A stretch of 64,000 nucleotides of DNA from a virus. Under the pieces are notes generated by a model. It did no database searches and had not been told where the DNA came from. It saw only the letters and a program-made list of their open reading frames with translations. The stretch lies in IMG/VR virus record IMGVR_UViG_3300046376_000226, positions 1-64,000 of that record; one strand, written 5' to 3'. Position 1 is the stretch's first letter. The number at the start of each line of letters is the position of its first letter. A program made the position numbers and the translations under genes. Shown here piece after piece: positions 1 through 64,000 of the stretch.

Positions 1-2073
1 ATCAGCTACTGCCGGAACCAGGGTCTGAAAATGCTGCATATGCGGATCGCGCTGAGAAACTTGTACACCAATCCCGCCTAACATCGTGGTCCACTCGAGT
101 TGTTGGCTGCGTTGGGCCTCAATATCACTGGTCTGACCCGGTTGAGGCACGTACAGCTCCTTGCAAGTCTTAAAGCCGATCATCCGGTTCCCGGCCATTT
201 CGTCGAGCCTGGACTGATCGAAATTCGGGTTGCCTTTGGCCAGCTGATAAAACTGGAGGAACATCATGTCGTCGTCCCGGCCAGCGTGAGAAGTAAATTC
301 GGTCGCCGGTTGATGCGCGAGAATAATGATTTCCTGAATCGAGAGCCCGTCGTCCATTAGCGCCATGATCGTCTCGACACTGGCTTGATCGGCCTGGCCT
401 AGGTCCGGCGCCCGGACAAACTGGGTACTGGTATCGGGGTCGACCTCCATCATGGCGTCGTAGAGATCCTGGGCAATCAGGCTTTTGCCGCTGTCCGCTG
501 CTTTGAGCCTTGCTTTGCGCTGTTTCAGTGCGGCCCGCAAATTGGTCTTTGAATAGATCCGGCGTTGCATCGAGCTGACGCCTTTGGTGAACTGGACCCA
601 CCACCTATTCATCATCCCTTGTTTCACCTCTTCTTCCTTGACCGCATCGATCGATTCCTTGGTCGCGGTCTGGATCATCTGCCCGTTATTGCTAATCTGC
701 TGCTGATCGGGCATAAATGCCCCGGCAATAATCTCAGCCGTATTAATCAGCTTTTGATCCAACCCCAGCCACGCGTTGATATCGACCTTGAACTGCTGCA
801 TCAGCAACGTGAACCCTTCCGGAATAATCATGAAGGGACTGCGCACATGAGGCTGGAGCCGACCGATAATGGCTTCTTCGGCCTGGCCGACCAGCATCCC
901 GCTAATCCACATAGCATCCACAAACGCCATCCGGCATTTCTCGATCGCTAAACAAATATTGTATAAGAGCCGACCGATCCCCTTACTCCCGAAAAGCCGG
1001 TTATTGCCAGCCTGGAAACTGAACAAGGTGATACAATCATCCATGGCCTCGGCAACGGCCTGGAAATAACCCAGCTCATAAGGGTCGTCCTCCATCCGGC
1101 GAGGTTCATTCGTACCTTCTCCCTCTACCGGCGCAATCTGCCTGGCGCTCTGGGTCTTGTTACGAGAGCCCTGGTTAGAGCGCTTGGCGCCGTTACGGTT
1201 AACCCACCAGTGATCGACCGTGTTATCGTAACACTTCACAAAAACGTGTGCCGTTTCGATCATTTTACTCGAGCGGTGGAAGGAATAATAGAGATTCCCT
1301 TCCCGGACCATGTCAGAGAGCTGACGTGGGTTATAAACAAAACTGTCGTAGGGCGGCGAAGCTTTCTCGATCGCGCCCTGGATATTCTTGACGTTGTACC
1401 CGGCTTCGTCTGCCGCCTCTGAGTCCTCGATAATTGCGACCGCCTCGTGGATGTAATAATTGGCCTTGACCACAAAAACCGGGAGTTTCTCGGCCAGTTG
1501 CGGCGCTTGCTCGTCAAAAAGAGTGTCTTCCTGGCGGAAGGTTTTCGGCCGCCACTCGAATTGGTCCATTTGGACGGCGCTGGTGTAGCCGTAAAGAACA
1601 TTCTCAGTGGCGACTTGTTCGGCGTAATCGATCCAGCCGTTCCAGGCCCGGATCTGTTCAGTGGTCCTTTCGCGGAACTTCTGGGTCTTATCGGTTGCGT
1701 TAAGGAACGAGTCCGGTAATTGGCTTGCGGTCAGAAACTTCATGCCGTGTACGGCATCCGTTAGCCTGGGAGTGACCCGGTCGACAAAAGTAGCCAGTAC
1801 CAGGGTCGAGAAGTTTGCCCGCCAGCCTTCACTATTGGTATCCAGCTTTTTCTGATCAAACGGACTGCCGCCATTGTAGGAGTCGGAGATCAGTTTATTG
1901 CGATTTGCTCGAGCTTGGTTATCGCGCTGGAGCCGCTGAAAAACTTCGTAAGCCTGGTAAGCTGAACTGATCGGCCGGTTAATGACCCGGGTCGTTCCCT
2001 CTTCAAAGACCGGAGTGGCGAAACGCCCTAACTGTTCGCCCCCGAATGAAGCAGTAATGTTATCCGATGCCAC
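1..2073 (-). CDS. Portal protein (partial, runs off the left edge; >690 aa)
   Basis: Not in the ORF track. Manual translation gives an open frame from GTG at 2073 to base 1 (VASDNITASFGGEQLGRF...WRANFSTLVLATFVDRVTPRL...LFGSKGIGRLLYNICLAIEKCRMAFVD...). Size and position just downstream of TerL fit a portal. Confidence 0.7.
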   Translation of the reverse strand, partial: MASDNITASFGGEQLGRFATPVFEEGTTRVINRPISSAYQAYEVFQRLQRDNQARANRNKLISDSYNGGSPFDQKKLDTNSEGWRANFSTLVLATFVDRVTPRLTDAVHGMKFLTASQLPDSFLNATDKTQKFRERTTEQIRAWNGWIDYAEQVATENVLYGYTSAVQMDQFEWRPKTFRQEDTLFDEQAPQLAEKLPVFVVKANYYIHEAVAIIEDSEAADEAGYNVKNIQGAIEKASPPYDSFVYNPRQLSDMVREGNLYYSFHRSSKMIETAHVFVKCYDNTVDHWWVNRNGAKRSNQGSRNKTQSARQIAPVEGEGTNEPRRMEDDPYELGYFQAVAEAMDDCITLFSFQAGNNRLFGSKGIGRLLYNICLAIEKCRMAFVDAMWISGMLVGQAEEAIIGRLQPHVRSPFMIIPEGFTLLMQQFKVDINAWLGLDQKLINTAEIIAGAFMPDQQQISNNGQMIQTATKESIDAVKEEEVKQGMMNRWWVQFTKGVSSMQRRIYSKTNLRAALKQRKARLKAADSGKSLIAQDLYDAMMEVDPDTSTQFVRAPDLGQADQASVETIMALMDDGLSIQEIIILAHQPATEFTSHAGRDDDMMFLQFYQLAKGNPNFDQSRLDEMAGNRMIGFKTCKELYVPQPGQTSDIEAQRSQQLEWTTMLGGIGVQVSQRDPHMQHFQTLVPAVAD

Positions 2074-2497
2074 AGGTCTTTCCTTTCGTTAGCTCGTGAT
2101 AGATCAGTGACCCCTTGACAAGATGAGCGATGCTTCGTGCCTCCGGCTCCGTGGCGATTCCGCTAATATCAATCATCATTTCACCGACTTTGAACCGGAC
2201 ACGCCATTTCCCTTGATGAACCATGATCCACTTGCGCTTCGAGGAATTGAGGTTGTTCAACTTTTTGGTGACAAACCGGAGGTTCTCTTTGCGGTTATCG
2301 AGCCTATTCTCGTTCTTGTGATCGGTGACGAATCCTGGTGGGTTCCGCCCGATTATCTTTGAGTGGAGACTTACGCCATTGCAAAGGACTGCGTAGCCGT
2401 AGGCATTGCGGTACCAACGGAAGTCAACTACGCGGTCAAAATCTTCATCATCGACGATGGCAAAGCCGCCATCATGGAGGGGTACTTTCTTAGCCAT
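2060..2497 (-). CDS. HNH homing endonuclease (HNH_3 type with AP2-like tail)
   Basis: AIVDDEDFD...W...GYA...LH..I...TDHKNENRLDNRKENLR motif; overlaps the portal start. Confidence 0.85.
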   Translation of the reverse strand: MAKKVPLHDGGFAIVDDEDFDRVVDFRWYRNAYGYAVLCNGVSLHSKIIGRNPPGFVTDHKNENRLDNRKENLRFVTKKLNNLNSSKRKWIMVHQGKWRVRFKVGEMMIDISGIATEPEARSIAHLVKGSLIYHELTKGKTCGIG

Positions 2498-3128
2498 TTT
2501 GATTCTTCCAGCAAACTGCTGGGGCTTTCTGTTCAGAGCTTGAGTGAGTGTCGCTTAGCCAGATCGCGACCTCATTGGCATGGCCAAAGATCCGGCAACT
2601 GAATAGGTGCCGGTCATAGGGAGTCGCCAGACTGCCTTTGGCGTTCTGGATTCCTATGGAGACATTCTCGTTGCAGGGCCCGCATCCTGTCGCCCAGCGG
2701 ATATTCTGCGGACAAGTCGCGCAGACCTGGGCTCGAGATGCCGCCAGTGCCGGGTCAACTTTAGGGATGCTGGTTTTCGCGATCCGGCCTAGCCAGTCTG
2801 CGGTGCGGTCGATCGGCCGCTGGTATTGGGTGATCCCGATCCCGGGGGCCCTGGCGGTAACGGTATTGGTTCCGGGCGAGTCCGCGCAGTTCTGGCGGAA
2901 GTGCGCGCACATGTAAGCCTTGAGATCGGCTCGGACCGCTTCGATCGTGGCTTTAGCCGCGCCGCCGCACAGATCACTGTGCCTGCGCCGGAAATCCAGC
3001 ATGTCGGCCAGGATCTGTTCGAATGAGTGGCTGGAGAGCTTGACCGTCTGGCCGCTGGAAAGAAGCTGGGGATAATGCCAGCCACCCGGCGGCATAACCG
3101 CCGTAATGATGCCGAATTGCACACTCAT
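2490..3128 (-). CDS. Cys-rich hypothetical protein (putative Zn-binding)
   Basis: CATCPQN, CGPC, CRIFGH and terminal CW; overlaps the next gene. Confidence 0.6.
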   Translation of the reverse strand: MSVQFGIITAVMPPGGWHYPQLLSSGQTVKLSSHSFEQILADMLDFRRRHSDLCGGAAKATIEAVRADLKAYMCAHFRQNCADSPGTNTVTARAPGIGITQYQRPIDRTADWLGRIAKTSIPKVDPALAASRAQVCATCPQNIRWATGCGPCNENVSIGIQNAKGSLATPYDRHLFSCRIFGHANEVAIWLSDTHSSSEQKAPAVCWKNQNG

Positions 3129-3137
3129 CAGTGTGCT

Positions 3138-3416
3138 TTATGTGCTCGGAGTTTTTCTGCCGCTGGATCTTGCCTTGGAAAACGCCGGGACGCTCTTGGC
3201 CGCTGCACCGGAGTGAGATTTAAATGCCGGGTGCCCCATTTTAGGCTTAGCCCCGGTATGGCCGCCCCCGGTGGCACCACCCGCCATATGCGGCGGACTC
3301 TTGGGTTTACCGGCGTTGGTACTCTTCACGTTCGGCGTGAAACCGGCGCGCTGGCCGCCGCCGCCCACTGTGGGACCGGTGCCTGATTTCTTAGAAAACG
3401 CTGGAATGGATCGCAT
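3138..3416 (-). CDS. Small basic Gly/Lys-rich protein
   Basis: 92 aa, K/G/S-rich, repeated PAF(S/K)K-like motif. Confidence 0.55.
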   Translation of the reverse strand: MRSIPAFSKKSGTGPTVGGGGQRAGFTPNVKSTNAGKPKSPPHMAGGATGGGHTGAKPKMGHPAFKSHSGAAAKSVPAFSKARSSGRKTPST

Positions 3417-3457
3417 TTGACTTTTTTGGGGAGGACGCTTGTAGCAGTGCGAAAATA

Positions 3458-5272
3458 TCAGACATCCTGAGAGAAGTCGACATACGCGGTTTTTTCCCGG
3501 TGGCCGATGTTGCCTGTGGGCTGTCTCAGCACTGCTCGGTTGCTGCCGAGCATGCTTGCTTTCTCCGGACCGTTAAGCGCACAGATATGGCACATCATGA
3601 CTAAGGCATCCGCGATATCCGGGCTCCAGCCCAACCGATGTCTAAACTCTTTCTTGGGCTCCAGCCGGATCCGGGGCTTACCGCTGGGGCCCTTAGTCGC
3701 GGGCTGATACCGGCGGCCGCTAAGCTCCTTAAAAAGCTGGGCCGTAAGGATCTGGGGATGGAACGCCAGGAACCCGAATTCCAGAAATTTCCGGACTCTT
3801 AGATACATCTCGACCGCGATCCCGTCACAGATCTCGACCGCGAAGTCATGATCATCAGCCAGGATTTTTAAGGGAGTGGCTTCGGCGCCCCACATGACTC
3901 CGCGCACGAGCGGGCTCCATTGCTCGACTAATGCGTCATGCGGGCCGGTGCCGACCCCGGTCCGGTCACAGGCTGTCCATTCCGGGTGAATATGTAAGCC
4001 GGTAAGCCGAGCTTCGATTGAGTTCGCGAGCGCGATGGTGCGCTCCTGAGGCATCTCGTAGTATTGTTCGGCCTGGACACAGTAACGCGGCTTCTTCCAC
4101 AGAGTAGGCTGCCCGTTAATGGGCTGGAACCCGATGGCGCGTCCGTATTTGCCGACAAAGGCAATGATCCGGCCGCCGCCGTCACTGGCTAGATCGATCC
4201 CGGCGCAGCCCACCGTGCGCTGGTCAAAGATGAATTGGCCGACCACCGCTTCCAAAAGCGAGTAAGCAATCAGGGTCGATTGCAGAGCCGAGAGCGGATA
4301 CATGGCCCTGCCAAAGGTCAGGTACTTCGGACTCTGGCCCCCCAGCTCGAGAGCGAACTTTTGGTAACCGTCCCAGGTCAAAAACCCGGGGTAAACCAGC
4401 GTCCGCTCTATCACGTTCTCGCAATCGATCCCATCCAGGCGCAGCACATGCCAGCGCTCGCTCGATACCCATTCCTTGTCGGTATCCAGGTTGAGAGTGG
4501 TCCAGCCGTTCACCGGCTCGGCCAACTGAGCCAGTTTCGAGGTTACATCGCGGGGGTTAGTCGCACAGAAGACTTTTACCGCTTCCGGGCCCCAGGCAGA
4601 GGCCAATAGGTTACTGACCCCCTCCCAAACTCCGCTCGGTATTTCCTCGGCCTCATCAAGAAGAGCCCGCACCCGGCTCATCGCCCCGAAGATCGGGTGC
4701 GGACGTTTTCTCGGGACGGGATGGAATCCTTGGAGCACCCCACGTCCATCTTCGCCCTGTGGGATCGCAACCAAGGTGATTGCTGAGTGCCGGTCCTTGG
4801 GATTAAGGCCCACGAAACCGTCCATCGAAAGCCCGGGTAGGGGCACAATGGCAGCCTGGTAAAGCCGTTGCAGGGTAGAGAACGACTGGCTCTTAGCGTG
4901 GCCGCCGGTCGTCGAAATGATCTTGATCTCGGTATGCTCTGGATCCCGGATCCAATCTAAAAGGGTATAGCAGATCAGGGTATAGGTTTTACCCATGGCG
5001 GCTGCCCCCAGGACGATCATGTTCTGGGTCGAGCGCACGAATTTGAGCAGTTGCTGGACGGCCCTGGGGCCCCCGTTAAAGAGGGCAGGGCCCCAGAGCA
5101 GCATCCCGGCTAGCGCATAGCGCTCCGTATCCAGGAGCCGTTTAACCAGGGCCCAGATCCATGCCTTGGCTTGATCGGGCACCTGGACGCTCGGATCAAT
5201 CTCGGCTACAGCCTTGACGAGTTCTTCGTCAGAGCACTCGCCGCAGGCTCGCCGGAATTCGAGCAGGTCCAT
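3458..5272 (-). CDS. terL: Terminase large subunit
   Basis: Walker A GAAAMGKT, Walker B LLDEAEE, coupling motif ATNP, RNase H-like nuclease motifs GIDLASDG, DRTGVG and SPDIADA. Confidence 0.9.
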   Translation of the reverse strand: MDLLEFRRACGECSDEELVKAVAEIDPSVQVPDQAKAWIWALVKRLLDTERYALAGMLLWGPALFNGGPRAVQQLLKFVRSTQNMIVLGAAAMGKTYTLICYTLLDWIRDPEHTEIKIISTTGGHAKSQSFSTLQRLYQAAIVPLPGLSMDGFVGLNPKDRHSAITLVAIPQGEDGRGVLQGFHPVPRKRPHPIFGAMSRVRALLDEAEEIPSGVWEGVSNLLASAWGPEAVKVFCATNPRDVTSKLAQLAEPVNGWTTLNLDTDKEWVSSERWHVLRLDGIDCENVIERTLVYPGFLTWDGYQKFALELGGQSPKYLTFGRAMYPLSALQSTLIAYSLLEAVVGQFIFDQRTVGCAGIDLASDGGGRIIAFVGKYGRAIGFQPINGQPTLWKKPRYCVQAEQYYEMPQERTIALANSIEARLTGLHIHPEWTACDRTGVGTGPHDALVEQWSPLVRGVMWGAEATPLKILADDHDFAVEICDGIAVEMYLRVRKFLEFGFLAFHPQILTAQLFKELSGRRYQPATKGPSGKPRIRLEPKKEFRHRLGWSPDIADALVMMCHICALNGPEKASMLGSNRAVLRQPTGNIGHREKTAYVDFSQDV

Positions 5273-5324
5273 CCCAGGACCTCTACCGCGATTTTAGCGC
5301 TTTGTAGATCCATAAATACAGCCA

Positions 5325-5654
5325 CTAGAATTCCATGTCGGTCGAGAACGTGATAGACAGGCCGGGTTGGGGTGGGCCAGCCTCTGGGGTAATCCCAATG
5401 TTCAAATTCCTCGACTCGCCAGGGGAGTCCGAGATCAGCCCCTCCTCGATCGCCTTTTGCACCACTCGCCGCATTGCTATCACCATCGCTTCCCGGAGGT
5501 AATACCTCCGTTCTTTTCCGTCTTCTCGTTCCGTTACCCCGTAACATAGATTCACTTCCTCCATCTTCAGATCGTCAGCCAGTCGGATCTCGATCTGGCC
5601 ATTTTGTAGACGGCGGATAGAAAGCCGAAGATTCTTACATAAGTAATCACTCAT
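5325..5654 (-). CDS. Hypothetical protein
   Basis: 109-aa ATG ORF in operon orientation. Confidence 0.45.
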   Translation of the reverse strand: MSDYLCKNLRLSIRRLQNGQIEIRLADDLKMEEVNLCYGVTEREDGKERRYYLREAMVIAMRRVVQKAIEEGLISDSPGESRNLNIGITPEAGPPQPGLSITFSTDMEF

Positions 5655-5656
5655 AA

Positions 5657-5750
5657 ATGCGCAACGTAGGCTATCGGCGCGCCGCCGATGCGCAACGTTG
5701 CGGTATCGGCGCGCCGCCGAAAAATTCGTTGATTTCCAACTAGTTACAAC
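5657..5750. repeat. Tandem pair of dispersed intergenic element ATGCGCAACGTTGCG-(T)ATCGGCGCGCCGCCGA
   Basis: Two tandem copies here; related copies at ~26896-26954 (inverted), ~28555-28587 and 44275-44307; partial copies at ~15016, ~20341 and ~44890. Confidence 0.8.
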
Positions 5751-5818
5751 TCAGTTAAAGAAGCGCAGCATCAGCAGGGTCAGCACAATCCAGGCGCTTA
5801 CCCCGCAAAGTACGTAGG

Positions 5819-6325
5819 TCATGGGTTCTCCCGGTAGTAGATTTCCTTGATCTGTTCCAGGACCGCATGGGCCCGTTCGGGGGTATCGATGGGCATCCGA
5901 GCCCAGTAGCCCCCGGTAGAAAGCAGTTTTTGGTAAGCGTAGTTCCCTATGCGGACGCACCGGTACTTCTCGCCGTGGTCCTCGTAATACCGGATGGCGT
6001 ATTCCCGGTGAACCGGGAACTTAGCTATCGCCATTTGAGGCCGCGCGCCTTGCTGGCTGGGGAAAGCGCGGTAGCGCTTCCAGGTCCGCATAGCGGCTTT
6101 CCAGTCTCTAATCTTGCGGCCGCCCTTCAAGCGGAACCCGCTCGCCAGCCACGCATCGTAGATCGCTTCCGCGTCGGAATCAGGAAGCCCCATTTTTGCC
6201 GCTTCTCCTTTGATGACCGAGAGCGACGGCATCCCGGCAGGCCGGGAATCGAAGGAGTCCTCGACAGCCTGCTGGACTGTCGGAATCCATTGTTGTCCTT
6301 GGTTTAGTTTCTTATTGCTTGCCAT
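5819..6325 (-). CDS. Hypothetical protein with replication-initiator C-terminal-like motif
   Basis: GF..KGG.KIRDWKAAMRTW motif, resembling phage replication protein C-termini. Confidence 0.5.
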   Translation of the reverse strand: MASNKKLNQGQQWIPTVQQAVEDSFDSRPAGMPSLSVIKGEAAKMGLPDSDAEAIYDAWLASGFRLKGGRKIRDWKAAMRTWKRYRAFPSQQGARPQMAIAKFPVHREYAIRYYEDHGEKYRCVRIGNYAYQKLLSTGGYWARMPIDTPERAHAVLEQIKEIYYRENP

Positions 6326-6507
6326 ACGTCCTTAAAAATAATCCCCGAGGAGGATATCTTTTAGGCTTGACTGCCATCCCGATTTTTCCTCCTTATGGAT
6401 CCTTCTTTTTTTCGTAGAGTTTTTTTCTTGGAAAAGTTCTCTCTTAGTCGGACCGGAGGGCCGCAAGAAAGAGGAAAGGCGGTGGGGGACGGGAGCCCTT
6501 TCTCCCC

Positions 6508-6729
6508 TTAAGAACCTGGCTCTAAGCGCGCCTGAAAATCTGCGTGTAATTTCCGCAGGAGTTCTACCCGGTTTTCGTCCAGGTTGAACCGATCCGCAAC
6601 GTCGCGCATGGCCGCCTCGTCCCACCCGACTACGATCCCGTAGATAAGCGCATCGTTGTGCATCTCGCCCCAGTCCCTGGCAGAGAACACGATGAGACTG
6701 GCTAGCACTTCCAGGGAATTCATCGTCAT
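6508..6729 (-). CDS. Hypothetical protein
   Basis: 73-aa ORF with globular composition. Confidence 0.5.
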   Translation of the reverse strand: MTMNSLEVLASLIVFSARDWGEMHNDALIYGIVVGWDEAAMRDVADRFNLDENRVELLRKLHADFQARLEPGS

Positions 6730-6806
6730 TGGTTAGTTGCATCCCAGTGGTCTCTAAAGCCGGTAGTTATTGGAACCTCCCTGTTCATAAAGCGTTATAC
6801 TGCGCG

Positions 6807-7268
6807 TTATACTAGCCGGTCAAAAAGATTCACTGCTTTCCTGCGCCGAATTTTCCGTCGCTTCCTGTCGCAGATTCTGCATTGACGTTCGCCTTTTGAG
6901 TTACGATAAAGATTTTCTCCACTAAGGGGATGGCCGCGTTTACAATAAAATTTCCGCCCGTTGATAGCCGCCGGAGCGATTGGTGATCGAAGAGTATTCT
7001 CGAGGTTGGTGACCGGTTCTAAGTGCCAGGGATTGCAGCACGAACGGTTCCTGCATAGGTGATCTAACTGGAGTCCGCTTGGGATCGGATCGCGAAAAAA
7101 TTCATACGCGAATCGATGCGCGCGCATCCATCGATGCGGCATCCGAAATCGTCCGTAGCCGTCCTTGTCTAGCAAGCCGGTCCAATTCCAGCAATCCATC
7201 GTTTCATCGAACAGGATTTTCGGACAGAATCTCTCGATAGGTGGCTTTGGCGGACGTCCTGTTCTCAT
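6807..7268 (-). CDS. HNH endonuclease with C-terminal Zn finger
   Basis: CWNWTG...GYGRF...AHRFAYE...LDHLCRNRSCCNPWHLEPVT...CKRGH...RQCRIC. Confidence 0.92.
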   Translation of the reverse strand: MRTGRPPKPPIERFCPKILFDETMDCWNWTGLLDKDGYGRFRMPHRWMRAHRFAYEFFRDPIPSGLQLDHLCRNRSCCNPWHLEPVTNLENTLRSPIAPAAINGRKFYCKRGHPLSGENLYRNSKGERQCRICDRKRRKIRRRKAVNLFDRLV

Positions 7269-7681
7269 TAGATTAGCCTGTCGAAGTAGCGAACCAGTTC
7301 AATGGCTTCTTGGGCTGAGTAAACGATGTAAAGCCGCATGCCTTGAGCCTCAAGTTTCCGAGCGAACTCCTCCTGATCAGGAGACAGTTTACAGGTGTAG
7401 TCTTTCTTAAACTCGATCCAGAGGCCCACTAGATTGCAGCCGACCCAAAAGTCCGGGGTCCCCGGGGTCGCTTTCGAGGGCCGGTGAGTGGCATGCCAGA
7501 CAAAAGGATAGTCTTTTAGGAGACAATAGCTGGCAAACTGGCGTTGTTCCTGGCGTTCCAGGGCGCCGGTCTTAGCGCTTGGGTGGATCTCATCCGGCGG
7601 ATGGATCCCCGGCCCGTAGGTGCGCTGGTCTTCCGGGCTCATCAGACTGACCAGGTGCGGGTTATCGACCAGGCGGATCAT
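7268..7681 (-). CDS. VRR-NUC (PD-(D/E)xK) nuclease
   Basis: PGTPDF...WIEFK...LSPDQEEF...VYSAQEA. Confidence 0.85.
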   Translation of the reverse strand: MIRLVDNPHLVSLMSPEDQRTYGPGIHPPDEIHPSAKTGALERQEQRQFASYCLLKDYPFVWHATHRPSKATPGTPDFWVGCNLVGLWIEFKKDYTCKLSPDQEEFARKLEAQGMRLYIVYSAQEAIELVRYFDRLI

Positions 7682-8046
7682 GGGCTGCTTTTGACCGATT
7701 CGAGCGCAATGGCTCGAGCTTTCCTGGCCTGGGTTAAGCCGCGCTCGAAATTAGCTTGGGCCTCGTGTTCGTCCCCTGGGGGGTTAGTCACCAATTTATC
7801 GTACAGACTTTTGTAGAGGACCATGATGGCCTGCTCGTAGGCTCGCTCGACGGCATCGCGATCGTTCATAACTCGGTGGTTAATAGTCTCAGCGCCGCCG
7901 ATAGTGATGACGATCCCGATGACCAGTAGTGTGACCAATAAGCGCTCATAGATCACATAGGGCTTGACCATATAGGTTGGAGCCCCGGGAGGGAAATAAA
8001 AATGCTCCGAAGCTACTAGCCTCGGAGCATTTCGCCTGCACCGCAC
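7678..8046 (-). CDS. Hypothetical membrane/secreted protein
   Basis: Hydrophobic stretch LLVTLLVIGIVITIG. Confidence 0.5.
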   Translation of the reverse strand: MRCRRNAPRLVASEHFYFPPGAPTYMVKPYVIYERLLVTLLVIGIVITIGGAETINHRVMNDRDAVERAYEQAIMVLYKSLYDKLVTNPPGDEHEAQANFERGLTQARKARAIALESVKSSP

Positions 8047-8116
8047 CCGAGACGTCTTAGATACTCGGATGCGGGCAGGACTTTTGTTCCGTAACCTACA
8101 TTAGGTTTGGAAAAGC

Positions 8117-8797
8117 TTACTTCTTTTGCGGAACCCAGATCTCAACCGGCACGCCTGGACCGGCGCTCACATACAGGGTCCTGGTGTCGCCGGGTAGCAC
8201 AATCGGATGTTCCGGCGTCAGACCGTTGCCCCCGCCGCTTTCTGGCGGCAACACGATCGGATGCGCAGGCGCCACCGGGTAGTAGATCGGCTGTGTCGGT
8301 ACTCCACCGCTAGCTGGGGGTTGCTCCGGCGGCAGCTCAATCGGATGGGCTGGCGCGACCGGAATATAAATCGGATGCTCGGGGCTCGCCCCTTCTCCAG
8401 GCAGATAGATCGGATGCTCCGGTGTCGGCGGCAGGATGTAGATCGGATGCTCTGGCGCGATCGGAAAATAGATCGGATGGGTCGGTACTCCTCCACCGCT
8501 AGCTGGCGGTTGGTCTGGCGGCAAAACGATCGGATGAGCTGGGGCCACCGGAATGTAAATGGGATGTTCAGGACCAACCGGGACGCTCGGTGGTGGCAAA
8601 TAGATCGGATGCTCGGGGCTGACGTCGATATAGATCGGATGCTCGGGATGAGCCCCGCTGTCGACCGGCGGCAATACGATCGGGTGAGCTGGGAAAATGG
8701 GGATATAAATGGGTTGCTCGGGATGAGTGCCATCTGGCGGCGGCGTTGGCACCAGAATCGGGGGGACCGCAATCGTTTTAGTGACAGATAGATACAT
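8117..8797 (-). CDS. Pro/His-rich repeat protein (P[EAT][HQ]PI[YVE] x14)
   Basis: 14 PxHPIx-type repeats conserved at the protein level with synonymous DNA variation. Confidence 0.8.
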   Translation of the reverse strand: MYLSVTKTIAVPPILVPTPPPDGTHPEQPIYIPIFPAHPIVLPPVDSGAHPEHPIYIDVSPEHPIYLPPPSVPVGPEHPIYIPVAPAHPIVLPPDQPPASGGGVPTHPIYFPIAPEHPIYILPPTPEHPIYLPGEGASPEHPIYIPVAPAHPIELPPEQPPASGGVPTQPIYYPVAPAHPIVLPPESGGGNGLTPEHPIVLPGDTRTLYVSAGPGVPVEIWVPQKK

Positions 8798-8844
8798 ATC
8801 GTTTCTCGGGGTTAACGTTTAGAGTGTGCTAGCGTTCGTCCAGG

Positions 8845-8856
8845 AAAGCATGCTTT
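8845..8856. promoter_or_regulatory. Palindrome AAAGCATGCTTT (putative operator, copy 1 of 5)
   Basis: Identical 12-bp palindromes at 8845, 8943, 15026, 15180 and 16691. Confidence 0.6.
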
Positions 8857-8899
8857 TTGGGTGGAAGCGAGTCGTTTAGCACGGGATTTTTCAAATCGG

Positions 8900-9319
8900 C
8901 TATTTCGGAGGCAGTCTTCGACGTTTAGGTCGCGGTTCCAGCAAAGCATGCTTTTTTACTGGCGTGTCGCCCAGTGCGGGATTTTTCAAATCCAGTTCCA
9001 GTACCCGGGCAGCGGCTAGGCAAAGGTCACGAAAAGCACGGTCTAGCGTTTCTTGGCTGGGATCATCCTGGGGCAGTGGCAACTGGACTGTCACCGAGCG
9101 TTCGCCCTGGGGGCGCCGCAGGTTCGGCACCGTCGAGAGTGGCATCAGGTCTTCAGTGAAACGGGTAGGTAGCGCTCTGGCTGCGCCGGAGTAGAGCTTA
9201 AACTGGTAGGAGTCCGGGAAATACTCGCAATCGATGTAATGCCCCAGCTTTGCCATCCAGGCATGGAGCTGGCCGGTCCACTTGGCATATACCGCGTACA
9301 GCTCCTGGGGATCATTCAC
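8900..9319 (-). CDS. Hypothetical protein
   Basis: 139 aa, overlaps the upstream gene. Confidence 0.55.
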   Translation of the reverse strand: MNDPQELYAVYAKWTGQLHAWMAKLGHYIDCEYFPDSYQFKLYSGAARALPTRFTEDLMPLSTVPNLRRPQGERSVTVQLPLPQDDPSQETLDRAFRDLCLAAARVLELDLKNPALGDTPVKKHALLEPRPKRRRLPPK

Positions 9320-9530
9320 GGTTGATTACGACCATGTGATCTGGGTTTACACACTGGGGTTCGTCACAGGTTCTGGCTAAGATTTTACCTGAAGCTATCT
9401 CCCCGCCGGATTTAAAATAGAGGTAATAAGCAGCGGCATCGGCGTCAAGCACTTCAGGTTCATCAGTGTCCAGAGCAAACTCAATATCGAGTTGTTGCTC
9501 GAAGCTAAGCAGGATCGGTGTCATTGCCAC
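9312..9530 (-). CDS. Hypothetical protein, degenerate HNH-like
   Basis: RTCDEPQCVNPDHM resembles the HNH_3 motif H.CDNP.CVNP.HL. Confidence 0.5.
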   Translation of the reverse strand: MAMTPILLSFEQQLDIEFALDTDEPEVLDADAAAYYLYFKSGGEIASGKILARTCDEPQCVNPDHMVVINRE

Positions 9531-11086
9531 CTCCGCGCTTGCTCGGGGGTCAAGTCCCAGATGTCTTTTACCGCATGTTCCGCCGCAGGGCCAAGAGCCC
9601 TGATCTCAGCAAGACCTTTAAAGCGCCTACGGCCAATCGCGAGCATAACCTGGCGAGCGAGCCCTTCCGATGGCACACTTTCCGGGTCGATCCCCGCGCG
9701 CGATAAGAGCCCGCGCGTAAAGGGCGTCGGTTTACGGGTTTCCCAGGGATAGATGGGCTCGTAGTTGAATAGCGCGTGTTCGCCGGTCGACGCTGCGAAA
9801 TATTGGGCTGCGACTTTGCCTTCGCGAAACCTGGCGGTCGCTTGTAAGCGCCGCCGTATAGCCTCCTCTCGTTCGAGTTGGACTTGGCGGGCTACCGCTC
9901 GCAGGGAATAGCTCGAGCCAGCGGCTTTATGCATCTCATTGGCGAACTCTTCATCGGGAGCGATTAGGAACGAGGGGGTACAGAGATCGTGGTCCTGGGA
10001 TAGCCATAACGGATCAATGATGAAAGCTTTCGGCTTACTCGAGCCCGCGATCGCGGCCAGACGTCCTTGGACGTCCTGGATGTTGTCGATCAGCCCCGGC
10101 ACGGTCCGGGTGGATCGGCCGATGATCTGCTGGTACAAAACTTTCGACTTCGTCGGCCTCAGGTTTAGGGTTGCATCGCATACCGGCATATCCACGCCGG
10201 TATGTAGCAGGCTAGCGTTGGAAAGAAGACCGATTTTACCTTGTTTGAACAGCTCTAGCTTCTGATCGCGCTCGGGGTCTTCCCCATCGATATGGACCGC
10301 ATCGATCCCTTCGGCGCGGCAGGCTTCGACGAACTTCTGCGAGCTTGCGACCAGGGGCAGAAACGCCAGGATATGGCGCTGGGCGTGTTTTGCTTTTAGC
10401 TCCTTAGCGATCTCACGGAAATACGGTGCGATCGCATCAGCGGCATCCTGGGCGTCGTAATCGATACCCTCAGTCGAGTGTTTCACCCGGACATCGGCTA
10501 GGCTGATCGCGGTCTCCAGCCGGTCGACATGGTCCGGGTCAACCAGGTACCCGTCGTCAACCAGGGCGAACAGGTCCTTGCGGTACGCTTCAACCTGGAA
10601 AATGTCGGAAAGCTTTTTGCCGTCAGAGCGAAACGGGGTTGCCGTAATGCCGCAGCGTTTAGCGCTGGTGAAATGCTCGAAGATGCGCCTCCAGCTGGCT
10701 GCCACCGACATATGGCATTCGTCAGCGAAAATGTAAGAGAAGTGATCGCGCGGCCAGCGTTCCAGGCGTTTCTTTCTGGATAGGGTCTGGACACTTCCAA
10801 CGACTACCTGGGCGTCCAGAGGCGCGAAAGAGTCGGCTTTTTCCAGAGCAGGCACATAACCCAGTTGATCGCGGAAAGCCGCCATCGGCTGGGTACAAAG
10901 TTCGTTGCGGTTAGCAAGGAACAGGATGCGGCCAGCGCCGTTTTTTTGGACATAGGCGCTGGTCCCGGCTGCGATCAGGGTCTTGCCACCTCCGGTAGCA
11001 ACTACCGCGATACAATGCTCGCCTTTTTTCCAGGCTGCGAGGATGGCAATTGCCGCCTCGGATTGGTATGGTCGGAATACCTTCAT
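9521..11086 (-). CDS. Superfamily 2 DNA helicase (ResIII/Helicase_C)
   Basis: RPYQ Q-motif, ATGGGKT, ADECH, GITATPFRSD, TGVDMP, QIIGRSTR. Confidence 0.93.
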   Translation of the reverse strand: MKVFRPYQSEAAIAILAAWKKGEHCIAVVATGGGKTLIAAGTSAYVQKNGAGRILFLANRNELCTQPMAAFRDQLGYVPALEKADSFAPLDAQVVVGSVQTLSRKKRLERWPRDHFSYIFADECHMSVAASWRRIFEHFTSAKRCGITATPFRSDGKKLSDIFQVEAYRKDLFALVDDGYLVDPDHVDRLETAISLADVRVKHSTEGIDYDAQDAADAIAPYFREIAKELKAKHAQRHILAFLPLVASSQKFVEACRAEGIDAVHIDGEDPERDQKLELFKQGKIGLLSNASLLHTGVDMPVCDATLNLRPTKSKVLYQQIIGRSTRTVPGLIDNIQDVQGRLAAIAGSSKPKAFIIDPLWLSQDHDLCTPSFLIAPDEEFANEMHKAAGSSYSLRAVARQVQLEREEAIRRRLQATARFREGKVAAQYFAASTGEHALFNYEPIYPWETRKPTPFTRGLLSRAGIDPESVPSEGLARQVMLAIGRRRFKGLAEIRALGPAAEHAVKDIWDLTPEQARRWQ

Positions 11087-11139
11087 ATACGTGCCTGTAG
11101 TATCGCACCTGCTCTTTTGAAAAGCAAGTGCGAAATCAT

Positions 11140-11212
11140 CAGGCCGGGAAGGATTCGAACCTTCAGTCGGCGGTTTTGGGGACCGCTGCTTTCCCTGTTA
11201 AGCTACCGGCCT
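11140..11212 (-). tRNA. tRNA-Trp(CCA) with C at position 33; no encoded CCA end
   Basis: AGGCCGG TA GCTT AACAGGGA AAGC A GCGGT CCCCAAA ACCGC CGACT GAAGG TTCGAAT CCTTC CCGGCCT G; all four stems pair. Confidence 0.9.
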
Positions 11213-11381
11213 TTCCATCTTTTCCATCTTTCTTAGCCCAGCGGGCCCGGGCCGCTTTCCGGGCTTGCGCCGGGGTCCGGCCCTTGGTGCCCTTCTTACC
11301 CATTAGCGCTGCGCCCTGGGAAATGACCCAGTTATCTTTGAGTATTTTATTGCAGTGCGGGCACCGGCTCATGGGCTCCAT
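11163..11381 (-). CDS. Small basic hypothetical protein whose 3' end overlaps the tRNA
   Basis: CPHC and ARKAARARWAK motifs. Confidence 0.5.
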   Translation of the reverse strand: MEPMSRCPHCNKILKDNWVISQGAALMGKKGTKGRTPAQARKAARARWAKKDGKDGKAGSLTGKAAVPKTAD

Positions 11382-11712
11382 CTCCCTCTATGGTGGCGAC
11401 CTGGGCCGCTTCTTCCTGGTCGATCGCGCCTAAATCCACGGTAAGCCCGGGCACCGGTTTAATGCTTTCCTCGAGCCCTTTCACGTCCAAAAAGAACCCG
11501 CGCCGCTCGTGGTCTTTGTTCCCGACTTCGATGCCGGTCCGTTTCCAGAACCGCACTACCGCGTAGTCTTTTACCCGGACAATCATCTGGCTATTGCGCC
11601 AGCCGATCACTTCTGCCTGGTACTCCTTCACAGAAGCCGGTTCGGGTACCCGGTCAATCCAGCGCACCGTGACCCGTAAAGCGTGGCCGATCGCGAGATC
11701 TTGATGGTTCAT
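11347..11712 (-). CDS. Hypothetical protein
   Basis: 121 aa, start/stop overlap with the upstream gene. Confidence 0.55.
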   Translation of the reverse strand: MNHQDLAIGHALRVTVRWIDRVPEPASVKEYQAEVIGWRNSQMIVRVKDYAVVRFWKRTGIEVGNKDHERRGFFLDVKGLEESIKPVPGLTVDLGAIDQEEAAQVATIEGDGAHEPVPALQ

Positions 11713-12602
11713 GCTAGCGCCGCCAGCCCGATTTGCACCACCACTTTCTCGTCCAGGTAATCGATAGCCAGGTTGCCGCCCCGGGCCTCGGCCCGCTCAA
11801 TGACCTTACCGAATGGGGTGGCTGGTCCGATGGCTTGGGACTCAAAGCCCAGGGCTTTAGCAATGCTCCAGCGTTGCTCGATCAGGTAATAGGCCAGGCT
11901 CGCCACTAAATCGTCGTCTTGCTCGGCCCACTTAAGCAGGTCGCGTTCGCTGATCGGTACTCGCAGGTAACGAATGGCGTCAGCCGCCTCGTCTCCGGCC
12001 AGCCGCCGGATCCGTTCCAATGCCGCTTCGCCTTCCTCGGTAAAAGTGACCTCATCGGGTACCCGTTTCTTGCCACTGCCGGTGGCAGGCGCGGCCGCTT
12101 TTTCGCCGTTAGCGTCCCCTGAGTCCAGGTCCAGGTCGGTCTTTACCCCGGTGCGTTCCTTGGCGGCCGCTTTAGCCTGGGCGTCCTCGATCTGGTCGAC
12201 AATGGCTCGGACGCCCCGGCTGGTTAGAGGCTGGCTCCGGCGCGCCTGGGCGTCCAGGATCTGGCCCCAGACCTCAGTCTGGCGTTCGGCATCCAGGCGG
12301 CTCAGCTCGGCGGCCATACTCTCGTTATCGGGCAGCGCCAGGCCCGCTTTTTTAATGCGGTCGACGGTCAGCGAGATCCCGATGATTCGCTCGGTTGAGC
12401 GCGGCTCGAAGGGGAGTGTGGCCGTGATATAGTCAGCCCAGGCTTCGTAGCCCCGCTCTTCATAGAGCTTCTCGCTTTTGATCTTATAAAGCTCGCGCCC
12501 AATAGCGACCGTTGCGTCCTGGGTCCGTTTCAGGTTGGTGGCGATCTTCAGCTCGCATTGCTCGAGTGCCAGCAAACGTTCTTTGGAGGTAAGTTCTTTC
12601 AT
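11709..12602 (-). CDS. Putative DNA-binding protein
   Basis: IGRELYKIKSEKLYEERGYEAWADY motif, typical of helical phage DNA-binding proteins. Confidence 0.55.
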   Translation of the reverse strand: MKELTSKERLLALEQCELKIATNLKRTQDATVAIGRELYKIKSEKLYEERGYEAWADYITATLPFEPRSTERIIGISLTVDRIKKAGLALPDNESMAAELSRLDAERQTEVWGQILDAQARRSQPLTSRGVRAIVDQIEDAQAKAAAKERTGVKTDLDLDSGDANGEKAAAPATGSGKKRVPDEVTFTEEGEAALERIRRLAGDEAADAIRYLRVPISERDLLKWAEQDDDLVASLAYYLIEQRWSIAKALGFESQAIGPATPFGKVIERAEARGGNLAIDYLDEKVVVQIGLAALA

Positions 12603-12614
12603 GCCCTTGGGTTC

Positions 12615-13790
12615 CTACCATGGTTTGGCTTGCTTGTGGAATGCGATCGCGGCTTCGAACATCGCATAATCGGCGCGCTGGAGATCGTTAGCCTCATCCC
12701 AGCCTTCCCGCACCTTGGGTAACCACTGGTTCTCGATTACCTGGAGTTCGGCCTGGTTCAGCTCGGAGATTTTGCGCTTGTGATACTTCACGTGCGTTAC
12801 CCCCAGGATCACATGGTCGCGCCAGGGCGGCTCCGGCGGCGCGGCAGGCGGGCTCATATCCAGCTCGTTGTCATCGGGGCTTGGCCCCATCCGTTTCTCG
12901 GCTTTCTGCGGCTCAACTGTTTGCGGCTTAGGCGGCTCTACGGGTTTAGGGGGCAGCTCATGGACAGTAGCCGGTTGAGCTGCTTCTTCTGGGGTAGGCA
13001 ACGGTTTCTCGGGTTGTAACGTGGTCATGTTAGGCGGCAGAGGCGCTTTAGCCAGCTCCGCTTCGCGTTCCCGGTTACGCCGGATCTTTTCCTCGTCCAG
13101 CCCTAAGGTCTCGGTGTCCGTCTCAGCGTCGGTGATGTTACTGTCCAGTTCTTCCCGGATATAGATGTTGGACAACTGGTCAGGGAAGGCACCGCGCAGC
13201 GCTGCTGCTTTGGCGCATTTGCCCAGCATATAGTCGTCCATCTTGGACCAGAACTCTGAGACCTCCCATTGCTTCTTTTCCTGGTTCCAGCTCTGCCCGA
13301 CGTAAGCGTGCCAGCGGGCGATCCCGATCTCGGGGTGCGCCCGGTGCCGGTGATGGACGATTGCTCGAGCGGCGGCAGGCGCGTTCTCGAATAGCCATTC
13401 GGTCAGCCATTTAACTTCGCCGGTCCCTTCCTCCGGAGGACCCGCCCAGGCGATCTCGCACCCGTTGTAGTCGCCGGTCCGGGTGGCTACGGCCGTCAGG
13501 CCCATGATGCCGGTGACGATCACCAGCGTAGGCACCTTTTTCGTATTACCGTTCTCGTCGCGCACCTTTTGATAACGTCGGGTGGCATAGATCTGTTTAG
13601 TAAACGGATCCAATTTGGTACGCTGACAGACGCGGATAAAACTCTCAGCCTCGTCCTCGGGGAACTTGGCGAGCATCGTTCTTTTCAGTAACTCGACCTC
13701 TTCTTTGGACAGGAAATCGGGCATCGGGGAGAACTGTGGGGTGTAGGTTTGGGCTATAGGATAGGATTGCTCCTGTGGGGCGAGATTCAT
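12615..13790 (-). CDS. bet: Phage recombination protein Bet/RecT (single-strand annealing)
   Basis: FIRVCQRTKLDPFTKQIY...TGIMGL...W.KM..YMLGKCA.AAALRGAFP..LSNIY..EE. Confidence 0.9.
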   Translation of the reverse strand: MNLAPQEQSYPIAQTYTPQFSPMPDFLSKEEVELLKRTMLAKFPEDEAESFIRVCQRTKLDPFTKQIYATRRYQKVRDENGNTKKVPTLVIVTGIMGLTAVATRTGDYNGCEIAWAGPPEEGTGEVKWLTEWLFENAPAAARAIVHHRHRAHPEIGIARWHAYVGQSWNQEKKQWEVSEFWSKMDDYMLGKCAKAAALRGAFPDQLSNIYIREELDSNITDAETDTETLGLDEEKIRRNREREAELAKAPLPPNMTTLQPEKPLPTPEEAAQPATVHELPPKPVEPPKPQTVEPQKAEKRMGPSPDDNELDMSPPAAPPEPPWRDHVILGVTHVKYHKRKISELNQAELQVIENQWLPKVREGWDEANDLQRADYAMFEAAIAFHKQAKPW

Positions 13791-14620
13791 AAGAGACCTT
13801 TGGCGTTAGCTTTCACTGATACATTGATAGAGCGTTTGACCTGGATCCCGGGCAGGGAGGGCGTGCAGTTGGGATCGATCGCTAATTGAGCCCGGACACT
13901 ATCCTGGCAAGCCTGGATATTCAGTTCCCAGCGCAGGAGCCCCAGGCACCCGGCTCGGACAGTTTCGCCCAAGTTAAGCAGCTTAAACTCGAAAGGATGA
14001 TCTACCCGGCCGGACGGCACCAGGCCCCGCCTAGGTTGATCCGCGCCGAGGTTAGCGACTTCCATGGCCATCTCTTTGGCTAGTTGCTCCTGGGCTGCGA
14101 CTAACATCTGGGCCTGGGCCTCGGCCTGCGCTTTAATTCGAGCCGCTTCATCTAAAGCCGCCCGGGCTTTCTCCTCGGCTGCTTCCTGGGCAGCCAGAGC
14201 CGCGCGAATTTTAGCGTCATGGGCTTCTCGTTCCCGGGCCAGAGCCTCGGCGTGTTTGCGATCTTGCTCTTTCTGGCGCGCCTCCAGCTCGGCTACGTAA
14301 GCATTCAGGAGCCCCAGGATCCGTTTGTGCTCGGCGCCGACAGAGTCACCGATCAGTCGCGCCTGTTCGTTGATTTGCTCATTAATGCTTTTAAACGGTT
14401 CCTGGGCTCCCTTACGGCCTTTGTCGATTTCGTTCAGGAACGCTTTGAGCTGGCCCGCCAGCTGTTGGGCCGTGGCGAAACTGGCGCTGTCAAAGACCGA
14501 CACAAACCCAGAGGTGCGATTTAGGAGTGCGTCAGCCCGCTTCTGATCCTTGGGGTTTACCCGGACCTGGACACTCTGGACGACAAGGGGTTGATCCCCA
14601 TAGTACGGAGTCAATTCCAT
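13787..14620 (-). CDS. Coiled-coil hypothetical protein in the recombination module
   Basis: Long Ala/Glu helical region ending in LPGIQV; next to bet. Confidence 0.6.
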   Translation of the reverse strand: MELTPYYGDQPLVVQSVQVRVNPKDQKRADALLNRTSGFVSVFDSASFATAQQLAGQLKAFLNEIDKGRKGAQEPFKSINEQINEQARLIGDSVGAEHKRILGLLNAYVAELEARQKEQDRKHAEALAREREAHDAKIRAALAAQEAAEEKARAALDEAARIKAQAEAQAQMLVAAQEQLAKEMAMEVANLGADQPRRGLVPSGRVDHPFEFKLLNLGETVRAGCLGLLRWELNIQACQDSVRAQLAIDPNCTPSLPGIQVKRSINVSVKANAKGLL

Positions 14621-14629
14621 GCGTGTCCC

Positions 14630-14980
14630 TTAGGTAGTTGGCACCGAGTCGGCTTGTAAACGTTGGAACGTTTCCCAATAGTCTTCAACGGCTTGTTCCA
14701 GGACCTCGGCCTGGGCAATAATGTCCTCACGCATTGCCGGGAAATATTCATCCAGATGCGCGCGCGCATGTTTCGCCGCGCGCAAAAGTATCGTGCGCAA
14801 CCCGGCGGCCTGAGTGAAACGGAAGTAGCGACACTCCATCACCGGAGTGCATGAACTTAAGCCTCCTACCCCTTTAATGTGATCTGCCAGGGGGGCGATA
14901 GCTCTGCGCAGCGCCGCGATTTCCTCGGGCGCATGCCGGTAAAAAATGTGCGCGTCGATGATCCTATTTTGCACGTCCAT
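14630..14980 (-). CDS. Hypothetical protein
   Basis: 116-aa ORF with upstream AGGAG. Confidence 0.5.
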   Translation of the reverse strand: MDVQNRIIDAHIFYRHAPEEIAALRRAIAPLADHIKGVGGLSSCTPVMECRYFRFTQAAGLRTILLRAAKHARAHLDEYFPAMREDIIAQAEVLEQAVEDYWETFQRLQADSVPTT

Positions 14981-15092
14981 CTCCTTAGGATCAATCGTAG
15001 CATGATGGGCTTAGCATGCGCAACGAAAGCATGCTTTAAGGTTAGCTTTTTTCTAAGCGCGCCAAGGCTAGTTGTGCGAAAGACTTACCCAG

Positions 15093-15165
15093 AGCCAGAG
15101 TCAACGAGAAACCCGTATCCTGAGAGCGAGCCATCCTGGTTGAAGAGACCCATGAACGCTGAGCG
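15093..15165 (+). repeat. Orphan 2-unit TIGR-like mini-array
   Basis: AGCCA gagtcaacg AGAAACCCG tatcctgag AGCG AGCCA tcctggttga AGAGACCCA tgaacgctg AGCG; same grammar as the main array but on the opposite strand. Confidence 0.8.
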
Positions 15166-15197
15166 TTAGCTTTTGGAGTAAAGCATGCTTTTTTGGA

Positions 15198-15461
15198 CTA
15201 AGCCAGGTACCCGTTAGCTCGAGCCCAGGCCGGTGAATCATGTATCCGGCGGTGACAATCGGTGCAGACCGCGATCCAGTCCCCGGTCCGGTTGAGCTGG
15301 GCTCCGATCCGGCCCGCGCGATGATGGATCTGGGTGGAGCGTCGCGCGTCGCATAGCTCGCACCGGGGATGGCTAGCCAGATGCCCTTGCCGCTCTTTTG
15401 CGTACAGGCGAAGCGCCCTGGCGCGCTTGGGACTAACGTGCCGGAGGGGGACGCGTTTCAC
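15198..15461 (-). CDS. Small HNH endonuclease
   Basis: CELC...QIHHRAGR...IAVCTDCHRRIH. Confidence 0.85.
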   Translation of the reverse strand: MKRVPLRHVSPKRARALRLYAKERQGHLASHPRCELCDARRSTQIHHRAGRIGAQLNRTGDWIAVCTDCHRRIHDSPAWARANGYLA

Positions 15462-15672
15462 TTCCGGAAGAGGCCGATATCCGGGTCAAACAGGATCCCC
15501 CAGATCCCGATCGCGATGGCCAAAAAGCCTATCCCTGCCAGGCACAACTCGGCGGCATTATTCGGTAATGGAATCATAAGCCTGAGAGTACTTGGCCGCT
15601 AGATGCATGGCTAATTCTAAAGTGAGCCGGGCCCCAGTTTCAGCAAGCCCACTATACTGGGTCATTCCTTCG

Positions 15673-16125
15673 TCATCCAGGTCCGGGTTGAGTTGTTGGT
15701 GGCGCAGCTGGCTTAGGTGATGGCGGGTCACCTCCGGCGCAACCGCTATCATGAAGTCCCTGACTAGTTCCAGTTGCTTGGTCGTCTCCATAGACAGGGC
15801 GAGGCATGGGCTCGTCGAGAGGTTCCCATAACGTAGCGTAGGGTTCAGGGCTAACATCAATCGGCGGGAAAAATTGGCAAACCCAGGCTTGGTCATCGAA
15901 GAAAAGGTCCCGTGCCTGCCGCAGGATATGGTGCCCCGGAGGCGTCGCCGTCAAATTAGCTGAAGTGTGCCGGACTAGAAGCCTGCGCCAGCCCTCGGAG
16001 TCCGAGAGAGTTATCCACCAGATGTCGCCAGAAATGGGCACTAGGAAGTGTCCATTCCAGCCATCCACCTCTGAGCCCCCGCGCCGCCAGCGGTTAGCTC
16101 TGATTAGCTTTTCGAGCAGGGTCAC
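15673..16125 (-). CDS. Hypothetical protein
   Basis: NGHFLVP...SDSEGW...RDLFF...VCQFFP pattern; plausible phage ORF. Confidence 0.55.
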   Translation of the reverse strand: MTLLEKLIRANRWRRGGSEVDGWNGHFLVPISGDIWWITLSDSEGWRRLLVRHTSANLTATPPGHHILRQARDLFFDDQAWVCQFFPPIDVSPEPYATLWEPLDEPMPRPVYGDDQATGTSQGLHDSGCAGGDPPSPKPAAPPTTQPGPG

Positions 16126-16550
16126 TTTCTGGGCTTTACCTTTTGAATAACCTCTTTGACTGCCTTGCGTTCCGCAGGCATTAGCGCGGCCAGGTGCCGC
16201 GCCCGCCGCGCCGCCCTGGCCTCGGCCCTGGCTGCTGCCCGAGTCGCCGGATCTCCGGCTACCCCGAGCGGGTCCACATAGAGGCTGGGATCAGGTCGTT
16301 CCTCCAGAGTTTCCAGGGCTAGGAATTCTGCCCGAGTCGGCACCGGATACCGGTCCAAATGTTTTTGCAGGAACTCCCCTATATAGATACTGTCCGCACC
16401 TTCGCGCAGTCGCTTGATAGTGTCTTTTTTGAGACTGCAAGTGACATAGCCCCAGGCATCTTTATCCGGTTTGCCCTTCCTGCCTGCCCCCAGGCGTGAG
16501 CCGCCTCTCCCGTTTTTCCGTTTCTTGATCATTTTTAATTTTTTGGCCAT
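16122..16550 (-). CDS. Putative DNA-binding protein
   Basis: RGGSRLGAGRK motif followed by an RHH-like segment. Confidence 0.55.
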   Translation of the reverse strand: MAKKLKMIKKRKNGRGGSRLGAGRKGKPDKDAWGYVTCSLKKDTIKRLREGADSIYIGEFLQKHLDRYPVPTRAEFLALETLEERPDPSLYVDPLGVAGDPATRAAARAEARAARRARHLAALMPAERKAVKEVIQKVKPRK

Positions 16551-16710
16551 AAAAGATCCGATAATAAAATGTTCGTAATGCCGCTGGGTCAGTAATCGTG
16601 CCTTCCTTGCGGTTGGCTAGACGATAGCTGATTCCGCTGGAGCGTGCCTCTCTAACCGTCGAAAGCGCGCGCCAGTCTAGCATTTGGATGAAAGCATGCT
16701 TTTTTCCCAC

Positions 16711-16917
16711 TTATCTTAGATTATTAAAAAAGGGTATGGTTGTGATCTGGTAGTTTCCCACTGGATGGGTTTCAATCCAGGTCCGGGCCGCTAGTTCGCT
16801 CGAAAAGCCGAGCATGGCGAAATAGACGCCAGGGAAAGTGGGACTTTCCCTTTCCACCAGGTAGACGGTCTGGCAGACCGTCGCGATATCGTAGTTGAGC
16901 AGTGAATCAGTTTTCAT
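16711..16917 (-). CDS. Hypothetical protein
   Basis: 68-aa ORF. Confidence 0.45.
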   Translation of the reverse strand: MKTDSLLNYDIATVCQTVYLVERESPTFPGVYFAMLGFSSELAARTWIETHPVGNYQITTIPFFNNLR

Positions 16918-17108
16918 TTTAGGAAAGTCCCGAGCAGGGTTCCCACCTGCGTCTCCCGGCGTCAGCCGGACTATTTTACGCTTTATCCCAGTCTCCGGTC
17001 GAAGGCTCCCAAGATTCTCTATTCTGCGTAGCTACTGCATTTCGATACGTCTCAGTGTTGCAACGTGCCTCGAGTCGGTGACCGGCTCAAAACTATCGGA
17101 ACGCCACT

Positions 17109-17148
17109 AGCCTAAGGCCGGACATTTGAATTGTCAAGGGCTAATCAA
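17109..17148 (-). promoter_or_regulatory. Repeated sigma70-like promoter cassette (copy 1 of 6)
   Basis: TTGATTAGCCC-TTGACA-17 bp-TAGGCT. Confidence 0.75.
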
Positions 17149-17960
17149 TTAGGAGGGGGAATGATGCCGTCATGTCCCAGAACCTGCCCTACGTAAGGTC
17201 CTCTCACCGGCAGGCCGCGCGCCTTCCTACCCTCTCCCCAGTAGTGGACCAGGAAAATTTTGACGGCGCGGCGGCGCGCCTTGTTGTCGATGTGAGCGTC
17301 AGAGAGCTTACCCTCCAGTAGCCTGGTTTTCGTAACCGTGTCGTCCCGCCAGTTCTTGGTTGCGAGCAGCTCGGCCGCCGCTTTTTTGTAGTGGCCGGAC
17401 TCATTGCGCCGGATCTCCTCGGCCTTGAACTCCCGATACAAGCCGCCGTAAAAACATTCCTCCTGCCCCGAAAATTTGACAAACGAATCGCCAATTTTCC
17501 AGCAGAGGGTCTTCAGCCGGGAGTTGTATTGCAGTTTCTCGCCTTTGATCCGGCGATCGAAGCCGGGAGCCAAGCCCGCAAACTTCCAGAGCGCCGATGG
17601 ACTGTTCGCTTTGCTAATGTCGATATGCGCGGCTAAGCCAGCTGCTAGGACCGGGCCGATACCGTACTGAGAGTAAGCCCAGCGGGATTCTACCGGCGCA
17701 TCGCTCTCTACCCATTTCTGCAACTTAGCCTGGATAAGCGCCTCGCCAAAATGCAAGTACTCAAAGAACCAGGCATCGAGATCCCGTGGCTCTTCCGTTC
17801 GTTTTTTGGCGGCATGCCGTTTCCGGTGCTCCTGACAGTCGTAATATAGTTCGACGATTCGGGCCACACTTGAGGCTTCGATTTCGTAGGCTTTTACAAT
17901 CTCATTGATTAGGTCATTGCGCGCTAGTTTGACTAGTTCCTTGTGTTGTTCTTTTTTCAT
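17145..17960 (-). CDS. tasA: TIGR-associated Nop-domain RNA-binding protein, nuclease-less TasA type (IS110 Transposase_20-related)
   Basis: N-terminal coiled coil (YYDCQEHRKR), then GIGPVLAAGLAAHIDI...SALWKFAGLAP...YNSRLKTLCWKIGDSF...HIDNKARRRAVKIFLVHYW. No RuvC/DEDD or HNH domain and no IS110 catalytic SG motif. Abuts the 36-nt dual-spacer array. Confidence 0.85.
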   Translation of the reverse strand: MKKEQHKELVKLARNDLINEIVKAYEIEASSVARIVELYYDCQEHRKRHAAKKRTEEPRDLDAWFFEYLHFGEALIQAKLQKWVESDAPVESRWAYSQYGIGPVLAAGLAAHIDISKANSPSALWKFAGLAPGFDRRIKGEKLQYNSRLKTLCWKIGDSFVKFSGQEECFYGGLYREFKAEEIRRNESGHYKKAAAELLATKNWRDDTVTKTRLLEGKLSDAHIDNKARRRAVKIFLVHYWGEGRKARGLPVRGPYVGQVLGHDGIIPPPN

Positions 17961-17961
17961 T

Positions 17962-20170
17962 CGCTCTTTCGCTATGGGTGTCTCTGTTTCGCTGGCTCGC
18001 TCATTCCGTATTGGGTGTCTCTTTCTTTTTGGCTCGCTCCTATGCTATGGGCGTCTCGGTTTCGCTGGCTCGCTAATTCATGATGGGTGCCTCTATCTTT
18101 TTGGCTCGCTAATTTGTTATGGGCGTCTCGTATCTACTGACTCGCTCATTCGCTGTGGGTGCCTCGTTCTTATTGGCTCGCTTCCGCTCCTGGGGCGTCT
18201 CTGGATTCGCGGCTCGCTCGTTTACGGTGGATGTTTTTTGGTATGTGGCTCGCTCCATTGAAGTGGCTGACGCTCTTCCAACATGACTCGCTCACGGCTT
18301 TCGGATGTCTCGCGAACAATGACTCGCTCCATTGAACTGGTTGTCTCTTTCATCATGGCTCGCTCGTACGCTCTGGATATCTCTCTTTTAGCGGCTCGCT
18401 CATTTTCGATGGGTGGCTCAGCTGCTCTGACTCGCTCGCGTATCGTGGATGGCTCGTGGGCAGCGGCTCGCTCGCACTCTCTGGTTGTCTTGTGGTTCAG
18501 GGCTCGCTCGCTGCTGATGGGTGTCTCATATGGTGTGGCTCGCTCGCGGCCCTTGGTCGTCTCATTAATTTTGGCTCGCTCTTTTGTGGTGAGTGTTTTT
18601 CCTTTTGCATGGCTCGCTCGTTCATCACGGTTATCTCTCGTAGAGTGGCTCGCTCCTGTCTGTTGGGTGCCTCTTAAACCTTGGCTACTGCATTCCTCCG
18701 CTTGCGATGTATGGGGTTCTCTATCCGTTCGACTCGCTCCTCGTCTTTTGGATATCTCGTCAGGGCTGGCTCGCTCTCACCTTTTGGGGCTCTTCATCGA
18801 CAATGGCTCGTTCCCCGGCTTTGGGTGTCTTTTACGGATTGACTCGCTCATCTTTAAGGTTGTGACTCAATGGTCATGGCTCGCTTCTTATTTCTTGGGT
18901 GTCTCTTGCCAGTTGGCTCGCTCCTAGAATATGTGGCTCTGTTCGGTTCCCTTGGCTCGCTCTCATGCGATGGGGTTCTCTCACCATACGGCTCGCTATT
19001 CCGTCTCTGGGCGTCTCCGGTATTGTGGCTCGCTATTGTCCAATGGGCGTCTTATGGATTCTGGCTCGCTTCTCATTGCTGGTTGTCTCGTATTGCTCGG
19101 CTCGCTCCAACTTAATGGGTGCCTCATCTGCTTGGCTCGCTCTCTTCGCGCGGTTATCTACAATCGCATGGCTCGCTCATCCGCGATGGGTTGCTCTTTC
19201 TGAATGGCTCGCTCCCATGCCTTGGGTATCTCACTTTGCTTGGCTCGCTCTTGCGTTATGGGTTGCTCGTCATGGATGGCTCGCTCATTCATTTTGGGAC
19301 TCTCTTTTGCCATGGCTCGCTCTTTACATCGGTGGGATAGCTCTTCTGATTTGACTCGCTCGTTCTGGTTGGATGGCTCATCAGGGTTGGCTCGCTCTTC
19401 CGTCTCAGGGTTTCTGTTTTCTCATGACTCGCTCTATTTGAATGGGTGCCTCTACAACCGTGACTCGCTCGCCTATTATGGGGTGACGTCCTCTTGATTG
19501 ACTCGCTCTCTCACTTTGGGTTTCTTGCTTGGCGCGGCTCGCTTAAGCTCTATGGGTTTCTCCTTGGTGTTGGCTCGCTCATTGTGCTTGGATGGCTACC
19601 GAATCAAGGCTCGCTTTCTTTTCTTGGATATCTCTCGATTAATGACTCGCTCCTCTCAATTGGGTGACTCTTCGAGAATGGCTCGCTAGTTTATCCTGGG
19701 GTTGCTCTTCTTGTAGTGGCTCGCTTTGTTTTCGCGTGGATGATTCACCTTCTGTGGCTCGCTCTTCATTTATGGGGTTCTCACGCAGGCTGGCTCGCTC
19801 GCACATGTTGGGTATGGGTAATCTCGCGTAGTCCGGCTCGCTCCAATGATTTGGGGTTCTCTATCGCTCTGGCTCGCTCCCGCTCTGTGGATGGCTCGTT
19901 ACCTATTGGCTCGCTTGTGATTCATGGGCGTCTTGCACCATTTGGCTAGCTCCTTTCGAATGGGCTCCTCAAGTTTCATGGCTCGCTTGTATATTGTGGG
20001 ATTACTCCGAGGGCTTGGCTCGCTTTACAGACGTGGGTTGCTCCGGGTTCCTGGCTCGCTCGTGACATATGGGCGTCTCGTACCTATTGGCTCGCTCGTT
20101 TATCCTGGGTTGCTCCTAATTGATGGCTCCGCTCGTTCGGCGACGGTTGTCTTTTGGGGCTCGGCTCGCT
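17962..20170 (-). ncRNA. TIGR array: about 60 units of 36 nt, AGCCA-N9-AGACRCCCA-N9-AGCG
   Basis: Manual parse of the + strand: CGCT-N9-TGGGTGTCT-like-N9-TGGCT with period 36 (range 35-43). Two conserved motifs alternate with two variable 9-mers. Confidence 0.92.
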
Positions 20171-20517
20171 CTCCGAAAACTTCGTAGAGCTTGCCGCCAA
20201 AAGACAGGTCATTTTGATTGGTTTGGACCCAATCATATTCTCTGATAATTACCATAAAAAATGCCCTTTTCGACCCCCGCTTTAAACGCACCAGGTTGAC
20301 CGCAGGCGCGTCGCAAGGCCGAGCAGGTGCATTGGACCTGTGCGCAACGTTGCGCATCCTGGGGCATCCTCGAGCGTTTGTGGGCCATAGCCAAATGATG
20401 ACATGTGTCAGGGTTTGCGCCTGGTTAAGTACTCCGAAAGCGCGATCAGCGTGAAGTACAAGATGATCGCCAAGGCACCACTCAAGAACCCTAGAAGGAA
20501 AGTGGTTACATCCATAC

Positions 20518-21821
20518 CTATTGGACTAGCAGGTTCCGGATAATGACTCCAGCGCAGTCGCGCGCTGAGACGTGGGTGCCAGCCGGTGCGTTATCCTGGA
20601 GCGTCTGCCGCCAGTCCTCTGCCATGACGGCCGACAGCAGTGCCTGACCCTCTGAGCCCTTGGTCCAGGCGCTTGCTATCTGGATGATATAATGCCGGAC
20701 CCGTTCCCAGTACCGGGCATCGCGGTCGTAAACAGTCGCTTTCATTTTGCCGCCTCGCACCATTTGTCAATGACCCGTTGGGCGGCTGCTATGGCCTGCC
20801 CGAGGCTTTCATAGTAGCCAGTGGTCTGGCCATCGGCGTGAGCCATCCAGGTGAGCACTCCCTGACTATAATAGGAGTGGATGCCGATCTCGTGCTGCCG
20901 GTATTCGATTACGTGATCGTATCGGACCAGCCGGTCGTTAAGTCTAAATGCGTACCTCATAGTGGAATCCATTTACCCTGGACTAAGCGAGCGGCGGCTT
21001 TGATGTCGCCGTAGCCTTTGCGCGAATCATACGTCCGGACTTCGCCGCCGTTAGCCAGGCGGACGCCAATGGTGCTCCCTTTGACGAAGATCACCTCGGC
21101 GGGAGTATTGTTGCCTCCCTTACCGGTGACTAGAACGTAGTCACCGGCTCGTAGCGTGCTCACTTTCATCGGGAGAGAGCGTCGTAAGTACTTGGGCTTT
21201 CCCACCGGTCATGAAGTGCGATCGGTTGTTCGCTCGGGAACCGGCTATCACTGGAATAGATGAAGTTCCCGCCAAACATTGGACCCACTAAACCCTTTGG
21301 TTGATAAACTGGTTCAGCGTGCAGATAATTTCCTCGGCGCACCAAGCGCACAGGAGGTCGTTCTGGGTTGGGTGCGAAGATCTCAGCCTCTTTACCCAAC
21401 TCGACTAAGGTCACTTCCTCGCACTGGCTGCTGACGCCTCCGTTGCTGCAATCCCAGCCGCATTTGTAGATCAGGCATACGAGCCCTAGCATAGATTCAG
21501 AGTTGCTCATAGCTCACCTCCGTTGCGGCTGCGCCAGTACTCCATCACGTACTCACGCAGTGCCTGCTTAGTGGGTAAGCCGCCCAGTCCTTTATTGGCA
21601 ACGGTATCCCTGCTGACAGACCATTGGTCCTCGGACTTGAGGTCCGCATAGAACAAGCCTCCCTGCTCGTACCAGTAGCCAAGCGGATGGTAATCACCTC
21701 CGTTTGTCAGTTTGGTGCTATCACCGGTCAAGCGAGGTCGACCCGGTCCGTCGCTACCGCAGGCCACTACCAGTCCACTTTTCCTCAGTACCACGCGCCG
21801 TTTGCCATACATCATGCTCAT
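20518..21821 (-). other. Run of five small overlapping early hypothetical ORFs (20518-20763, 20742-20972, 20957-21205, 21166-21510, 21507-21821)
   Basis: Head-to-tail minus-strand ORFs with overlapping start/stop codons. Confidence 0.6.
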
Positions 21822-22279
21822 AGCGCACCTCCTTCCATCAGGGCGGCGCAGTCAGGCCCGATTCCCCGGTCTATCGACTCGGGCACAGTCAGCGTGCGCC
21901 CACAGCGCCCACAGCGTCCTTCATGCCTCACCACTAGCTCTGGGTGCAGTTCGGTGCTCGTGTAAAAGAACCGGAACGCAGCCACTGGGCCAGTCGCGAT
22001 GCCTAAGCGGCTTTTGGCCGTGAGCGTGAATTGCCCATTGCGAATTAAGCCCAGGTAAGTGAACCCGTCGTCATCCGCTGAACCGCTAGTCAGCAAATTG
22101 ACGAAGTAGACGCCAGGCTGGGGCCGCTGGGTTTGCCGGTCAGTGGCCTGTTTTACTTTGTACGTGTAATGGGTGCCAGTCCGAGTGGACTGTAGAGTGA
22201 GAATGGCGTTGCCAGCGAGTGCGAAGGCTTTCGCGTCCTCGATGCTGGCAAACTTGTGGTCGGAAACTTCAGCTTGCAT
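21818..22279 (-). CDS. DUF6011-like Zn-finger protein
   Basis: C-terminal GRCGRCGRTLTVPESIDRGIGPDC. Confidence 0.8.
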   Translation of the reverse strand: MQAEVSDHKFASIEDAKAFALAGNAILTLQSTRTGTHYTYKVKQATDRQTQRPQPGVYFVNLLTSGSADDDGFTYLGLIRNGQFTLTAKSRLGIATGPVAAFRFFYTSTELHPELVVRHEGRCGRCGRTLTVPESIDRGIGPDCAALMEGGAL

Positions 22280-22285
22280 ATCTTC

Positions 22286-22325
22286 TTCTTAAGGCCGGAG
22301 CCTTTGATTGTCAAGGGCTAATCAA
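22286..22325 (-). promoter_or_regulatory. Repeated promoter cassette (copy 2)
   Basis: TTGATTAGCCC-TTGACA-17-TAAGAA; ATG 7 nt downstream. Confidence 0.7.
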
Positions 22326-22642
22326 GCGTCTTGGATCTTATTCGGAAAGAAGCTTTCCAGGGCGTCAGTTTCCCCATAGCTCTGAAGCCATTCAAACGCT
22401 TCGTCATCAGTGAAGACCTGCCACTGGCTCCCGCCGCACCAGGAATTATTCCCGCAGGATTGGGCGTATCGGGTCAGTGCCCCACCTACGCCAACCATAA
22501 AGAATTGGCCCTTAGGCGTCCGGTAGAGGGTTTCGGTCACAGAATGGAAATCGGAGGGCGAAAGCCGGTTCCAATATTCCGCGATCTTAGTGGCGGTTTC
22601 AGTGTTGTAGCGTTTGCCTTCGATGATCTTAATGGTTTGCAT
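22322..22642 (-). CDS. Phage hypothetical protein
   Basis: KIIEGKRYNTETA...ETLYRTPKGQFF...GG motif, familiar from phage early genes. Confidence 0.7.
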   Translation of the reverse strand: MQTIKIIEGKRYNTETATKIAEYWNRLSPSDFHSVTETLYRTPKGQFFMVGVGGALTRYAQSCGNNSWCGGSQWQVFTDDEAFEWLQSYGETDALESFFPNKIQDA

Positions 22643-23381
22643 ATACGTTTTTTCTTTATTGAGTTTGGTTGTTAATTGGAAATCAATCGAGCGTCTCTTG
22701 CTCCCAGTGTGTGCCCAGTTCGGCCAGTTTCTCCACTAACCACTGGTAATCATCAGGTATCATGCCTTCAGTAAGCCGCCCTGATTCAATCATGTCGGAA
22801 AGTCCATCGTGGAGTTCGCCGTAACCAAGGAGCGTCTCGTGCTCCTGGTCGTTGGAATCGTCCTTTAATTGCATGCTCATATGTCTCGTTGTTCGTTTAC
22901 AGAGTTTTCAGTGTCGCGGTTCGCGGCGGCGCAGTAGCCGCAGATCTGATCCTCGGCCGGACATTCACCGCCACACTCGATGCAGCGTCCTTCACCGGAC
23001 TCTTCGTCCGGCTCTGGCTGGGGCGCGTCATCGAGGTCGCTGCGGGTTTTCCAGGCGTCGTAGCTCATAGTTCCTTTACGGTTTCGCGAGTTATGTACTG
23101 GTTGAGATTGTCGGAGTATTCCTCGCTAAATTCCTCGTCTGCTTCCGCTCTGCTTTCCGCGTCAATAACCACTTCGCAAGTGATGGTATATTTGAAGATC
23201 ATTGGATCTCCTCCTTTCCGTCGCGCGCGTAGATCCGATAAACCTCATCTTTAAACGCTGTCATTTGAGCCATCGCAAAAAGCTCACCCCGTCCAGTATT
23301 TTGGAAATGCTTCAATTCCAGCTCTAGTTGAAGGGCGATCTTTTGGAGTTCTTTCTCTTTTGCTATTTCAATCATACCTCA

Positions 23382-23420
23382 CCTTTAAAGCCGGACGTTT
23401 GAATTGTCAAGTGAATATCA
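23382..23420 (-). promoter_or_regulatory. Repeated promoter cassette (copy 3)
   Basis: TGATATTCAC-TTGACA-17-TAAAGG; ATG at 23375. Confidence 0.7.
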
Positions 23421-24833
23421 AAGCGCCATGCCTTTTCGAATAAATGCTGCAACGCTTGCGGGACTGTAAGACTTGTGATCGCCGTCGATATTCACCTCGA
23501 CGTAACACATCGTTTCTCTCGTTCTGTCTTCGTGCTCTCCGAATATCGGAATGAAATACCTATGAGTGCTGACGCCTTCCCGCAGCCGGTCCGCGTGATA
23601 TGATTCGCCTTCGTAGACCTTGATAACTTTCTTCATTGCTCCTCCCGTGCCGGTGACCCGAATTGGCTCATTTGCTGGCAGTCCACTACGAATCGAAACA
23701 TTTCTTCAGCCTCTTCAATTGCTTTCGCCGCCTCATCGACTGCTAGCCTGTATTCCTTTACATTGATCAGGGCTATAACCTCATCGGATCTCGATTTTAA
23801 AGCAGTAACCGAGTTGCGTACTCCGGTTTCGTAATGAGACATCGGACGTTATTCGAGGCATAATTAGTTCAGGCCGTGACTTTGCGCCTCTGCAATTCGG
23901 CCTCTAGCGCCTCGGTTGAGAAATCAGCTAACGGATTGTGATCCTCGGAAACGATCTCGTGTTTGCGCTCCCATTGGCGGGCCTCGTTCGCCGCTAACCG
24001 GCAGGCTCTGGCCAGACCCTCATTGTCAGCTTCCATGGATTCGCAATAGGCCGTGGCCTCATCGATTACTGTGTCCAGAGTCTCGCCGTTGATGCGCTCG
24101 ATCTCGCCTCCGTTCTCCTGAAAATATCCCTGATTGCTCCCCCATCTCGTGTCGATCCTGGCACGGTAATCCCCATTCGCCATGAGGAAAAAAGTCACCT
24201 CCTTGTACCGGATTGAGCCGCCGGGAGTCTGGTAGTGTCCCTGGTCGTTGGATGCTATTTCGAGAGCCTTGTCAATTTCACTGAGTTTGATTGTGTTCAT
24301 CGGATTTTGGTTCGCGCTTTAATTGCGCCTGCTGCCTCCTGTCACGCGAGGCAGATGGCGAAACTAGATTCTCATCACGATCTCAGAATTAGGTTGCAGG
24401 CTATCCACAGAGCGCTGGCCCTGATCCAACGCTGGCGCATATCAGCGTTCTCCCTGGAATGAGGTTTCAGCTCGCAGAGGAGTAAGTCTAACGCGCCTCG
24501 GATCTCGAGCAGATTCTCCGGCGTCAACTGTCGCAGCGTTGGCAATACCTCGGCTTGGATAGACTCGTTGAGTTCAACGTCAGTCATGGCTAGCGCACCT
24601 CCTCTTCGGTCCCATGAAAGGCAGCCGAGTTCAGCGCCGAGTTAGCGCGCATAAGGAAGGTATTAGCCGAGCGCAATTGAGTGCGCGCGGTTCTGAGCCA
24701 ATAGAGCCGGTCGACGTTAGTCTCTGTGGCGATAGCACCATTGAGCCGGTGTTCCATGGTGCGGAGGTTCTGGTACACCTCAGAGTTGAGGTCAGTCCAT
24801 TCGCTGTTGAAGGGGAAGGTTTGCATGGCTTTA

Positions 24834-24872
24834 CTCTTAAACGATTGGGATTTGATTGTCAAGTGAATATCA
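24834..24872 (-). promoter_or_regulatory. Repeated promoter cassette (copy 4)
   Basis: TGATATTCAC-TTGACA-17-TAAGAG; ATG at 24826. Confidence 0.7.
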
Positions 24873-25349
24873 AAGGCTAAATGTCCTTTTGATAATACTT
24901 CCAGTGAGACGCCTCCAGCCATTCGGCCATATGCGTCCGGAACGTTGCCGAATTGATCTCGGTGACATCGCCCTGGTGCTCTCGGTAAAACCGAGTCGGC
25001 ACCCCATCGGTCGTAGAGGCCCACATCGTGAGCCGTATCCAGACGCCCAGTTTGACGGCGTAATTGATATCCGCCAGTTTGCGGTAGCTCGACTGGAGTC
25101 CGAATCGTTTGCGGTAGTCGATGTTCATTGGTTACCTCCAAGCGGCTGGTCCAGGCGATCGGCGTAATTGATCGCAATCTGCATTGCGTTTTCCTGACCC
25201 ATCGCGATGGCTTTCCAGTCCTTGTCAATCTGTATGCTGTACCAGCCCTTGCTGATTTTGGTCACGTACAGGATGTAGCTGGAGTAAGAGGCCCATCTGG
25301 TGAGCGAGCCGCTTTTATGCCAGTAGAGTTTCGGTGCTTGCATGGCGTG

Positions 25350-25388
25350 AGCTTAAGGCCAGGCGTTTGAATGTCAAGGGCTAATCAA
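25350..25388 (-). promoter_or_regulatory. Repeated promoter cassette (copy 5)
   Basis: TTGATTAGCCC-TTGACA-16-TAAGCT; ATG at 25343. Confidence 0.7.
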
Positions 25389-26344
25389 ATGGGGCCGCAA
25401 CTTTCCCCAAAGGCACCAGCTGGCCGGACCCAAGTTGCGAGCCTGATTGAGCCTGACCAGTTGACATCGTTGGCCTCGGCTACCAGGGCGGGATCTCGCG
25501 TCGCGGCATAAGCAACGCCCAGGGCGGCTTTCTGGCATACCGTTTTACCCTGGCGATCAATGGTCTTACCGAATTCGGCTTCATAGGCTGCGATCCGGTT
25601 AAACTGGCCCGGAGCTACGGCCCGGGCACTGGCCCATTGGTTAGAGTTCCCGAAAATGCAGGTTAAGCAGGACAAACGGCCCCAGCCCAGCCGATAGGCT
25701 GGATGCATATTGATGCGGTGCCGCTCGATGATTGCCCAGACCTGGTCCTCAGTCCATTTGTGGACTGGGCGCAGCCGGTCAACGTGGCGGCTCTGGCAAT
25801 TGGTCCGGTCCGGCTCAAACTCAGCGTAGCGGGCCCGAGCGGCAGACTCCTGGGCGCGTTCGCCGCTGATGACCAGTGTGCGTTTGCCTTTGAAACGCGG
25901 CTGGTTAGCCAGGGCGCTGTCGCACACATCAATCTTGAGTTTAGCTGAGCACCAGCGCTTGGAGAGATCAGGCGTAACCTGGGGAAACAGACGGCGCGTA
26001 TTTAATGGCCCGGTTGTTCCACCGGCACTCTTGATGCCGTCCGGAGTCTCGAAAATGCTCGGTGCGGTGCGCGTGTTCTGGCGCAGCATCTCGCGAGCGA
26101 AGCCGCCCTCACGCCAAGAGAAGTAAATCTTGACGCCAAAGGCGCGAGCAAAAGCTTGGCAATAGGCCCGAGTACTGGGCCAGTCCATCAGGTGCTCAGC
26201 GTCCTCTCTGCCATCAATATCATGATGCCAGAGTTCAATCTTGGACAGCTCAACCCCCGCTTCCACTAGGGCAAGGAAAGAGGCAATGGAATCTTTGCCC
26301 CCGCTAAAGGCGACAACGTAGTAATCGTAATCGAGAGGAATCAT
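25385..26344 (-). CDS. PAPS reductase family (adenine nucleotide alpha-hydrolase) protein
   Basis: PP-loop AFSGGKDS, RWCSAKLKI, GERAQESAARA, RPVHKWTEDQVW, HPAYRLGWGRLSCLTCIF. Confidence 0.9.
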   Translation of the reverse strand: MIPLDYDYYVVAFSGGKDSIASFLALVEAGVELSKIELWHHDIDGREDAEHLMDWPSTRAYCQAFARAFGVKIYFSWREGGFAREMLRQNTRTAPSIFETPDGIKSAGGTTGPLNTRRLFPQVTPDLSKRWCSAKLKIDVCDSALANQPRFKGKRTLVISGERAQESAARARYAEFEPDRTNCQSRHVDRLRPVHKWTEDQVWAIIERHRINMHPAYRLGWGRLSCLTCIFGNSNQWASARAVAPGQFNRIAAYEAEFGKTIDRQGKTVCQKAALGVAYAATRDPALVAEANDVNWSGSIRLATWVRPAGAFGESCGPI

Positions 26345-26347
26345 GGC

Positions 26348-26781
26348 TTAGTGTTCCCCCAGTATCCGGCAGACTCCGGCCCAAGTGAGGTTCTCAATCG
26401 TCTCAAGGCCCAAACTGAGACTGTAATAGTAGTCAACGTGGTATTGAGCCCCCTGGTAGGTGCGGACGTAGGTATCAAGAATCAGAGAACGGCCAGTCTT
26501 AGCGTAGACAATGCGGCTAGACTCTTTTCTGGTGGAAACCGTTGCTTGCATTAGCGCACCTCCTTTCGGAAAAAGTCTGAATGGACTTCGCCATCGACAA
26601 TCACCTGGGAATAGGTGAGCGGTGAGGACATTTCAGCAGAGCGTTGGTACTCGTCGGTGAGGTAGTACCTCGCCCTATCCCTGGCTTGGGCGATCGTATC
26701 GTTAAAGTCGTCCCAGATATCGCACTGACCGGCTTCGACTTGCTCCTGGGTATGAGCGGCTGCTACGATGATGCTTTTCAT
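26348..26781 (-). other. Two small early hypothetical ORFs (26348-26551, 26551-26781)
   Basis: Coupled ORFs downstream of promoter copy 6. Confidence 0.55.
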
Positions 26782-26790
26782 TGGACCTCA

Positions 26791-26828
26791 CCTTTAAAGC
26801 CGCAGCATTTGATTGTCAAGTGAATATT
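26791..26828 (-). promoter_or_regulatory. Repeated promoter cassette (copy 6)
   Basis: AATATTCAC-TTGACA-17-TAAAGG; ATG at 26781. Confidence 0.7.
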
Positions 26829-27038
26829 CAAAGCATGAACGCACTTTTCTGGCATTCTTACCAGCTAAACGCCTTTAGGCGGTCAACTGCGCTTCATAAG
26901 TGCCTCAAAATCAACCAAATTGTCGGCGGCGCGCCGATGCCGGACGTTGCGCATGTTACCAAAGTTTCCCTTATTTAAGCGTCCAATTTAGGGCAAATTA
27001 ACAATTTTCCGCCGGCGTAAAAAGTCTTAGCCTCGCCT

Positions 27039-27602
27039 ATGTCACTGCCGCAGATCGATCTCGCCGCTATCCTGGACCAAGCCGAGGAACATCCTAAGAA
27101 GAAGCGTAAGAGCGCTATCGCCCAGATCCAGGCCCGCACCACAGTCGCCCCAGACGCCCCGGCGCCGCACTTAGAGGAAATGATCCAGGAGTTGGGCGCT
27201 GAGCCCACCCAGAACGCCGTAGAAGCCTGGAACGCTATTGTGGCTGGCAGGCCCATCATTGATGTGGCTCACGCCCTGGGCATCTCTATTGAACTGTGCC
27301 GTCACCTGATCAGAGAAGTGCATGCTGCCATCTATGAGGACCTCAAAAGCGCCGTTGACCTAAACCGTCAGATCGATCTTGCCCGGATCGATCAGATCCT
27401 AATGGCATTCTTACCAGGAGCTAAAATGGCAGATCCGGATGCCGCCAACATCGTGTTGAAAGCCCTAGCCCACCGAGCTAAACTCACGGGGCAAGAGCCA
27501 GACCCAGGCCCGAGCCGTACTGAGCCCAAGAACGTGATGGTCTGGATACAGAACCAACTGCCTTCCATTAACCGTATCGTAGACAGTTTACCAATCGAAT
27601 GA
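27039..27602 (+). CDS. HTH protein, possible terminase small subunit
   Basis: HTH-like IIDVAHALGISIELCRHLI, then helical LARIDQI...AANIVLKALAHRAKLTG. Confidence 0.55.
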   Translation: MSLPQIDLAAILDQAEEHPKKKRKSAIAQIQARTTVAPDAPAPHLEEMIQELGAEPTQNAVEAWNAIVAGRPIIDVAHALGISIELCRHLIREVHAAIYEDLKSAVDLNRQIDLARIDQILMAFLPGAKMADPDAANIVLKALAHRAKLTGQEPDPGPSRTEPKNVMVWIQNQLPSINRIVDSLPIE

Positions 27603-28278
27603 CTGAGCTAGAACTTTACCAGATTACTAGCCGCACTTTTTGCGCTGGCGCTTTCGTTCACCAGGGCCGGATCGTCAAGGCCGCGCCTATCCTGCGCCGT
27701 TATGTGCGCTGGACTCTGGCCGAGCTGGCTCGCCAGTATCCGGACTGGAAGATAGAGCCAGCCGAGCCTGTGCTCCTGCCTGTAGCTCTTTCTGAATCTG
27801 AAGACCGCGACTCTGATTAAATGAACATCAAACGGCGCACCTTCTTTGGCACCATCGTTTTCGCGTTCGCCAGCCTGTTCGTCCCGCGAGCTAAGCCTGA
27901 TCTACTAGGCGAGATGCTGGACCAGCGTTACCCAATCCAGCGTCAGTTCACCAACCGGCACCTCGGCCGCTACGAAGGGCGCGAGATCCCCAAAGGCGCA
28001 GTGTTCAGCCAACCCTGCGGCAGATTCAACCCGGCTGGACCTAAACTGGCACTTGCTAAACTCCAAAGCGTAACCAGCAACTCATGAGCACCCATCACGG
28101 TCGACCTTCTCAGGTTGTCCGGTGCCTCCATTGCAAGCGTCCCTTCAAAGCCTACGCTTACCGACTCCGCAAAGGTCAAGCACGCTTCTGCTCTCATGCC
28201 TGCGTCTCGCATGCTTGGCGAGCGTGGCTTGCGCTTTGCGCTAAAGAAGCTGAAGAGCAACTTGGCAAGGCTGCTTAA
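27599..28278 (+). other. Three small plus-strand ORFs (27599-27820, 27821-28087, 28084-28278)
   Basis: Coupled ORFs; the last has CLHC...RFCSHAC Zn motifs. Confidence 0.55.
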
Positions 28279-28730
28279 GGCTCATTCGGAGTGCGGCCTG
28301 CGCAAACTCTGGCGCTGCGCCTCGATGCGCTTCTGCGCCAGGCGCACGTCCTGCATCCAGTAGGGCTCAGCCCCCAGCTCCAGCTTGTCGATGGCTTGGA
28401 CCAGCCGTTTGGCGGTCACATCAATGGCGTTCTCCAGTTCATTTGTCGAAATGTCATCATGCGGTTCAGGCTCGGAATTGGGTGCTTTCATAAGTGCTTG
28501 TCGTTGTGTGTGTTAGCCATAACTACATACAATAAAGGTCATATAAAATAGACTGTGCCAACGTTGCGCAGTCGGCGCGCCGCCGGACGCGGCCGCCAGG
28601 CGGGAGGGCGACCCTCCCGGCATAATGCCGGAACACGCCGGGGGGTATTGCCCGCTTTTGGGACTCCGGTTTAGGCATTGCCATCCTTACAAGCCATGGC
28701 CCGACATTTTTATAAAAAATCATTGCCGAG

Positions 28731-29246
28731 GTGGTATACCCCCTTTTATGTAAGAAGGCAATGCTGGAAACAATACCTAGGCGGATACGGGAGAGCATTG
28801 AGGTGGAGAGTGAGGAGGGATGCTGGCCGTGGACAGGGGCGCGTACTAGTGGAGGGTACGGGGTGGTATCGGTGGGAGGGAAGCCGGTACGGGTACACCG
28901 GTACGTGTATGAGAAAGTTAAAGGGGTGGTATTAGGGCCTGAGGTAGAACTGCATCATGAGAGGTGTAAGAACAAGCTATGCTGCAATCCGGCGCACGTT
29001 AAAGAGGTGACGCACTCTGAGCACGCGCGGATTCACCGGCGCTGGGAGAGGGATAGGGACAAGGACCGGCCGAAGACGCACTGCCGGTATGGGCATGAGT
29101 TAGCGGTGGCTGGGGTACGGGTTGACGAGAAAGGGCACCGGAAATGTCGGGTATGCGAGCGAGCGAAATGGCGGCGCAAGAATGCCCGGGTGCGGGCTAA
29201 AAAGAAACGGACCCTGGGTGGGGTGGTGGTGGACTTAGTGATCTAG
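28731..29246 (+). CDS. HNH endonuclease with C-terminal Zn finger
   Basis: GCWPWTG...GYG...VHRYVYE...HHERCKNKLCCNPAHV...THCRYGH...RKCRVC. Confidence 0.9.
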   Translation: MVYPLLCKKAMLETIPRRIRESIEVESEEGCWPWTGARTSGGYGVVSVGGKPVRVHRYVYEKVKGVVLGPEVELHHERCKNKLCCNPAHVKEVTHSEHARIHRRWERDRDKDRPKTHCRYGHELAVAGVRVDEKGHRKCRVCERAKWRRKNARVRAKKKRTLGGVVVDLVI

Positions 29247-29255
29247 GGAGGGTGG

Positions 29256-32215
29256 TCATACCCGGGTAGTTAGGATCCGGCTTAAGCGATGGGCTTCGAT
29301 GCGGCGTTTACGAATTAAAGCGCGGGCGTGCCATTTGCAGGAGTGAGTTTTCTCCCAGTATTGCATGAGGAGGCAGTTGGTAGAGGCGCAGGAGAGTTCC
29401 TGGGATACTTTGCGTTTTGCTAGCTCGAAGTCGCTGTCGGAAAGCAGGAGGACTTTCATAGGTCACTTGGGTGAGATCTTCCAGGTTAAGAAGATGATGA
29501 AGTTAGAGGCGGCGATAACGGAGTCGCGGAAGAGGTCGGTCCACATACTGGAGGTGATATCGCCTAGGGCGAAACCCAAGTTGATGGCGAAGAGGAGCGC
29601 ACTGGCCCAGAGCATCAGGGAACGGATTTTCATTAGCCGTAGAGGCGTACCCGGCGTTTATGGATGGCGGCGCCCCGTTGGAGGCTGACCCGTTCACTGT
29701 CGGCGTTAGCCATGATGAAGGGGCCGACCGCCAGGAGTTCTTTTCCGTCTAGGTGATCGACTAAGACCCAGTTATACTCGGCTGAGTCGAAGTCTTCCCG
29801 GGCGTGGTAGCAGGCCCAGTAATAGAATTTAGGCTTCAATTGTTTTAGCTGCGATGGTGCAACCCGGGTGCAGGGCTTTAACTTCCTGGATAGCGGCCAG
29901 GTGGGCGACGCCTTCGTCGGACGCTTCCAGTTCGACGGTGTAGGAAGCGAGCTGGCGGTCGTCACCGTCGTATACGTAGACTTTGATTCTGAAGCTCATA
30001 GCAAGGCTTCTAAAGCGTTACGCAATTGTTCTTTGGCGCGGGCCTGGGCCAGGAACGCTATAGCATCGGATACGTTAGGTTCGACTTTGAGGACGCCGCG
30101 CAGCTGGTAGATGGCCTGGATCAGGCTTTGGGCGTCGTCATCGCGCAGGTCGTGCTCGAGCACCACGGTGAGATAATTATACCTGTCGCTCATATTTCCG
30201 GATCTGGTGGGCCTTGGTGAGATAGCTCGGCCTGGCGTTTACGGAATTCGGCGATGACAGCGGCGGCGGTGTTTTCCCATACGTCGCGGAACTGTTCAGG
30301 TATCTGTTGGTAGTCGGTGACGTTCAAGAGGGTCGGATCCAGTCCGCAGAAAGTTTTATAGGCGACTTCGCCGTAGGTGATGTGACGGGGCATAAGAGTT
30401 ACTTGGTGAAACGCTCGACCAGGCCATGGACGATCACGAGGTCAACCGGGTCGCGGGAGTTGAGGCACATGACCCGGTGATAGGCGGCACGCTGGGCGCG
30501 CGAAGTGGTTTCCCAGATGGCCATAATCTTGAGCATGGTGGGGTGGTCGGCGGGCAGGACCTCGCCGGTCTCGAGGTTCATGAAAGCGGGTTTACACCCC
30601 GGGCAGTTGTCGTCGTACTCTTGGTGGCTCATAGGCTAATCAGACAAGCGAAGCGCGGCCCACTCTGCGATCATGGGGTAGAGCAGGGCACGCATCTGGA
30701 AGTCAGGAGCCAGGACTTTTTCATCGGCACCGTGAGGGGCGGCCTCGATTTTCGCGTTGAGATAAGTGACCGGGATACTAGTCGAATCGGTGATACTCTC
30801 GACCAGGTCGCGGTATTCGCCCAGGGTAGCGGGGCAGGGATAACCGGCTTCATCGGTTCTCATAGTAACGTTTGATGGCTTCGACTTGTTTAGGGGTAGG
30901 CGGCATGAAGATCATCTCCTCGCCGGTCTGGGCTAGTTCTTGGCCGCAGTCCAGGCACAGGATCTCCGGACCGGGATCACTGGAGAGAGCGCGCCAGACT
31001 TGCGTCCGGCATTTTGAGCAGCATTCTCTTACGCTCTCGACTCTGGGGTTGGGCCAGCGCGAGACCGGCAGACAGAGCAGGTATTCGTTCATAGGCGGCC
31101 TTGAGGCGCGTTTTGATCCGGGGGCAGGGTGATGACAGGGGGTACGGTGTTTGGCGCGGCCTCGCGCTCAGCAGCGCTTGCCAGGGCGGCACGCCAGGTA
31201 TCGCCCAGGCCCAGTTTATCGAGCTTAGCCGCCATGGCTTGGAAGATCGGGTCGTTCGGATTCATTTTGGTTTGGTGACGCGCCGGACCCAGAGATCATG
31301 GACTACTCGGCCCGCATCGGAGTCGGTGGTGGCGTGCGGGGGCAGAAATTCGTTGGAGCAACGGATCCATCCTTGTTTACCCGTAAAGCCACTGGTGAGG
31401 ACGAAATGGTGCAGGACCGGGTTAATGCACGGGTTGTTACCTTTCTCCAGGTAGGACATGAAGAGCTGGCTATTTATTGCCGGGATACTCATTTATTCCA
31501 TGGATGCTTTTAAGAAAGGCTAAGCCTTCCTGGTGCTGGGCTAAAGCCTCGGCCCGGGTGGTGCAGCGGGCGCTCCACAGCGCGGGGCGCGGGTAATAAT
31601 CGGTGGTGCCCGGGAAAGCCTCGCTCTCCTGGGGGCCAAAGACGATGGTCTCAAACCAGAGGGGCAGGCCGCCGGAGACATACTGATGGTTTAACCCCAG
31701 GAAAACCGTGGAGACCAGATGGTGATCCAGCTCGTCCCGGCCGATCCGGCGCTGGGCGTCATGGGTTTCAAACCACTCGGCCCACTCGATGAGCTTGGAT
31801 TGGATCAGCTGGTGTTTATTGTCGTAGACCGCGATCGGGACCACCTCCCCCGCCTCGTCCAGGATGGCGTGGTTAAACTGGTGGAACCCGTGGATACCCT
31901 CCTCAAAAGCCTTCTTTAGTTCTTCGAGGGTAGGCAGGAGGCCGTTGAAGGGATCTGGGAGTTGGTCGTTCATAGCTGGTTTCGTCTGACGAGCCAGGCG
32001 ACAATCTCGGCTTTCGCCCGTTCCAGGTCGAAGTAATACCGGGGCCAGCCGTCCGATTCATCGATGTCCCGGGCCAGGTCGCCCTTGGCGTCCAGCTGCG
32101 CCAGCCAGTTGCCCCGGTCGCAATAATTGGGGCGTTCAGTCAAATAGACGGTGCAGTATTTACCATCTATTCGTAAAGAGTCATCCTTTTCTATCCAGCG
32201 TGTTGCATGTTCCAT
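29256..32215 (-). other. Cluster of small minus-strand hypothetical ORFs (e.g. 29996-30193, 30190-30393, 30399-30632, 30636-30863, 30850-31092, 31262-31492, 31470-31973, 31970-32215)
   Basis: Head-to-tail packing; 31470-31973 has the VSTVFLGLNH...PLWFETIVFG motif common in phage hypotheticals. Confidence 0.6.
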
Positions 32216-32257
32216 TGCTTTTGCGTCATTAATACTTTTCTGTTAGATGTTCAAGCA

Positions 32258-32644
32258 ATGAAAACTGTAACCCTGAAACTCGAAGATAACGAATGGACTG
32301 ATTTACGCATAGCCGCATTCAAGGAACGTCAACCATTTGGGGCATATCTGATTTCCAGAATACGGATAGCGGTAGCTAAACCTAAACCAGAATCGAAGGT
32401 TCGTGAACTAAACCCTGAAACCACATCCAGGGTTCACCCAATGGACCCGCAAAGCGTAGAACAGACGTTAGGGAAAGCTACTGAAAAAGCCGAGCCGGTT
32501 TCAAGGAAACCCCTTAAAGGCTTAGATGTGCCGATAATGGCAGTCTCCAATTCAGCAGAAGATGTAAAGGCGCAACTCAAGCGTTTAGAAAGCGCCAATA
32601 AAGAGATGAGGGAACGCGGCTACGGACCTAAGAAGGGTTCCTAG
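32258..32644 (+). CDS. Putative ribbon-helix-helix regulator
   Basis: MKTVTLKLEDNEWTDLRIAAFKERQPFGAYL; divergent, with an AT-rich upstream region. Confidence 0.5.
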   Translation: MKTVTLKLEDNEWTDLRIAAFKERQPFGAYLISRIRIAVAKPKPESKVRELNPETTSRVHPMDPQSVEQTLGKATEKAEPVSRKPLKGLDVPIMAVSNSAEDVKAQLKRLESANKEMRERGYGPKKGS

Positions 32645-32864
32645 GCGCAGGCTTGGCTTTCTTCAGGACCTTAGTTTTAAACTTCCCCTGGATGCGGGCC
32701 TTGAAAAACTTGCCCTTTGAGGGGGCGGCCAGGAACGACTGATAAGTGGGGGCCGGGACTCCGGCGTAAGCGTAGACGCTTGAATCCCTGAAGCTGACGG
32801 TCAGGGTGCGATCCGGCACCGAGTAATCGACGGCGCTTATGTGGGAACTTCTAACGTTAGGCAT
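32628..32864 (-). CDS. KTSC domain protein
   Basis: VRSSHISAVDY...LTVSF...YAYAGVP..Y..FLAAPSKGKFF...I. Confidence 0.9.
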   Translation of the reverse strand: MPNVRSSHISAVDYSVPDRTLTVSFRDSSVYAYAGVPAPTYQSFLAAPSKGKFFKARIQGKFKTKVLKKAKPAPRNPS

Positions 32865-33375
32865 ATCATCTTAGCTGCCCATTCAGGAGAAGTATCCCTA
32901 CCACCACAAAGAGAAATGTCGCCGCTAACAGGAATATTATTATCGCGATTTCCACTGGCTCCGGCGGCTCCGGCTTGAAGTTTCTCACCGGCAAAGCTCT
33001 TCATTGAGCCGCTCAATTTTGCGGCATACCCGGTTTAACCGGAAGGTTGTTAACCAACCTAAGTGGCCTTGCTCGATCAACAAATTGAGATGGGCCAGGG
33101 TACGTTCGGCCTGGGCTAGTTTGCGCAGTAGCCGTTCCTTCGATATGGCAGTAGTCATAGTTTTTTCGGTATTGCCCAGGCCATAATTGCTAAGGCGACC
33201 TCGTTTATAGGCGGCTCTAAACTCGGGTCCAGATGGGCATTAGCTCGCTCGAGAATCTCGGAGACTTCGGGCTGGCTGAAGCGGCCAGCCTCGAAGATGG
33301 AGGTCGTGTAACCGTGCCGGTTTGAAAGCCACCAGGCTTGGTGTTCTTCACTCCAGATTAGGTAATGGGCATCCC

Positions 33376-34887
33376 TCATTGGTTAGGTGGATCCCCTGGC
33401 GTCACCGTCACATCCATCGGCGCGTCGCTTTCGATTCGGATGTTTTGCACATGCCGGTGCGCTGGGCTCGGTGTCGGTTGAGGCGTAGGATTAGGCGTGG
33501 GCGTTGGGTTCGGGTTTGGTGGAGTCGGCTGCGGCGTAGGCGTCGGAGTCGGGTTCGGACCACTGCCACCGCCGCTGCGCATCGGATGCGGATAAGGGTA
33601 CGGCGTCCAACCCGGCTTAGGACCTGCATCAACGAAGTAGTCACGGCCTTTTCGTAGGTAGGTATCGATGACCTGATTATTGCCGCAGTTGTCCGGCATA
33701 TAAGTCTGGGTCGAGACGTAGCCTGGCGCTTTGGTGCCGGGGCCGGTGTTATCCCAGACATAGACAGGGTCGCAGACCGCGCCCTTGCCATTCGGTAAGA
33801 AATAGCCAGGGCTACGGCCGCCCTCGAGCAGCTGCGGATTCTGCTCGTCTTCTACCTTACCCCAGTTAGCACCGTTATTGGCCCATGACCAGCCGGTCTG
33901 GCGCGGAGAGGGATATTCGATCGGACAGAAGCTGCCGTTCGCGCCGTCATTTGCGCCTCGGGTAATCGCATACACATTCAGCTCGAACTGGGCCTTCCCC
34001 CACGGGACTTCGCCTACGACATTGTCGGTAATGACTCCGGTGCCGCCCCGGCAGCTGAACCAGTTATTGAGGTTCTTCGGATTATCCTGGGTGATCTCGA
34101 AAGTACAACCGTAGATCTCCCACGAAGTCACGCCGATGGGGCTAGTCTCCTGGCCGTGGCTCCCCATGGTCGCGTCATGCATGTGGTTATGGCGCCACAC
34201 TGTCCGGGAGTTTGCATCGAAATTGGCGTCCCCGGTGTTGGCGTTAGAGAAGTTGCAATCCTCCACGTAGGAATTGTGCAACCCATCCGGATCTTTGGTC
34301 CCGAGCGTTGAAGGCTGGTTGTAGCTATTGTAGTCGCCCATGCCGATCACGAACGAGATCCCGCCCATGCCGCCGGACCCTACAAAGTCGCAGTTCCAGA
34401 CGAGGATCCCGTTGCTAGAAACCAGCATCGAGTAGGCATAGATCGAGCCCTGGTTGAAACTGCAATCGTGGATCATGACCGTGTAGCGAGTCGATTCATC
34501 TCTCCCGGCATTAATGCTGAACCCTCTGCCGCCGCCGTTGTCGGCAACCTGCTCGAATTTGATGCCGTAGATAACGGTGTTGCCGTTCTTGCCCGATTTG
34601 GCGTTGATCAAGGTAGAGCTACCGTTCTGGTTGCGGATAATCGTGTCGCTGCCCGCCAACGTGACCGCTTTATTGATGTTGAGCTGGCCGCTCCAGCTAA
34701 AGGTGCCAGCCGGAATGATCACAGTACTGCCGTCATTCGCACTATCGATGGCGCGTTGGACATCGGCCTGGGAACCATCAGTCTGGATCGATTTACCGCT
34801 GCTGCCTTTACGGGTGTAGGCGTCCAGAGAGGGCGGCTGGCCAAGGACGAATATGGCTAAAGTCAGGAGGAGCATGGGGAGTTTCAT
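33376..34887 (-). CDS. Secreted right-handed beta-helix (pectin-lyase-like) protein with PT linker
   Basis: Signal peptide; DVQRAIDSANDGSTVIIPAGT beta-helix cap; Asn/Cys ladder repeats; PYPYPHP then (PT/PN)n. Confidence 0.75.
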   Translation of the reverse strand: MKLPMLLLTLAIFVLGQPPSLDAYTRKGSSGKSIQTDGSQADVQRAIDSANDGSTVIIPAGTFSWSGQLNINKAVTLAGSDTIIRNQNGSSTLINAKSGKNGNTVIYGIKFEQVADNGGGRGFSINAGRDESTRYTVMIHDCSFNQGSIYAYSMLVSSNGILVWNCDFVGSGGMGGISFVIGMGDYNSYNQPSTLGTKDPDGLHNSYVEDCNFSNANTGDANFDANSRTVWRHNHMHDATMGSHGQETSPIGVTSWEIYGCTFEITQDNPKNLNNWFSCRGGTGVITDNVVGEVPWGKAQFELNVYAITRGANDGANGSFCPIEYPSPRQTGWSWANNGANWGKVEDEQNPQLLEGGRSPGYFLPNGKGAVCDPVYVWDNTGPGTKAPGYVSTQTYMPDNCGNNQVIDTYLRKGRDYFVDAGPKPGWTPYPYPHPMRSGGGSGPNPTPTPTPQPTPPNPNPTPTPNPTPQPTPSPAHRHVQNIRIESDAPMDVTVTPGDPPNQ

Positions 34888-34924
34888 GAGACCTCTGTAA
34901 GCCTCCCATTGAACTAATCAAATC

Positions 34925-36739
34925 TTATTCAGTCATGGTCCATTCGGGCATTTCCTTAAGGATCGGATGATCCGGCTCGTCGCTGGTAAGAATCGCTACC
35001 ACCCACCACTCCCGGTTGTTATCAATCTCGGCCATCAAGTTGTAGGCGCCTATGTAAGGATGAGAGCTGATCGAGAGCCGGGTAAGGTTGGGATTAGCTT
35101 CCCGGTCGACCCAGCGTTTGATGAAGGGGATGGCTAAGAGTTCAGCCACCGTTTCTACATCCGCTTCGTCAGTTTCAAACCCGCTGAAAAATGCGGGCCG
35201 GTATTGCCGGACGTGAATTGTGCTCATCGTTTCGGGGGCCTTACAAGCCGGATCATGGGGGCTTTAATGATGCAGCGGCGGTCATCTTCACAGTAACGGA
35301 CGTTCTGGCTGAGCGTCCCAGGCTCCAACCCAAACTCGGCACTCAAATCGACAGTGTAGACCTTAATCCGGTCATCGGGCCGTTCGCGCCCGCAGACGTG
35401 ACAGGTCCAGAAAATGGCATTCATCATGGCTTCTTAGCCTGGTAATAACTGTCTAGCGCGGCGTCCAGGCTCCGGTAGAGGTTTTCATAAGGGGAGCCGT
35501 AGAACTTGGTGGAGTCCTCCCGGCGCATCTCCCGCAGGTGATCACACAAATGCTCGATGATATAAGCCATACGCAGGCGCTGGGGGTCGGTGCCCATCTG
35601 GCCCAAGAGGCCCGAGCCTTGCATGCTCTGACCCTGGCCTGACATCATCTGCTGCTGCAAGCCTGGGTAACCCGGTTGCGGCTGCTGGGTCTTAATCGGG
35701 CACCAATCCAGATGCCCGTCTGGCCAGGGGCCGTGACAGATCTGGCAGAAAGTGCCTTGCGTGGGCTCACTCATGGCTGGCGGATAATCTCTCGGGCGGC
35801 CTCGAGCGTTTCGGGGGTTAGCTGGCCGCCTTCGGATATGAGCGAGCCTAGCATCATGCCTGCTTTCAAGGCTTTTTCCGGAGTCACCTCTTCCCCGTAG
35901 TTACCAAAGATAGGGTGCTCAGTCTGATAGAGGTCCAGTATCCGGCGTTGTTCTTCGCGGTTGCTAAGGTAGCCGGTGAAATAGCCGATATTCTTGAGCT
36001 GGATTGCTTTGGCCTCGCCGTAGTTCAGGGTGGGATCTTCAGCTCGCGCCATCTCGATTAGCTTAATCACTACCACCTCGGCTTCGAGCCGGGTTTTTGC
36101 GTGCATAGCGACCTGTAAAGCCTGCCAGTATTCAGTCATGTTTTGGTTCTTTAGTTAGTAACGCTAGTTCGATCTCGATCGTGATTTTCTGTTGGAGACT
36201 CCTAAACTTGACTGCTCCATGGGCCGGTCGCACTTCCAGATCGCAGCCGCCTTCAGCCAGAGTAAAGCCTTTGTGTTTCGCCGCCTCTAGCAGAGCTGTG
36301 TCCGGGCCGCCATCCGGGTTAATGGTGATTTCGACGGTGAGAGTTCTGGGTAAAAACAGGATCATTCCGGACTCCATACCATCCCGGCAATGAACGCGTC
36401 ACTGCACATTTGCCGGATCGTCGACATAGCGCCTCGCTCGATTTCCTCCCGCTTCACTCGGCGTATCTCAGTCTCCCACCATTTTGCGAAGCCCTGGTCG
36501 GCATTGGTGCGCTCGTCCTGGTCGGTAAAAGTCTCGGGGTTGTTAGTATTCTTAGCGATGAACTCGCGCATGGCTTGGATGATGTCATCGCGGTTACCGT
36601 TAGCGAGGTAAAGAACGGCGCCTCCGGTGCCGAAGGGAAAGGCGAGCAAGACGAAGCCCCAGTGTTTACCGGGAAGCTGGCTCTGGATCGAGCGCCCGAT
36701 GGCTTGTAGATTTGCTTTGACGGTTTCTTCTTCGGACAT
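34925..36739 (-). other. Cluster of six small hypothetical ORFs
   Basis: 34925-35227, 35224-35427, 35424-35774, 35771-36139, 36132-36377, 36362-36739; overlapping starts/stops. Confidence 0.6.
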
Positions 36740-36985
36740 AAGTATAACGCTTTAAGATATAACGGTAATGCCACGTCCTCGTAAATACGCAACCGAAGAA
36801 GAAAGACAAACAGCAATTCGGGAACAGACCCGAGTTCGGGTTGCGCGCTGGGCCAAAGCGCATCCGCGTAAATGGCGCAAGATCCAGAGACGCTGGCGAG
36901 CCGCAAACCCACAGACTCAGAGACGCTGGCGGCACGGGCGCACCCGGCGCACTATCGTGATTCCCTTAACCATTCTCTTAAAAAG

Positions 36986-37624
36986 ATGAACCATCCCCCC
37001 GATGTCCCTATGCCGAAGCGCATCGAGGCGCTCGAGCGCGACCCGGAGCGCGGCTACCCGGTCCCTTACTTTGTTGCCTGGGTCGACGGCAAACCTGATT
37101 TCCGGATTGCTGACGCCCGGGCTCATTTGAATTGTATCCAGGAAAAGCTGTGCTGGATCTGTGGCCAAAAGTTAGGCAAACACTTAGCCTTTGTGATCGG
37201 CTCGATGTGCGTGGTTAACCGGGTTAGCGCCGAGCCGCCCATGCATAGGGACTGCGCCCTTTATTCGGTCCAGGTTTGTCCTTTTCTGCTTAACCCCAAC
37301 CAAAAACGCAATCCAAAGGGGGGAATAGAGAAGTATAGCTCTAGCCCGGGCGGGATCCTGATTGAGCGTAACCCCGGGGTAATGGCCCTGTGGCTGACCG
37401 AGTCCTACCAGATTGTGCGTGACGGGAACGGGCGCTGGGTCTTGCGTGTGGGTGAACCACAGAGTGTCCAGTGGTATGCCCAGGGCCGGATCGCCACGCG
37501 CGACGAAGTCTTACACTCTATCGAGACCGGGCTGCCATTCTTACGTGACCTGGCTGCGCAAGATGGAGCCAGCGCGCATCTAGAAAAGGCCGTGCTCAGC
37601 GCCATGAAACTGGTCCCACTATGA
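36986..37624 (+). CDS. Phage hypothetical protein (Zn-binding)
   Basis: GYPVPYFV...LCWICG...EPPMHRDCA...CPFL; likely start ATG 36986. Confidence 0.7.
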   Translation: MNHPPDVPMPKRIEALERDPERGYPVPYFVAWVDGKPDFRIADARAHLNCIQEKLCWICGQKLGKHLAFVIGSMCVVNRVSAEPPMHRDCALYSVQVCPFLLNPNQKRNPKGGIEKYSSSPGGILIERNPGVMALWLTESYQIVRDGNGRWVLRVGEPQSVQWYAQGRIATRDEVLHSIETGLPFLRDLAAQDGASAHLEKAVLSAMKLVPL

Positions 37625-38560
37625 GAACCCTAGGTGATATCCCTCAACGCGGTAAGGTCGTCTTTGAAGGTCATCTCGCCACCCAGTTCTGGATCCGGGC
37701 CCTGGGCTTACAGGACGAGATCGGGCAGGCCCAGGTGTTACTGAGTCAGGAGAAGCGTCGCAAAGAAGCAGCGGTCCCAATCGTTGCTGAGTACGAAGTT
37801 GATAGCCGCTTAACCTTTGTTTACCTGATTGTCGCCAAGGTTGACATGCTCGGGATTCAGAATGGGACCGGCGTCATTTATTTCGCCTCCCCTCATTATC
37901 TAAAGGAAGCGAAACGGATCCGCGACGGGTTCGCGGACGACATCATGAAGGACTTAGAAAAACGCGGTTTCGACGAAATAGTCGAGATCGAAGACAAGAC
38001 AGAAAGGAAGCGTAAAGACTAGGGAAGCGTCAGAAAGCAAGCTAATGAAACGAAGACGAATTAAGAAATCCGACAGAATGTACAAGAACATCCCGGTCAG
38101 AGAGGCATTGGCCTCTCTTCATGTTCAACCCAGTAAACAGGACATCCAGGGGGCAACTAAAGAGGACCCGGAGAACTGTGCTTATGCGCGTTGTCTCCGG
38201 CGCACGATGGAGTGTGCCAACGTTTACGTCTTTAAAACGATCGCCTACGTGCAGACTCTTGACCAGGAAGGAAAGCCTCAATTTACTCGGTACACGGTCA
38301 AGAAATATGCGCGCGAGTACATCCTGAAATTTGACAGTGGGCAAAAGGTCCAACCCGGCGGGTTCGTATTTCATAAGCCAGCCAGGAGCATCACCTTGGA
38401 CTACAAGATGAAAAACTACAGGAAATACAGTCACCCGCGCACAGGCAAGAAAGCGACCCCGCCTCTGCGAATGGGGCTGCGCTCCGGCAAGGGCCGGGTA
38501 CACTTTTTACATAACCAGGAGATCGTCCCCAGAAAACTGGAAGATCAGGTAAGCCCGTGA
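37621..38560 (+). other. Two plus-strand hypothetical ORFs (37621-38022, 38045-38560)
   Basis: ORF track; plausible composition. Confidence 0.55.
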
Positions 38561-38909
38561 TTATGTCCCCCGGCGCCCATCCCGCCGCTTTCAAATTCGT
38601 CGGTGCCTTTTTCATCCCAGCCAGCGTAGCGGGTCCAGGGACCGGCTGTGCTCGGACCTCGGATCGTGAACCGGCCGTTTTGAGTGGGGGTGGCACAGGT
38701 CACAGTGGCCCGGGGCGGCCCGTACTTAGGCGGCAGAGGCTTTTGCATCGGCCTTAGCGTTTTCTTGTACCGGTCGACGCAGAGGATTGCTCCCGGGGCG
38801 TTACGCTGCGGCGGCCAGGCGTTCCCGGGTGCTTGCTGGCAGGGGGCAGCGGGCCAGCCGCTGAAAGAGCGGCACCCGGAATAAGGGCTAGTGAATAGGA
38901 CCGACTCAA

Positions 38910-40826
38910 TCATAAAGGCCAAGTCTGTTGGGCAGTGAAGATATCGGTTTGTTTGACCGGCGGCGGCAGCCAGACCTCGCACGGTACCTGGTTAGATGGT
39001 AAGGGCGGCATCACTCGAGGGCCGTCTTCCCAAGGTGGCGGGGGACCCTGAACATTGATCAGGGTTTGCTGATCCTGGCCTGCGTAGGGCGCAAACGGAT
39101 TATCCGGTATCGGCACCGGAACATAGGGAATAGGCGGATTAAACGGGCTGAAATTACGGGTAGTCCTGGCGGCGGCCAGTAACAACATGCATTGATATTG
39201 CCAGTTGACCCCGCCCGGGGCGGCCGTCACGTCGCCTTGAGCTTGCCCCAGATACGCCTCGATAAATTGCAGTCCCCAGGAGATGCCATTCTGAAGTACT
39301 GCGGGCCATTGATCGACCCCCGCGTGCTGGGGCTGGCCACCGGCCGGGTTAGTCAGGGTAATAGCGTGAGCGATTTTAGCCGGGGTGATATCCTGACCGG
39401 CTGGGCCCAGGCTTATGTTCCAGTTGTTGTACTTGGTGCCGATTTGGCCAACGGGCGCGATCGAGAGCAGCCAGTTCATCCAGGGCACACCGATCTGGGT
39501 ATCATTAGCCAGGTTGTTCGGGAAAATCGGACTGTAAAAGTCGACCAGGAGCCGCGTTTTCTTGAATGCCAGCATCCACATCTGGGTGATCTGCTGAAAC
39601 GCATTGTAGAGCAGGTCTAAGCCGGTCCGTCCGTTATAGGTTGTGGCGTAGAGTTCAGCGTTGTCGGCGTCCGAGCGGCAAAAGGCCATCCCGGTCTGCC
39701 AGCCAAACCCCGAGATCACGATATAGGTAAGGCAGGGATGATTATCGTAACGGTGAGCGAAAGCCTTGATGAAAGCTTGCAGTATCAGTTGGTAGTCTAG
39801 ATCCCACGGGGCAGGGACGAGCCCTGTGCCCTGATCGACATCAAAAGTGTTGATCCCGGAATTCATCACCCAGTCCGGGGCCATAGCGCCTGAACCGAAA
39901 ATGATCCCGATCATTTTACCGGTGGCTTGCGCTTGGGCTAGCGCCTGATCGATATAGTTCCAGTTGTAGTCGGTGTCCGGATTATTGCCGCTGGGCGGCT
40001 GATGAGATAGATCGCTCCATTGCATCCGAATGGTTAACCCCGAGCAAAAGGGGTAACCCCATACCGGAGAAGCTTGCATCGGGGGCACGGTATCGCCAAA
40101 GGGTCGGATTGGCGTGAGCCCACCAGGCAGCGTCTTACCGTTTTGATCGACGCTGAACCCGATATTAGGTGTTGGCGCCATGGCGAAGACGATCATCACG
40201 TTACCGGGTTTAGCTGTAGCGTTATAGGAACAGGGTTGCGCCGTGAATGCCCCGCTAGTGGAGGGCACGATCGAAAAGACGGCATGGCCGCTGCTAGTGC
40301 TTTGCTGGACCACAGTCCAGCCGGGAGTTACGGTCTGGCCGGTCCCGTTCCCGTAACAAATCGCGATAACGGTATCGTAAATGTCCGGCAAGTTCATCGC
40401 GATAGAAGGATGAGGCTGGGTGCCTATGGGATAGGCCACGCCCGTAAGGCTGCCAGGAATGATGAGCGGAGTCGCGGGGATGCACAGAGTAAAGGGGCAC
40501 AGGAACAAGTTGTTCACCCCGATGCTCATGTTCACCTGGACCGTAATAGTGGTACCGTCAAAGGCTTGGGTCGGGTTAGCGCATAGAAACAGAGCAGCTG
40601 AATTAGAGGTAGTCTCCCCGGTATTTTGACTGAGCTGGAGCACATAGGTATTACCGGCGCTATCGGTCACGGTGGGTACGGCCGTGCCGGTTATGCGCCA
40701 GGCCACCGCAACGAAAATTGGCCCAGTAACCGGGAAATTTAACTGGGCACTCTGCGTAGAAGTTAGAAGCGTGGTGAGCGCTTGCGCCGAATCGAATACC
40801 CCGGCTGCTCCGGTAAGGGGAGTCAT
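38910..40826 (-). CDS. Virion-associated protein with GH-A/GH42-like TIM-barrel glycoside hydrolase domain
   Basis: GLTIRMQWSDL...YNWNYIDQAL...MAPDWV...PAPWD..Y...FIKAFAHRYDNHP; N-terminal VTDSAGNTY beta-sandwich resembles 61604-62242. Confidence 0.7.
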   Translation of the reverse strand: MTPLTGAAGVFDSAQALTTLLTSTQSAQLNFPVTGPIFVAVAWRITGTAVPTVTDSAGNTYVLQLSQNTGETTSNSAALFLCANPTQAFDGTTITVQVNMSIGVNNLFLCPFTLCIPATPLIIPGSLTGVAYPIGTQPHPSIAMNLPDIYDTVIAICYGNGTGQTVTPGWTVVQQSTSSGHAVFSIVPSTSGAFTAQPCSYNATAKPGNVMIVFAMAPTPNIGFSVDQNGKTLPGGLTPIRPFGDTVPPMQASPVWGYPFCSGLTIRMQWSDLSHQPPSGNNPDTDYNWNYIDQALAQAQATGKMIGIIFGSGAMAPDWVMNSGINTFDVDQGTGLVPAPWDLDYQLILQAFIKAFAHRYDNHPCLTYIVISGFGWQTGMAFCRSDADNAELYATTYNGRTGLDLLYNAFQQITQMWMLAFKKTRLLVDFYSPIFPNNLANDTQIGVPWMNWLLSIAPVGQIGTKYNNWNISLGPAGQDITPAKIAHAITLTNPAGGQPQHAGVDQWPAVLQNGISWGLQFIEAYLGQAQGDVTAAPGGVNWQYQCMLLLAAARTTRNFSPFNPPIPYVPVPIPDNPFAPYAGQDQQTLINVQGPPPPWEDGPRVMPPLPSNQVPCEVWLPPPVKQTDIFTAQQTWPL

Positions 40827-41526
40827 TTAAGGGATTTTGCTCAATGAGGGCGGCGCCGCGCCCGGGGCAGTGTGCCGGGGCGGCTTAGGGGCCACATTAA
40901 CGATCGCCGTGGTCTGGGTCAGTCCGTAATAGACCGGGGGCCCGGTCTCAACCGGATTAACAAACGCTCCGGGCCCGTCTTCACGGACGTGCGGTTTTAC
41001 GGGTGGCCCAGCAGCAAACTTGACCGGTATGAAAGGAGGATTGTGTGCCATTGCTTCCTTATGGGGTTGAGGTGCCGGAGCCGACCACTTTAACCAGGGT
41101 CGGAGTAATGAGGACCCCTAAGCCGTCGATATAGCTACCGGCCGGGAAAGTCTTGGTTGTGCCTCCCATACGTCCGATTTGGCTGGCAAGAAGATGTGGC
41201 GCGCTGGAGCCTGGGCCCATGATGGGCGGGGGCTGGATCTGGGAAATTAATGGTGAGGCTTTATCGGGCAGCACATTAACCCGGCTATGCGGCCAAGTCG
41301 GCCAGCCTGCTGGCGGCGCTTGGTTCTGGCCGTTGGCGCCGGTCGGCATTTTCTTGGGGAAAAATGTGCTCGGGTAAGGGTGAGTCGGAATCGGCGGCGC
41401 AACGGCGATAGTTCCTGTCTGCGGTGAGCCGTAGGGAACGGGGTTAAGGATCGGCCCCAGCTCGAAACCAGGGAAAGGCGCGCCACCCGATGGCGGCGGC
41501 CAGGTTGGGAATGGAGGTAAAGCCAT
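40827..41526 (-). other. Two Pro-rich small ORFs (40827-41051, 41059-41526)
   Basis: Pro-rich, in the tail operon. Confidence 0.5.
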
Positions 41527-41536
41527 AGTTTTCCTT

Positions 41537-42934
41537 TCAAGTTTTAATGATGAATTGCACTGCCAGATAAGGCGGCATGTTGTTATGCGGGGTGCCGCTC
41601 CCGGTGTTAGCCATAGTGATATTAGCCTGGCTCGAGCTGGTTGTAACTAGGCCAGCCCCAGCCACCGCTGCGGCAACGCCGCCGCTTCCGAGCGCTCCGG
41701 TCGGGACGGTGTGAGTATGGCCGGGATCAGTCAGTTGGTGGGCATGGGCCGCTAGCTCAGCGACAATCAGGGCATGAGTGGCCTCGCCTCCGGTTACGGC
41801 TATCGGGAAAGAGTTGCTTTGTCCCAAGGGGAACCTGCCTCTGAAATCGGGCACGTTAAAAGTGGTGCTCCCGTCACCAGCGCCCCAGGTAGTCGAGATA
41901 GCCGCGAACAGGGCAGGAAAACTCGTGCGGCTTAAAGCTGCGCCGTTACAGGCCACCCAGCCTGCTGGAGGCGAGGCAGCCCCGTACATCTTGATCGTGC
42001 CCGGGAGATCCGAGCCGGGTACTCCTTGCGGTCCGGCCGGTCCGGCAGGCCCGACTGCTCCTTGGGCTCCTCTAGGGCCGGTGCCGCTCACGATCGCTCC
42101 GGTCGGGATCACGGTCCCTGGCGGTTCAGCTCCGGCATAATTGAGGTTTAAGAGGTTGAGCGAGTTGGCTGTGAGGTCAACGGACTGGATACTGAAATAA
42201 TTGCCGCCAACCGGCCCAGCCATAAACACAACGAGCCCCGCCGCAAACGCATCCGCTGCGACCACAAAGGCGGTCCCGTTCGTAGTAGGCACCGTGAAAG
42301 CCTGCGCTAAGGTCGTGTAAGCACTGGATCCGGATACCCCTTGCGGCCCGGGCGGCCCTTGCGGTCCCTGCGGTCCTTGGCCGCCGGTTGGCCCGCGCAA
42401 ATTCGCCGGAGAAACCATAGCTCCGGCGCCAATCAAGGTGCCGACTGGCGCATTAGCCGGATCACCAGAATTAACCAGATTAACGTGTAAGGAGTTTGGC
42501 GCGCCGCCTACGCAGGTAAAGGTGCCAGCATTCGGGATATAGACTAAGAGCCCCGCCTTCATCCAGGATGAGTCGGTGACCTGCGTGGTCACCGTTAAGC
42601 CGAGGGCAGGGACACTGAATTGATTCGAAAGAAAGCTAAACGGGGTTTGACCCGGCGGCCCTTGCGGCCCTTGACCGCCTGCTTGACCTGGGGGGCCAAT
42701 CTGACCGGCTGGCCCTGGCAACCCCATTCCAGGCGGCCCTTGTGGCCCTGGGCCACCTCGCAATTGATCAATCCACATCCAAGCTGGAAGCGCACCGGGA
42801 GGGGCGTCGGGTTGAGTCGCACGCCAGAAACCGCCGTCATCGCGCGTGTAAGCGAAGTCGCCGGTAAAGACCACGATCTGATCGATCGCAGGAAGCTGAG
42901 TGTAGGTTGGGAATCCGCCTAAGAAGTTACTCAA
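41537..42934 (-). CDS. Collagen-repeat tail fibre with phage tail collar domain
   Basis: Three GXY runs; PGTIKMYGAASPPAGWVACNG...LFAAISTTWGAGDGSTTFNVPDFRGRFPLG...PHNNMPPYLAVQFIIKT. Confidence 0.92.
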   Translation of the reverse strand: MSNFLGGFPTYTQLPAIDQIVVFTGDFAYTRDDGGFWRATQPDAPPGALPAWMWIDQLRGGPGPQGPPGMGLPGPAGQIGPPGQAGGQGPQGPPGQTPFSFLSNQFSVPALGLTVTTQVTDSSWMKAGLLVYIPNAGTFTCVGGAPNSLHVNLVNSGDPANAPVGTLIGAGAMVSPANLRGPTGGQGPQGPQGPPGPQGVSGSSAYTTLAQAFTVPTTNGTAFVVAADAFAAGLVVFMAGPVGGNYFSIQSVDLTANSLNLLNLNYAGAEPPGTVIPTGAIVSGTGPRGAQGAVGPAGPAGPQGVPGSDLPGTIKMYGAASPPAGWVACNGAALSRTSFPALFAAISTTWGAGDGSTTFNVPDFRGRFPLGQSNSFPIAVTGGEATHALIVAELAAHAHQLTDPGHTHTVPTGALGSGGVAAAVAGAGLVTTSSSQANITMANTGSGTPHNNMPPYLAVQFIIKT

Positions 42935-43049
42935 ATCCGTGTTCCCACGGAGAGGCGAGCTTGCTAGTAGTGGCCGAAACTTAGCTAGCTTTTTACTCGG
43001 TGACGAGTTAAAACTTGCTTGACTTTAAAGCTGCCGCTACAAGCCCCGT

Positions 43050-43343
43050 GTGAATACGCTGCAAGAAGTATTGACCACTTTAGGTAGCCAGAAACTGAGC
43101 CCGGGTTATCTGACCCCTGCTGGCACCGGCACGGCGCACGATACGCTCCGAGCGCTTAAACAGGGTTTCGATCCTTATACCCTGATCAGTAACCCGATTG
43201 CTCGGCCCGCGCTGCTCTTTACTCCGGCCTGGGTCAGAAGCATTGCCGTTGGCCAGGATGCGATTTTCTTGGATGGTGTTGATGGGAACCTGGACTTAAG
43301 CCACGCTCAGGGACCGGCGTATCTATTTACGGAGCCGGTCTGA
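43050..43343 (+). CDS. Hypothetical protein
   Basis: 97-aa ORF coupled to the next gene. Confidence 0.5.
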   Translation: MNTLQEVLTTLGSQKLSPGYLTPAGTGTAHDTLRALKQGFDPYTLISNPIARPALLFTPAWVRSIAVGQDAIFLDGVDGNLDLSHAQGPAYLFTEPV

Positions 43344-43549
43344 TGCCCAATAAGCCTAAAGGGACAATCAAAGGTAAAAAGATCACCTCTGCCCAACAGC
43401 GCCTCTTTGGTACGGCTCGCGGCATGCAGGAGAGCGGCAAATCGAGCAAGACCGCAGCGGGCAAGATCGCGGCTTCGATTGCCCCAAGCGACCTTCACAA
43501 CATTGCAAAAAAGCCCAAGGGCGGTTACCGCTCAAGGAAAGGTAAATAA
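43343..43549 (+). CDS. Small basic protein
   Basis: SAQQRLFGTARGMQ...AAGKIAASI...LHNIAKK. Confidence 0.6.
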   Translation: MPNKPKGTIKGKKITSAQQRLFGTARGMQESGKSSKTAAGKIAASIAPSDLHNIAKKPKGGYRSRKGK

Positions 43550-43551
43550 AT

Positions 43552-43719
43552 ATGGCAGCCAAGAAAAAAGCACCGCCCAAACGGAAGACCGCCAGCGCTA
43601 AAGCCGCCCCACCCAAACGAGTCGGCTCATTTAAACCTCCTAAAAAGCCAAAGATGCCAACGCTGGGCGGCGGCATGATGGGTCTGGGCGGCACTGGTGC
43701 AGGCGGGATGCTCCCGTAG
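43552..43719 (+). CDS. Histone H1-like Lys/Ala/Pro-rich peptide (55 aa)
   Basis: Manual translation MAAKKKAPPKRKTASAKAAPPKRVGSFKPPKKPKMPTLGGGMMGLGGTGAGGMLP. Confidence 0.6.
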   Translation: MAAKKKAPPKRKTASAKAAPPKRVGSFKPPKKPKMPTLGGGMMGLGGTGAGGMLP

Positions 43720-43724
43720 AGCCC

Positions 43725-44180
43725 GTGAGCGTAGAGCAATACTACGCTAGCTTGATGAACCAGCAGGCCCAGGCGGCTCAGCAGCCTCCCTGGCTTAGTG
43801 GTTACGCTAACCAGTACGGTAACCTGCTCCAGCAAGCTCAGCCGTTCCAGCAGGAAGGACTACAAAATGCGGCTGTTATCCCGGATGGGGTCGAACTGGA
43901 TTTCGAGGGTGACCGGTGCGGTAAATCCTACCGGATCAAGCAGAACTGTATTAAGAGCTGGGACATCTATTTCTACGACTGGCACGAGGGGGGCTGGTAC
44001 CAGTTGCGCGACTACGGGGTGACCCAGAAGCGAACTGAAGCGATTGCGGCCTGCAATCAGCATGCGCGCGACTATAAGCTGATCGATTTCCTTCCTACCC
44101 GGCCGAAGTTTAAGTCTAATTGGTATGGCGCCATCGCTGGAGCTGTTGCGTCTGCTGCGTCTGCTGCGGCTTGGATATGA
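43725..44180 (+). CDS. Hypothetical protein
   Basis: 151 aa; Q-rich N-terminus and Ala-rich C-terminus. Confidence 0.45.
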   Translation: MSVEQYYASLMNQQAQAAQQPPWLSGYANQYGNLLQQAQPFQQEGLQNAAVIPDGVELDFEGDRCGKSYRIKQNCIKSWDIYFYDWHEGGWYQLRDYGVTQKRTEAIAACNQHARDYKLIDFLPTRPKFKSNWYGAIAGAVASAASAAAWI

Positions 44181-44275
44181 TGGGGTGGGCGAGTGGTTAT
44201 AAGCCAACGGTGATACGTGACCGGTAGCATATCACCTCTGCTAGCGGTCCGCTGGTTCGAATCCAGCCCCCATCA
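44179..44275 (+). tRNA. tRNA-like element (class II type, aberrant anticodon arm)
   Basis: Acceptor GATGGGG/CCCCATC-A, D arm GGC-GAGTGGTTATAA-GCC, T arm GCTGG-TTCGAAT-CCAGC; central region non-canonical. Confidence 0.7.
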
Positions 44276-44317
44276 TGCGCAACGTTGCGCTATCGGCGCG
44301 CCGCCGAAAAACGAGAA

Positions 44318-44351
44318 GCCCCTTGAAAGGTTCCGACTCCTTCCAAGGGGC
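44318..44351. terminator. GC-rich hairpin between convergent transcription units
   Basis: GCCCCTTG-AAAGG...CCTTC-CAAGGGGC. Confidence 0.5.
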
Positions 44352-44423
44352 GCGTCGTATATGCAAGCACGGCGAGAAACGCCAAGCTAGTTTGCAGAAC
44401 AGTGCTTTAGTCTTACGGGAAAA

Positions 44424-44897
44424 TCAAGGTCCTTCTGGTTCCGGCGCCTGCCCAGCTTGTGCTGGATAAGGTTGACTTACTCCTTGGGGCCCACTGGGTG
44501 CGGGCGGCGGTGTCGGACTGGTCTGCTGAGCCTGCGCTTGCTGAGCCGCTACTTCGGATTGCTGAGCCGCTTTCTGCTGCAAAACGGCTCGCTGCTTCGC
44601 TAAGTTGGCTTGAGCCTCAGTCGGCCCTAAACCCGGTGAGCCGCCGGTCTGGGCAGCATGCATCTTTTCAGCGCTGGCTTCGCCACTCGGGGGCTCCTCG
44701 TCCGGGTCCCGCCTCTTGCGGGGCGGCCCCTGGTAGGTCCCCGGATGCGGACCAAAACCCGCAGCATGCCGGAAGGCTGCTAGCCCGTATTCCTTCATCT
44801 CCGAAGGCATCTCGTCCTCATCAGGATTCTGAAATCCTATGTTCTGGTCCTGGTCTTGACCTCGACCCTGATCCTGATCTTGATCTTGCATGCGCAA
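44424..44897 (-). CDS. Q/P-rich hypothetical virion protein
   Basis: QD repeats; last gene of the ejection-protein operon. Confidence 0.55.
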   Translation of the reverse strand: MRMQDQDQDQGRGQDQDQNIGFQNPDEDEMPSEMKEYGLAAFRHAAGFGPHPGTYQGPPRKRRDPDEEPPSGEASAEKMHAAQTGGSPGLGPTEAQANLAKQRAVLQQKAAQQSEVAAQQAQAQQTSPTPPPAPSGPQGVSQPYPAQAGQAPEPEGP

Positions 44898-44899
44898 CG

Positions 44900-47800
44900 T
44901 TATGCTGCTTCCTGCATTTCTTCAACCGGTAAAGAGGGCAGCTTACCCTGCTTAACCTTGTAAACTAAGGCATGCATGGCATCCAGATAATCAGCCTTGG
45001 GCCGCTGCGGTGAGCCTGCCATCTTGAATAAATCCTTAATGTCAAACCAGAGTAGCGCCTGCTTATCGGCATTGGTCAGGTGGACCCCGGCAGCTTTTAG
45101 CTTTTCACCTGCGCGTCGCATAATGTCGCGCCACCATTCCCGTTCAGTGCCGTTGCGTGGCGCGTCAGCTAGCTTAGTCGTACCCTCATCCAGCTTCTTA
45201 GCCGTCAGGTTCTCCGGAGTCTTGAACGATTCGTCGTAGCTTCCCTCCACTCCTGGGCTCTGTTGATAAAGCCTGTGCCGCTGCCGAGCCCACTTGTAAA
45301 TCTCTGGCGCCAGGGCTCGCGCCGTTGGCCGGTCCAGCTTGCCCTCTGGTACTGCCATCAGCGCATCTAGTTCCTTGGATATCGTCTTGGCCTGATCCTC
45401 ATCGATAGAAACCAACCCCGAATTGAGCACATCCCGAAGCTGGCTCAGATGGGATTTAACGACCTCGCCTTTCTCGATCCGGTCTTTGCGGGTAGCCTCA
45501 TCGCTGAACTTAAACATGTTCCCCGCCATCAGGTTCATGTTCCGGCTGAACCACAGGTCCATAGTGGTGGGATCGTAGTCACCGTTGAGGTTAGAAAAGA
45601 ATGCCCCGATCTTGGCACCCAGCATCATAGCGCCGTTAACCGTGTGGTGCGCTAGTTCACCCCCTACGTCTAAACCAGGATACTGCTTAGCCAGCTCGCC
45701 CACGGTCATGCGCTTCATGAGCATCTTGCGCAGTTTGTCGCTGCCTAGCCCTGGATTATTCTCATCCCCGTGCCAGAGCTTATTGATCTTGGCGAAGTTC
45801 TCTTCCATCTGCTCGGCTTTAAGCCCACCCCCGAAGATCTCGCGCGACTCTGGCAGGCGGCCCGTCTTAACGAAGTGATGGTACGCTGCCCAGGTGCTCT
45901 CGGTATTAGGGAATACATCCTGACCTTGGCTAGTGATAGCCCACGCTAGTTTGAAGGCTAGGTCATGATCCTTATCCGTTGCGATCTTGGGTGCAATCTC
46001 GCCAGCTTTCTTGAGAGCCTTCCGAATGGTGCGACTGTACCAGCCAAAAGCATGGCTGGGCTTGCCGCCAGTCGTAGTGCCAGCCAGCGAGTGCATAACA
46101 TCGTGAACGACCGCATCCGATGCGTGCTCGCGATGCTCCTCATTTTCGTAATCGAGCTTCGGGTTATTGGCATCGTAGTACTCACCAATCTGCTCGTTCT
46201 TAAGCTTGCCTGGGAAGCTCCTAGCTCCAGTCAAGTGAGCATGCATGCTTTGTGGGTGAATGTCCGGATTCTGCTTAACCCAGGCTTTGCTAATTTTGTT
46301 TAGCCGGACAGAGGCAGCCTGCTCTTTTTTGTCTTCCGGAGTCTCGATTTTATCCCGATCAATGGCTGCTGTACGCATTGCTTCAGCCTTGATCGCCTTT
46401 TCTTCGTCCGCTTCGGCCTTAGTCTTCTTGACTTTGCCCGGAGCGGGCTGCTCCTCGGCCTCGGGCTCCTCGGCTTCTTCTTCCGCTCCAGGTTTTGCTC
46501 CAGGTTTAGTACCGGCCGTCTCGGGCAGCGGCTCGCCAGGGGCAGGTGGTGCGGCTTTCTGAGGCTTGGGCTTGGCAGCCTCAGTTTCGGTTGAAGTCGG
46601 TTTTTCAGGGACTAATCGGTTACGCCCCAGATCTTCGGCTGCTAAGCTTTCGTCTTCTGTCTTACCGACCTGTTTAGCCGATTTGGCGATTTGATGCGCT
46701 TCGTCACGATCAACAAATCGCCCTTTATTAGTGGTGAAACCGACTTCGTAGTTATTAGGATCTTTTCTGCGCTCAGCGGCTACAGCTGCGTCATAATGAG
46801 TAAAACCCTCGGTGATTTTCCCGGTCGGGACATGATGGACGGCAGCCGCCCGGATTGCCTCAGGTTGTTCCGGTGAGGGTTGCGGCTTCGCGGAAGGCGC
46901 TGCTGGCGGGGTTTTTGTCGGCGCGGCAGCAGGAGGTTCGTCATCCTGGTCTGGGGGCGGCGTTGCCGGGGGTGCCGCAGTAGTCGATACTGTCTGTCCA
47001 GCTAAATCATCGGGATCGCCCTGGGGTTTAACTAAACCGCCTTTAGCAAAGCCAGCAGGCTTAGTGGGTAACGGCACCTCGGCAGCCTTTTGCCGGTACT
47101 TTTCGACATCGATCTTTCCGTTAATCCATTGCTCACGCAGATTGTGCTTCATCTGCGTATGCTCTTCCGGTGTGATCGCTTCCGGGTCGTCCTCGTACGG
47201 TGTCACTAACCCACCACTACCTCCAACAAAGCGGTACTCATCCGGATCCTCACCCATGGCTTCTAAGCGCCTGTGCGCTTCGGCTTCATCGATCTTATGA
47301 TCAGAGAAATCGCGCTCGATCTTATTGATCTGGGCGTTGTCCTGATAGGTGTGATGCAACGAGGTAGCAATCGGTACATCCGGACGCCCTTGTTCAGAGG
47401 TGTTTTGGATTGCCCTGGTCAGGTTCTGGAATTCTTTTCCGGGCCGGATGGTCTCCGGGAAATAACGTTCATCCTGGTGGTGCGCCACGATTAAGCCGGT
47501 CTTAAAACTGCGGACACTGGGTTCCAGTACCCGATTGCGCCAGCCTGGGTCGTGCTGTTCGATATGATGGCGCATCCGGTTGGTTTCGCCCTCCGGAGTA
47601 ATCAAAGTGCCGTTGGCTTTAGCTAGCTCCCGCAGTTTCTGCGCGTCCTCGTGGCCCGCAAAAGCCATCGTGTTATTAATTACCGTGTTAATGAAGTCGG
47701 CTTCCCGTCGCTTCAATTTGTACGGAACATGGCTCGGGTCAGGTATATTAGGCAGATCCTCGGTACCCAGCGCATGCCCGCGCCCGGTCGCGGTATGACC

Positions 47801-50527
47801 GGCATTGAGATTAGAATAGTAGCCTTCCAGGTCGTTATAGAACTTGTTTCCCAGGCTCTTGTACGGCGTTTTCAAGCCCAGGGCGGCCAGCTTCTCGTTT
47901 AAATGCCCGAAATTATTAGCCAGGATATTAGTCGAGATGCCCTGGATATAGGATTGATGCGGTTCACCGGCTTTTCTGGGCAGGCTGACGCCTACGGAGG
48001 TAGGAATAAAACTGTGTCCCACTAGCTGTCCTACCGTAGTTCCCATCAGACGCGCCTCCGGGGTGTGTTCTTCGTACTGGACAGTGCGACTTTCGCGGGT
48101 GGGATAACGCTGAGCTTCTTTAGGTGCCGACAGATAACTGATATGCATCGGGCGCTTCTCAGCGATCGCTTGCTCGGCTTGGGCTAACATCTGGCGCTGC
48201 GGACCATGCTTGCCTTCCGGTAAGCCTCCTAGGAGCTGGTCATGGATCGGGTCGCCTTCAACGAAGTGCTCGCCTTTTATCGCGCCGTCTTTTTGTTTCT
48301 TAACACGCGGATCATCCTCGGAAACTAAGCGGGCGTGTTCTTTAACGGCTTCGGGTAATTTCGTTCCGGGGCTAAGCGCTTTAAATGCTGGCGGGTTAGC
48401 TTGGCCGTGGGTGCTACCTGGTGGCGCTCCTCCGGTGTAGATTCCACCCTTGGCTGGCGCAGTTGGCTGTGCGGTCGTAGCCGGTGGTACCGGTGCTTTA
48501 GCCGGTGGTACCGGCGCTTTAGCTGCCGCAATCGGCTTCTTTGGCGCTGGTGCTGAAGGAGCAGGGAGGAGCGTCTTCGGTTTAGCTGGCGCAACCGGCT
48601 GGACTTTCCCGAGTTCCGGTTTTTGCAGGAGCGAAAGCTCAACTGTCTTGGCGCTAGGCTGAGCAGGAAGAGAAGAAGGTGCCGCTGGCGGGGGCAGTAA
48701 GGACTGCGGCCTGGCGGCCGGGGCAGCCGGAGCTGGTAGCTGGGCTGACTGGGAAGCACCCGGAAGGATATTCTGGGTATCGGTAATGGCTCGCGGCTGA
48801 CTAGATCCCCGCGTGATTAGTTTAGTTGTTAACGGGGTTTGTTCTTCCTCTTCCTCTTCCTCGGTTTGCGCGGCTTGAGCTTGCGGTGTTCTGCCGCGAA
48901 AAGGCCAGGGAATCCCGCCAAACCAACCACCTTGGCTTGGAGCGGCTTCCGGTGCCGCGCTAATATGGGCTGTTCCTCCGCTAGCGCCCAGTGGGACCTC
49001 TGTCTGTGCAGGCGCAGGCGCATTGGTTTCACTAGGAACCATGGGCACTAACGTGTCTCCACCTTTGCCTTTACCTTTACCTTCACCACCGCCTTTGCCG
49101 GTGAGTTCAATGTCAGGGATTGGGTAGGGCTTACCATCACCGCCGACTATCTGGTAGCTGACAGCATGGTTATCGCTAAATCCCATGTCTTTGGCCGCAC
49201 CGTAGGTTAGGTCTAATACTTTACCTGGGTGCCTCCCTAGAGAGCCCTGGATATCGACAATCGGGAACTTGTGGATCTTGCCGTTGGGATCCGGTAGTTC
49301 GACATGAGCAGATTGAATCTGCCGGATGATCGCTTTGGCTTCAGGCGTATCCAATGCGTCATAACCGCCCTTCGAATTTAGCTGAGCAAAATGGCCGAAG
49401 GTCTTTTCCAGGACATCTACTGGCACGGCAACCGCCTTTAAATTTGGGTTCCGCGTGTTGACTCCACCAAAGAAGCCCCGCCCGTTATCATCAGCATCGA
49501 TACTACCGTCGTAATTGAGTCCAAAACTGGTGGCGGTACCGTAGATCCTCTTCCCGTCAATTGTGGTTGGCGCCTGATCTCCGGTGCCGGGTGATGGCAG
49601 TTGAATCTTGGGGGACTTTGCGCCTGTTTCACTACCGCTTGTTTGCGGCTCGCCACCGCCTTTCCGTCGATTGAATTCGGCAATAACTCTCGGGTCATCA
49701 AGCCGGTCGGTATCTAAGCTGCGCGCAATTTCGGATTTAAGCAGCGTGTCATTCAGGTTATCCTGCTCGCTGGGCTTGGCTGGCTCTGCCTTGGGCTTGG
49801 GTGCTGCCCCTGAAAGCGTCTTGGGCTCCTGACCTGAAACAATTGCTTGAGCGGCCCCTGGACTGTGTCCCTGATTAATCAGACCTCTCAGCTGCTCCTC
49901 GGTATCGGGCTGATCCTCGGCTATTTTCGGATAGACGGTCGGTTGCTGCTGGGGAGACTGTTGCTGCGGAGACTGCTGCTGGGGCGGCTGGGGCGGCGGC
50001 AACTCCCGACTCGCCATAGAGACCGGGGGCGCTGGCTGCTGTTGCTGGGGCTGCTGGTTGACCTTAGCTTCTGGTGCGTTAGGGGCAAAAACCTTTGGTT
50101 GATCTCCTTTCGCCTTCTCGACTGGAACTTCTGGCGCGTCTGGAGCAAAAGTTTTGGTTTCTGACTTCTCGACTGGGACCGCTGATGCGTCTGGAGCAAA
50201 AACTTTTCCACTGGGAGGAGGTTCTTGTGTTTTTGGCGGAAGCTCCTCGCGAGAGTGTAACTGGAAGGGATTCCCAGAGCGCGAAGGGTCTGGCGGCAAC
50301 GTCCATGGAATTTTTGATATGGCCGCCACGGGATCGGGATCACCCAATGCCAGCTGTTTGACGCTACCTCCCTCTTCGTATCCACGAGCGCCCTGGTTCA
50401 ATTGGTCCAGTTTCTTTACACCTATGCGCCTGACAGCATCCCGTTTTATTACGTACTCACCGGGCGTCAGCATCGCCGGAACGGTGTCAGTAGGACCAGG
50501 AGCGGGAGGTGGGGGGCGTGTCGGCAT
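44900..50527 (-). CDS. Large multidomain internal virion/ejection protein (1875 aa)
   Basis: N-terminal DTVPAMLTPGEYVIKRDAV motif, RlpA/DPBB-like segment, disordered linkers, C-terminal globular domain. Confidence 0.8.
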   Translation of the reverse strand: MPTRPPPPAPGPTDTVPAMLTPGEYVIKRDAVRRIGVKKLDQLNQGARGYEEGGSVKQLALGDPDPVAAISKIPWTLPPDPSRSGNPFQLHSREELPPKTQEPPPSGKVFAPDASAVPVEKSETKTFAPDAPEVPVEKAKGDQPKVFAPNAPEAKVNQQPQQQQPAPPVSMASRELPPPQPPQQQSPQQQSPQQQPTVYPKIAEDQPDTEEQLRGLINQGHSPGAAQAIVSGQEPKTLSGAAPKPKAEPAKPSEQDNLNDTLLKSEIARSLDTDRLDDPRVIAEFNRRKGGGEPQTSGSETGAKSPKIQLPSPGTGDQAPTTIDGKRIYGTATSFGLNYDGSIDADDNGRGFFGGVNTRNPNLKAVAVPVDVLEKTFGHFAQLNSKGGYDALDTPEAKAIIRQIQSAHVELPDPNGKIHKFPIVDIQGSLGRHPGKVLDLTYGAAKDMGFSDNHAVSYQIVGGDGKPYPIPDIELTGKGGGEGKGKGKGGDTLVPMVPSETNAPAPAQTEVPLGASGGTAHISAAPEAAPSQGGWFGGIPWPFRGRTPQAQAAQTEEEEEEEQTPLTTKLITRGSSQPRAITDTQNILPGASQSAQLPAPAAPAARPQSLLPPPAAPSSLPAQPSAKTVELSLLQKPELGKVQPVAPAKPKTLLPAPSAPAPKKPIAAAKAPVPPAKAPVPPATTAQPTAPAKGGIYTGGAPPGSTHGQANPPAFKALSPGTKLPEAVKEHARLVSEDDPRVKKQKDGAIKGEHFVEGDPIHDQLLGGLPEGKHGPQRQMLAQAEQAIAEKRPMHISYLSAPKEAQRYPTRESRTVQYEEHTPEARLMGTTVGQLVGHSFIPTSVGVSLPRKAGEPHQSYIQGISTNILANNFGHLNEKLAALGLKTPYKSLGNKFYNDLEGYYSNLNAGHTATGRGHALGTEDLPNIPDPSHVPYKLKRREADFINTVINNTMAFAGHEDAQKLRELAKANGTLITPEGETNRMRHHIEQHDPGWRNRVLEPSVRSFKTGLIVAHHQDERYFPETIRPGKEFQNLTRAIQNTSEQGRPDVPIATSLHHTYQDNAQINKIERDFSDHKIDEAEAHRRLEAMGEDPDEYRFVGGSGGLVTPYEDDPEAITPEEHTQMKHNLREQWINGKIDVEKYRQKAAEVPLPTKPAGFAKGGLVKPQGDPDDLAGQTVSTTAAPPATPPPDQDDEPPAAAPTKTPPAAPSAKPQPSPEQPEAIRAAAVHHVPTGKITEGFTHYDAAVAAERRKDPNNYEVGFTTNKGRFVDRDEAHQIAKSAKQVGKTEDESLAAEDLGRNRLVPEKPTSTETEAAKPKPQKAAPPAPGEPLPETAGTKPGAKPGAEEEAEEPEAEEQPAPGKVKKTKAEADEEKAIKAEAMRTAAIDRDKIETPEDKKEQAASVRLNKISKAWVKQNPDIHPQSMHAHLTGARSFPGKLKNEQIGEYYDANNPKLDYENEEHREHASDAVVHDVMHSLAGTTTGGKPSHAFGWYSRTIRKALKKAGEIAPKIATDKDHDLAFKLAWAITSQGQDVFPNTESTWAAYHHFVKTGRLPESREIFGGGLKAEQMEENFAKINKLWHGDENNPGLGSDKLRKMLMKRMTVGELAKQYPGLDVGGELAHHTVNGAMMLGAKIGAFFSNLNGDYDPTTMDLWFSRNMNLMAGNMFKFSDEATRKDRIEKGEVVKSHLSQLRDVLNSGLVSIDEDQAKTISKELDALMAVPEGKLDRPTARALAPEIYKWARQRHRLYQQSPGVEGSYDESFKTPENLTAKKLDEGTTKLADAPRNGTEREWWRDIMRRAGEKLKAAGVHLTNADKQALLWFDIKDLFKMAGSPQRPKADYLDAMHALVYKVKQGKLPSLPVEEMQEAA

Positions 50528-50576
50528 CGTTGATTTCCTACTTGAGTTTCAATCCTCGGTACTGTATAGTGGACAC

Positions 50577-50804
50577 ATGCTGCGGCGGCTTTTACTCTTA
50601 TTCCTGTTCCCTTATTTGCTTGCGGGGTTGCTTGCGGGAATCTATTTCCTGTGCTGGGCTGTGGCGTGGGCTTTCTTTGTTCTGGCGATTCCTATCTGTG
50701 AAATAACGCATCTGAATTACAATTTTGTGATGCTAGCAGAAGGAGTAGCACTGGTAATATGGTTGCTCTATTTATGTACTAAAGAAGCACTCAAGAAGTC
50801 TTAG
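50577..50804 (+). CDS. Small antisense membrane protein (moron-like)
   Basis: 75 aa with 2 hydrophobic segments; TTGAGT-17-TATAGT promoter ends 7 nt before the ATG. Confidence 0.6.
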   Translation: MLRRLLLLFLFPYLLAGLLAGIYFLCWAVAWAFFVLAIPICEITHLNYNFVMLAEGVALVIWLLYLCTKEALKKS

Positions 50805-53410
50805 GGTTTAGTTTTCAACTTCCCGTCTCCATCCCAGAACAACGTGCCGCTCTTGATGGCCTTGTAATCGGCATCGGTCTTGGGACGAGGTGCAGCATCT
50901 GAAATTTCCTTACTTACAGGCGTTGGTGAAAGTGAAACCTTTGCTGACGTAGATCCATCGCTCGAAGCATCCCAGCCGTGAGTAGGTGACCAAGGGGCAT
51001 CCCACTTCCTTTGCGGCGGTATCCCGATGTTATTTACTAGATTGCGATTCTTGTCCCTCATCCTATTGTTTTCATCCTCTATGTAGCCCTTTGTTGAATC
51101 CGTTAAGTTGCTCAGATTTTTCAGATCCGTTTCTGGGATGCGAGAACCGCCCTTGGTTAACTCGTCATTGTAGCGTTTGTAATCAGCTATAGCGTTGTTT
51201 TTAACCTCTCTGATGCCAGCCAGAGCCGTATCATAATCATTACCCCCTTGGGTAATTTTATTTAGAGGATTGATAGTGCTCACATTCGTTCCTCTCGGTA
51301 CCGAGAGGTCTATATTAGTAAACGGAATAGTACCACCCAACTCTTCCTGCTTCGGCGTCGCTGCGATGCCCTCGTATGTGCCTCCTGGTGTTTTCCCCAA
51401 GTGAGTGTTTAGATTTACCATGTCCTGCGCCAGCGAATCCGCGAACTTATTTACCGGCCCTTTTTTGGCCAGGAAGTCCCAGAAATCGTGTCCCCAGGAC
51501 TGCGCCCAGCTTGGCATCCCAGGCTGATATGCTGCCTGCGCCCAGGCAGCTTCCTTGCTCCGGACCATTTCATCTTGGGAAATAGTACTCAGAGGTATCT
51601 TATTCTCCTTTAGCCATAAGATCTTATCTTCAATTTGCTGCGCGTCCTTGATAGAATTTGCTGCGTTCTGAAGTCCAATTGCTTGAGGGCCTGTCGGGTC
51701 AGGAGCATTGGGATGGAGCTTGTAAAACCTGGCGTGCCGGAGCCACAAGTCCTGCCACTCTGGGCTAGAGTTCTTGATTGTGTCATAATTCATGGTTATA
51801 CCGTCTGGGATCGGTGGGCCACCGGGCCCAGCGTATTCCTCAAGCAGTTGTTGCTTACGCAAGTCCTCTGGACTCCCTTGTCCCGGTACAAATCCACTAG
51901 AGCCTTTGTAGAAGCGCCGTTCTAAAAATGGGTGTGCTGCATCCTCAGGAAGCGACGTATAAACCTTGCCCTTCTCATCTGTTTGCCAATTGAAAATAGG
52001 GTGAGCGGAATTCGCATCAGCATTCAATGTTTCCGCTGAGGCGTTCTCCTTTTGAGCATCAGCTGCTGCTTTCGCGCCCTCTACCGCCTGCTGATTACTA
52101 CCGCCAGCCATTAATGCAGGGTTTACCGCGCCTGTCTGACTAACAGTGGGTCCCTGCGGCATTTGATATGGAGCAGGATTATAGGCCCCAGGAGCCGCTG
52201 GCGGCCCTGTTTGGTCTTGGGCGATTGTCGGGTAACGCTGAGCCGGGTTCGGTTGCTGGGGGACCGGAGGAGCAGGGGCACTCGCCGGAAAGGGGACCTG
52301 ATTGCCAAAAGGCGACCAAACCGGACCCTGCTGGCTGCTAGGTGGTTGTTGTCCGTTGCCCTGTGGTTGTTGTGCGTTGCTCTGCTGCTCTAATACCTCG
52401 CTGGCATTGTGGTTAGTCATTAATGCCCGACCCCACGGTGTTGCTGCTAACTGCGAGGCGGATATCGTGGTCGAGCCGCCGCCCTTCAGGTTGATAACCC
52501 AGGCGGGTTCGCCCTTAATGCCGCCACCGGACAAATAGGTAGCGTCCTGGGCAGCGGTACTGACATTAGTCCTGAAAGCATCCAGTACCGCTTTTGGCGC
52601 AATAACCGGATGAACGTTCTGATCTTGCCAATGAGCCAGCGCACTTGCTTCAGGCGGGGGCGGGGCTGCTTGAGCTTGTTGCGGCGCTTGGTTATCCGGT
52701 GCCGGGGGCGCTAAGGGCGTTGGTCGCCGTGCCGGACTCCAGATGGAGCCGCCTTGTTGCGGCGGGTTGACTTGGGGCGGTGGTTCCTGCGCCTGCGTCG
52801 GTTCATAGTTACCCGTGGAAGGGTTCAAGAACATGCGTGTGCCCAGACCCGCTGCCTGGCGCTCTAGCGCCATTTGATTTAGAGGAGCAGCGTCCGATTT
52901 AGACTCAGAGCTTACAGTTCCTCCGGCATCATAACCTCGCACTAGACCTCCCTGCGCCATCCCTGCGCTAGGATCCTTCGGGGGAGGTTGCGGGGGTGTT
53001 CCCGATGTCCACTGATTGCTCCCAGGTTTTGCCTCGTAGTATGGCTGACCGTTTTCGTCTACCCCCGTATTCTTACCAGTACGAGTTATAGTCGGGTTCG
53101 GCTTCGTTACTGTTTTATTGTCACTGCCGTCGCCAGTGGTGTCTATATTTTGCGCGGCCTGTTGCGTGACTGGCTGCGTTATAGGAGCAACCATGGTCGC
53201 ACCTTGAGGAGTCTCTGCGACGGTACCATAGAGCCAGTTTTTATTCGCGGCCGCATGCTTCATTGCCGCCTCACCGAGTTGCGCCCTCTGTACCCCCTCT
53301 TTCATCTGCTCCCGCACCAGCGGGTTTATAGGCGAACTCATGAGTTGGTTAGCCGCTTCCATTGCGGTCTTACCAACCCCCGCCCACAGCGCACCTGCTT
53401 CTGTTGGCAC
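50801..53410 (-). CDS. Internal virion/ejection protein (869 aa)
   Basis: P/Q-rich low complexity with GMAQGGLVRGYDAGGTV motif; position in the operon. Confidence 0.7.
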   Translation of the reverse strand: MPTEAGALWAGVGKTAMEAANQLMSSPINPLVREQMKEGVQRAQLGEAAMKHAAANKNWLYGTVAETPQGATMVAPITQPVTQQAAQNIDTTGDGSDNKTVTKPNPTITRTGKNTGVDENGQPYYEAKPGSNQWTSGTPPQPPPKDPSAGMAQGGLVRGYDAGGTVSSESKSDAAPLNQMALERQAAGLGTRMFLNPSTGNYEPTQAQEPPPQVNPPQQGGSIWSPARRPTPLAPPAPDNQAPQQAQAAPPPPEASALAHWQDQNVHPVIAPKAVLDAFRTNVSTAAQDATYLSGGGIKGEPAWVINLKGGGSTTISASQLAATPWGRALMTNHNASEVLEQQSNAQQPQGNGQQPPSSQQGPVWSPFGNQVPFPASAPAPPVPQQPNPAQRYPTIAQDQTGPPAAPGAYNPAPYQMPQGPTVSQTGAVNPALMAGGSNQQAVEGAKAAADAQKENASAETLNADANSAHPIFNWQTDEKGKVYTSLPEDAAHPFLERRFYKGSSGFVPGQGSPEDLRKQQLLEEYAGPGGPPIPDGITMNYDTIKNSSPEWQDLWLRHARFYKLHPNAPDPTGPQAIGLQNAANSIKDAQQIEDKILWLKENKIPLSTISQDEMVRSKEAAWAQAAYQPGMPSWAQSWGHDFWDFLAKKGPVNKFADSLAQDMVNLNTHLGKTPGGTYEGIAATPKQEELGGTIPFTNIDLSVPRGTNVSTINPLNKITQGGNDYDTALAGIREVKNNAIADYKRYNDELTKGGSRIPETDLKNLSNLTDSTKGYIEDENNRMRDKNRNLVNNIGIPPQRKWDAPWSPTHGWDASSDGSTSAKVSLSPTPVSKEISDAAPRPKTDADYKAIKSGTLFWDGDGKLKTKP

Positions 53411-53536
53411 TTGGACGTATTGAGGGTGATATTGACTGGGGGTGAAGGTATACGGAACGTTTACCGCCTGCCTTTGGGTTTCGGGGGCTGCGATGGTACT
53501 AACCCTCTTCTTTCTGTGTTATGACATGTTGCGGTT

Positions 53537-54883
53537 CTAGACCAAGCCTTCCATGCGCAATCTGTAATAGAGGTCGTTTGGATTTTCCTGTTGCCCTTCT
53601 CCACGCTGTGATTGGGACTGGTTTAACGTCACTTCTTTCGCGGGAGGTGGAGCCGGGATCGCTGATGTCTGCATCTGCCACGGTTTAACTGACTGGGCGT
53701 ATTGCTGGGCGGCAGCCGTTAAGCCTGAGGCTAGCCCGCCAATTACGCCAGCCGCTTGGACTCTAGGATTTTGCCCTCCGCTCCACGAGGTATTAGCGGC
53801 ATTCGCTGCGTCAATTGATGGTGAAGCAGTGGCCACTCCTCCGGTCGTTTGCGGTGCCTGCGGAGTGGTTGGGGTTGGAGGCCCAACTTGTAAAGACTGG
53901 GTTCGGTCGGCGTAACTCTGGCCAGCCGGTCCTGGGTTTGTGGCATTAATGCCTGCCAGAGAGAGAGCCCTTCTGCGAGCCTCTTCAGGCTGGTCATCGC
54001 CCACATAACCTCCGGAGTCCATTCCAACTGGGGGTACTAACCCACCAGAGCGCATCTTTATTGGCGGCCCTCCTGCAATCGCGCTTTGTAGTTGGCTGTG
54101 AAAGTCTGCGATATCCGCAGGCGTAGCGGAACTGGGGTCACCGCCAAAATGAGCAAATATGGCCTTACCAGCATCGGCTAATGCGTTGGTGTGAGCCGAC
54201 AAAAAATCTGGTGCGGCGGGAGGCTGGCCTGGCTGGGTAATGGGTACAGCAGGTGGCGCTCCTGGCGCGGCGGGTGCGTGTACCCTGGCAAAAGCTTGTC
54301 CAGGCTGATAAGGCACATAATCCACCCCGCCAGAAGCGAGGGGTTGAGGAGTCCCGCCCCCGCTCGGGGGTAGCGGTGTGGCAGCCTGGAAGACTCCCGG
54401 CATCTGGGGTCCCTCGGAACCGGGACCGGCCTTCAGGAAACCGGGCTGGAATGGGCCGAAGGTGGGTGAACCCACGTTTTGAACCCCGCCAATGCTGGCC
54501 TGGCCGCTCGGGATTGGGTTGTAGACCGGGTAACCGCCATAGCGACCCAGTCCTACCGCGCTAAGACCAGCTGCACCCAGATTGGTTAGTCCAGCATCGG
54601 GACCGCCCACACCGTAGGGCGAATTTGTGCTGCCGCCTTGGCTATTACCACCGCTGCCCTGCGCATTGAGCCCCGCTAGATTCGTTCCGCCCCGCGCATT
54701 AATCAGCCCCGCTAGATTACTCGGATCATTTTGGTTGTTGGCGCCCTGGGCAATGGTGGGAGCAATACTACTGATGAAGGTGCCGACCTGGTCCAAGGGA
54801 ACATTCTGGGCTTGTAACGCCTGCGCTACACCCGGCCCGAAGGTGCTCGCAACGCTGTTCCAATCGCTAAAACTAGCTGCCAT
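53537..54883 (-). CDS. Gly/Pro/Ala-rich internal virion protein
   Basis: Low complexity with MRSGGLV and MDSGGYV motifs; overlaps the tfuA stop. Confidence 0.65.
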   Translation of the reverse strand: MAASFSDWNSVASTFGPGVAQALQAQNVPLDQVGTFISSIAPTIAQGANNQNDPSNLAGLINARGGTNLAGLNAQGSGGNSQGGSTNSPYGVGGPDAGLTNLGAAGLSAVGLGRYGGYPVYNPIPSGQASIGGVQNVGSPTFGPFQPGFLKAGPGSEGPQMPGVFQAATPLPPSGGGTPQPLASGGVDYVPYQPGQAFARVHAPAAPGAPPAVPITQPGQPPAAPDFLSAHTNALADAGKAIFAHFGGDPSSATPADIADFHSQLQSAIAGGPPIKMRSGGLVPPVGMDSGGYVGDDQPEEARRRALSLAGINATNPGPAGQSYADRTQSLQVGPPTPTTPQAPQTTGGVATASPSIDAANAANTSWSGGQNPRVQAAGVIGGLASGLTAAAQQYAQSVKPWQMQTSAIPAPPPAKEVTLNQSQSQRGEGQQENPNDLYYRLRMEGLV

Positions 54884-56180
54884 GGGTTGACTCCTTTGCC
54901 GCGTTAAGTCTTTCTAAGGCTACCCCTAGCTCGATGCAGTTGCTGAAACCGGTATCCAGGAGGTATTCTTCCGGATTGCAGTGCAGTTCTAGCCCCTCAC
55001 GTTCAAAATGCTCAGTTAGTATTTCAAAAGCGCCTCGCTCGAGGTTAACGCTGAGCCAATCGTCAACGCCGCTCTCTTTGATCTTCTTTTCAGTTGTAAC
55101 CGCTTGGGTCGCCCAGTAATCAAAGGCTTGATGGGTGCGCAAATAATCAATGATTTGCTGGCTATTGCGCCGGTACATCTTAGCCACGGTATTACTATGT
55201 TGTAATTTGCGGATGCGAGCATTCTGGATAATCAGCCGGTTGTACTCGCCCTGGGTCCAGCCATTAGCTGAAAGGTAAGAGGAAAACTCGCCCGGGGTTT
55301 CGATACCGCTGCGCTGTTGGAACCGGATATTCTCGCGCTCGACTTCCTCAATCGAGACGGTCACTAGCAGCAGATCGCAAAGCATCAGCGCCAGTTCCTG
55401 GTTAGAGCTGTCCCAGCAGATCCGCTCATACTCGGGGTGGTGAAGCAGCACGTAAGCGTCGATGTGCTGTTGGGGAATCGGTTCGTCGTTGACCTCAATC
55501 CTGCGATCCCGTTCATAGAGCGCCTGGAAAAAACGGGAGAGGTGGTCTGGAGTGGGCTTAAGCTTGGGCTCTGGTTTCAGTTCGCGGAAATTTTCCAGGA
55601 GCGCAGTAGCGTCAATGGCCTTCTGAGGTATGAGCGGGAAATCGGGACCACCCCAAAGCTGTTCACAGACCTCCTTAGTCCGCTCTGTGTAATTGATCTT
55701 CTGCGCTGCGGCAAGGAACGCTTCGGCCTTGTTATCTTTGACTGCGTTGACCCCGGCCCTGATATCGACCAATGGAACAGTGAAACATTTATAGTCTCCA
55801 CTGGGTAATTCAGCATACGAAACAGCCACCTCCCCGTCATCTTCGGTTACACCGTCTCGATACCATTCGTAGATCTGGCCCACACCGATCATTCCCAGCC
55901 AATCCAACTCCGATGCGCGTAAAGCGCCCATCGATGCCGCGCCATAGATGGCCTTGACGCCCGGATACTGGAGCGCATAGACGATCTCCTTATGCCAGGG
56001 GGATAAATTTTCCCTGAACGAACCATCCACCAGAAGGATATGCGTAGGATTCAGGTTAACTACGTCGGTGACGATGTCCCCTTGTCGGGCAGGTCGACGG
56101 TAGATTGCCTCAGGAAGGATCTCGCGTGCCCGTGTTATAGGCAGCGAAGGGCCCAGATAGACTAGGACTTTCTCACTCAT
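54873..56180 (-). CDS. tfuA: TfuA-like protein with C-terminal extension
   Basis: VYLGPSL...PARQGDI...LVDGSF...PWHKEI...YGAASMGALRASEL..GMIGVGQIYEWYRDGVTEDDGEVAV...TVPLVDIR...QKAIDA. Confidence 0.93.
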   Translation of the reverse strand: MSEKVLVYLGPSLPITRAREILPEAIYRRPARQGDIVTDVVNLNPTHILLVDGSFRENLSPWHKEIVYALQYPGVKAIYGAASMGALRASELDWLGMIGVGQIYEWYRDGVTEDDGEVAVSYAELPSGDYKCFTVPLVDIRAGVNAVKDNKAEAFLAAAQKINYTERTKEVCEQLWGGPDFPLIPQKAIDATALLENFRELKPEPKLKPTPDHLSRFFQALYERDRRIEVNDEPIPQQHIDAYVLLHHPEYERICWDSSNQELALMLCDLLLVTVSIEEVERENIRFQQRSGIETPGEFSSYLSANGWTQGEYNRLIIQNARIRKLQHSNTVAKMYRRNSQQIIDYLRTHQAFDYWATQAVTTEKKIKESGVDDWLSVNLERGAFEILTEHFEREGLELHCNPEEYLLDTGFSNCIELGVALERLNAAKESTHGS

Positions 56181-57390
56181 TTAAAACCGCCTTTTCGGAC
56201 AGTGCTTTGATTTTGCGTTCCGCGTAAGAAAGGCATCGCAGGCCAGGTCGCCAATGGTCGAACCGGAACGGCTCGCACTGGGGCGAGAACACGCGCACCA
56301 CGTGAACCGCGCCGTCTAGGTACGAACCCATCTCTTTAACGAAGACCTCCGAGATGCCGTAGCCCCTGATTAGCTTAAGCAGGTAACGCAATTCGTTTTT
56401 AACATCCGGGAAAGAAACGGTGCGGTAATCAGACAGGGGTGATCCAACGGGCAGCTCCTGAAACAGCTCATGCAACTTGGCTTGATTCATGCGCTTCATT
56501 AACAAGAACTGCCGCCGGAACAAATCATCGCGCGCGCCTGATATGTAACAGCACCTCGCCTGGGCTGCCTCGGTGATAGCGCGGATAGCCGCTACCTCGG
56601 CGTTCAGGTGGGCGCCGTAGCCGCCGAATGTACCGGCACAGCGGCCGCTTAAGTCCAGGATAATGGCCGAAAATACCGGGATATTGTAATCGGTAGTGAT
56701 ATCGAAAAGGTGCAGGCGCAGATCGGCGGACTCGATCTTGCGAATACAGCTCTCTATCTTCTCTGATACGGTCCCTAGCGGGGTTCGGGTAAGGAGCATT
56801 CCGCTGTCCAGGAGGAACTGGTTCAGCGTCCAGGCATCCCGCTCGATTACTTCGTACAGACCGGCCAGGATTGCGTCTTGGACTGAGCCCCCGCTGGCTA
56901 ACCCATTAGAACCCATCTGAACATACATCAGGGCTTGACCTTTAATTCTGGTGACTAACCAGAGCAGGTCGCTCGGAACTAACTTAACTACGCCGTTCTG
57001 AATGTTAGTTGCTTCTTCCCAGGCGATCGGGGTCAGCTCACTTAAGACACTAGACCGGGTGGGGAAACAGTCCTCCAGTGCTAAGCGCTCTGCTTGGGGT
57101 AGTTCAGCGGCTCGAGCGATCCGGAAGGCGCCATAGGGATGTTCCCCTGCATGGAACTCGATTGCTTCCATGATCGCGCCGCACCGGGAATAAGCTGGGG
57201 CGAGTCCCTTGCCAGAGTGAATGGAGACGGTCTCCGAAAGCGCCCGCACGCAGCTATGGACCGGCAGACCCACCGCATCTAACCCGGTCAGATCCGCTAC
57301 CCTGGAAATGCCGAAGTCCTTAAGCAAGTCTGTGCGCGTTACCGCATTGACTGCCTGGGCGGTTGCTTCACGTAGTTCTTTGCGGGTCAT
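56173..57390 (-). CDS. ycaO: YcaO ATP-dependent backbone-activating enzyme (thioamide-forming type)
   Basis: GISRVADLTGLD..GLPV...SGKG...MEAIE...SNGLASG...GLYEVIERDA...GYGAH...RAITEAAQAR...ISGARDD; no C-terminal PxP motif; adjacent tfuA. Confidence 0.95.
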   Translation of the reverse strand: MTRKELREATAQAVNAVTRTDLLKDFGISRVADLTGLDAVGLPVHSCVRALSETVSIHSGKGLAPAYSRCGAIMEAIEFHAGEHPYGAFRIARAAELPQAERLALEDCFPTRSSVLSELTPIAWEEATNIQNGVVKLVPSDLLWLVTRIKGQALMYVQMGSNGLASGGSVQDAILAGLYEVIERDAWTLNQFLLDSGMLLTRTPLGTVSEKIESCIRKIESADLRLHLFDITTDYNIPVFSAIILDLSGRCAGTFGGYGAHLNAEVAAIRAITEAAQARCCYISGARDDLFRRQFLLMKRMNQAKLHELFQELPVGSPLSDYRTVSFPDVKNELRYLLKLIRGYGISEVFVKEMGSYLDGAVHVVRVFSPQCEPFRFDHWRPGLRCLSYAERKIKALSEKAVLNE

Positions 57391-58874
57391 ATGGTTGAGG
57401 CTCTGAAGAATTCAGCAATAAGGACTCGGTCATAGATGGCTCTGTCCATGGCCAGCCTGATAAGGCCGCACAAGCGTTCCGCTCGTGAGGAGCGCAATAT
57501 ATTGTCCGCTACCCAGCGTCCGAATTTCAGGTAGAGCGCCCTTAGTAGCCACGGGCAGCGCTTCGAGTAGAGCCAGCTTCGGAACATCACCCAGCGAGGG
57601 TTATCTGCTCCGTAGCACCTCCTAGCCACCCAGCAGCTTATGGCCGCCGCCGCTGCTGCTGCCGATGCGACGGCTCCTGCTGCTCCCACTCCCGCTGAGA
57701 CCATGCCCGCTTGCTGCTGGGCTGCTAACTGCTGTTGTTGCGCATTTATTTGGGCCTGATTAAATGCAATCCCATTCATGGTGGCGTAATTGGCTTGTTG
57801 AAAACTGTTATAGGCTCCGGCCTGCCCCAGTTCTGTTTGGGCCAGGTTGGTGCCCCCTAATCCGAATGGGCGCTTTTGAAATAGTTGACCGGCAGTCTGC
57901 ATGTTCAGCATGAGATTTTGGGCCTGCTGATTTTGCAGGTTGCCATAGATATTAGCCATCTGGGCGGTATCCATGGCCATCTGTTCGGTAGCTCCTTGGG
58001 CTTGCCCGTAGAGCTGGCCGCCTAAGCTTCCTACGTTTGCGCCTCCCTGGTAGAGCTGACCGGCTCCCTGGAGTTGCTGGCCGCCTAGACCGATGGTCTG
58101 GCCACCGGCCCCGATCGTTTGAGCGCCCAGACCCTGGAGCTGGCCTGCCTGGCCGAGCATAGAAGCGTACTGGTTAATGTCGCCCATCGCTTCACCCCGG
58201 CGCTGCATCCCGTACTGGATGGTGTTAAGGCCCAGCTGACGGGCAGCAGCAGCTTGCCCAGCCATGCCCTGGCCTAAGGATGCTGCTCCCAGTGCTCCGG
58301 CGCTCGAGCCCAGGCCCGCGAGCATCATCTGTTGCTGGACCTGGGGGTCCATGGGTTGCTGCAAGAGTTGTTGCCCTAATTGATAGGGGATCTGGGCGCT
58401 TCCGGCTAATTGCCCTCCTAGACCTGCGATTTGGCCGCCAAGCCCTGCCTGTTGCTGGCCCATACCGATCAGAGGCTGAGCGAGTCCGGCCTGGGTTGAT
58501 CCCAGGTTATACATAGGCTGAACGGCTTGATTCACTGTCTGGGCCGCGTTACGGATCCCCTGGATATCGGCGGTATTGGTGACTCCTTGGCGACCAGCGA
58601 TCGTGTTAGCCAGGCCCGACATGATAGCCTGCTGGCCAGCGGTGCCCGCACCAACCGCCCCAGTCTGCTGACCGAGATTGGACTGCCATTGGTTGTAGGC
58701 GTTCTGTAGTGCCGGATACCGGTTAGCAAAGTCTGCGTCACTTAACGCGTAAGAGGATATGTCACCCCCGATAGCCAGCTGGTTGAGCCCCATTCCCGAT
58801 TGATAATCAAAGCCCGGGGGCGCGCCTTGCGCTTTAAACTGAGTTGAACCGCCGCCGCCACCACCACCGCCCAT
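57387..58874 (-). CDS. Gly/Gln-rich DNA pilot/ejection-like protein with C-terminal CWVARRCYG (CFI-box-CTERM-like) domain
   Basis: MGGGGGGGGS start, GQ-rich heptads, poly-Ala then CWVARRCYG...WVMFRSWL...YLKFG. Confidence 0.7.
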   Translation of the reverse strand: MGGGGGGGGSTQFKAQGAPPGFDYQSGMGLNQLAIGGDISSYALSDADFANRYPALQNAYNQWQSNLGQQTGAVGAGTAGQQAIMSGLANTIAGRQGVTNTADIQGIRNAAQTVNQAVQPMYNLGSTQAGLAQPLIGMGQQQAGLGGQIAGLGGQLAGSAQIPYQLGQQLLQQPMDPQVQQQMMLAGLGSSAGALGAASLGQGMAGQAAAARQLGLNTIQYGMQRRGEAMGDINQYASMLGQAGQLQGLGAQTIGAGGQTIGLGGQQLQGAGQLYQGGANVGSLGGQLYGQAQGATEQMAMDTAQMANIYGNLQNQQAQNLMLNMQTAGQLFQKRPFGLGGTNLAQTELGQAGAYNSFQQANYATMNGIAFNQAQINAQQQQLAAQQQAGMVSAGVGAAGAVASAAAAAAAISCWVARRCYGADNPRWVMFRSWLYSKRCPWLLRALYLKFGRWVADNILRSSRAERLCGLIRLAMDRAIYDRVLIAEFFRASTI

Positions 58875-59311
58875 TAGTTTACCTCCTCGTCGTAGATGTA
58901 GGCGGTTTCAGGTGCTCGTTTGAGCCGGATCCGCCTCAGGTTTTTCGGGCCGAGCGCCTCGGCTTTTTCGCATAACAGGAACAAGGGGTTCCCCGTCATG
59001 CGCTTAAACTCGGTAATCAGACTCCGGGTTAATTTCAGGAAGACGCGCGGGCTCATCTTATCGGGATGAAGCGCCGGGTAGACTACCAGTTGCGGGATCG
59101 TATGAGCGTAGCCGCGCAGCTGGCCGTGATAAAACACGAGGTAGATCGGGAACATGCGCAACAGCTCTTTCCCGGTCAGCTCGCGCGCCATCTGGTCCAG
59201 GTTCCAGTGCTGCAAATCTTTCTCGTTTTCACAGCGAATCAGTGAAATACCGGCTTTATCAGAGTCTGGGGAGTTCATGTTAGTCTTCCGTCTGCTGTGA
59301 TGATGGCCCAT
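58874..59311 (-). CDS. Hypothetical protein (possible GNAT-like fold)
   Basis: Between tail and ejection genes; probable start at the internal MNSPD. Confidence 0.45.
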   Translation of the reverse strand: MGHHHSRRKTNMNSPDSDKAGISLIRCENEKDLQHWNLDQMARELTGKELLRMFPIYLVFYHGQLRGYAHTIPQLVVYPALHPDKMSPRVFLKLTRSLITEFKRMTGNPLFLLCEKAEALGPKNLRRIRLKRAPETAYIYDEEVN

Positions 59312-61407
59312 AACAAATCCCCTCTGGAGATGCCTGCCCCGAAGACAAGCACCACAGCGGTCCCGGCCGCGTTCACAAATCCTGAAAGAGTCACCTGGGT
59401 TTTTGAGTCAACGGTCGCGACGGTCGCCCCGGGCAGGATCCCTAGCCCGCTAACCGGCATCCCGGGCTTGATCTGGGTAGTGTCCGGAATGGCCGTAATC
59501 TTCTTGGTGCCGAAAGTGAGGCCGACCGCCAGAGCTGTCCCGGTAGCCGCGACTGAAATCGTGATGGTCTTATCCATCGAGAAAGTGAGCGCTACCCCGA
59601 TCGCTAGGCCGTGCGTAAAGCCGCTTAGAATCACAGAGTTTGCCCCTGTGTTAACCTGGACCACGGTGGTTCCCGCCCCGATCCCGTTGCCGACCGCCTC
59701 CATGCCGACCGTGATATTGGCAATATCCGCGCTCGGGATGTTACTGATCTTGGTACTCCCATCGATGGTGCCAGTGGTGTTAACGGTCACGCCGCCAGTC
59801 GGAGCGCTCGCGACCGTGGCTCCGACCGGGATCCCGGCCCCGGTGACCGGTGCTCCTACTACGATGCCGGAGCTAACGCCCTCAAGAGTGATCGTGACCG
59901 AGCCATTATTAATATCGCCCGTAGTGGTAATCAGGGAGGTGGTGCCACTGGTAGTCAGGACGGGCGGAAAATTAGTGAAGGTCAGCCCGACATTCGCCTG
60001 GCTGATGGTGGCAGCCGCCGAAATAGTCAGCGAAGTCGACGAGAGAATTTTAACGACCGTGGCCCCGGTCGGAATACCGTTCCCGCTTACCCCAGCACCG
60101 ACGTCGATCCCGGGGGTAGCCACCAGGGTAATAGTCGTAGTGCTATTTAAGGTGCCGCTGGTATTAATGACCGCGCCGCCGGAGTCGGTGATACCCCGTC
60201 TGCTCGCCGCTAAGTTCGGGATCAGGATATCAAAGTTGGTGAACATATCAGTCACCAACCCGGCCGCCTGGGTCTGGTAACTGTACGGAGTGACCACCGG
60301 ATGCAGGAGCGCCATCCGGCGAGGGAAAATAAAGGTGGCAGCCCAATTATTATCCTGGGAAGCGAAAAACTGGACCGGTGCGCCGAAAGTTGACGATTGA
60401 TAAGCGAAGGTCGTGAAATAGTAGCGAGTCAGGATCTCCAGATCGTCTGCGAACGCTGGGACCGAGAGATAGGTTGGGCTAAGGCTGGCTTCTAGCTTGA
60501 TCCCGGTGATCGCTAAAGCGTTCCCGGCGGTTGCCAGCAAGTTCAGGTTCTGGCTAGTGCCAGCGTTTAGGCCCCCTAGCCATTTATTAAGGTTGCCGCT
60601 GGTGATCCGGAAGTTGGCGCCGACCCCAAAAGGGAATCCTACGTAGAGCCCGGTTACTCCTTCGCCAAAGTGCCAGGTACCGCCGCTAGGGAAGGCGGGA
60701 ATAGCAGGGACCGTGATCCAGGTCCACTGATTGGCCGTTGTCAGGGTAAAAGCGGCGGTGTAACTCTCGTCGCGTCCGCTGCTAGCCAGGTAGACCGAAT
60801 AAGTGCCCGGGGTAGTGCCATAGGCCCAAAAAGATAAGGACATCTTCTGCCCCCGGAGAGCCACGATGTCTGAGCCTTCGAAGAGATGCTCGTGCGAGTA
60901 AAGATCGGTGGCTAGCAGAGTAGTTACCACCCCGGGTCCGACCGTATAATTGATGGCGGTAGGGATGTTATCATTGTTGGGGCCTGCCGCCGGACCGTTA
61001 ATCGAGGAGATAGCCAAAATGTTAACGAGATTGGCTTGAGCAAAGCTCATGTCGTAAGCGGGTCCCCCGCCGGCCGGCACAGCAATGGCGGCACCGGTCT
61101 GTTGCACCTGGTAAACGCAATTCTTGACGTAATTCTTGATGGTCTTAACCGGGAACATCTGCGGCTCGTATTCGCCGGTTGCGGTATTCCAGAAATACCA
61201 GACGCCATCCATGGCGATCGGGCCCTGGTCACTGGTGGGCAGGTCTGAACCCGGTGGCAAAATTAAGCCCAGCAAAAAGTTGCCCTCGATATAGCCGGTC
61301 ATGAGCTGGACGGCTTGCTGGAAAGTTTCGTCCATGTCGCCCTTGAACCCTTCCGGGAAAGGCGCAATCGCGATCGTAAGCGGGATCTGAATAGCGGGGG
61401 TAGGCAT
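59275..61407 (-). CDS. Tail fibre/spike protein with repeated beta modules
   Basis: Four repeats of the I.VG..V.G.GIP.GATV type; N-terminal carbohydrate-binding-like domain. Confidence 0.75.
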   Translation of the reverse strand: MPTPAIQIPLTIAIAPFPEGFKGDMDETFQQAVQLMTGYIEGNFLLGLILPPGSDLPTSDQGPIAMDGVWYFWNTATGEYEPQMFPVKTIKNYVKNCVYQVQQTGAAIAVPAGGGPAYDMSFAQANLVNILAISSINGPAAGPNNDNIPTAINYTVGPGVVTTLLATDLYSHEHLFEGSDIVALRGQKMSLSFWAYGTTPGTYSVYLASSGRDESYTAAFTLTTANQWTWITVPAIPAFPSGGTWHFGEGVTGLYVGFPFGVGANFRITSGNLNKWLGGLNAGTSQNLNLLATAGNALAITGIKLEASLSPTYLSVPAFADDLEILTRYYFTTFAYQSSTFGAPVQFFASQDNNWAATFIFPRRMALLHPVVTPYSYQTQAAGLVTDMFTNFDILIPNLAASRRGITDSGGAVINTSGTLNSTTTITLVATPGIDVGAGVSGNGIPTGATVVKILSSTSLTISAAATISQANVGLTFTNFPPVLTTSGTTSLITTTGDINNGSVTITLEGVSSGIVVGAPVTGAGIPVGATVASAPTGGVTVNTTGTIDGSTKISNIPSADIANITVGMEAVGNGIGAGTTVVQVNTGANSVILSGFTHGLAIGVALTFSMDKTITISVAATGTALAVGLTFGTKKITAIPDTTQIKPGMPVSGLGILPGATVATVDSKTQVTLSGFVNAAGTAVVLVFGAGISRGDLLWAIITADGRLT

Positions 61408-61603
61408 TTTTACCAGTGGTGCTCGGGCCGGGAGATAAGGAGGAGCTGCGGACCGAATGGGTTGGACTGGAAATTGGGCTGGGTGATTAGGACGTCATAG
61501 TTAAGCTCGCGCGAGCGGGTGTGATAAATCGGCGGCATCCCGGTCTGGAGGGTCAAATTGACCTGAGGGAATGGCGGGGTGGTTGTTGTGCTGGTGCTCA
61601 TAA

Positions 61604-62242
61604 TTAGCCACCTGAAATCAGTTCCACTGGGGCCGTGCCTGGGGCCCGGGTTTTAGTGAGCGCGAAAATCATCTGGTTCGAATTGGAGCCGCACACGAAC
61701 CTCGCCTGGAAATTGCCGAAATAGCCGGGGTTTAAGAGGTAAGCCTGGGCCTGATTAGCGTTGGTTAGCCAGTTCCAGGGCGACGGCGGCCCAGTGCTGA
61801 CGCCGCCAGCCGTTCGAATCGCTGAGATTATCAAGTCATCGCTGTAACCGGTTGGTAATACCGCAGTCAGCGACTGGGCCGCACCTGCCGGGGTAGTATT
61901 GGTTAAGGCTGACCCATCAAGGGTAAAATCGTAGCCTGTGATATCCAAGAGGCCGATCTGATAACCGCGCGCTAAATCGGTCGCGAAAGTGACCGTGCAA
62001 GCTCCGGCGGCTTTAGAGGTTGTGCCCCAGGCGGCCAGGCTCTTGCCCCCTGTAGCAATAGCGGCAATCGGCTGGTAAGTGTTGCCTAAAGTGTCAGTGC
62101 AACCCGTGGCTACCGTTGCGGTGGTAGCTGAAGTCAGAAATGCGATTAAAACATCGCCTTTACCCACCGGGCTCGTAAAAGCGTAAGGGGGAAATTGATT
62201 GCTGCTAAGGAGCGCACTGATCTGGCTTTGTGGGACTGGCAT
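61604..62242 (-). CDS. Putative tail/virion beta-sandwich protein
   Basis: GDVLIAF...TDTLGNTY motif; T/A/G-rich. Confidence 0.6.
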   Translation of the reverse strand: MPVPQSQISALLSSNQFPPYAFTSPVGKGDVLIAFLTSATTATVATGCTDTLGNTYQPIAAIATGGKSLAAWGTTSKAAGACTVTFATDLARGYQIGLLDITGYDFTLDGSALTNTTPAGAAQSLTAVLPTGYSDDLIISAIRTAGGVSTGPPSPWNWLTNANQAQAYLLNPGYFGNFQARFVCGSNSNQMIFALTKTRAPGTAPVELISGG

Positions 62243-64000
62243 TACGCGGTTGCCTCCACAACGATGTGCGGGGTGTTAGTCTCATCAGGCGTGCAGAAGC
62301 CTTGGGGGCTCTGGAGCTGGCGATCGTAAAAGAACTTTAGCGAGCGTATCCCCAGCCGACCCTGCCATTGGATCATGATCTGAAAGCCTTTATCGATCCC
62401 GTCCAGCCGCCCGATCTCGGTGCAAGCCGCTTCGTCCGGGCTTTCGTGGACTACGAATTCCTGGGTGCGCAAATGCCGGACTTGGCGCCGGTAATTCTCA
62501 AACTCGGTGGTCCTGCCCTGGGCAACGTAGTAAAGCTTAGTTAGAGCGTCCGGGTTGCCCCAGGGGCCGATATCGGCTCGTAACGTAGTGGAAAACAGGG
62601 GCTGATAATTCCCGCCTAGCCCGGTGACAAAGACCTGGATCGGGACGATTCCCTTCAGGTTCACCAGCATGATCTCAGCGAAAACGAACCGGTAATAATC
62701 GTCAGTGGCTAAGACAAATGCCCGGGTCTCAAAGGAGCAGGCAATCGAGGTCTCAACCTCTGAGATCTGGTTGGGCATGTAATTTTCGTACAGGTGGATA
62801 TAAGCCTGAGGCGGTAGATCAGTCTCTGGCTGGGGTGAGGGGCTTTCCCCATCCTGCAAAAGGAGATATCCGCTGCTGTAAGCCAGCTCGTAGTTATGCT
62901 GGGTGCCCTTGACGATAGGGGAGGTAAACTGGACCGGGTAAGAACCGACCCAGACGCCACTCCAACACATTCCGGCGGTGTTATTGAGTTTCTCAGCGAT
63001 CCCGGCATCCATGATCCAGGTATGCCGGTTAAGAGGATAGCTAGCGGGCCAGCCGACCATGAGCACATTTTCAAAGACCCCTAAACAGGCTCCGGTGATA
63101 TCGGCCGCCGCCAGATATTTAGAGCGCTGCATCTCTCCATCGGCAGTGAGAATCACTGTCGTCAGGTTCTGGGTCAGGGCCCGGTCAAAGGAGATCAGGC
63201 CCCGGGCCGTCAAAAACCAGATCATCCCGTGCAGATAGGCGATGCCCCAGGGCGCGATTAGTCCGATCTCCAGGTTCACATCGGTCTGGAAACCCTGGGT
63301 TGTCTGCCACTGGGTCCGGTCCTGGATATAGCTCTGGAGCGTGTGCATCGAGGACTCGGTAAAGACGATTACGCCCTGGAACGGAGCGCACCAGAGGTTT
63401 ACGACCGCTCGAGGGAACCGAAACCCGGTTTGTTCTGCGAGATAGGTTTCTTCCTGGAAAGATTGGGGATAGAGCAGGTCACTGGCAAAGACCAGGTTAC
63501 CGACTGCGACCCAGACACGGTTATCCTGCCAGACCATGGCGGTGCCGATCGGTATTGGTTTAACCGGGCTGCCGGTCACATAATTTTTATCGACAACCCC
63601 GCTGGAGAAATCGCTCGTATCCCAGTAGCAAGGGCTCGATACGCCGTCCTGCATGAGCACGATATTCTTTGGCTGGGGCAGGACCTTGATGAAATTATTG
63701 CTGTCGTATTCGATGGCCTGCTCGCCGTTGACGAACCAGATCCGGCGCGCATCGGAACGGAAAGTCACCCCATCTAGTTGGGTCCAATCGGTGAAAGGGT
63801 ACGGGGCCCAATAGATTTTGCCGTCGATAGCCACCATCTCGTAGTTGCGGTCATCGATAGTCCTGACCCAGAAATGTCCCTGGGCGTGACGGCCGCAGAA
63901 GCTTTTTACCCGGCGTTTAGCTGGCCGGGTCTGAGCCACGCCGCCCCGGTTAATGGTGTTGACGCCCCAGGCGTAAGTATTGGGCGCCAGATCGGTCGGG
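62242..64000 (-). CDS. Tail tubular B / stabilisation-like beta-propeller protein (partial, runs off the right edge)
   Basis: Frame stays open to the window end (PTDLAPNTYAWGVNTINRGGVAQTRP); WQDNRVWVA..NLVFASD, GLIAPWGI, IWFLTARGL patterns. Confidence 0.7.
   Translation of the reverse strand, partial: PTDLAPNTYAWGVNTINRGGVAQTRPAKRRVKSFCGRHAQGHFWVRTIDDRNYEMVAIDGKIYWAPYPFTDWTQLDGVTFRSDARRIWFVNGEQAIEYDSNNFIKVLPQPKNIVLMQDGVSSPCYWDTSDFSSGVVDKNYVTGSPVKPIPIGTAMVWQDNRVWVAVGNLVFASDLLYPQSFQEETYLAEQTGFRFPRAVVNLWCAPFQGVIVFTESSMHTLQSYIQDRTQWQTTQGFQTDVNLEIGLIAPWGIAYLHGMIWFLTARGLISFDRALTQNLTTVILTADGEMQRSKYLAAADITGACLGVFENVLMVGWPASYPLNRHTWIMDAGIAEKLNNTAGMCWSGVWVGSYPVQFTSPIVKGTQHNYELAYSSGYLLLQDGESPSPQPETDLPPQAYIHLYENYMPNQISEVETSIACSFETRAFVLATDDYYRFVFAEIMLVNLKGIVPIQVFVTGLGGNYQPLFSTTLRADIGPWGNPDALTKLYYVAQGRTTEFENYRRQVRHLRTQEFVVHESPDEAACTEIGRLDGIDKGFQIMIQWQGRLGIRSLKFFYDRQLQSPQGFCTPDETNTPHIVVEATA

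Follow-up and report, generated by a model that had tools for sequence, protein, structure and literature searches.

The virus record is a single contig of 74,555 bp with a G+C content of 56%, and the whole stretch of DNA that was analysed, its first 64 kb (64,000 nt), is referred to here as the window. The phage genes include those for a terminase, tail fibres, a helicase, RecT and an exonuclease, and the public sequencing runs that contain this phage DNA are soil metagenomes. The window carries tasA and, on the same strand, a long TIGR array. In addition, it carries two complete TIGR units in the opposite orientation, which lie in the intergenic gap between a small HNH endonuclease gene and the gene o14630 and are referred to here as the mini-array. 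The coordinates of all these features are collected in Table 1.

Table 1. Features of the TIGR-TasA region and of the HNH-o14630 gap, in window coordinates
Feature	Position	Strand	Description
Mini-array unit 1 (U1), 36 nt	15093-15128	+	AGCCA, spacer A GAGTCAAC, loop repeat GAGAAACCCG, spacer B TATCCTGA, GAGCG
Mini-array unit 2 (U2), 37 nt	15129-15165	+	AGCCA, spacer A TCCTGGTT, loop repeat GAAGAGACCCA, spacer B TGAACGCT, GAGCG
Sole complete edge repeat of the mini-array, GAGCGAGCCA	15124-15133	+	U1/U2 junction; expected TasA cleavage site (Faure 2025; NAR 2026)
Hairpin followed by U-run	15161-15195	+	-9.1 kcal/mol; takes in the terminal GAGCG and the right palindrome; weak, terminator-like
Palindrome AAAGCATGCTTT, left copy	15026-15037	.	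exact; directly upstream of the -35 element of the inferred o14630 promoter
Palindrome AAAGCATGCTTT, right copy	15180-15191	.	exact; just after the HNH stop codon
10-bp direct repeat GTTAGCTTTT	15041-15050 and 15165-15174	+	brackets 42 bp and the mini-array
Inferred promoter of the o14630-exonuclease-RecT operon	14990-15025	-	TTGCGC, 18 nt, TACGAT; -35 within CGTTGCGCAT
o14630	14630-14980	-	116 aa, function unknown; first gene downstream of the gap
Small HNH endonuclease gene	15198-15461	-	87 aa; also in relatives without the mini-array
tasA	17145-17960	-	271 aa, Nop domain, no nuclease domain, Y256/H263 processing dyad
Main dual-repeat TIGR array	17962-20180	-	about 60 units of 36 nt, edge repeat GAGCGAGCCA, loop repeat GAGACACCCA

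The TIGR-TasA system of the phage

The product of tasA matches phrog_4285 at 1.8e-34 and has 760 homologues at E <= 1e-10. It also matches SpTasH of Salicola phage CGphi29 with an E value of 2e-26, and the Nop domain of SpTasH is 34% identical to it; in contrast to TasH, the Tas protein of this phage has no nuclease domain. Specifically, residues Y256 and H263 are invariant in 31 family members and align with SpTasH residues Y289 and H296, which are reported to catalyse pre-tigRNA processing (NAR 2026), the Y/H processing dyad thus being common to both proteins. Judged by its sequence, TasA is processing-competent. The available text of Xu et al. 2026 (bioRxiv 10.64898/2026.09.09.750476) describes TasA as working as an RNA-guided repressor.

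The units of the main array have the layout AGCCA-N8-GAGACACCCA-N8-GAGCG, and the array lies upstream of tasA and stops one base short of the tasA ATG. On account of this unit layout and of a nuclease-less Tas protein with an aligned Y/H dyad, we assign the system to the dual-repeat TIGR-TasA type with 8+8-nt spacers. The four units nearest to tasA (17962-18142, - strand) represent a 72-nt block of two units that was duplicated in tandem and then diverged; this shows that blocks are duplicated as the array grows and that their spacers diverge afterwards. Compared with window positions 17967-19868, the arrays of other soil-sample contigs show unit-sized skips of 36, 73, 100 and 1270 nt. Among sister genotypes the unit content of the array turns over, and the flanking genes are 91-100% identical.

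Two detached units of the same repeat family

The mini-array (15093-15165, + strand) is 73 bp long and consists of two head-to-tail units of the same repeat family as the main array. Whereas tasA and the main array are encoded on the other strand, the nearest end of the mini-array lies about 1,980 bp beyond the tasA stop codon, on the 3' side of the gene, with five ORFs in between. This differs from the usual arrangement beside tas and on the same strand, which is typical of TIGR arrays and not a defining rule; the cognate Nop-domain Tas protein is encoded by the same element. The initial annotation had described an orphan, inverted two-unit mini-array on the + strand, about 2 kb from tasA, that starts exactly at AGCCA and stops at a unit end, and the sequence, the measured distance and the profile scores given below all agree with this description.

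Both units follow a 5+8+10/11+8+5 layout, as expected of a dual-repeat unit of about 36 nt, and AGCCA and GAG, which contain the box C (CCA) motif of the 3' end of a repeat and the box D-like (GAG) motif of its 5' end, are present in every repeat of the mini-array and flank the spacers. Both units retain all strongly conserved positions. The U1 loop repeat ends in CCCG, with a G where at least 90% of the array units carry the A of box C, a variant that also occurs in a few main-array units. The mini-array resembles SpTIGR, the array of the SpTasH system, which, in the available text of Faure et al. 2025 (PMC12045711), likewise has a 36-nt unit and alternating edge and loop repeats ending in CCA (box C); the 8+8-nt spacers of SpTIGR correspond to the 16 variable nucleotides that each mini-array unit distributes over two spacers. 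Compared with the dual-repeat arrays described in the same text, the mini-array differs in that it has two units, lies on the opposite strand, is five genes away from tasA and has no recognisable promoter.

Profile searches with three different models place the two units at the level of the main array. A three-block position weight matrix (PWM), in which the spacer length is variable, gives 29.2 bits for U1 and 26.5 bits for U2, against an in-array median of 28.0 bits; the best other site in the 74.5-kb genome reaches 15.2 bits, and in 30 shuffled genomes the top score lies between 10.5 and 22.5 bits. With a gapless 36-column PWM made from main-array units, U1 scores 29.5 bits (in-array median, 30.4 bits; next match in the genome, 8.7 bits). 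With a sequence-only, calibrated Infernal model built from 36 array units, U1 scores 16.0 bits (E = 0.0014), which ranks it in the lower third of array units, and is the sole full-length match outside the array. The initial annotation had named a shuffled-sequence test as a possible refutation, and its outcome, with no shuffled maximum above 22.5 bits, lends chance no support.

The block is also found in DNA assembled independently. Positions 15116-15322 are matched without a single difference by a 207-nt contig that comes from another soil study. A further soil study supplies a 210-nt contig that spans both junctions (14994-15194) and departs from the window by 14 substitutions and a 1-nt deletion at 15134; in this sister genotype, which is about 7% diverged, the deletion would shorten U2 to 36 nt. 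A chance resemblance or an assembly chimera, for which the short length of the feature and nothing else would speak, is practically excluded. Specifically, chance is ruled out by the PWM scans, the shuffled genomes and the Infernal model, because two adjacent, in-register units score at array level, the shuffles never come near them and U1 alone reaches an E value of 0.0014, while a chimera is ruled out because contigs from two other soil studies span the junctions. The mini-array certainly consists of genuine dual-repeat TIGR units of the phage's own repeat family.

The spacers of the mini-array are absent from the main array, where the initial annotation had not seen them either, and the nearest half-spacer there differs at two to three of eight positions. 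A comparison with the arrays of relatives yields three half-spacer matches at seven of eight positions, about three being expected by chance. The idea that U1 and U2 are swapped versions of each other gained no significant support: U1 spacer B and U2 spacer A share ATCCTG, with p of about 0.05 over eight comparisons. Also set aside was a + strand ORF that runs through the units (14879-15169), which is without a homologue. An Rfam search returned nothing for the mini-array.

The HNH-o14630 gap in this phage and its relatives

The outer edge repeats of the mini-array are truncated exactly at the unit boundaries (AGCCA at the left end, GAGCG at the right end), and the flanking bases, CCCAG|AGCCA and GAGCG|TTAGC, match the missing half-repeats at one and zero of five positions, respectively. 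Truncated outer edges are the normal start and end of TIGR arrays in the available text of Faure et al. 2025, and the arrays of more than 20 relatives likewise stop at GAGCG. An attempt to align the two flanks as parts of a longer duplication failed, as the palindrome alone aligns. A promoter scan of the + strand upstream of the mini-array called no sigma-70-like site, and the 5' flank is unlike all 71 array leaders compared, including the phage's own AT-rich leader. Downstream, the hairpin has a z score of -1.1 relative to shuffles, and a consensus terminator scan made no call there.

The mini-array has the HNH gene on one side and, on the other, the inferred o14630-exonuclease-RecT promoter. 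The initial annotation had a small HNH gene ending at 15198, and an 87-aa ORF is found there. A role of this gene as the split nuclease of a TasH protein was considered and rejected, since its product does not resemble the SpTasH HNH domain and the gene is also carried by relatives without the mini-array. The motif ATGCGCAACG at 15016, which reads CGTTGCGCAT on the coding strand, is conserved in the homologous gap of the two closest sampled phages, L001 and L011, and all three phages have TTGCGC followed after 17-18 nt by a TAnnnT hexamer just upstream of o14630. This pattern probably marks a promoter of the o14630-exonuclease-RecT operon; if so, the mini-array occupies the stretch that separates this promoter from the end of the HNH transcription unit. 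At the start of o14630 (14972-14980, - strand), an AAGGAG Shine-Dalgarno sequence abuts the annotated ATG, and a GTG six nucleotides further downstream has a better spacing and may be the true start.

According to the initial annotation, palindromic operators flank the mini-array. Exact copies of AAAGCATGCTTT do lie at 15026 and 15180, but the motif is not specific to the mini-array. This 12-bp palindrome occurs six times in the genome (8845, 8943, 15026, 15180, 16691 and 70951) and is also found, with no inverted units next to it, in relatives: at 327-352 in L004, where two tandem copies lie 15 nt before the tasA start codon, at 4537 and 4943 in L001, and at 19810 in L011, after the helicase gene. 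Because of these further copies in the genome and in relatives without a TIGR unit beside them, AAAGCATGCTTT is not a feature of the mini-array; it looks like a dispersed intergenic motif of the phage family and a candidate operator for some regulator. Copies of AAAGCATGCTTT often have a T-run behind them. Downstream of the helicase gene, at window positions 8845-8990, two copies lie 98 bp apart, and GGGATTTTTCAAATC follows each of them after about 35 nt, so that the segment forms a direct repeat of about 98 bp whose copies have diverged.

Two other repeats touch the gap. For the 10-bp direct repeat GTTAGCTTTT, the probability of finding such a pair by chance in the 217-bp gap is, as a rough estimate, about 0.02, and in view of this low value the pair may mark an insertion junction. 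Outside the coding regions, a further element of about 32 bp, ATGCGCAACGTTGCGGTATCGGCGCGCCGCCGAAAA, is repeated at window positions 5657, 5688, 44275 and 26954 (- strand) and at genome position 68211, with half-copies at 15016, 20348 (- strand), 44890 and 68138. Its sites include one upstream of the TIGR leader and some near capsid genes, and it may represent a family of phage promoters or operators. One copy of the 32-bp element directly follows an odd 99-nt tRNA-like gene with a four-base anticodon call (44178-44276, + strand), which ARAGORN reports together with a tRNA-Trp (11140-11212, - strand).

To place the mini-array among its relatives, we use 80 IMG/VR loci collected with a TasA profile, three loci on metagenome contigs and 15 on genome or MAG contigs; the closest TasA relatives, P0002-P0008 (77-85% identity), lie outside this sample. 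In the 43 loci that share the edge repeat, scans with locus-specific PWMs turned up no unit on the opposite strand, the lone minus-strand match scoring 14.1 bits, which is background, against 28.7 and 26.9 bits for the units in the window. A de novo search for the loop-edge-loop pattern, which recovered the mini-array of the window as a positive control, was negative for the opposite strand of 66 other loci and of the 15 genome or MAG loci, nine of which have a detectable array. In five whole records of relatives, three of them at least 92% complete, the Infernal model found units in the main arrays alone and on one strand. The dispersed mini-arrays that the initial annotation had proposed to look for in related genomes thus did not appear: no opposite-strand unit was found in about 75 related TIGR loci or in the five whole records. 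A solitary, degenerate unit-like sequence, AGCCA-N8-GAGAAAACCA-N8-AAACG, occurs in L016 (7886-7921, + strand; 12 bits, E = 0.015); it lies in a 99-bp gap, 5.9 kb from the L016 array and on the same strand, and is either a stray unit or a chance match.

L001 (TasA 63% and helicase 75% identical) and L011 (TasA 60% and terminase 73% identical) share the RecT-exo-o14630-HNH module with the phage studied here, which allows a direct comparison of the gap. In L001 the HNH-o14630 gap measures 134 bp and has zero TIGR units. In L011 it extends over 1.1 kb, again with no units, and contains an AT-rich insert (12903-13760) with ORFs of 66 and 212 aa. These differences indicate that the gap is structurally variable, and the L011 insert points to an insertion hot spot. 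The TIGR cassette varies as well: in L001 tasA and the array are inverted as a cassette relative to the RecT module, and the array, upstream of tasA in this phage, is downstream in L001, L011 and most relatives and on both sides in some. In the available text of Xu et al. 2026, TIGR arrays occur upstream, downstream, on both sides of and even inside tas. The TasA relatives L161, L163, L164 and L169 come from the isolate Acidobacteriaceae bacterium KBS 96 and from contigs in Acidobacteriota MAG bins. Because TasA relatives are found in Acidobacteriota genomes, this phylum is the likely host phylum of the phage group.

The candidate targets that the initial annotation had proposed to search for were sought in both possible spacer geometries. 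In the available text of Faure et al. 2025, spacers A and B pair with opposite strands of the DNA, and a gap of 0-2 bp is allowed. Within the phage, the mini-array pairs have no match with one mismatch or fewer, and a single match with two mismatches is expected by chance. Related loci amounting to 1.16 Mb contain no perfect match to any of the 51 parsed pairs of the main array and the mini-array, and the complete records of L001 and L011 contain no match to these pairs with at most one mismatch. Scans of IMG/VR with the U1 site returned 43 and 31 matches in the two geometries, scattered over unrelated, mostly low-GC contigs, which we read as background for a 16-nt site of little search power; exact U1 has no match in IMG/VR. 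For most TIGR arrays, targets are unknown according to the available text of Xu et al. 2026.

Origin and possible guide output of the mini-array

We give a probability of about one half to the reading that the mini-array is an ectopic, lineage-specific copy of a two-unit block, which we infer to have originated by ectopic recombination. The landing site of the block would have been an intergenic gap prone to recombination, and in this phage family TIGR cassettes and array units appear to be gained, lost, duplicated and relocated. We favour this reading over a conserved component because the block is absent in the sampled relatives, the gap is plastic, cassettes and unit blocks are mobile, expression signals are not recognisable and each unit has a blemish (the G in the U1 loop repeat and the 37-nt length of U2); the lack of a target match was also counted in its favour. 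The mini-array does not look like a conserved part of the TIGR system. A trace of unit movement, which the initial annotation had offered as one possibility, is thus the reading that fits best, short of proof, given the absence in relatives, the variable gap and the varying position and orientation of the array. Counted against an ectopic copy are the intact conserved positions, the hairpin plus U-run, the retention in two other soil genotypes, one of them about 7% diverged, and the ends at exact unit boundaries, which speak against a stray copy because random deletion rarely produces them.

Those same points lend some weight to a functional, separately transcribed guide gene, which would supply two guides in trans with a timing or level differing from that of the 60-unit array and which we regard as a tentative alternative. 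Such a gene would have a + strand promoter within 15027-15092, possibly under a palindrome-binding factor, and a transcript of about 120 nt reaching to the hairpin and U-run. The operator-like palindromes on both sides make activator-dependent transcription of the + strand possible, and because TasA keeps its conserved Y/H dyad, guides in trans are possible as well. In cis, the block keeps most of what a guide gene needs, namely intact units with canonical truncated outer edges, one full edge repeat, box C/D-like motifs and a weak hairpin/U-run, a recognisable promoter being the part that is missing. In the available text of Faure et al. 2025, engineered arrays of one to three units, the same size class as the natural mini-array, were processed in heterologous tests into Tas-bound tigRNAs; these minimal arrays, however, needed full edge repeats, whereas both outer edges of the mini-array are truncated and there is one full edge per unit. 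The persistence of the block in two further soil genotypes, and the RNA-guided repression by TasA proteins in the available text of Xu et al. 2026, would also suit a guide gene. Against it stand the absence of a promoter-like site, a 5' flank unlike any array leader, a hairpin no stabler than shuffles, the lack of any target match and the absence of the block from all sampled relatives, including L001 and L011. The proposal of the initial annotation that the units are separately regulated guides acting in trans therefore holds as a possibility, given the dyad and the canonical ends, but finds no backing in a promoter, a leader likeness or a target, and the hairpin is weak. If the + strand is transcribed, TasA, encoded 2 kb away, would cut the central edge repeat by means of its Y/H dyad and could then load two extra 8+8-nt guides in trans, and the loaded complexes would bind DNA and repress rather than cut. 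From what can be read in the DNA, we put the chance of a biologically meaningful guide output at about one in three.

Three further readings are weaker. It is unlikely, in our estimation, that the block is the footprint of TIGR unit copying or moving caught in the act, even one that may still be an independently regulated guide pair; this reading draws on an exact two-unit module whose ends are tigRNA processing sites, on its reverse orientation, on the bordering 10-bp repeat and on a gap that differs in every relative, and the route would be either the relocation of blocks cut at edge repeats or RNA-templated copying. Quite improbable is a role as a recombination substrate, in which an exchange between the mini-array and the main array would invert 15166-17961 (the HNH gene, four small genes and tasA) and uncouple tasA from the array as a switch. 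The mini-array and the main array do form an inverted repeat, the orientation of tasA relative to the RecT module varies among relatives, and RecT and an exonuclease are encoded beside the site, but the shared identity is merely 10-13 nt per repeat, the inversion in L001 affects the tasA-array cassette alone and not the HNH-containing segment, and no strand-changing joint was seen in four metagenomes, in which contigs hide rare forms. Hardly credible, finally, is an antisense or anti-repeat RNA, in which read-through of the HNH gene on the minus strand would produce the complement of the units; like a tracrRNA, this transcript would pair with pre-tigRNA edge repeats, or it would titrate them. 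All neighbouring genes are indeed on the minus strand, and no minus-strand terminator lies between the HNH gene and the gap; however, the complementarity to array transcripts is confined to the 10-nt repeats, dual-repeat Tas proteins use the Y/H dyad, which this TasA possesses, to process their own guides, and the mini-array is not conserved in relatives.

Viruses are known to carry mini-CRISPR arrays and solitary repeat units that are very short, have their effector genes at a distance or lack them, and are thought to supply guides in trans. The mini-array differs from these in belonging to another RNA-guided system, with a Nop-domain Tas protein and dual spacers, in that the effector is encoded by the same phage and in that no competitor target was found. 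Within the TIGR literature, which began with the first description of TIGR-Tas systems in 2025, the available texts of Faure et al. 2025 and Xu et al. 2026 make no mention of detached, opposite-strand mini-arrays; published TIGR surveys, as far as these texts describe them, look beside tas genes, and that of Xu et al. covers the surroundings of tas loci. Both texts acknowledge the gain, loss and movement of units as an open question.

The value of a single case is limited, as the mini-array is small, is not conserved beyond sister genotypes and has no identifiable target. A detached two-unit block with exact boundaries nevertheless indicates that blocks of units can leave an array and persist elsewhere in a phage genome. 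If the mini-array is expressed, guides would need neither co-transcription with tasA nor a place in the array. Furthermore, if the block is indeed a footprint of units being copied or moved, it would bear on how TIGR arrays gain units without adaptation genes.

Follow-up and report, generated by a model that had tools for sequence, protein, structure and literature searches.

Gene organization and probable virion setting of the locus

The stretch of DNA analysed here (the window; 64,000 nucleotides, positions 1 to 64,000 of IMG/VR record IMGVR_UViG_3300046376_000226) is part of the complete 74.5-kb genome of an uncultured soil phage. The genes of interest followed the order fibre-like p710, GNAT-fold p145, Q/A/G-rich p495, YcaO, TfuA, and large low-complexity proteins (Table 1). 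The original prediction of intact ycaO and tfuA genes, each overlapping its neighbours, was exact in its ORF positions and was borne out by reading the DNA, in which overlaps of 4 nt (ATGA; p495/ycaO), 8 nt (ycaO/tfuA), and 11 nt (tfuA/p448) were present. Amino acid composition likewise agreed with its description of both flanking proteins as Gly-rich, with A, G, and Q accounting for 16, 16, and 15% of p495 and G, A, and P for 15, 15, and 12% of p448.

Table 1. Features of the ycaO-tfuA locus and its surroundings in the window (IVP, internal virion protein).
Feature	Description	Position	Strand	Basis
p710	Tail-fibre-like protein	59275..61407	-	phrog_6427, E 1.7e-11; HMO-2011 annotated tail fibre gp28, E 5e-10
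p145	Small GNAT-fold protein, IVP-A position	58874..59311	-	AF2 model, pLDDT 75
p495	495 aa, Q/A/G-rich, IVP-B position, proposed substrate	57387..58874	-	Stop overlaps ycaO start
p495 motif	FQKRPFGLGG, aa 332-341, possible recognition element	57852..57881	-	Conservation
p495 tract	Uncharged small-residue tract, aa 389-414, AGMVSAGVGAAGAVASAAAAAAAISC, proposed modification site	57633..57710	-	Comparative
p495 C-terminal domain	CWVAR-type, aa 414-495	57390..57635	-	Widespread module
ycaO	405 aa, predicted ATP-dependent backbone amide-activating enzyme	56173..57390	-	PF02624
tfuA	Whole ORF, 435 aa	54873..56180	-	PF07812
tfuA N-terminal part	TfuA domain, ~aa 1-200	55581..56180	-	PF07812, AF2 fold
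tfuA C-terminal part	Helical extension, ~235 aa ("long TfuA")	54873..55580	-	Conserved in five viral lineages
p448, p869, p1875	Large low-complexity proteins, IVP-C/D position	44900..54883	-	Position and size only

Profile searches returned no family match for p495, p448, p869, or p1875, and no sequence similarity was found between the phage proteins and T7 gp12, gp13, or gp14. We infer that the pair sits at the position of a podovirus IVP operon, the identity of its neighbours following from gene order and folds rather than from sequence families. The likeness to the T7 gp13-gp16-type operon consisted of a small non-structural GNAT-like IVP-A, an IVP-B, and very large IVP-C/D proteins, set downstream of tail-hub and fibre genes. 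IVP-A has been described as acetyltransferase-like (Hardies et al., 2016; PMC4819975), and the Foldseek PDB matches that ranked highest for the AF2 model of p145 belonged almost without exception to GNAT or related acetyltransferases (best E 5.8e-3, probabilities mostly 0.9–1.0), with a best BFVD match at E 5.9e-4. A further protein, p608, resembled viral hub-type protein clusters, one of which carried Phage_stabilise on 17% of its members. The architecture of p448/p869/p1875 differed among relatives, and p1875-like segments turned up further downstream in two other viral lineages (G402 and L118). None of the described podovirus IVP operons is known to include YcaO or TfuA; in phage HMO-2011 a CWVAR-tailed protein occupies the corresponding position, and the enzymes are missing.

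No protease or transporter family was detected among the neighbours of the pair, nor the short leader-core precursor with leader peptidase or exporter by which a RiPP cluster is recognised. The expectation that transporter, protease, and RiPP precursor would all be missing thus held for the first two, but the gene upstream of ycaO carries a precursor-like small-residue tract.

Identity and integrity of YcaO and TfuA

YcaO matched PF02624 along profile positions 1–324 of 325 (E 2.7e-56, 191.7 bits, cutoff 25.7), and the motifs MEAIEFH (E75, E78), GSNGLASGG, YEVIERDAW, and ITEAAQAR could be read in it. In comparison with the McrA-type YcaO MJ1094 (PDB 6PE3/6PEU; E 3.1e-30), the EAIE, SNGLASG, ERD, and TEAAQ motifs lined up, and residues E75, E78, E180, E183, R184, D185, E274, Q277, and R279 were invariant across 30 YcaO homologues. 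The ATP/Mg-binding acidic motifs (ExxE, ERD, TEAxQ) thereby passed the check on catalytic Glu residues that had been proposed beforehand. The best NCBIfam model was TIGR03266, the YcaO of McrA-Gly thioamidation; with 178.6 bits the phage protein stayed under its cutoff (365) and is not a member. NF040716 was matched weakly, at 32.9 bits.

TfuA matched PF07812 over residues 52–168 (E 4.2e-31, 107.6 bits, cutoff 30). Against the McrA thioamidation equivalog NF033432 it scored 137.5 bits (cutoff 235.2), the protein being about twice the length of the model. Its AF2 model resembled PDB 6XP8 (Foldseek E 6.8e-12; VIA Z 20.7, rmsd 2.2 over 188 residues). The C-terminal extension belonged to no Pfam family; across the five viral lineages it shared motifs such as ICWDS.N, QNARIRKL, and RR.TQ..DY.RTH. 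An Atlas search matched it to bacterial TfuA proteins of ~450 aa that share its fold (TM 0.62); matches to SurA-N-like structures were weak (TM 0.36–0.41). For residues 257–333 alone, the VIA matches included trigger factor (Z 7.0) and a SurA-like chaperone (Z 6.4), a chaperone likeness that we take as a lead from modelled structures.

Both enzymes are under purifying selection, with dN/dS values (0.13 for YcaO and 0.15 for TfuA) similar to those of structural genes; the value for p495 was 0.13. The original prediction of a thioamidation-type YcaO-TfuA pair was supported, the two genes being adjacent, co-oriented, and overlapping.

Distribution across viral lineages

Homologues of YcaO formed more than 120 clusters at 61–100% identity, many of them on contigs of 74–79 kb. 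The pair is core to the clade of the window, and all 13 pair-carrying IMG/VR contigs of that clade had identical gene order. The module was common to five divergent viral lineages (YcaO 35–38% and TfuA 37–43% identical where compared), and the order GNAT-like protein, p495-like protein, YcaO, long TfuA recurred in four lineages besides that of the window. The link to virion genes, for which a synteny search had been suggested, was therefore kept in the 13 clade contigs and the four divergent lineages, that is, in every relative checked. The GNAT-fold protein was retained in the lineages G402, L116, and L117. In four of the five viral lineages the gene immediately preceding ycaO encoded a p495 homologue (BLAST E 2e-4 to 2e-27), and in L118 this position was held by an analogous tract-bearing protein. 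The upstream proteins were homologous between lineages, and among the immediate neighbours of the pair they alone were conserved.

The phage YcaOs formed one tree group (SH-aLRT 100), and ycaO and tfuA were adjacent in all viral lineages. This adjacency may be owed in part to inheritance of the entire module from a common ancestor, and not to selection for coupling.

YcaO/TfuA was absent from 50,697 deposited phage genomes, and no paper on a phage YcaO-TfuA system was found in the literature. Both searches are consistent with the earlier statement that no phage virion thioamidation system had been described.

The upstream protein p495 and its small-residue tract

Across lineages the upstream protein measured 210–547 aa and was conserved along its length. 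In p495, the uncharged Ala/Gly/Ser/Val tract of 26 residues was the longest such run among the 77 ORFs of the genome, and every viral lineage had a corresponding tract of 14–26 aa in its upstream protein. In L116, L117, and L118 the tract formed the extreme C-terminus and ran up to the stop codon; in the clade of the window, G402, and L139 it was internal and followed by a CWVAR (CxVAR) domain. Within the clade of the window its sequence was poorly conserved and composition alone was kept. T7 gp14 starts with a similar small-residue segment and, because a membrane-inserting helix of an IVP-B would look alike, the tract may be unrelated to YcaO.

The CWVAR module, which has no Pfam family, comprised 822 clusters at 50% identity and was C-terminal in all of them; it also occurs in gp25 of HMO-2011, a phage without YcaO. 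Its absence from L116, L117, and L118 indicates that the domain is dispensable for the link to YcaO, and of the two sister lineages L117 and L139 the latter has it and the former does not, but both carry the tract. Upstream of the tract, the pattern F..R.(F/Y)G(L/I).G was conserved in four lineages, with F, R, G, and G invariant in the alignment; judged by this conservation, FQKRPFGLGG is a possible recognition element.

Comparison with cellular YcaO systems

YcaO-TfuA pairs install backbone thioamides in thioviridamide-type RiPPs and in methyl-coenzyme M reductase. The archaeal system for McrA thioglycine has the same two components, was the top match of both phage proteins in profile and structure comparisons, and acts on a full-size protein rather than a small peptide, as we propose for the phage. 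It differs in that both phage proteins fall far below the equivalog cutoffs, that the phage TfuA carries the additional ~235 aa, that the setting is viral and without McrA, and that an Ala/Gly-rich tract, not a single buried Gly, is proposed for modification. In thioamitides, which are of the thioviridamide type, YcaO-TfuA puts several thioamides into an Ala-rich core. By analogy, the phage locus would share with them the enzyme pair and a substrate of several consecutive small residues, but thioamitide clusters are actinobacterial, with extra tailoring enzymes and small secreted products, none of which applies to the phage locus. The YcaO of Escherichia coli thioamidates ribosomal protein uL16, and McrA and uL16 are the only characterised thioamidated proteins (Rice et al., 2026; PMC13063428). 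A folded or full-size protein as substrate is again what our proposal shares with this system, whereas E. coli YcaO works without TfuA on a substrate encoded elsewhere and the phage has both TfuA and an adjacent candidate substrate.

Cellular relatives with long TfuA included operons encoding a precursor, YcaO, TfuA, HlyD, and a C39-ABC exporter, in which the precursor consisted of a GG leader followed by a small-residue core of 24–30 aa. Upstream of related metagenomic YcaO genes, such tracts were enriched (13 of 46 evaluable loci, p 7e-12 relative to 8 of 678 background ORFs; 6 of 31 at the level of lineages, p 1e-5), the other 33 loci having no such tract. The uncharacterised bacterial or metagenomic loci L162 and L163/L165, and also L148/L160, resembled the phage in their long TfuA (~470–480 aa) and in that the ORF directly upstream of ycaO ended in an uncharged A/G/S/T/V tract of 18–30 aa. 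Their YcaOs, however, were merely 32–35% identical to that of the phage and belonged to a different tree group, and their precursors had 98–141 aa, whereas the phage tract lies inside a protein of a virion module. A clear double-glycine leader (L163/L165), an exporter with leader peptidase (L162 and L163), and a downstream glycosyltransferase (L148) likewise had no counterpart in the phage. Since the phage YcaOs fall outside the tree group of the tract-type RiPP loci, the link to RiPPs is one of analogy.

Proposed function and alternative explanations

With moderate confidence, we propose that YcaO-TfuA is a working thioamide synthase made late together with the virion proteins, with the tract of p495 (aa 389–414) as its likeliest substrate. 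In the chemistry of the family, YcaO activates a backbone amide with ATP, and TfuA delivers sulfide from a thiocarboxylated carrier of the ThiS/MoaD type. Expressed late in infection along with the virion proteins, the phage YcaO would thus activate the backbone of p495, the product of the gene immediately upstream, within the 26-residue tract, and TfuA would supply the sulfide from a carrier of the same type. Neither ThiS nor ThiF was found in the phage genome, while bacterial relatives often have MoeZ-like or ThiS-like genes beside ycaO. Because the phage encodes neither a carrier nor an activating enzyme, the sulfur carrier for TfuA would presumably come from the host. The helical extension of TfuA may help to hold the unfolded low-complexity substrate. 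Speculatively, thioamides might raise the lipophilicity of a membrane-inserting tail or its resistance to proteases. Observation covers the intact and conserved enzymes, their conserved place in the operon, the conserved partner upstream with its tract, and the RiPP analogy, while chemistry, substrate, site, and origin of the sulfur are all inferred.

That the pair modifies a host protein, either late or, if the enzymes are packaged with the IVPs and injected, early in infection, seems unlikely. Translation of the enzyme genes is coupled to that of ejection-protein genes, and IVPs can host domains that act in the host cytoplasm, the virion RNA polymerase of N4 being an example of such enzymatic cargo (PMC4819975). 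Both characterised proteins thioamidated by YcaO are cellular (PMC13063428), and those bacterial YcaO/long-TfuA operons that have MoeZ-like or ThiS-like neighbours show no obvious adjacent substrate. A host target would leave unexplained, however, why a tract-bearing upstream protein is the sole conserved neighbour and why precursors of relatives have tract-type cores. Nor was an IVP-like or capsid-targeting part apparent in either enzyme.

We regard it as quite unlikely that the p495-like protein serves as a RiPP precursor of unusual size whose thioamidated tail is cleaved and freed as a small bioactive peptide, for example one active against competing bacteria or phages. The position of the tract at the extreme C-terminus in three lineages recalls a RiPP core, and genuine RiPP clusters with comparable cores occur among the cellular relatives. 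Against this, the phage genes lack an accompanying protease, C39 exporter, or double-glycine cleavage motif, the upstream protein is far from short, conserved throughout, and placed among structural genes after a GNAT-type assembly factor, and in the lineages with the CxVAR domain the tract precedes that domain.

The original prediction that the phage may thioamidate its own ejection or pilot proteins, for instance for protease resistance or folding, covered both flanking genes, and in part it fared well, as comparative evidence from the sequences favours the p495 tract. Modification of a different phage protein, be it the capsid protein or the downstream IVP-C/D-like proteins, for instance at GGxV motifs, is improbable. 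The tfuA gene does overlap the start of p448, and of the 9 places in the genome where [FYMW]xxGGx[VI] occurs, 7 lie in p448, p869, and p1875. The genes directly after tfuA, however, are dissimilar from lineage to lineage, and the motif was absent from the examined downstream proteins of the other four lineages, so that the downstream Gly-rich part of the prediction is not matched by conservation. A different outcome of amide activation (azoline or amidine formation, e.g., at the invariant Cys that directly follows the tract in the clade of the window and in G402) or a non-catalytic role in assembly is highly improbable: the YcaO superfamily does perform several chemistries (PMC13063428) and both proteins score under the equivalog cutoffs, but TfuA, the hallmark partner of thioamide-forming YcaOs, is intact and conserved here, the best structural and profile matches are McrA thioamidation enzymes, the catalytic motifs of YcaO are invariant, and the Cys is missing in L116, L117, and L118.

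Implications

Taking p495 as the substrate, our tentative wider reading is that a large, ancient group of podovirus-like soil phages thioamidates the membrane-inserting tail of its own DNA-ejection protein by means of a RiPP-type YcaO/long-TfuA pair and sulfur carriers of the host. Backbone thioamides are extremely rare in proteins. If this reading is correct, p495 would be the first thioamidated protein from a virus and, after McrA and uL16, the third overall, and phages would be applying RiPP-type chemistry to a structural protein of the virion. The viral system would offer a tractable model, because the enzyme pair lies next to the gene of its candidate substrate and all three can be co-expressed, and it raises the question of what role a thioamide plays in a protein that must cross or insert into the host envelope. 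Beyond the phages, the analysis points to what seems to be an uncharacterised class of cellular RiPPs whose cores are rich in Ala and Gly and whose TfuA proteins are long.

Genome context and integrity of the ycaO-tfuA pair

The window spans bases 1-64000 of a record from a soil metagenome that measures 74,555 bp, has a terminal direct repeat of 130 bp and was rated 100% complete by CheckV; large terminase, helicase, RecT and tail-fibre genes were all present. The sequencing runs listed for the region comprised soil DNA only and no RNA, and one of them may be of the source sample. Both genes of the pair were intact, and the Pfam scores of their products far exceeded threshold. The overlaps claimed in the original prediction were recovered from the DNA: 4 nt (ATGA) between the stop of p495 (window-phage proteins are numbered by length in aa) and the start of ycaO, 8 nt between ycaO and tfuA, and 11 nt between tfuA and p448. 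The predicted YcaO motifs likewise stood, with EAIE, SNGLASG, EVIERDAW and TEAAQAR aligning with MJ1094, a solved McrA-type YcaO (E 3.1e-30), and being invariant across 30 homologues. The first ~200 residues of TfuA matched the solved TfuA 6XP8 both by sequence profile (E 3.5e-30) and by fold (Foldseek E 6.8e-12; VIA Z 20.7). Values of dN/dS for YcaO (0.13) and TfuA (0.15) were comparable to those of p608 (0.11) and p495 (0.13), in a clade comparison in which synonymous sites were saturated.

Coordinates of the features discussed, in the window, the complete genome or the locus named
Feature	Position	Strand	Description
ycaO	window 56173-57390	-	405 aa, intact; PF02624, E 2.7e-56
tfuA	window 54873-56180	-	435 aa, intact; PF07812, E 4.2e-31
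p495	window 57387-58874		gene directly upstream of ycaO
CWVAR module	window 57390-57635		CWVAR..YG..NPRW..FR.WL; proteins P0245-P0394
p212	window 61604-62242		beta-rich, ends ...ELISGG
Transposase-like ORF and adjoining region	window 17145-20170		ORF of 271 aa (phrog_4285) beside a region with extreme AT skew (-0.53)
PAPS-reductase/DndC-like ORF	window 25385-26344		phrog_424, E 1.8e-35
383-aa protein	genome 66576-67727 (L006 4576-5727)		presumed capsid protein
Glycosyltransferase-like and methyltransferase-like genes with HNH endonuclease	genome 68267-72414		past the window end
HNH endonuclease	genome 69025-69462		similar to HNH of L002
HNH endonuclease of L002	L002 9505-10044		between p495 homologue and ycaO
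363-aa acidic low-complexity protein	L007 8844-9935		Legionella sp. W05-934-2

Residues ~205-435 of TfuA formed a conserved helical extension without a Pfam family, and all of the 120 matches listed by a word-based search with it came from this phage group. In an Atlas structure search, bacterial TfuA proteins of ~450 aa shared the fold of the phage TfuA (TM 0.62), and the TfuA proteins of the Legionella-class and metagenome relatives were mostly ~440-490 aa long. The extension resembled chaperone modules of the SurA-N/trigger-factor type in the Atlas (TM 0.36-0.41), as did residues 257-333 in VIA comparisons (Z 7.0 and 6.4). This weak likeness, recurring in two independent structure comparisons, is a lead only towards a possibly chaperone-like extension.

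Conservation across phage lineages

More than 120 YcaO clusters (61-100% identity) were found, many of them on contigs of 74-79 kb; a close YcaO homologue, P0046, was on a 315-kb contig. The proposed link to virion genes proved to be conserved, since gene order was kept in all 13 IMG/VR clade contigs carrying YcaO, the sole change being an HNH gene inserted ahead of ycaO in the clade relative L002. Because this gene separates the p495 homologue from ycaO, direct translational coupling is not essential.

A scan with a highly conserved 383-aa protein led to G402, a 131.7-kb phage in which the genes beside the homologue of that protein differ from those of the window clade. Elsewhere, its genome encodes fibre-like proteins, p145-like (39% identical) and p495-like (31-33%) proteins, a YcaO (35%), a TfuA (41% over its full length) and large downstream proteins. 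Three further viral lineages, L116, L117 and L118, came from a broad TfuA alignment scan (TfuA 37-43% identical), and L139, a sister of L117, was added by a metagenome scan. All phage YcaOs grouped together (SH-aLRT 100) in a quick maximum-likelihood tree, separate from every cellular group sampled, a topology that fits a single ancient acquisition of YcaO followed by divergence alongside the phages. When p495, p608 or the p495 tail served as the anchor of a scan, no relative without YcaO was recovered, so that no presence/absence contrast is possible within the family.

The 383-aa protein itself was 93-96% identical across the clade (dN/dS 0.02), compared with ~60-75% for other clade proteins, and 73% identical in G402. 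It had no family match and is presumed from its position to be the capsid protein. The cluster of glycosyltransferase-like and methyltransferase-like genes is flanked by the presumed genes for scaffold and capsid, and in G402 a cluster resembling it stands ahead of the capsid-like gene.

The surrounding putative virion operon

Sequence-family searches of the genes around the pair were silent. Upstream, p710 was fibre-like (phrog_6427) and related to gp28, the annotated tail fibre of Puniceispirillum phage HMO-2011 (E 5e-10). The p608 protein resembled viral protein clusters only (score 0.98), in one of which 17% of members carry Pfam Phage_stabilise, which we take to be the tail-hub family of P22 gp10. 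The model of p145 showed a GNAT acetyltransferase fold (pLDDT 75), and its top PDB fold matches were nearly all GNAT or related acetyltransferases, with the best viral match at E 5.9e-4; the fold search alone succeeded, as the sequence profile gave nothing useful against PDB sequences. The internal virion protein (IVP) operon of podoviruses, which lies downstream of the tail-hub gene, begins with a small, non-structural, acetyltransferase-like IVP-A, followed by IVP-B and then by the very large IVP-C and IVP-D (Hardies et al., PMC4819975). The order at the present locus (p145, p495, YcaO and TfuA, p448, p869, p1875) fits this scheme, the assignment resting on order, sizes and one fold, and p495 is probably an ejection protein of the IVP-B type. 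No match was obtained when p145, p495 and p608 were aligned by hhalign with T7 gp13, gp14 and gp12, respectively, or when p1875, which is suspected to have a wall-lytic domain, was compared with PDB sequences by phmmer.

Phage HMO-2011 has the same layout as the window phage but lacks the YcaO and TfuA enzymes: after its fibres come gp25 (706 aa, with a CWVAR-type tail as in p495), gp24, gp23 and gp22 (1128 aa). None of the relatives examined had a counterpart of p212 at the matching place in its genome.

The upstream protein and its small-residue tract

The proteins directly upstream of ycaO were homologous across the window clade, G402, L116 and L117 (E 2e-4 to 2e-27), and those directly downstream of tfuA showed no similarity between lineages. 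Over its last ~95 residues, the upstream protein followed a plan common to the lineages, consisting of an F-motif, a Q/N/A-rich stretch and a tract of 14-26 uncharged small residues (A/G/S/T/V/I/L/M). The F..R.(F/Y)G(L/I).G motif occurred in four of the five lineages and was missing from L118. In L116, L117 and L118 the tract formed the C-terminus, 0-1 residue from the stop and directly before ycaO, and a C[WH]VAR domain came after it in the window clade, G402 and L139. The tract of p495 (aa 389-414) was the longest such run among the 77 ORFs of the genome. Within the clade its sequence varied, composition alone being kept. With a mean Kyte-Doolittle hydropathy of ~1.7 over residues 394-417, the tail of p495 looks membrane-active from its sequence.

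The CWVAR module comprised 822 clusters at 50% identity and had no Pfam family. In every case it closed the protein, preceded by a hydrophobic stretch rich in Gly and Ala; the proteins bearing it measured 91-1173 aa and include gp25 of the cultured phage HMO-2011. The module may serve ejection proteins in their contact with membranes. As a recognition element for YcaO it was rejected, being widespread and missing in three YcaO-bearing lineages. Because the domain occurs in the YcaO-less HMO-2011 and differs between the sister lineages L117 and L139, being present only in the latter, it is dispensable, and the tract is the common feature.

Cellular relatives

YcaO relatives, 26-36% identical, were present in 20 of 400 sampled Legionella-class genomes; at every locus except three a TfuA, usually long, came next. 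The ycaO gene was often preceded by one for a protein with a rhodanese-like tail or for a ~90-aa protein ending in GG, which on a reading of their tails would be of the MoeZ/ThiF type and a ThiS-type carrier, respectively; no obvious substrate gene adjoined the operons L046-L062. Hydrolysis of a thiocarboxylated carrier has been described for sulfur delivery by TfuA (PMC13063428), and these neighbours fit such a route. Neither ThiS nor ThiF was found in the phage genome, and the phage would therefore depend on host carriers. That the PAPS-reductase/DndC-like ORF supplies sulfur for thioamidation is pure speculation. The phage arrangement has a bacterial parallel in Legionella sp. W05-934-2, where the gene for a 363-aa protein ending ...AEAVVGAVGAAAI runs 4 nt into the start of ycaO. 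Such an Ala-rich tail upstream of ycaO was the single case among the 20 genomes, the others having mostly MoeZ-like or ThiS-like proteins there.

Among 46 evaluable loci of the metagenome sample, the upstream ORF terminated in a run of 14 or more uncharged small residues at eight; at five, a run of this kind stood immediately ahead of a CxVAR domain. Against a background of eight C-terminal runs of this kind among 678 other ORFs, the enrichment gave p 7e-12 at the locus level and p 1e-5 for 6 of 31 lineages. Some of the tract-bearing loci were not phage modules. In L163/L165, a 125-aa precursor closed with ...ELSDNDLERIAGG and, after it, a core of 24 residues rich in Ala and Gly; the precursor of L162, 141 aa long, carried a run of 30 residues. 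In L162 and L163, ycaO and a long tfuA were followed by genes for an HlyD-like protein and a C39-peptidase ABC exporter; loci of this type are classic double-glycine RiPP clusters. A precursor with a tract core, YcaO and a long TfuA were also found in L148/L160, with a glycosyltransferase downstream in L148. All of these precursors had cores of 18-30 Ala/Gly/Ser/Val residues, with a clear double-glycine leader in L163/L165, and the loci look like cellular RiPP clusters of an uncharacterised kind. A second precursor family, ending MSEVAGG-STYFN(A/M)TACGAA, occurred in L198, L200 and L206, with a variant in L185. In these cellular clusters, YcaO/long-TfuA enzymes of this kind thus appear to act on small-residue tracts; for the phage reading the support is by analogy, because those YcaOs sit in another group of the tree.

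Proposed substrate and alternatives

Thioamidation of the small-residue tail of p495 by the phage is the best-supported explanation, to which we give about an even chance. The adjacency of enzymes and p495 may be partly inherited rather than selected, and an IVP-B that inserts into membranes would be expected to have such a tract irrespective of YcaO; T7 gp14 begins with a segment similar to it. The strongest rival is a host target, possibly modified after YcaO and TfuA have themselves been injected; enzymatic cargo is carried on IVPs in some cases (PMC4819975), though a host target would not explain why the upstream phage protein is the neighbour kept across lineages. Release of a RiPP-like peptide is a further rival, with precedent in the tract-bearing cellular clusters, from whose YcaOs those of the phages are separate. 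Modification of another phage protein is a third: the GGxV motifs of the downstream proteins were considered as the target and rejected because the motif is not conserved between lineages, the [FYMW]xxGGx[VI] motifs of p448, p869 and p1875 not recurring in other lineages. Another YcaO chemistry is the weakest rival, as the curated families nearest to both proteins are the methanogen pair for McrA-glycine thioamidation, which the phage enzymes resemble in operation on present evidence, yet without being members, both scoring well under its equivalog cutoffs.

A literature search on viral YcaO/TfuA found no paper, and the 50,697 deposited phage genomes contained no match to the region by blastn or to YcaO and TfuA by tblastn. 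The ycaO-tfuA pair belongs to the old gene core of a large group of phages. The kind of enzyme is already known; what is new is its viral setting and the proposed virion-protein substrate.
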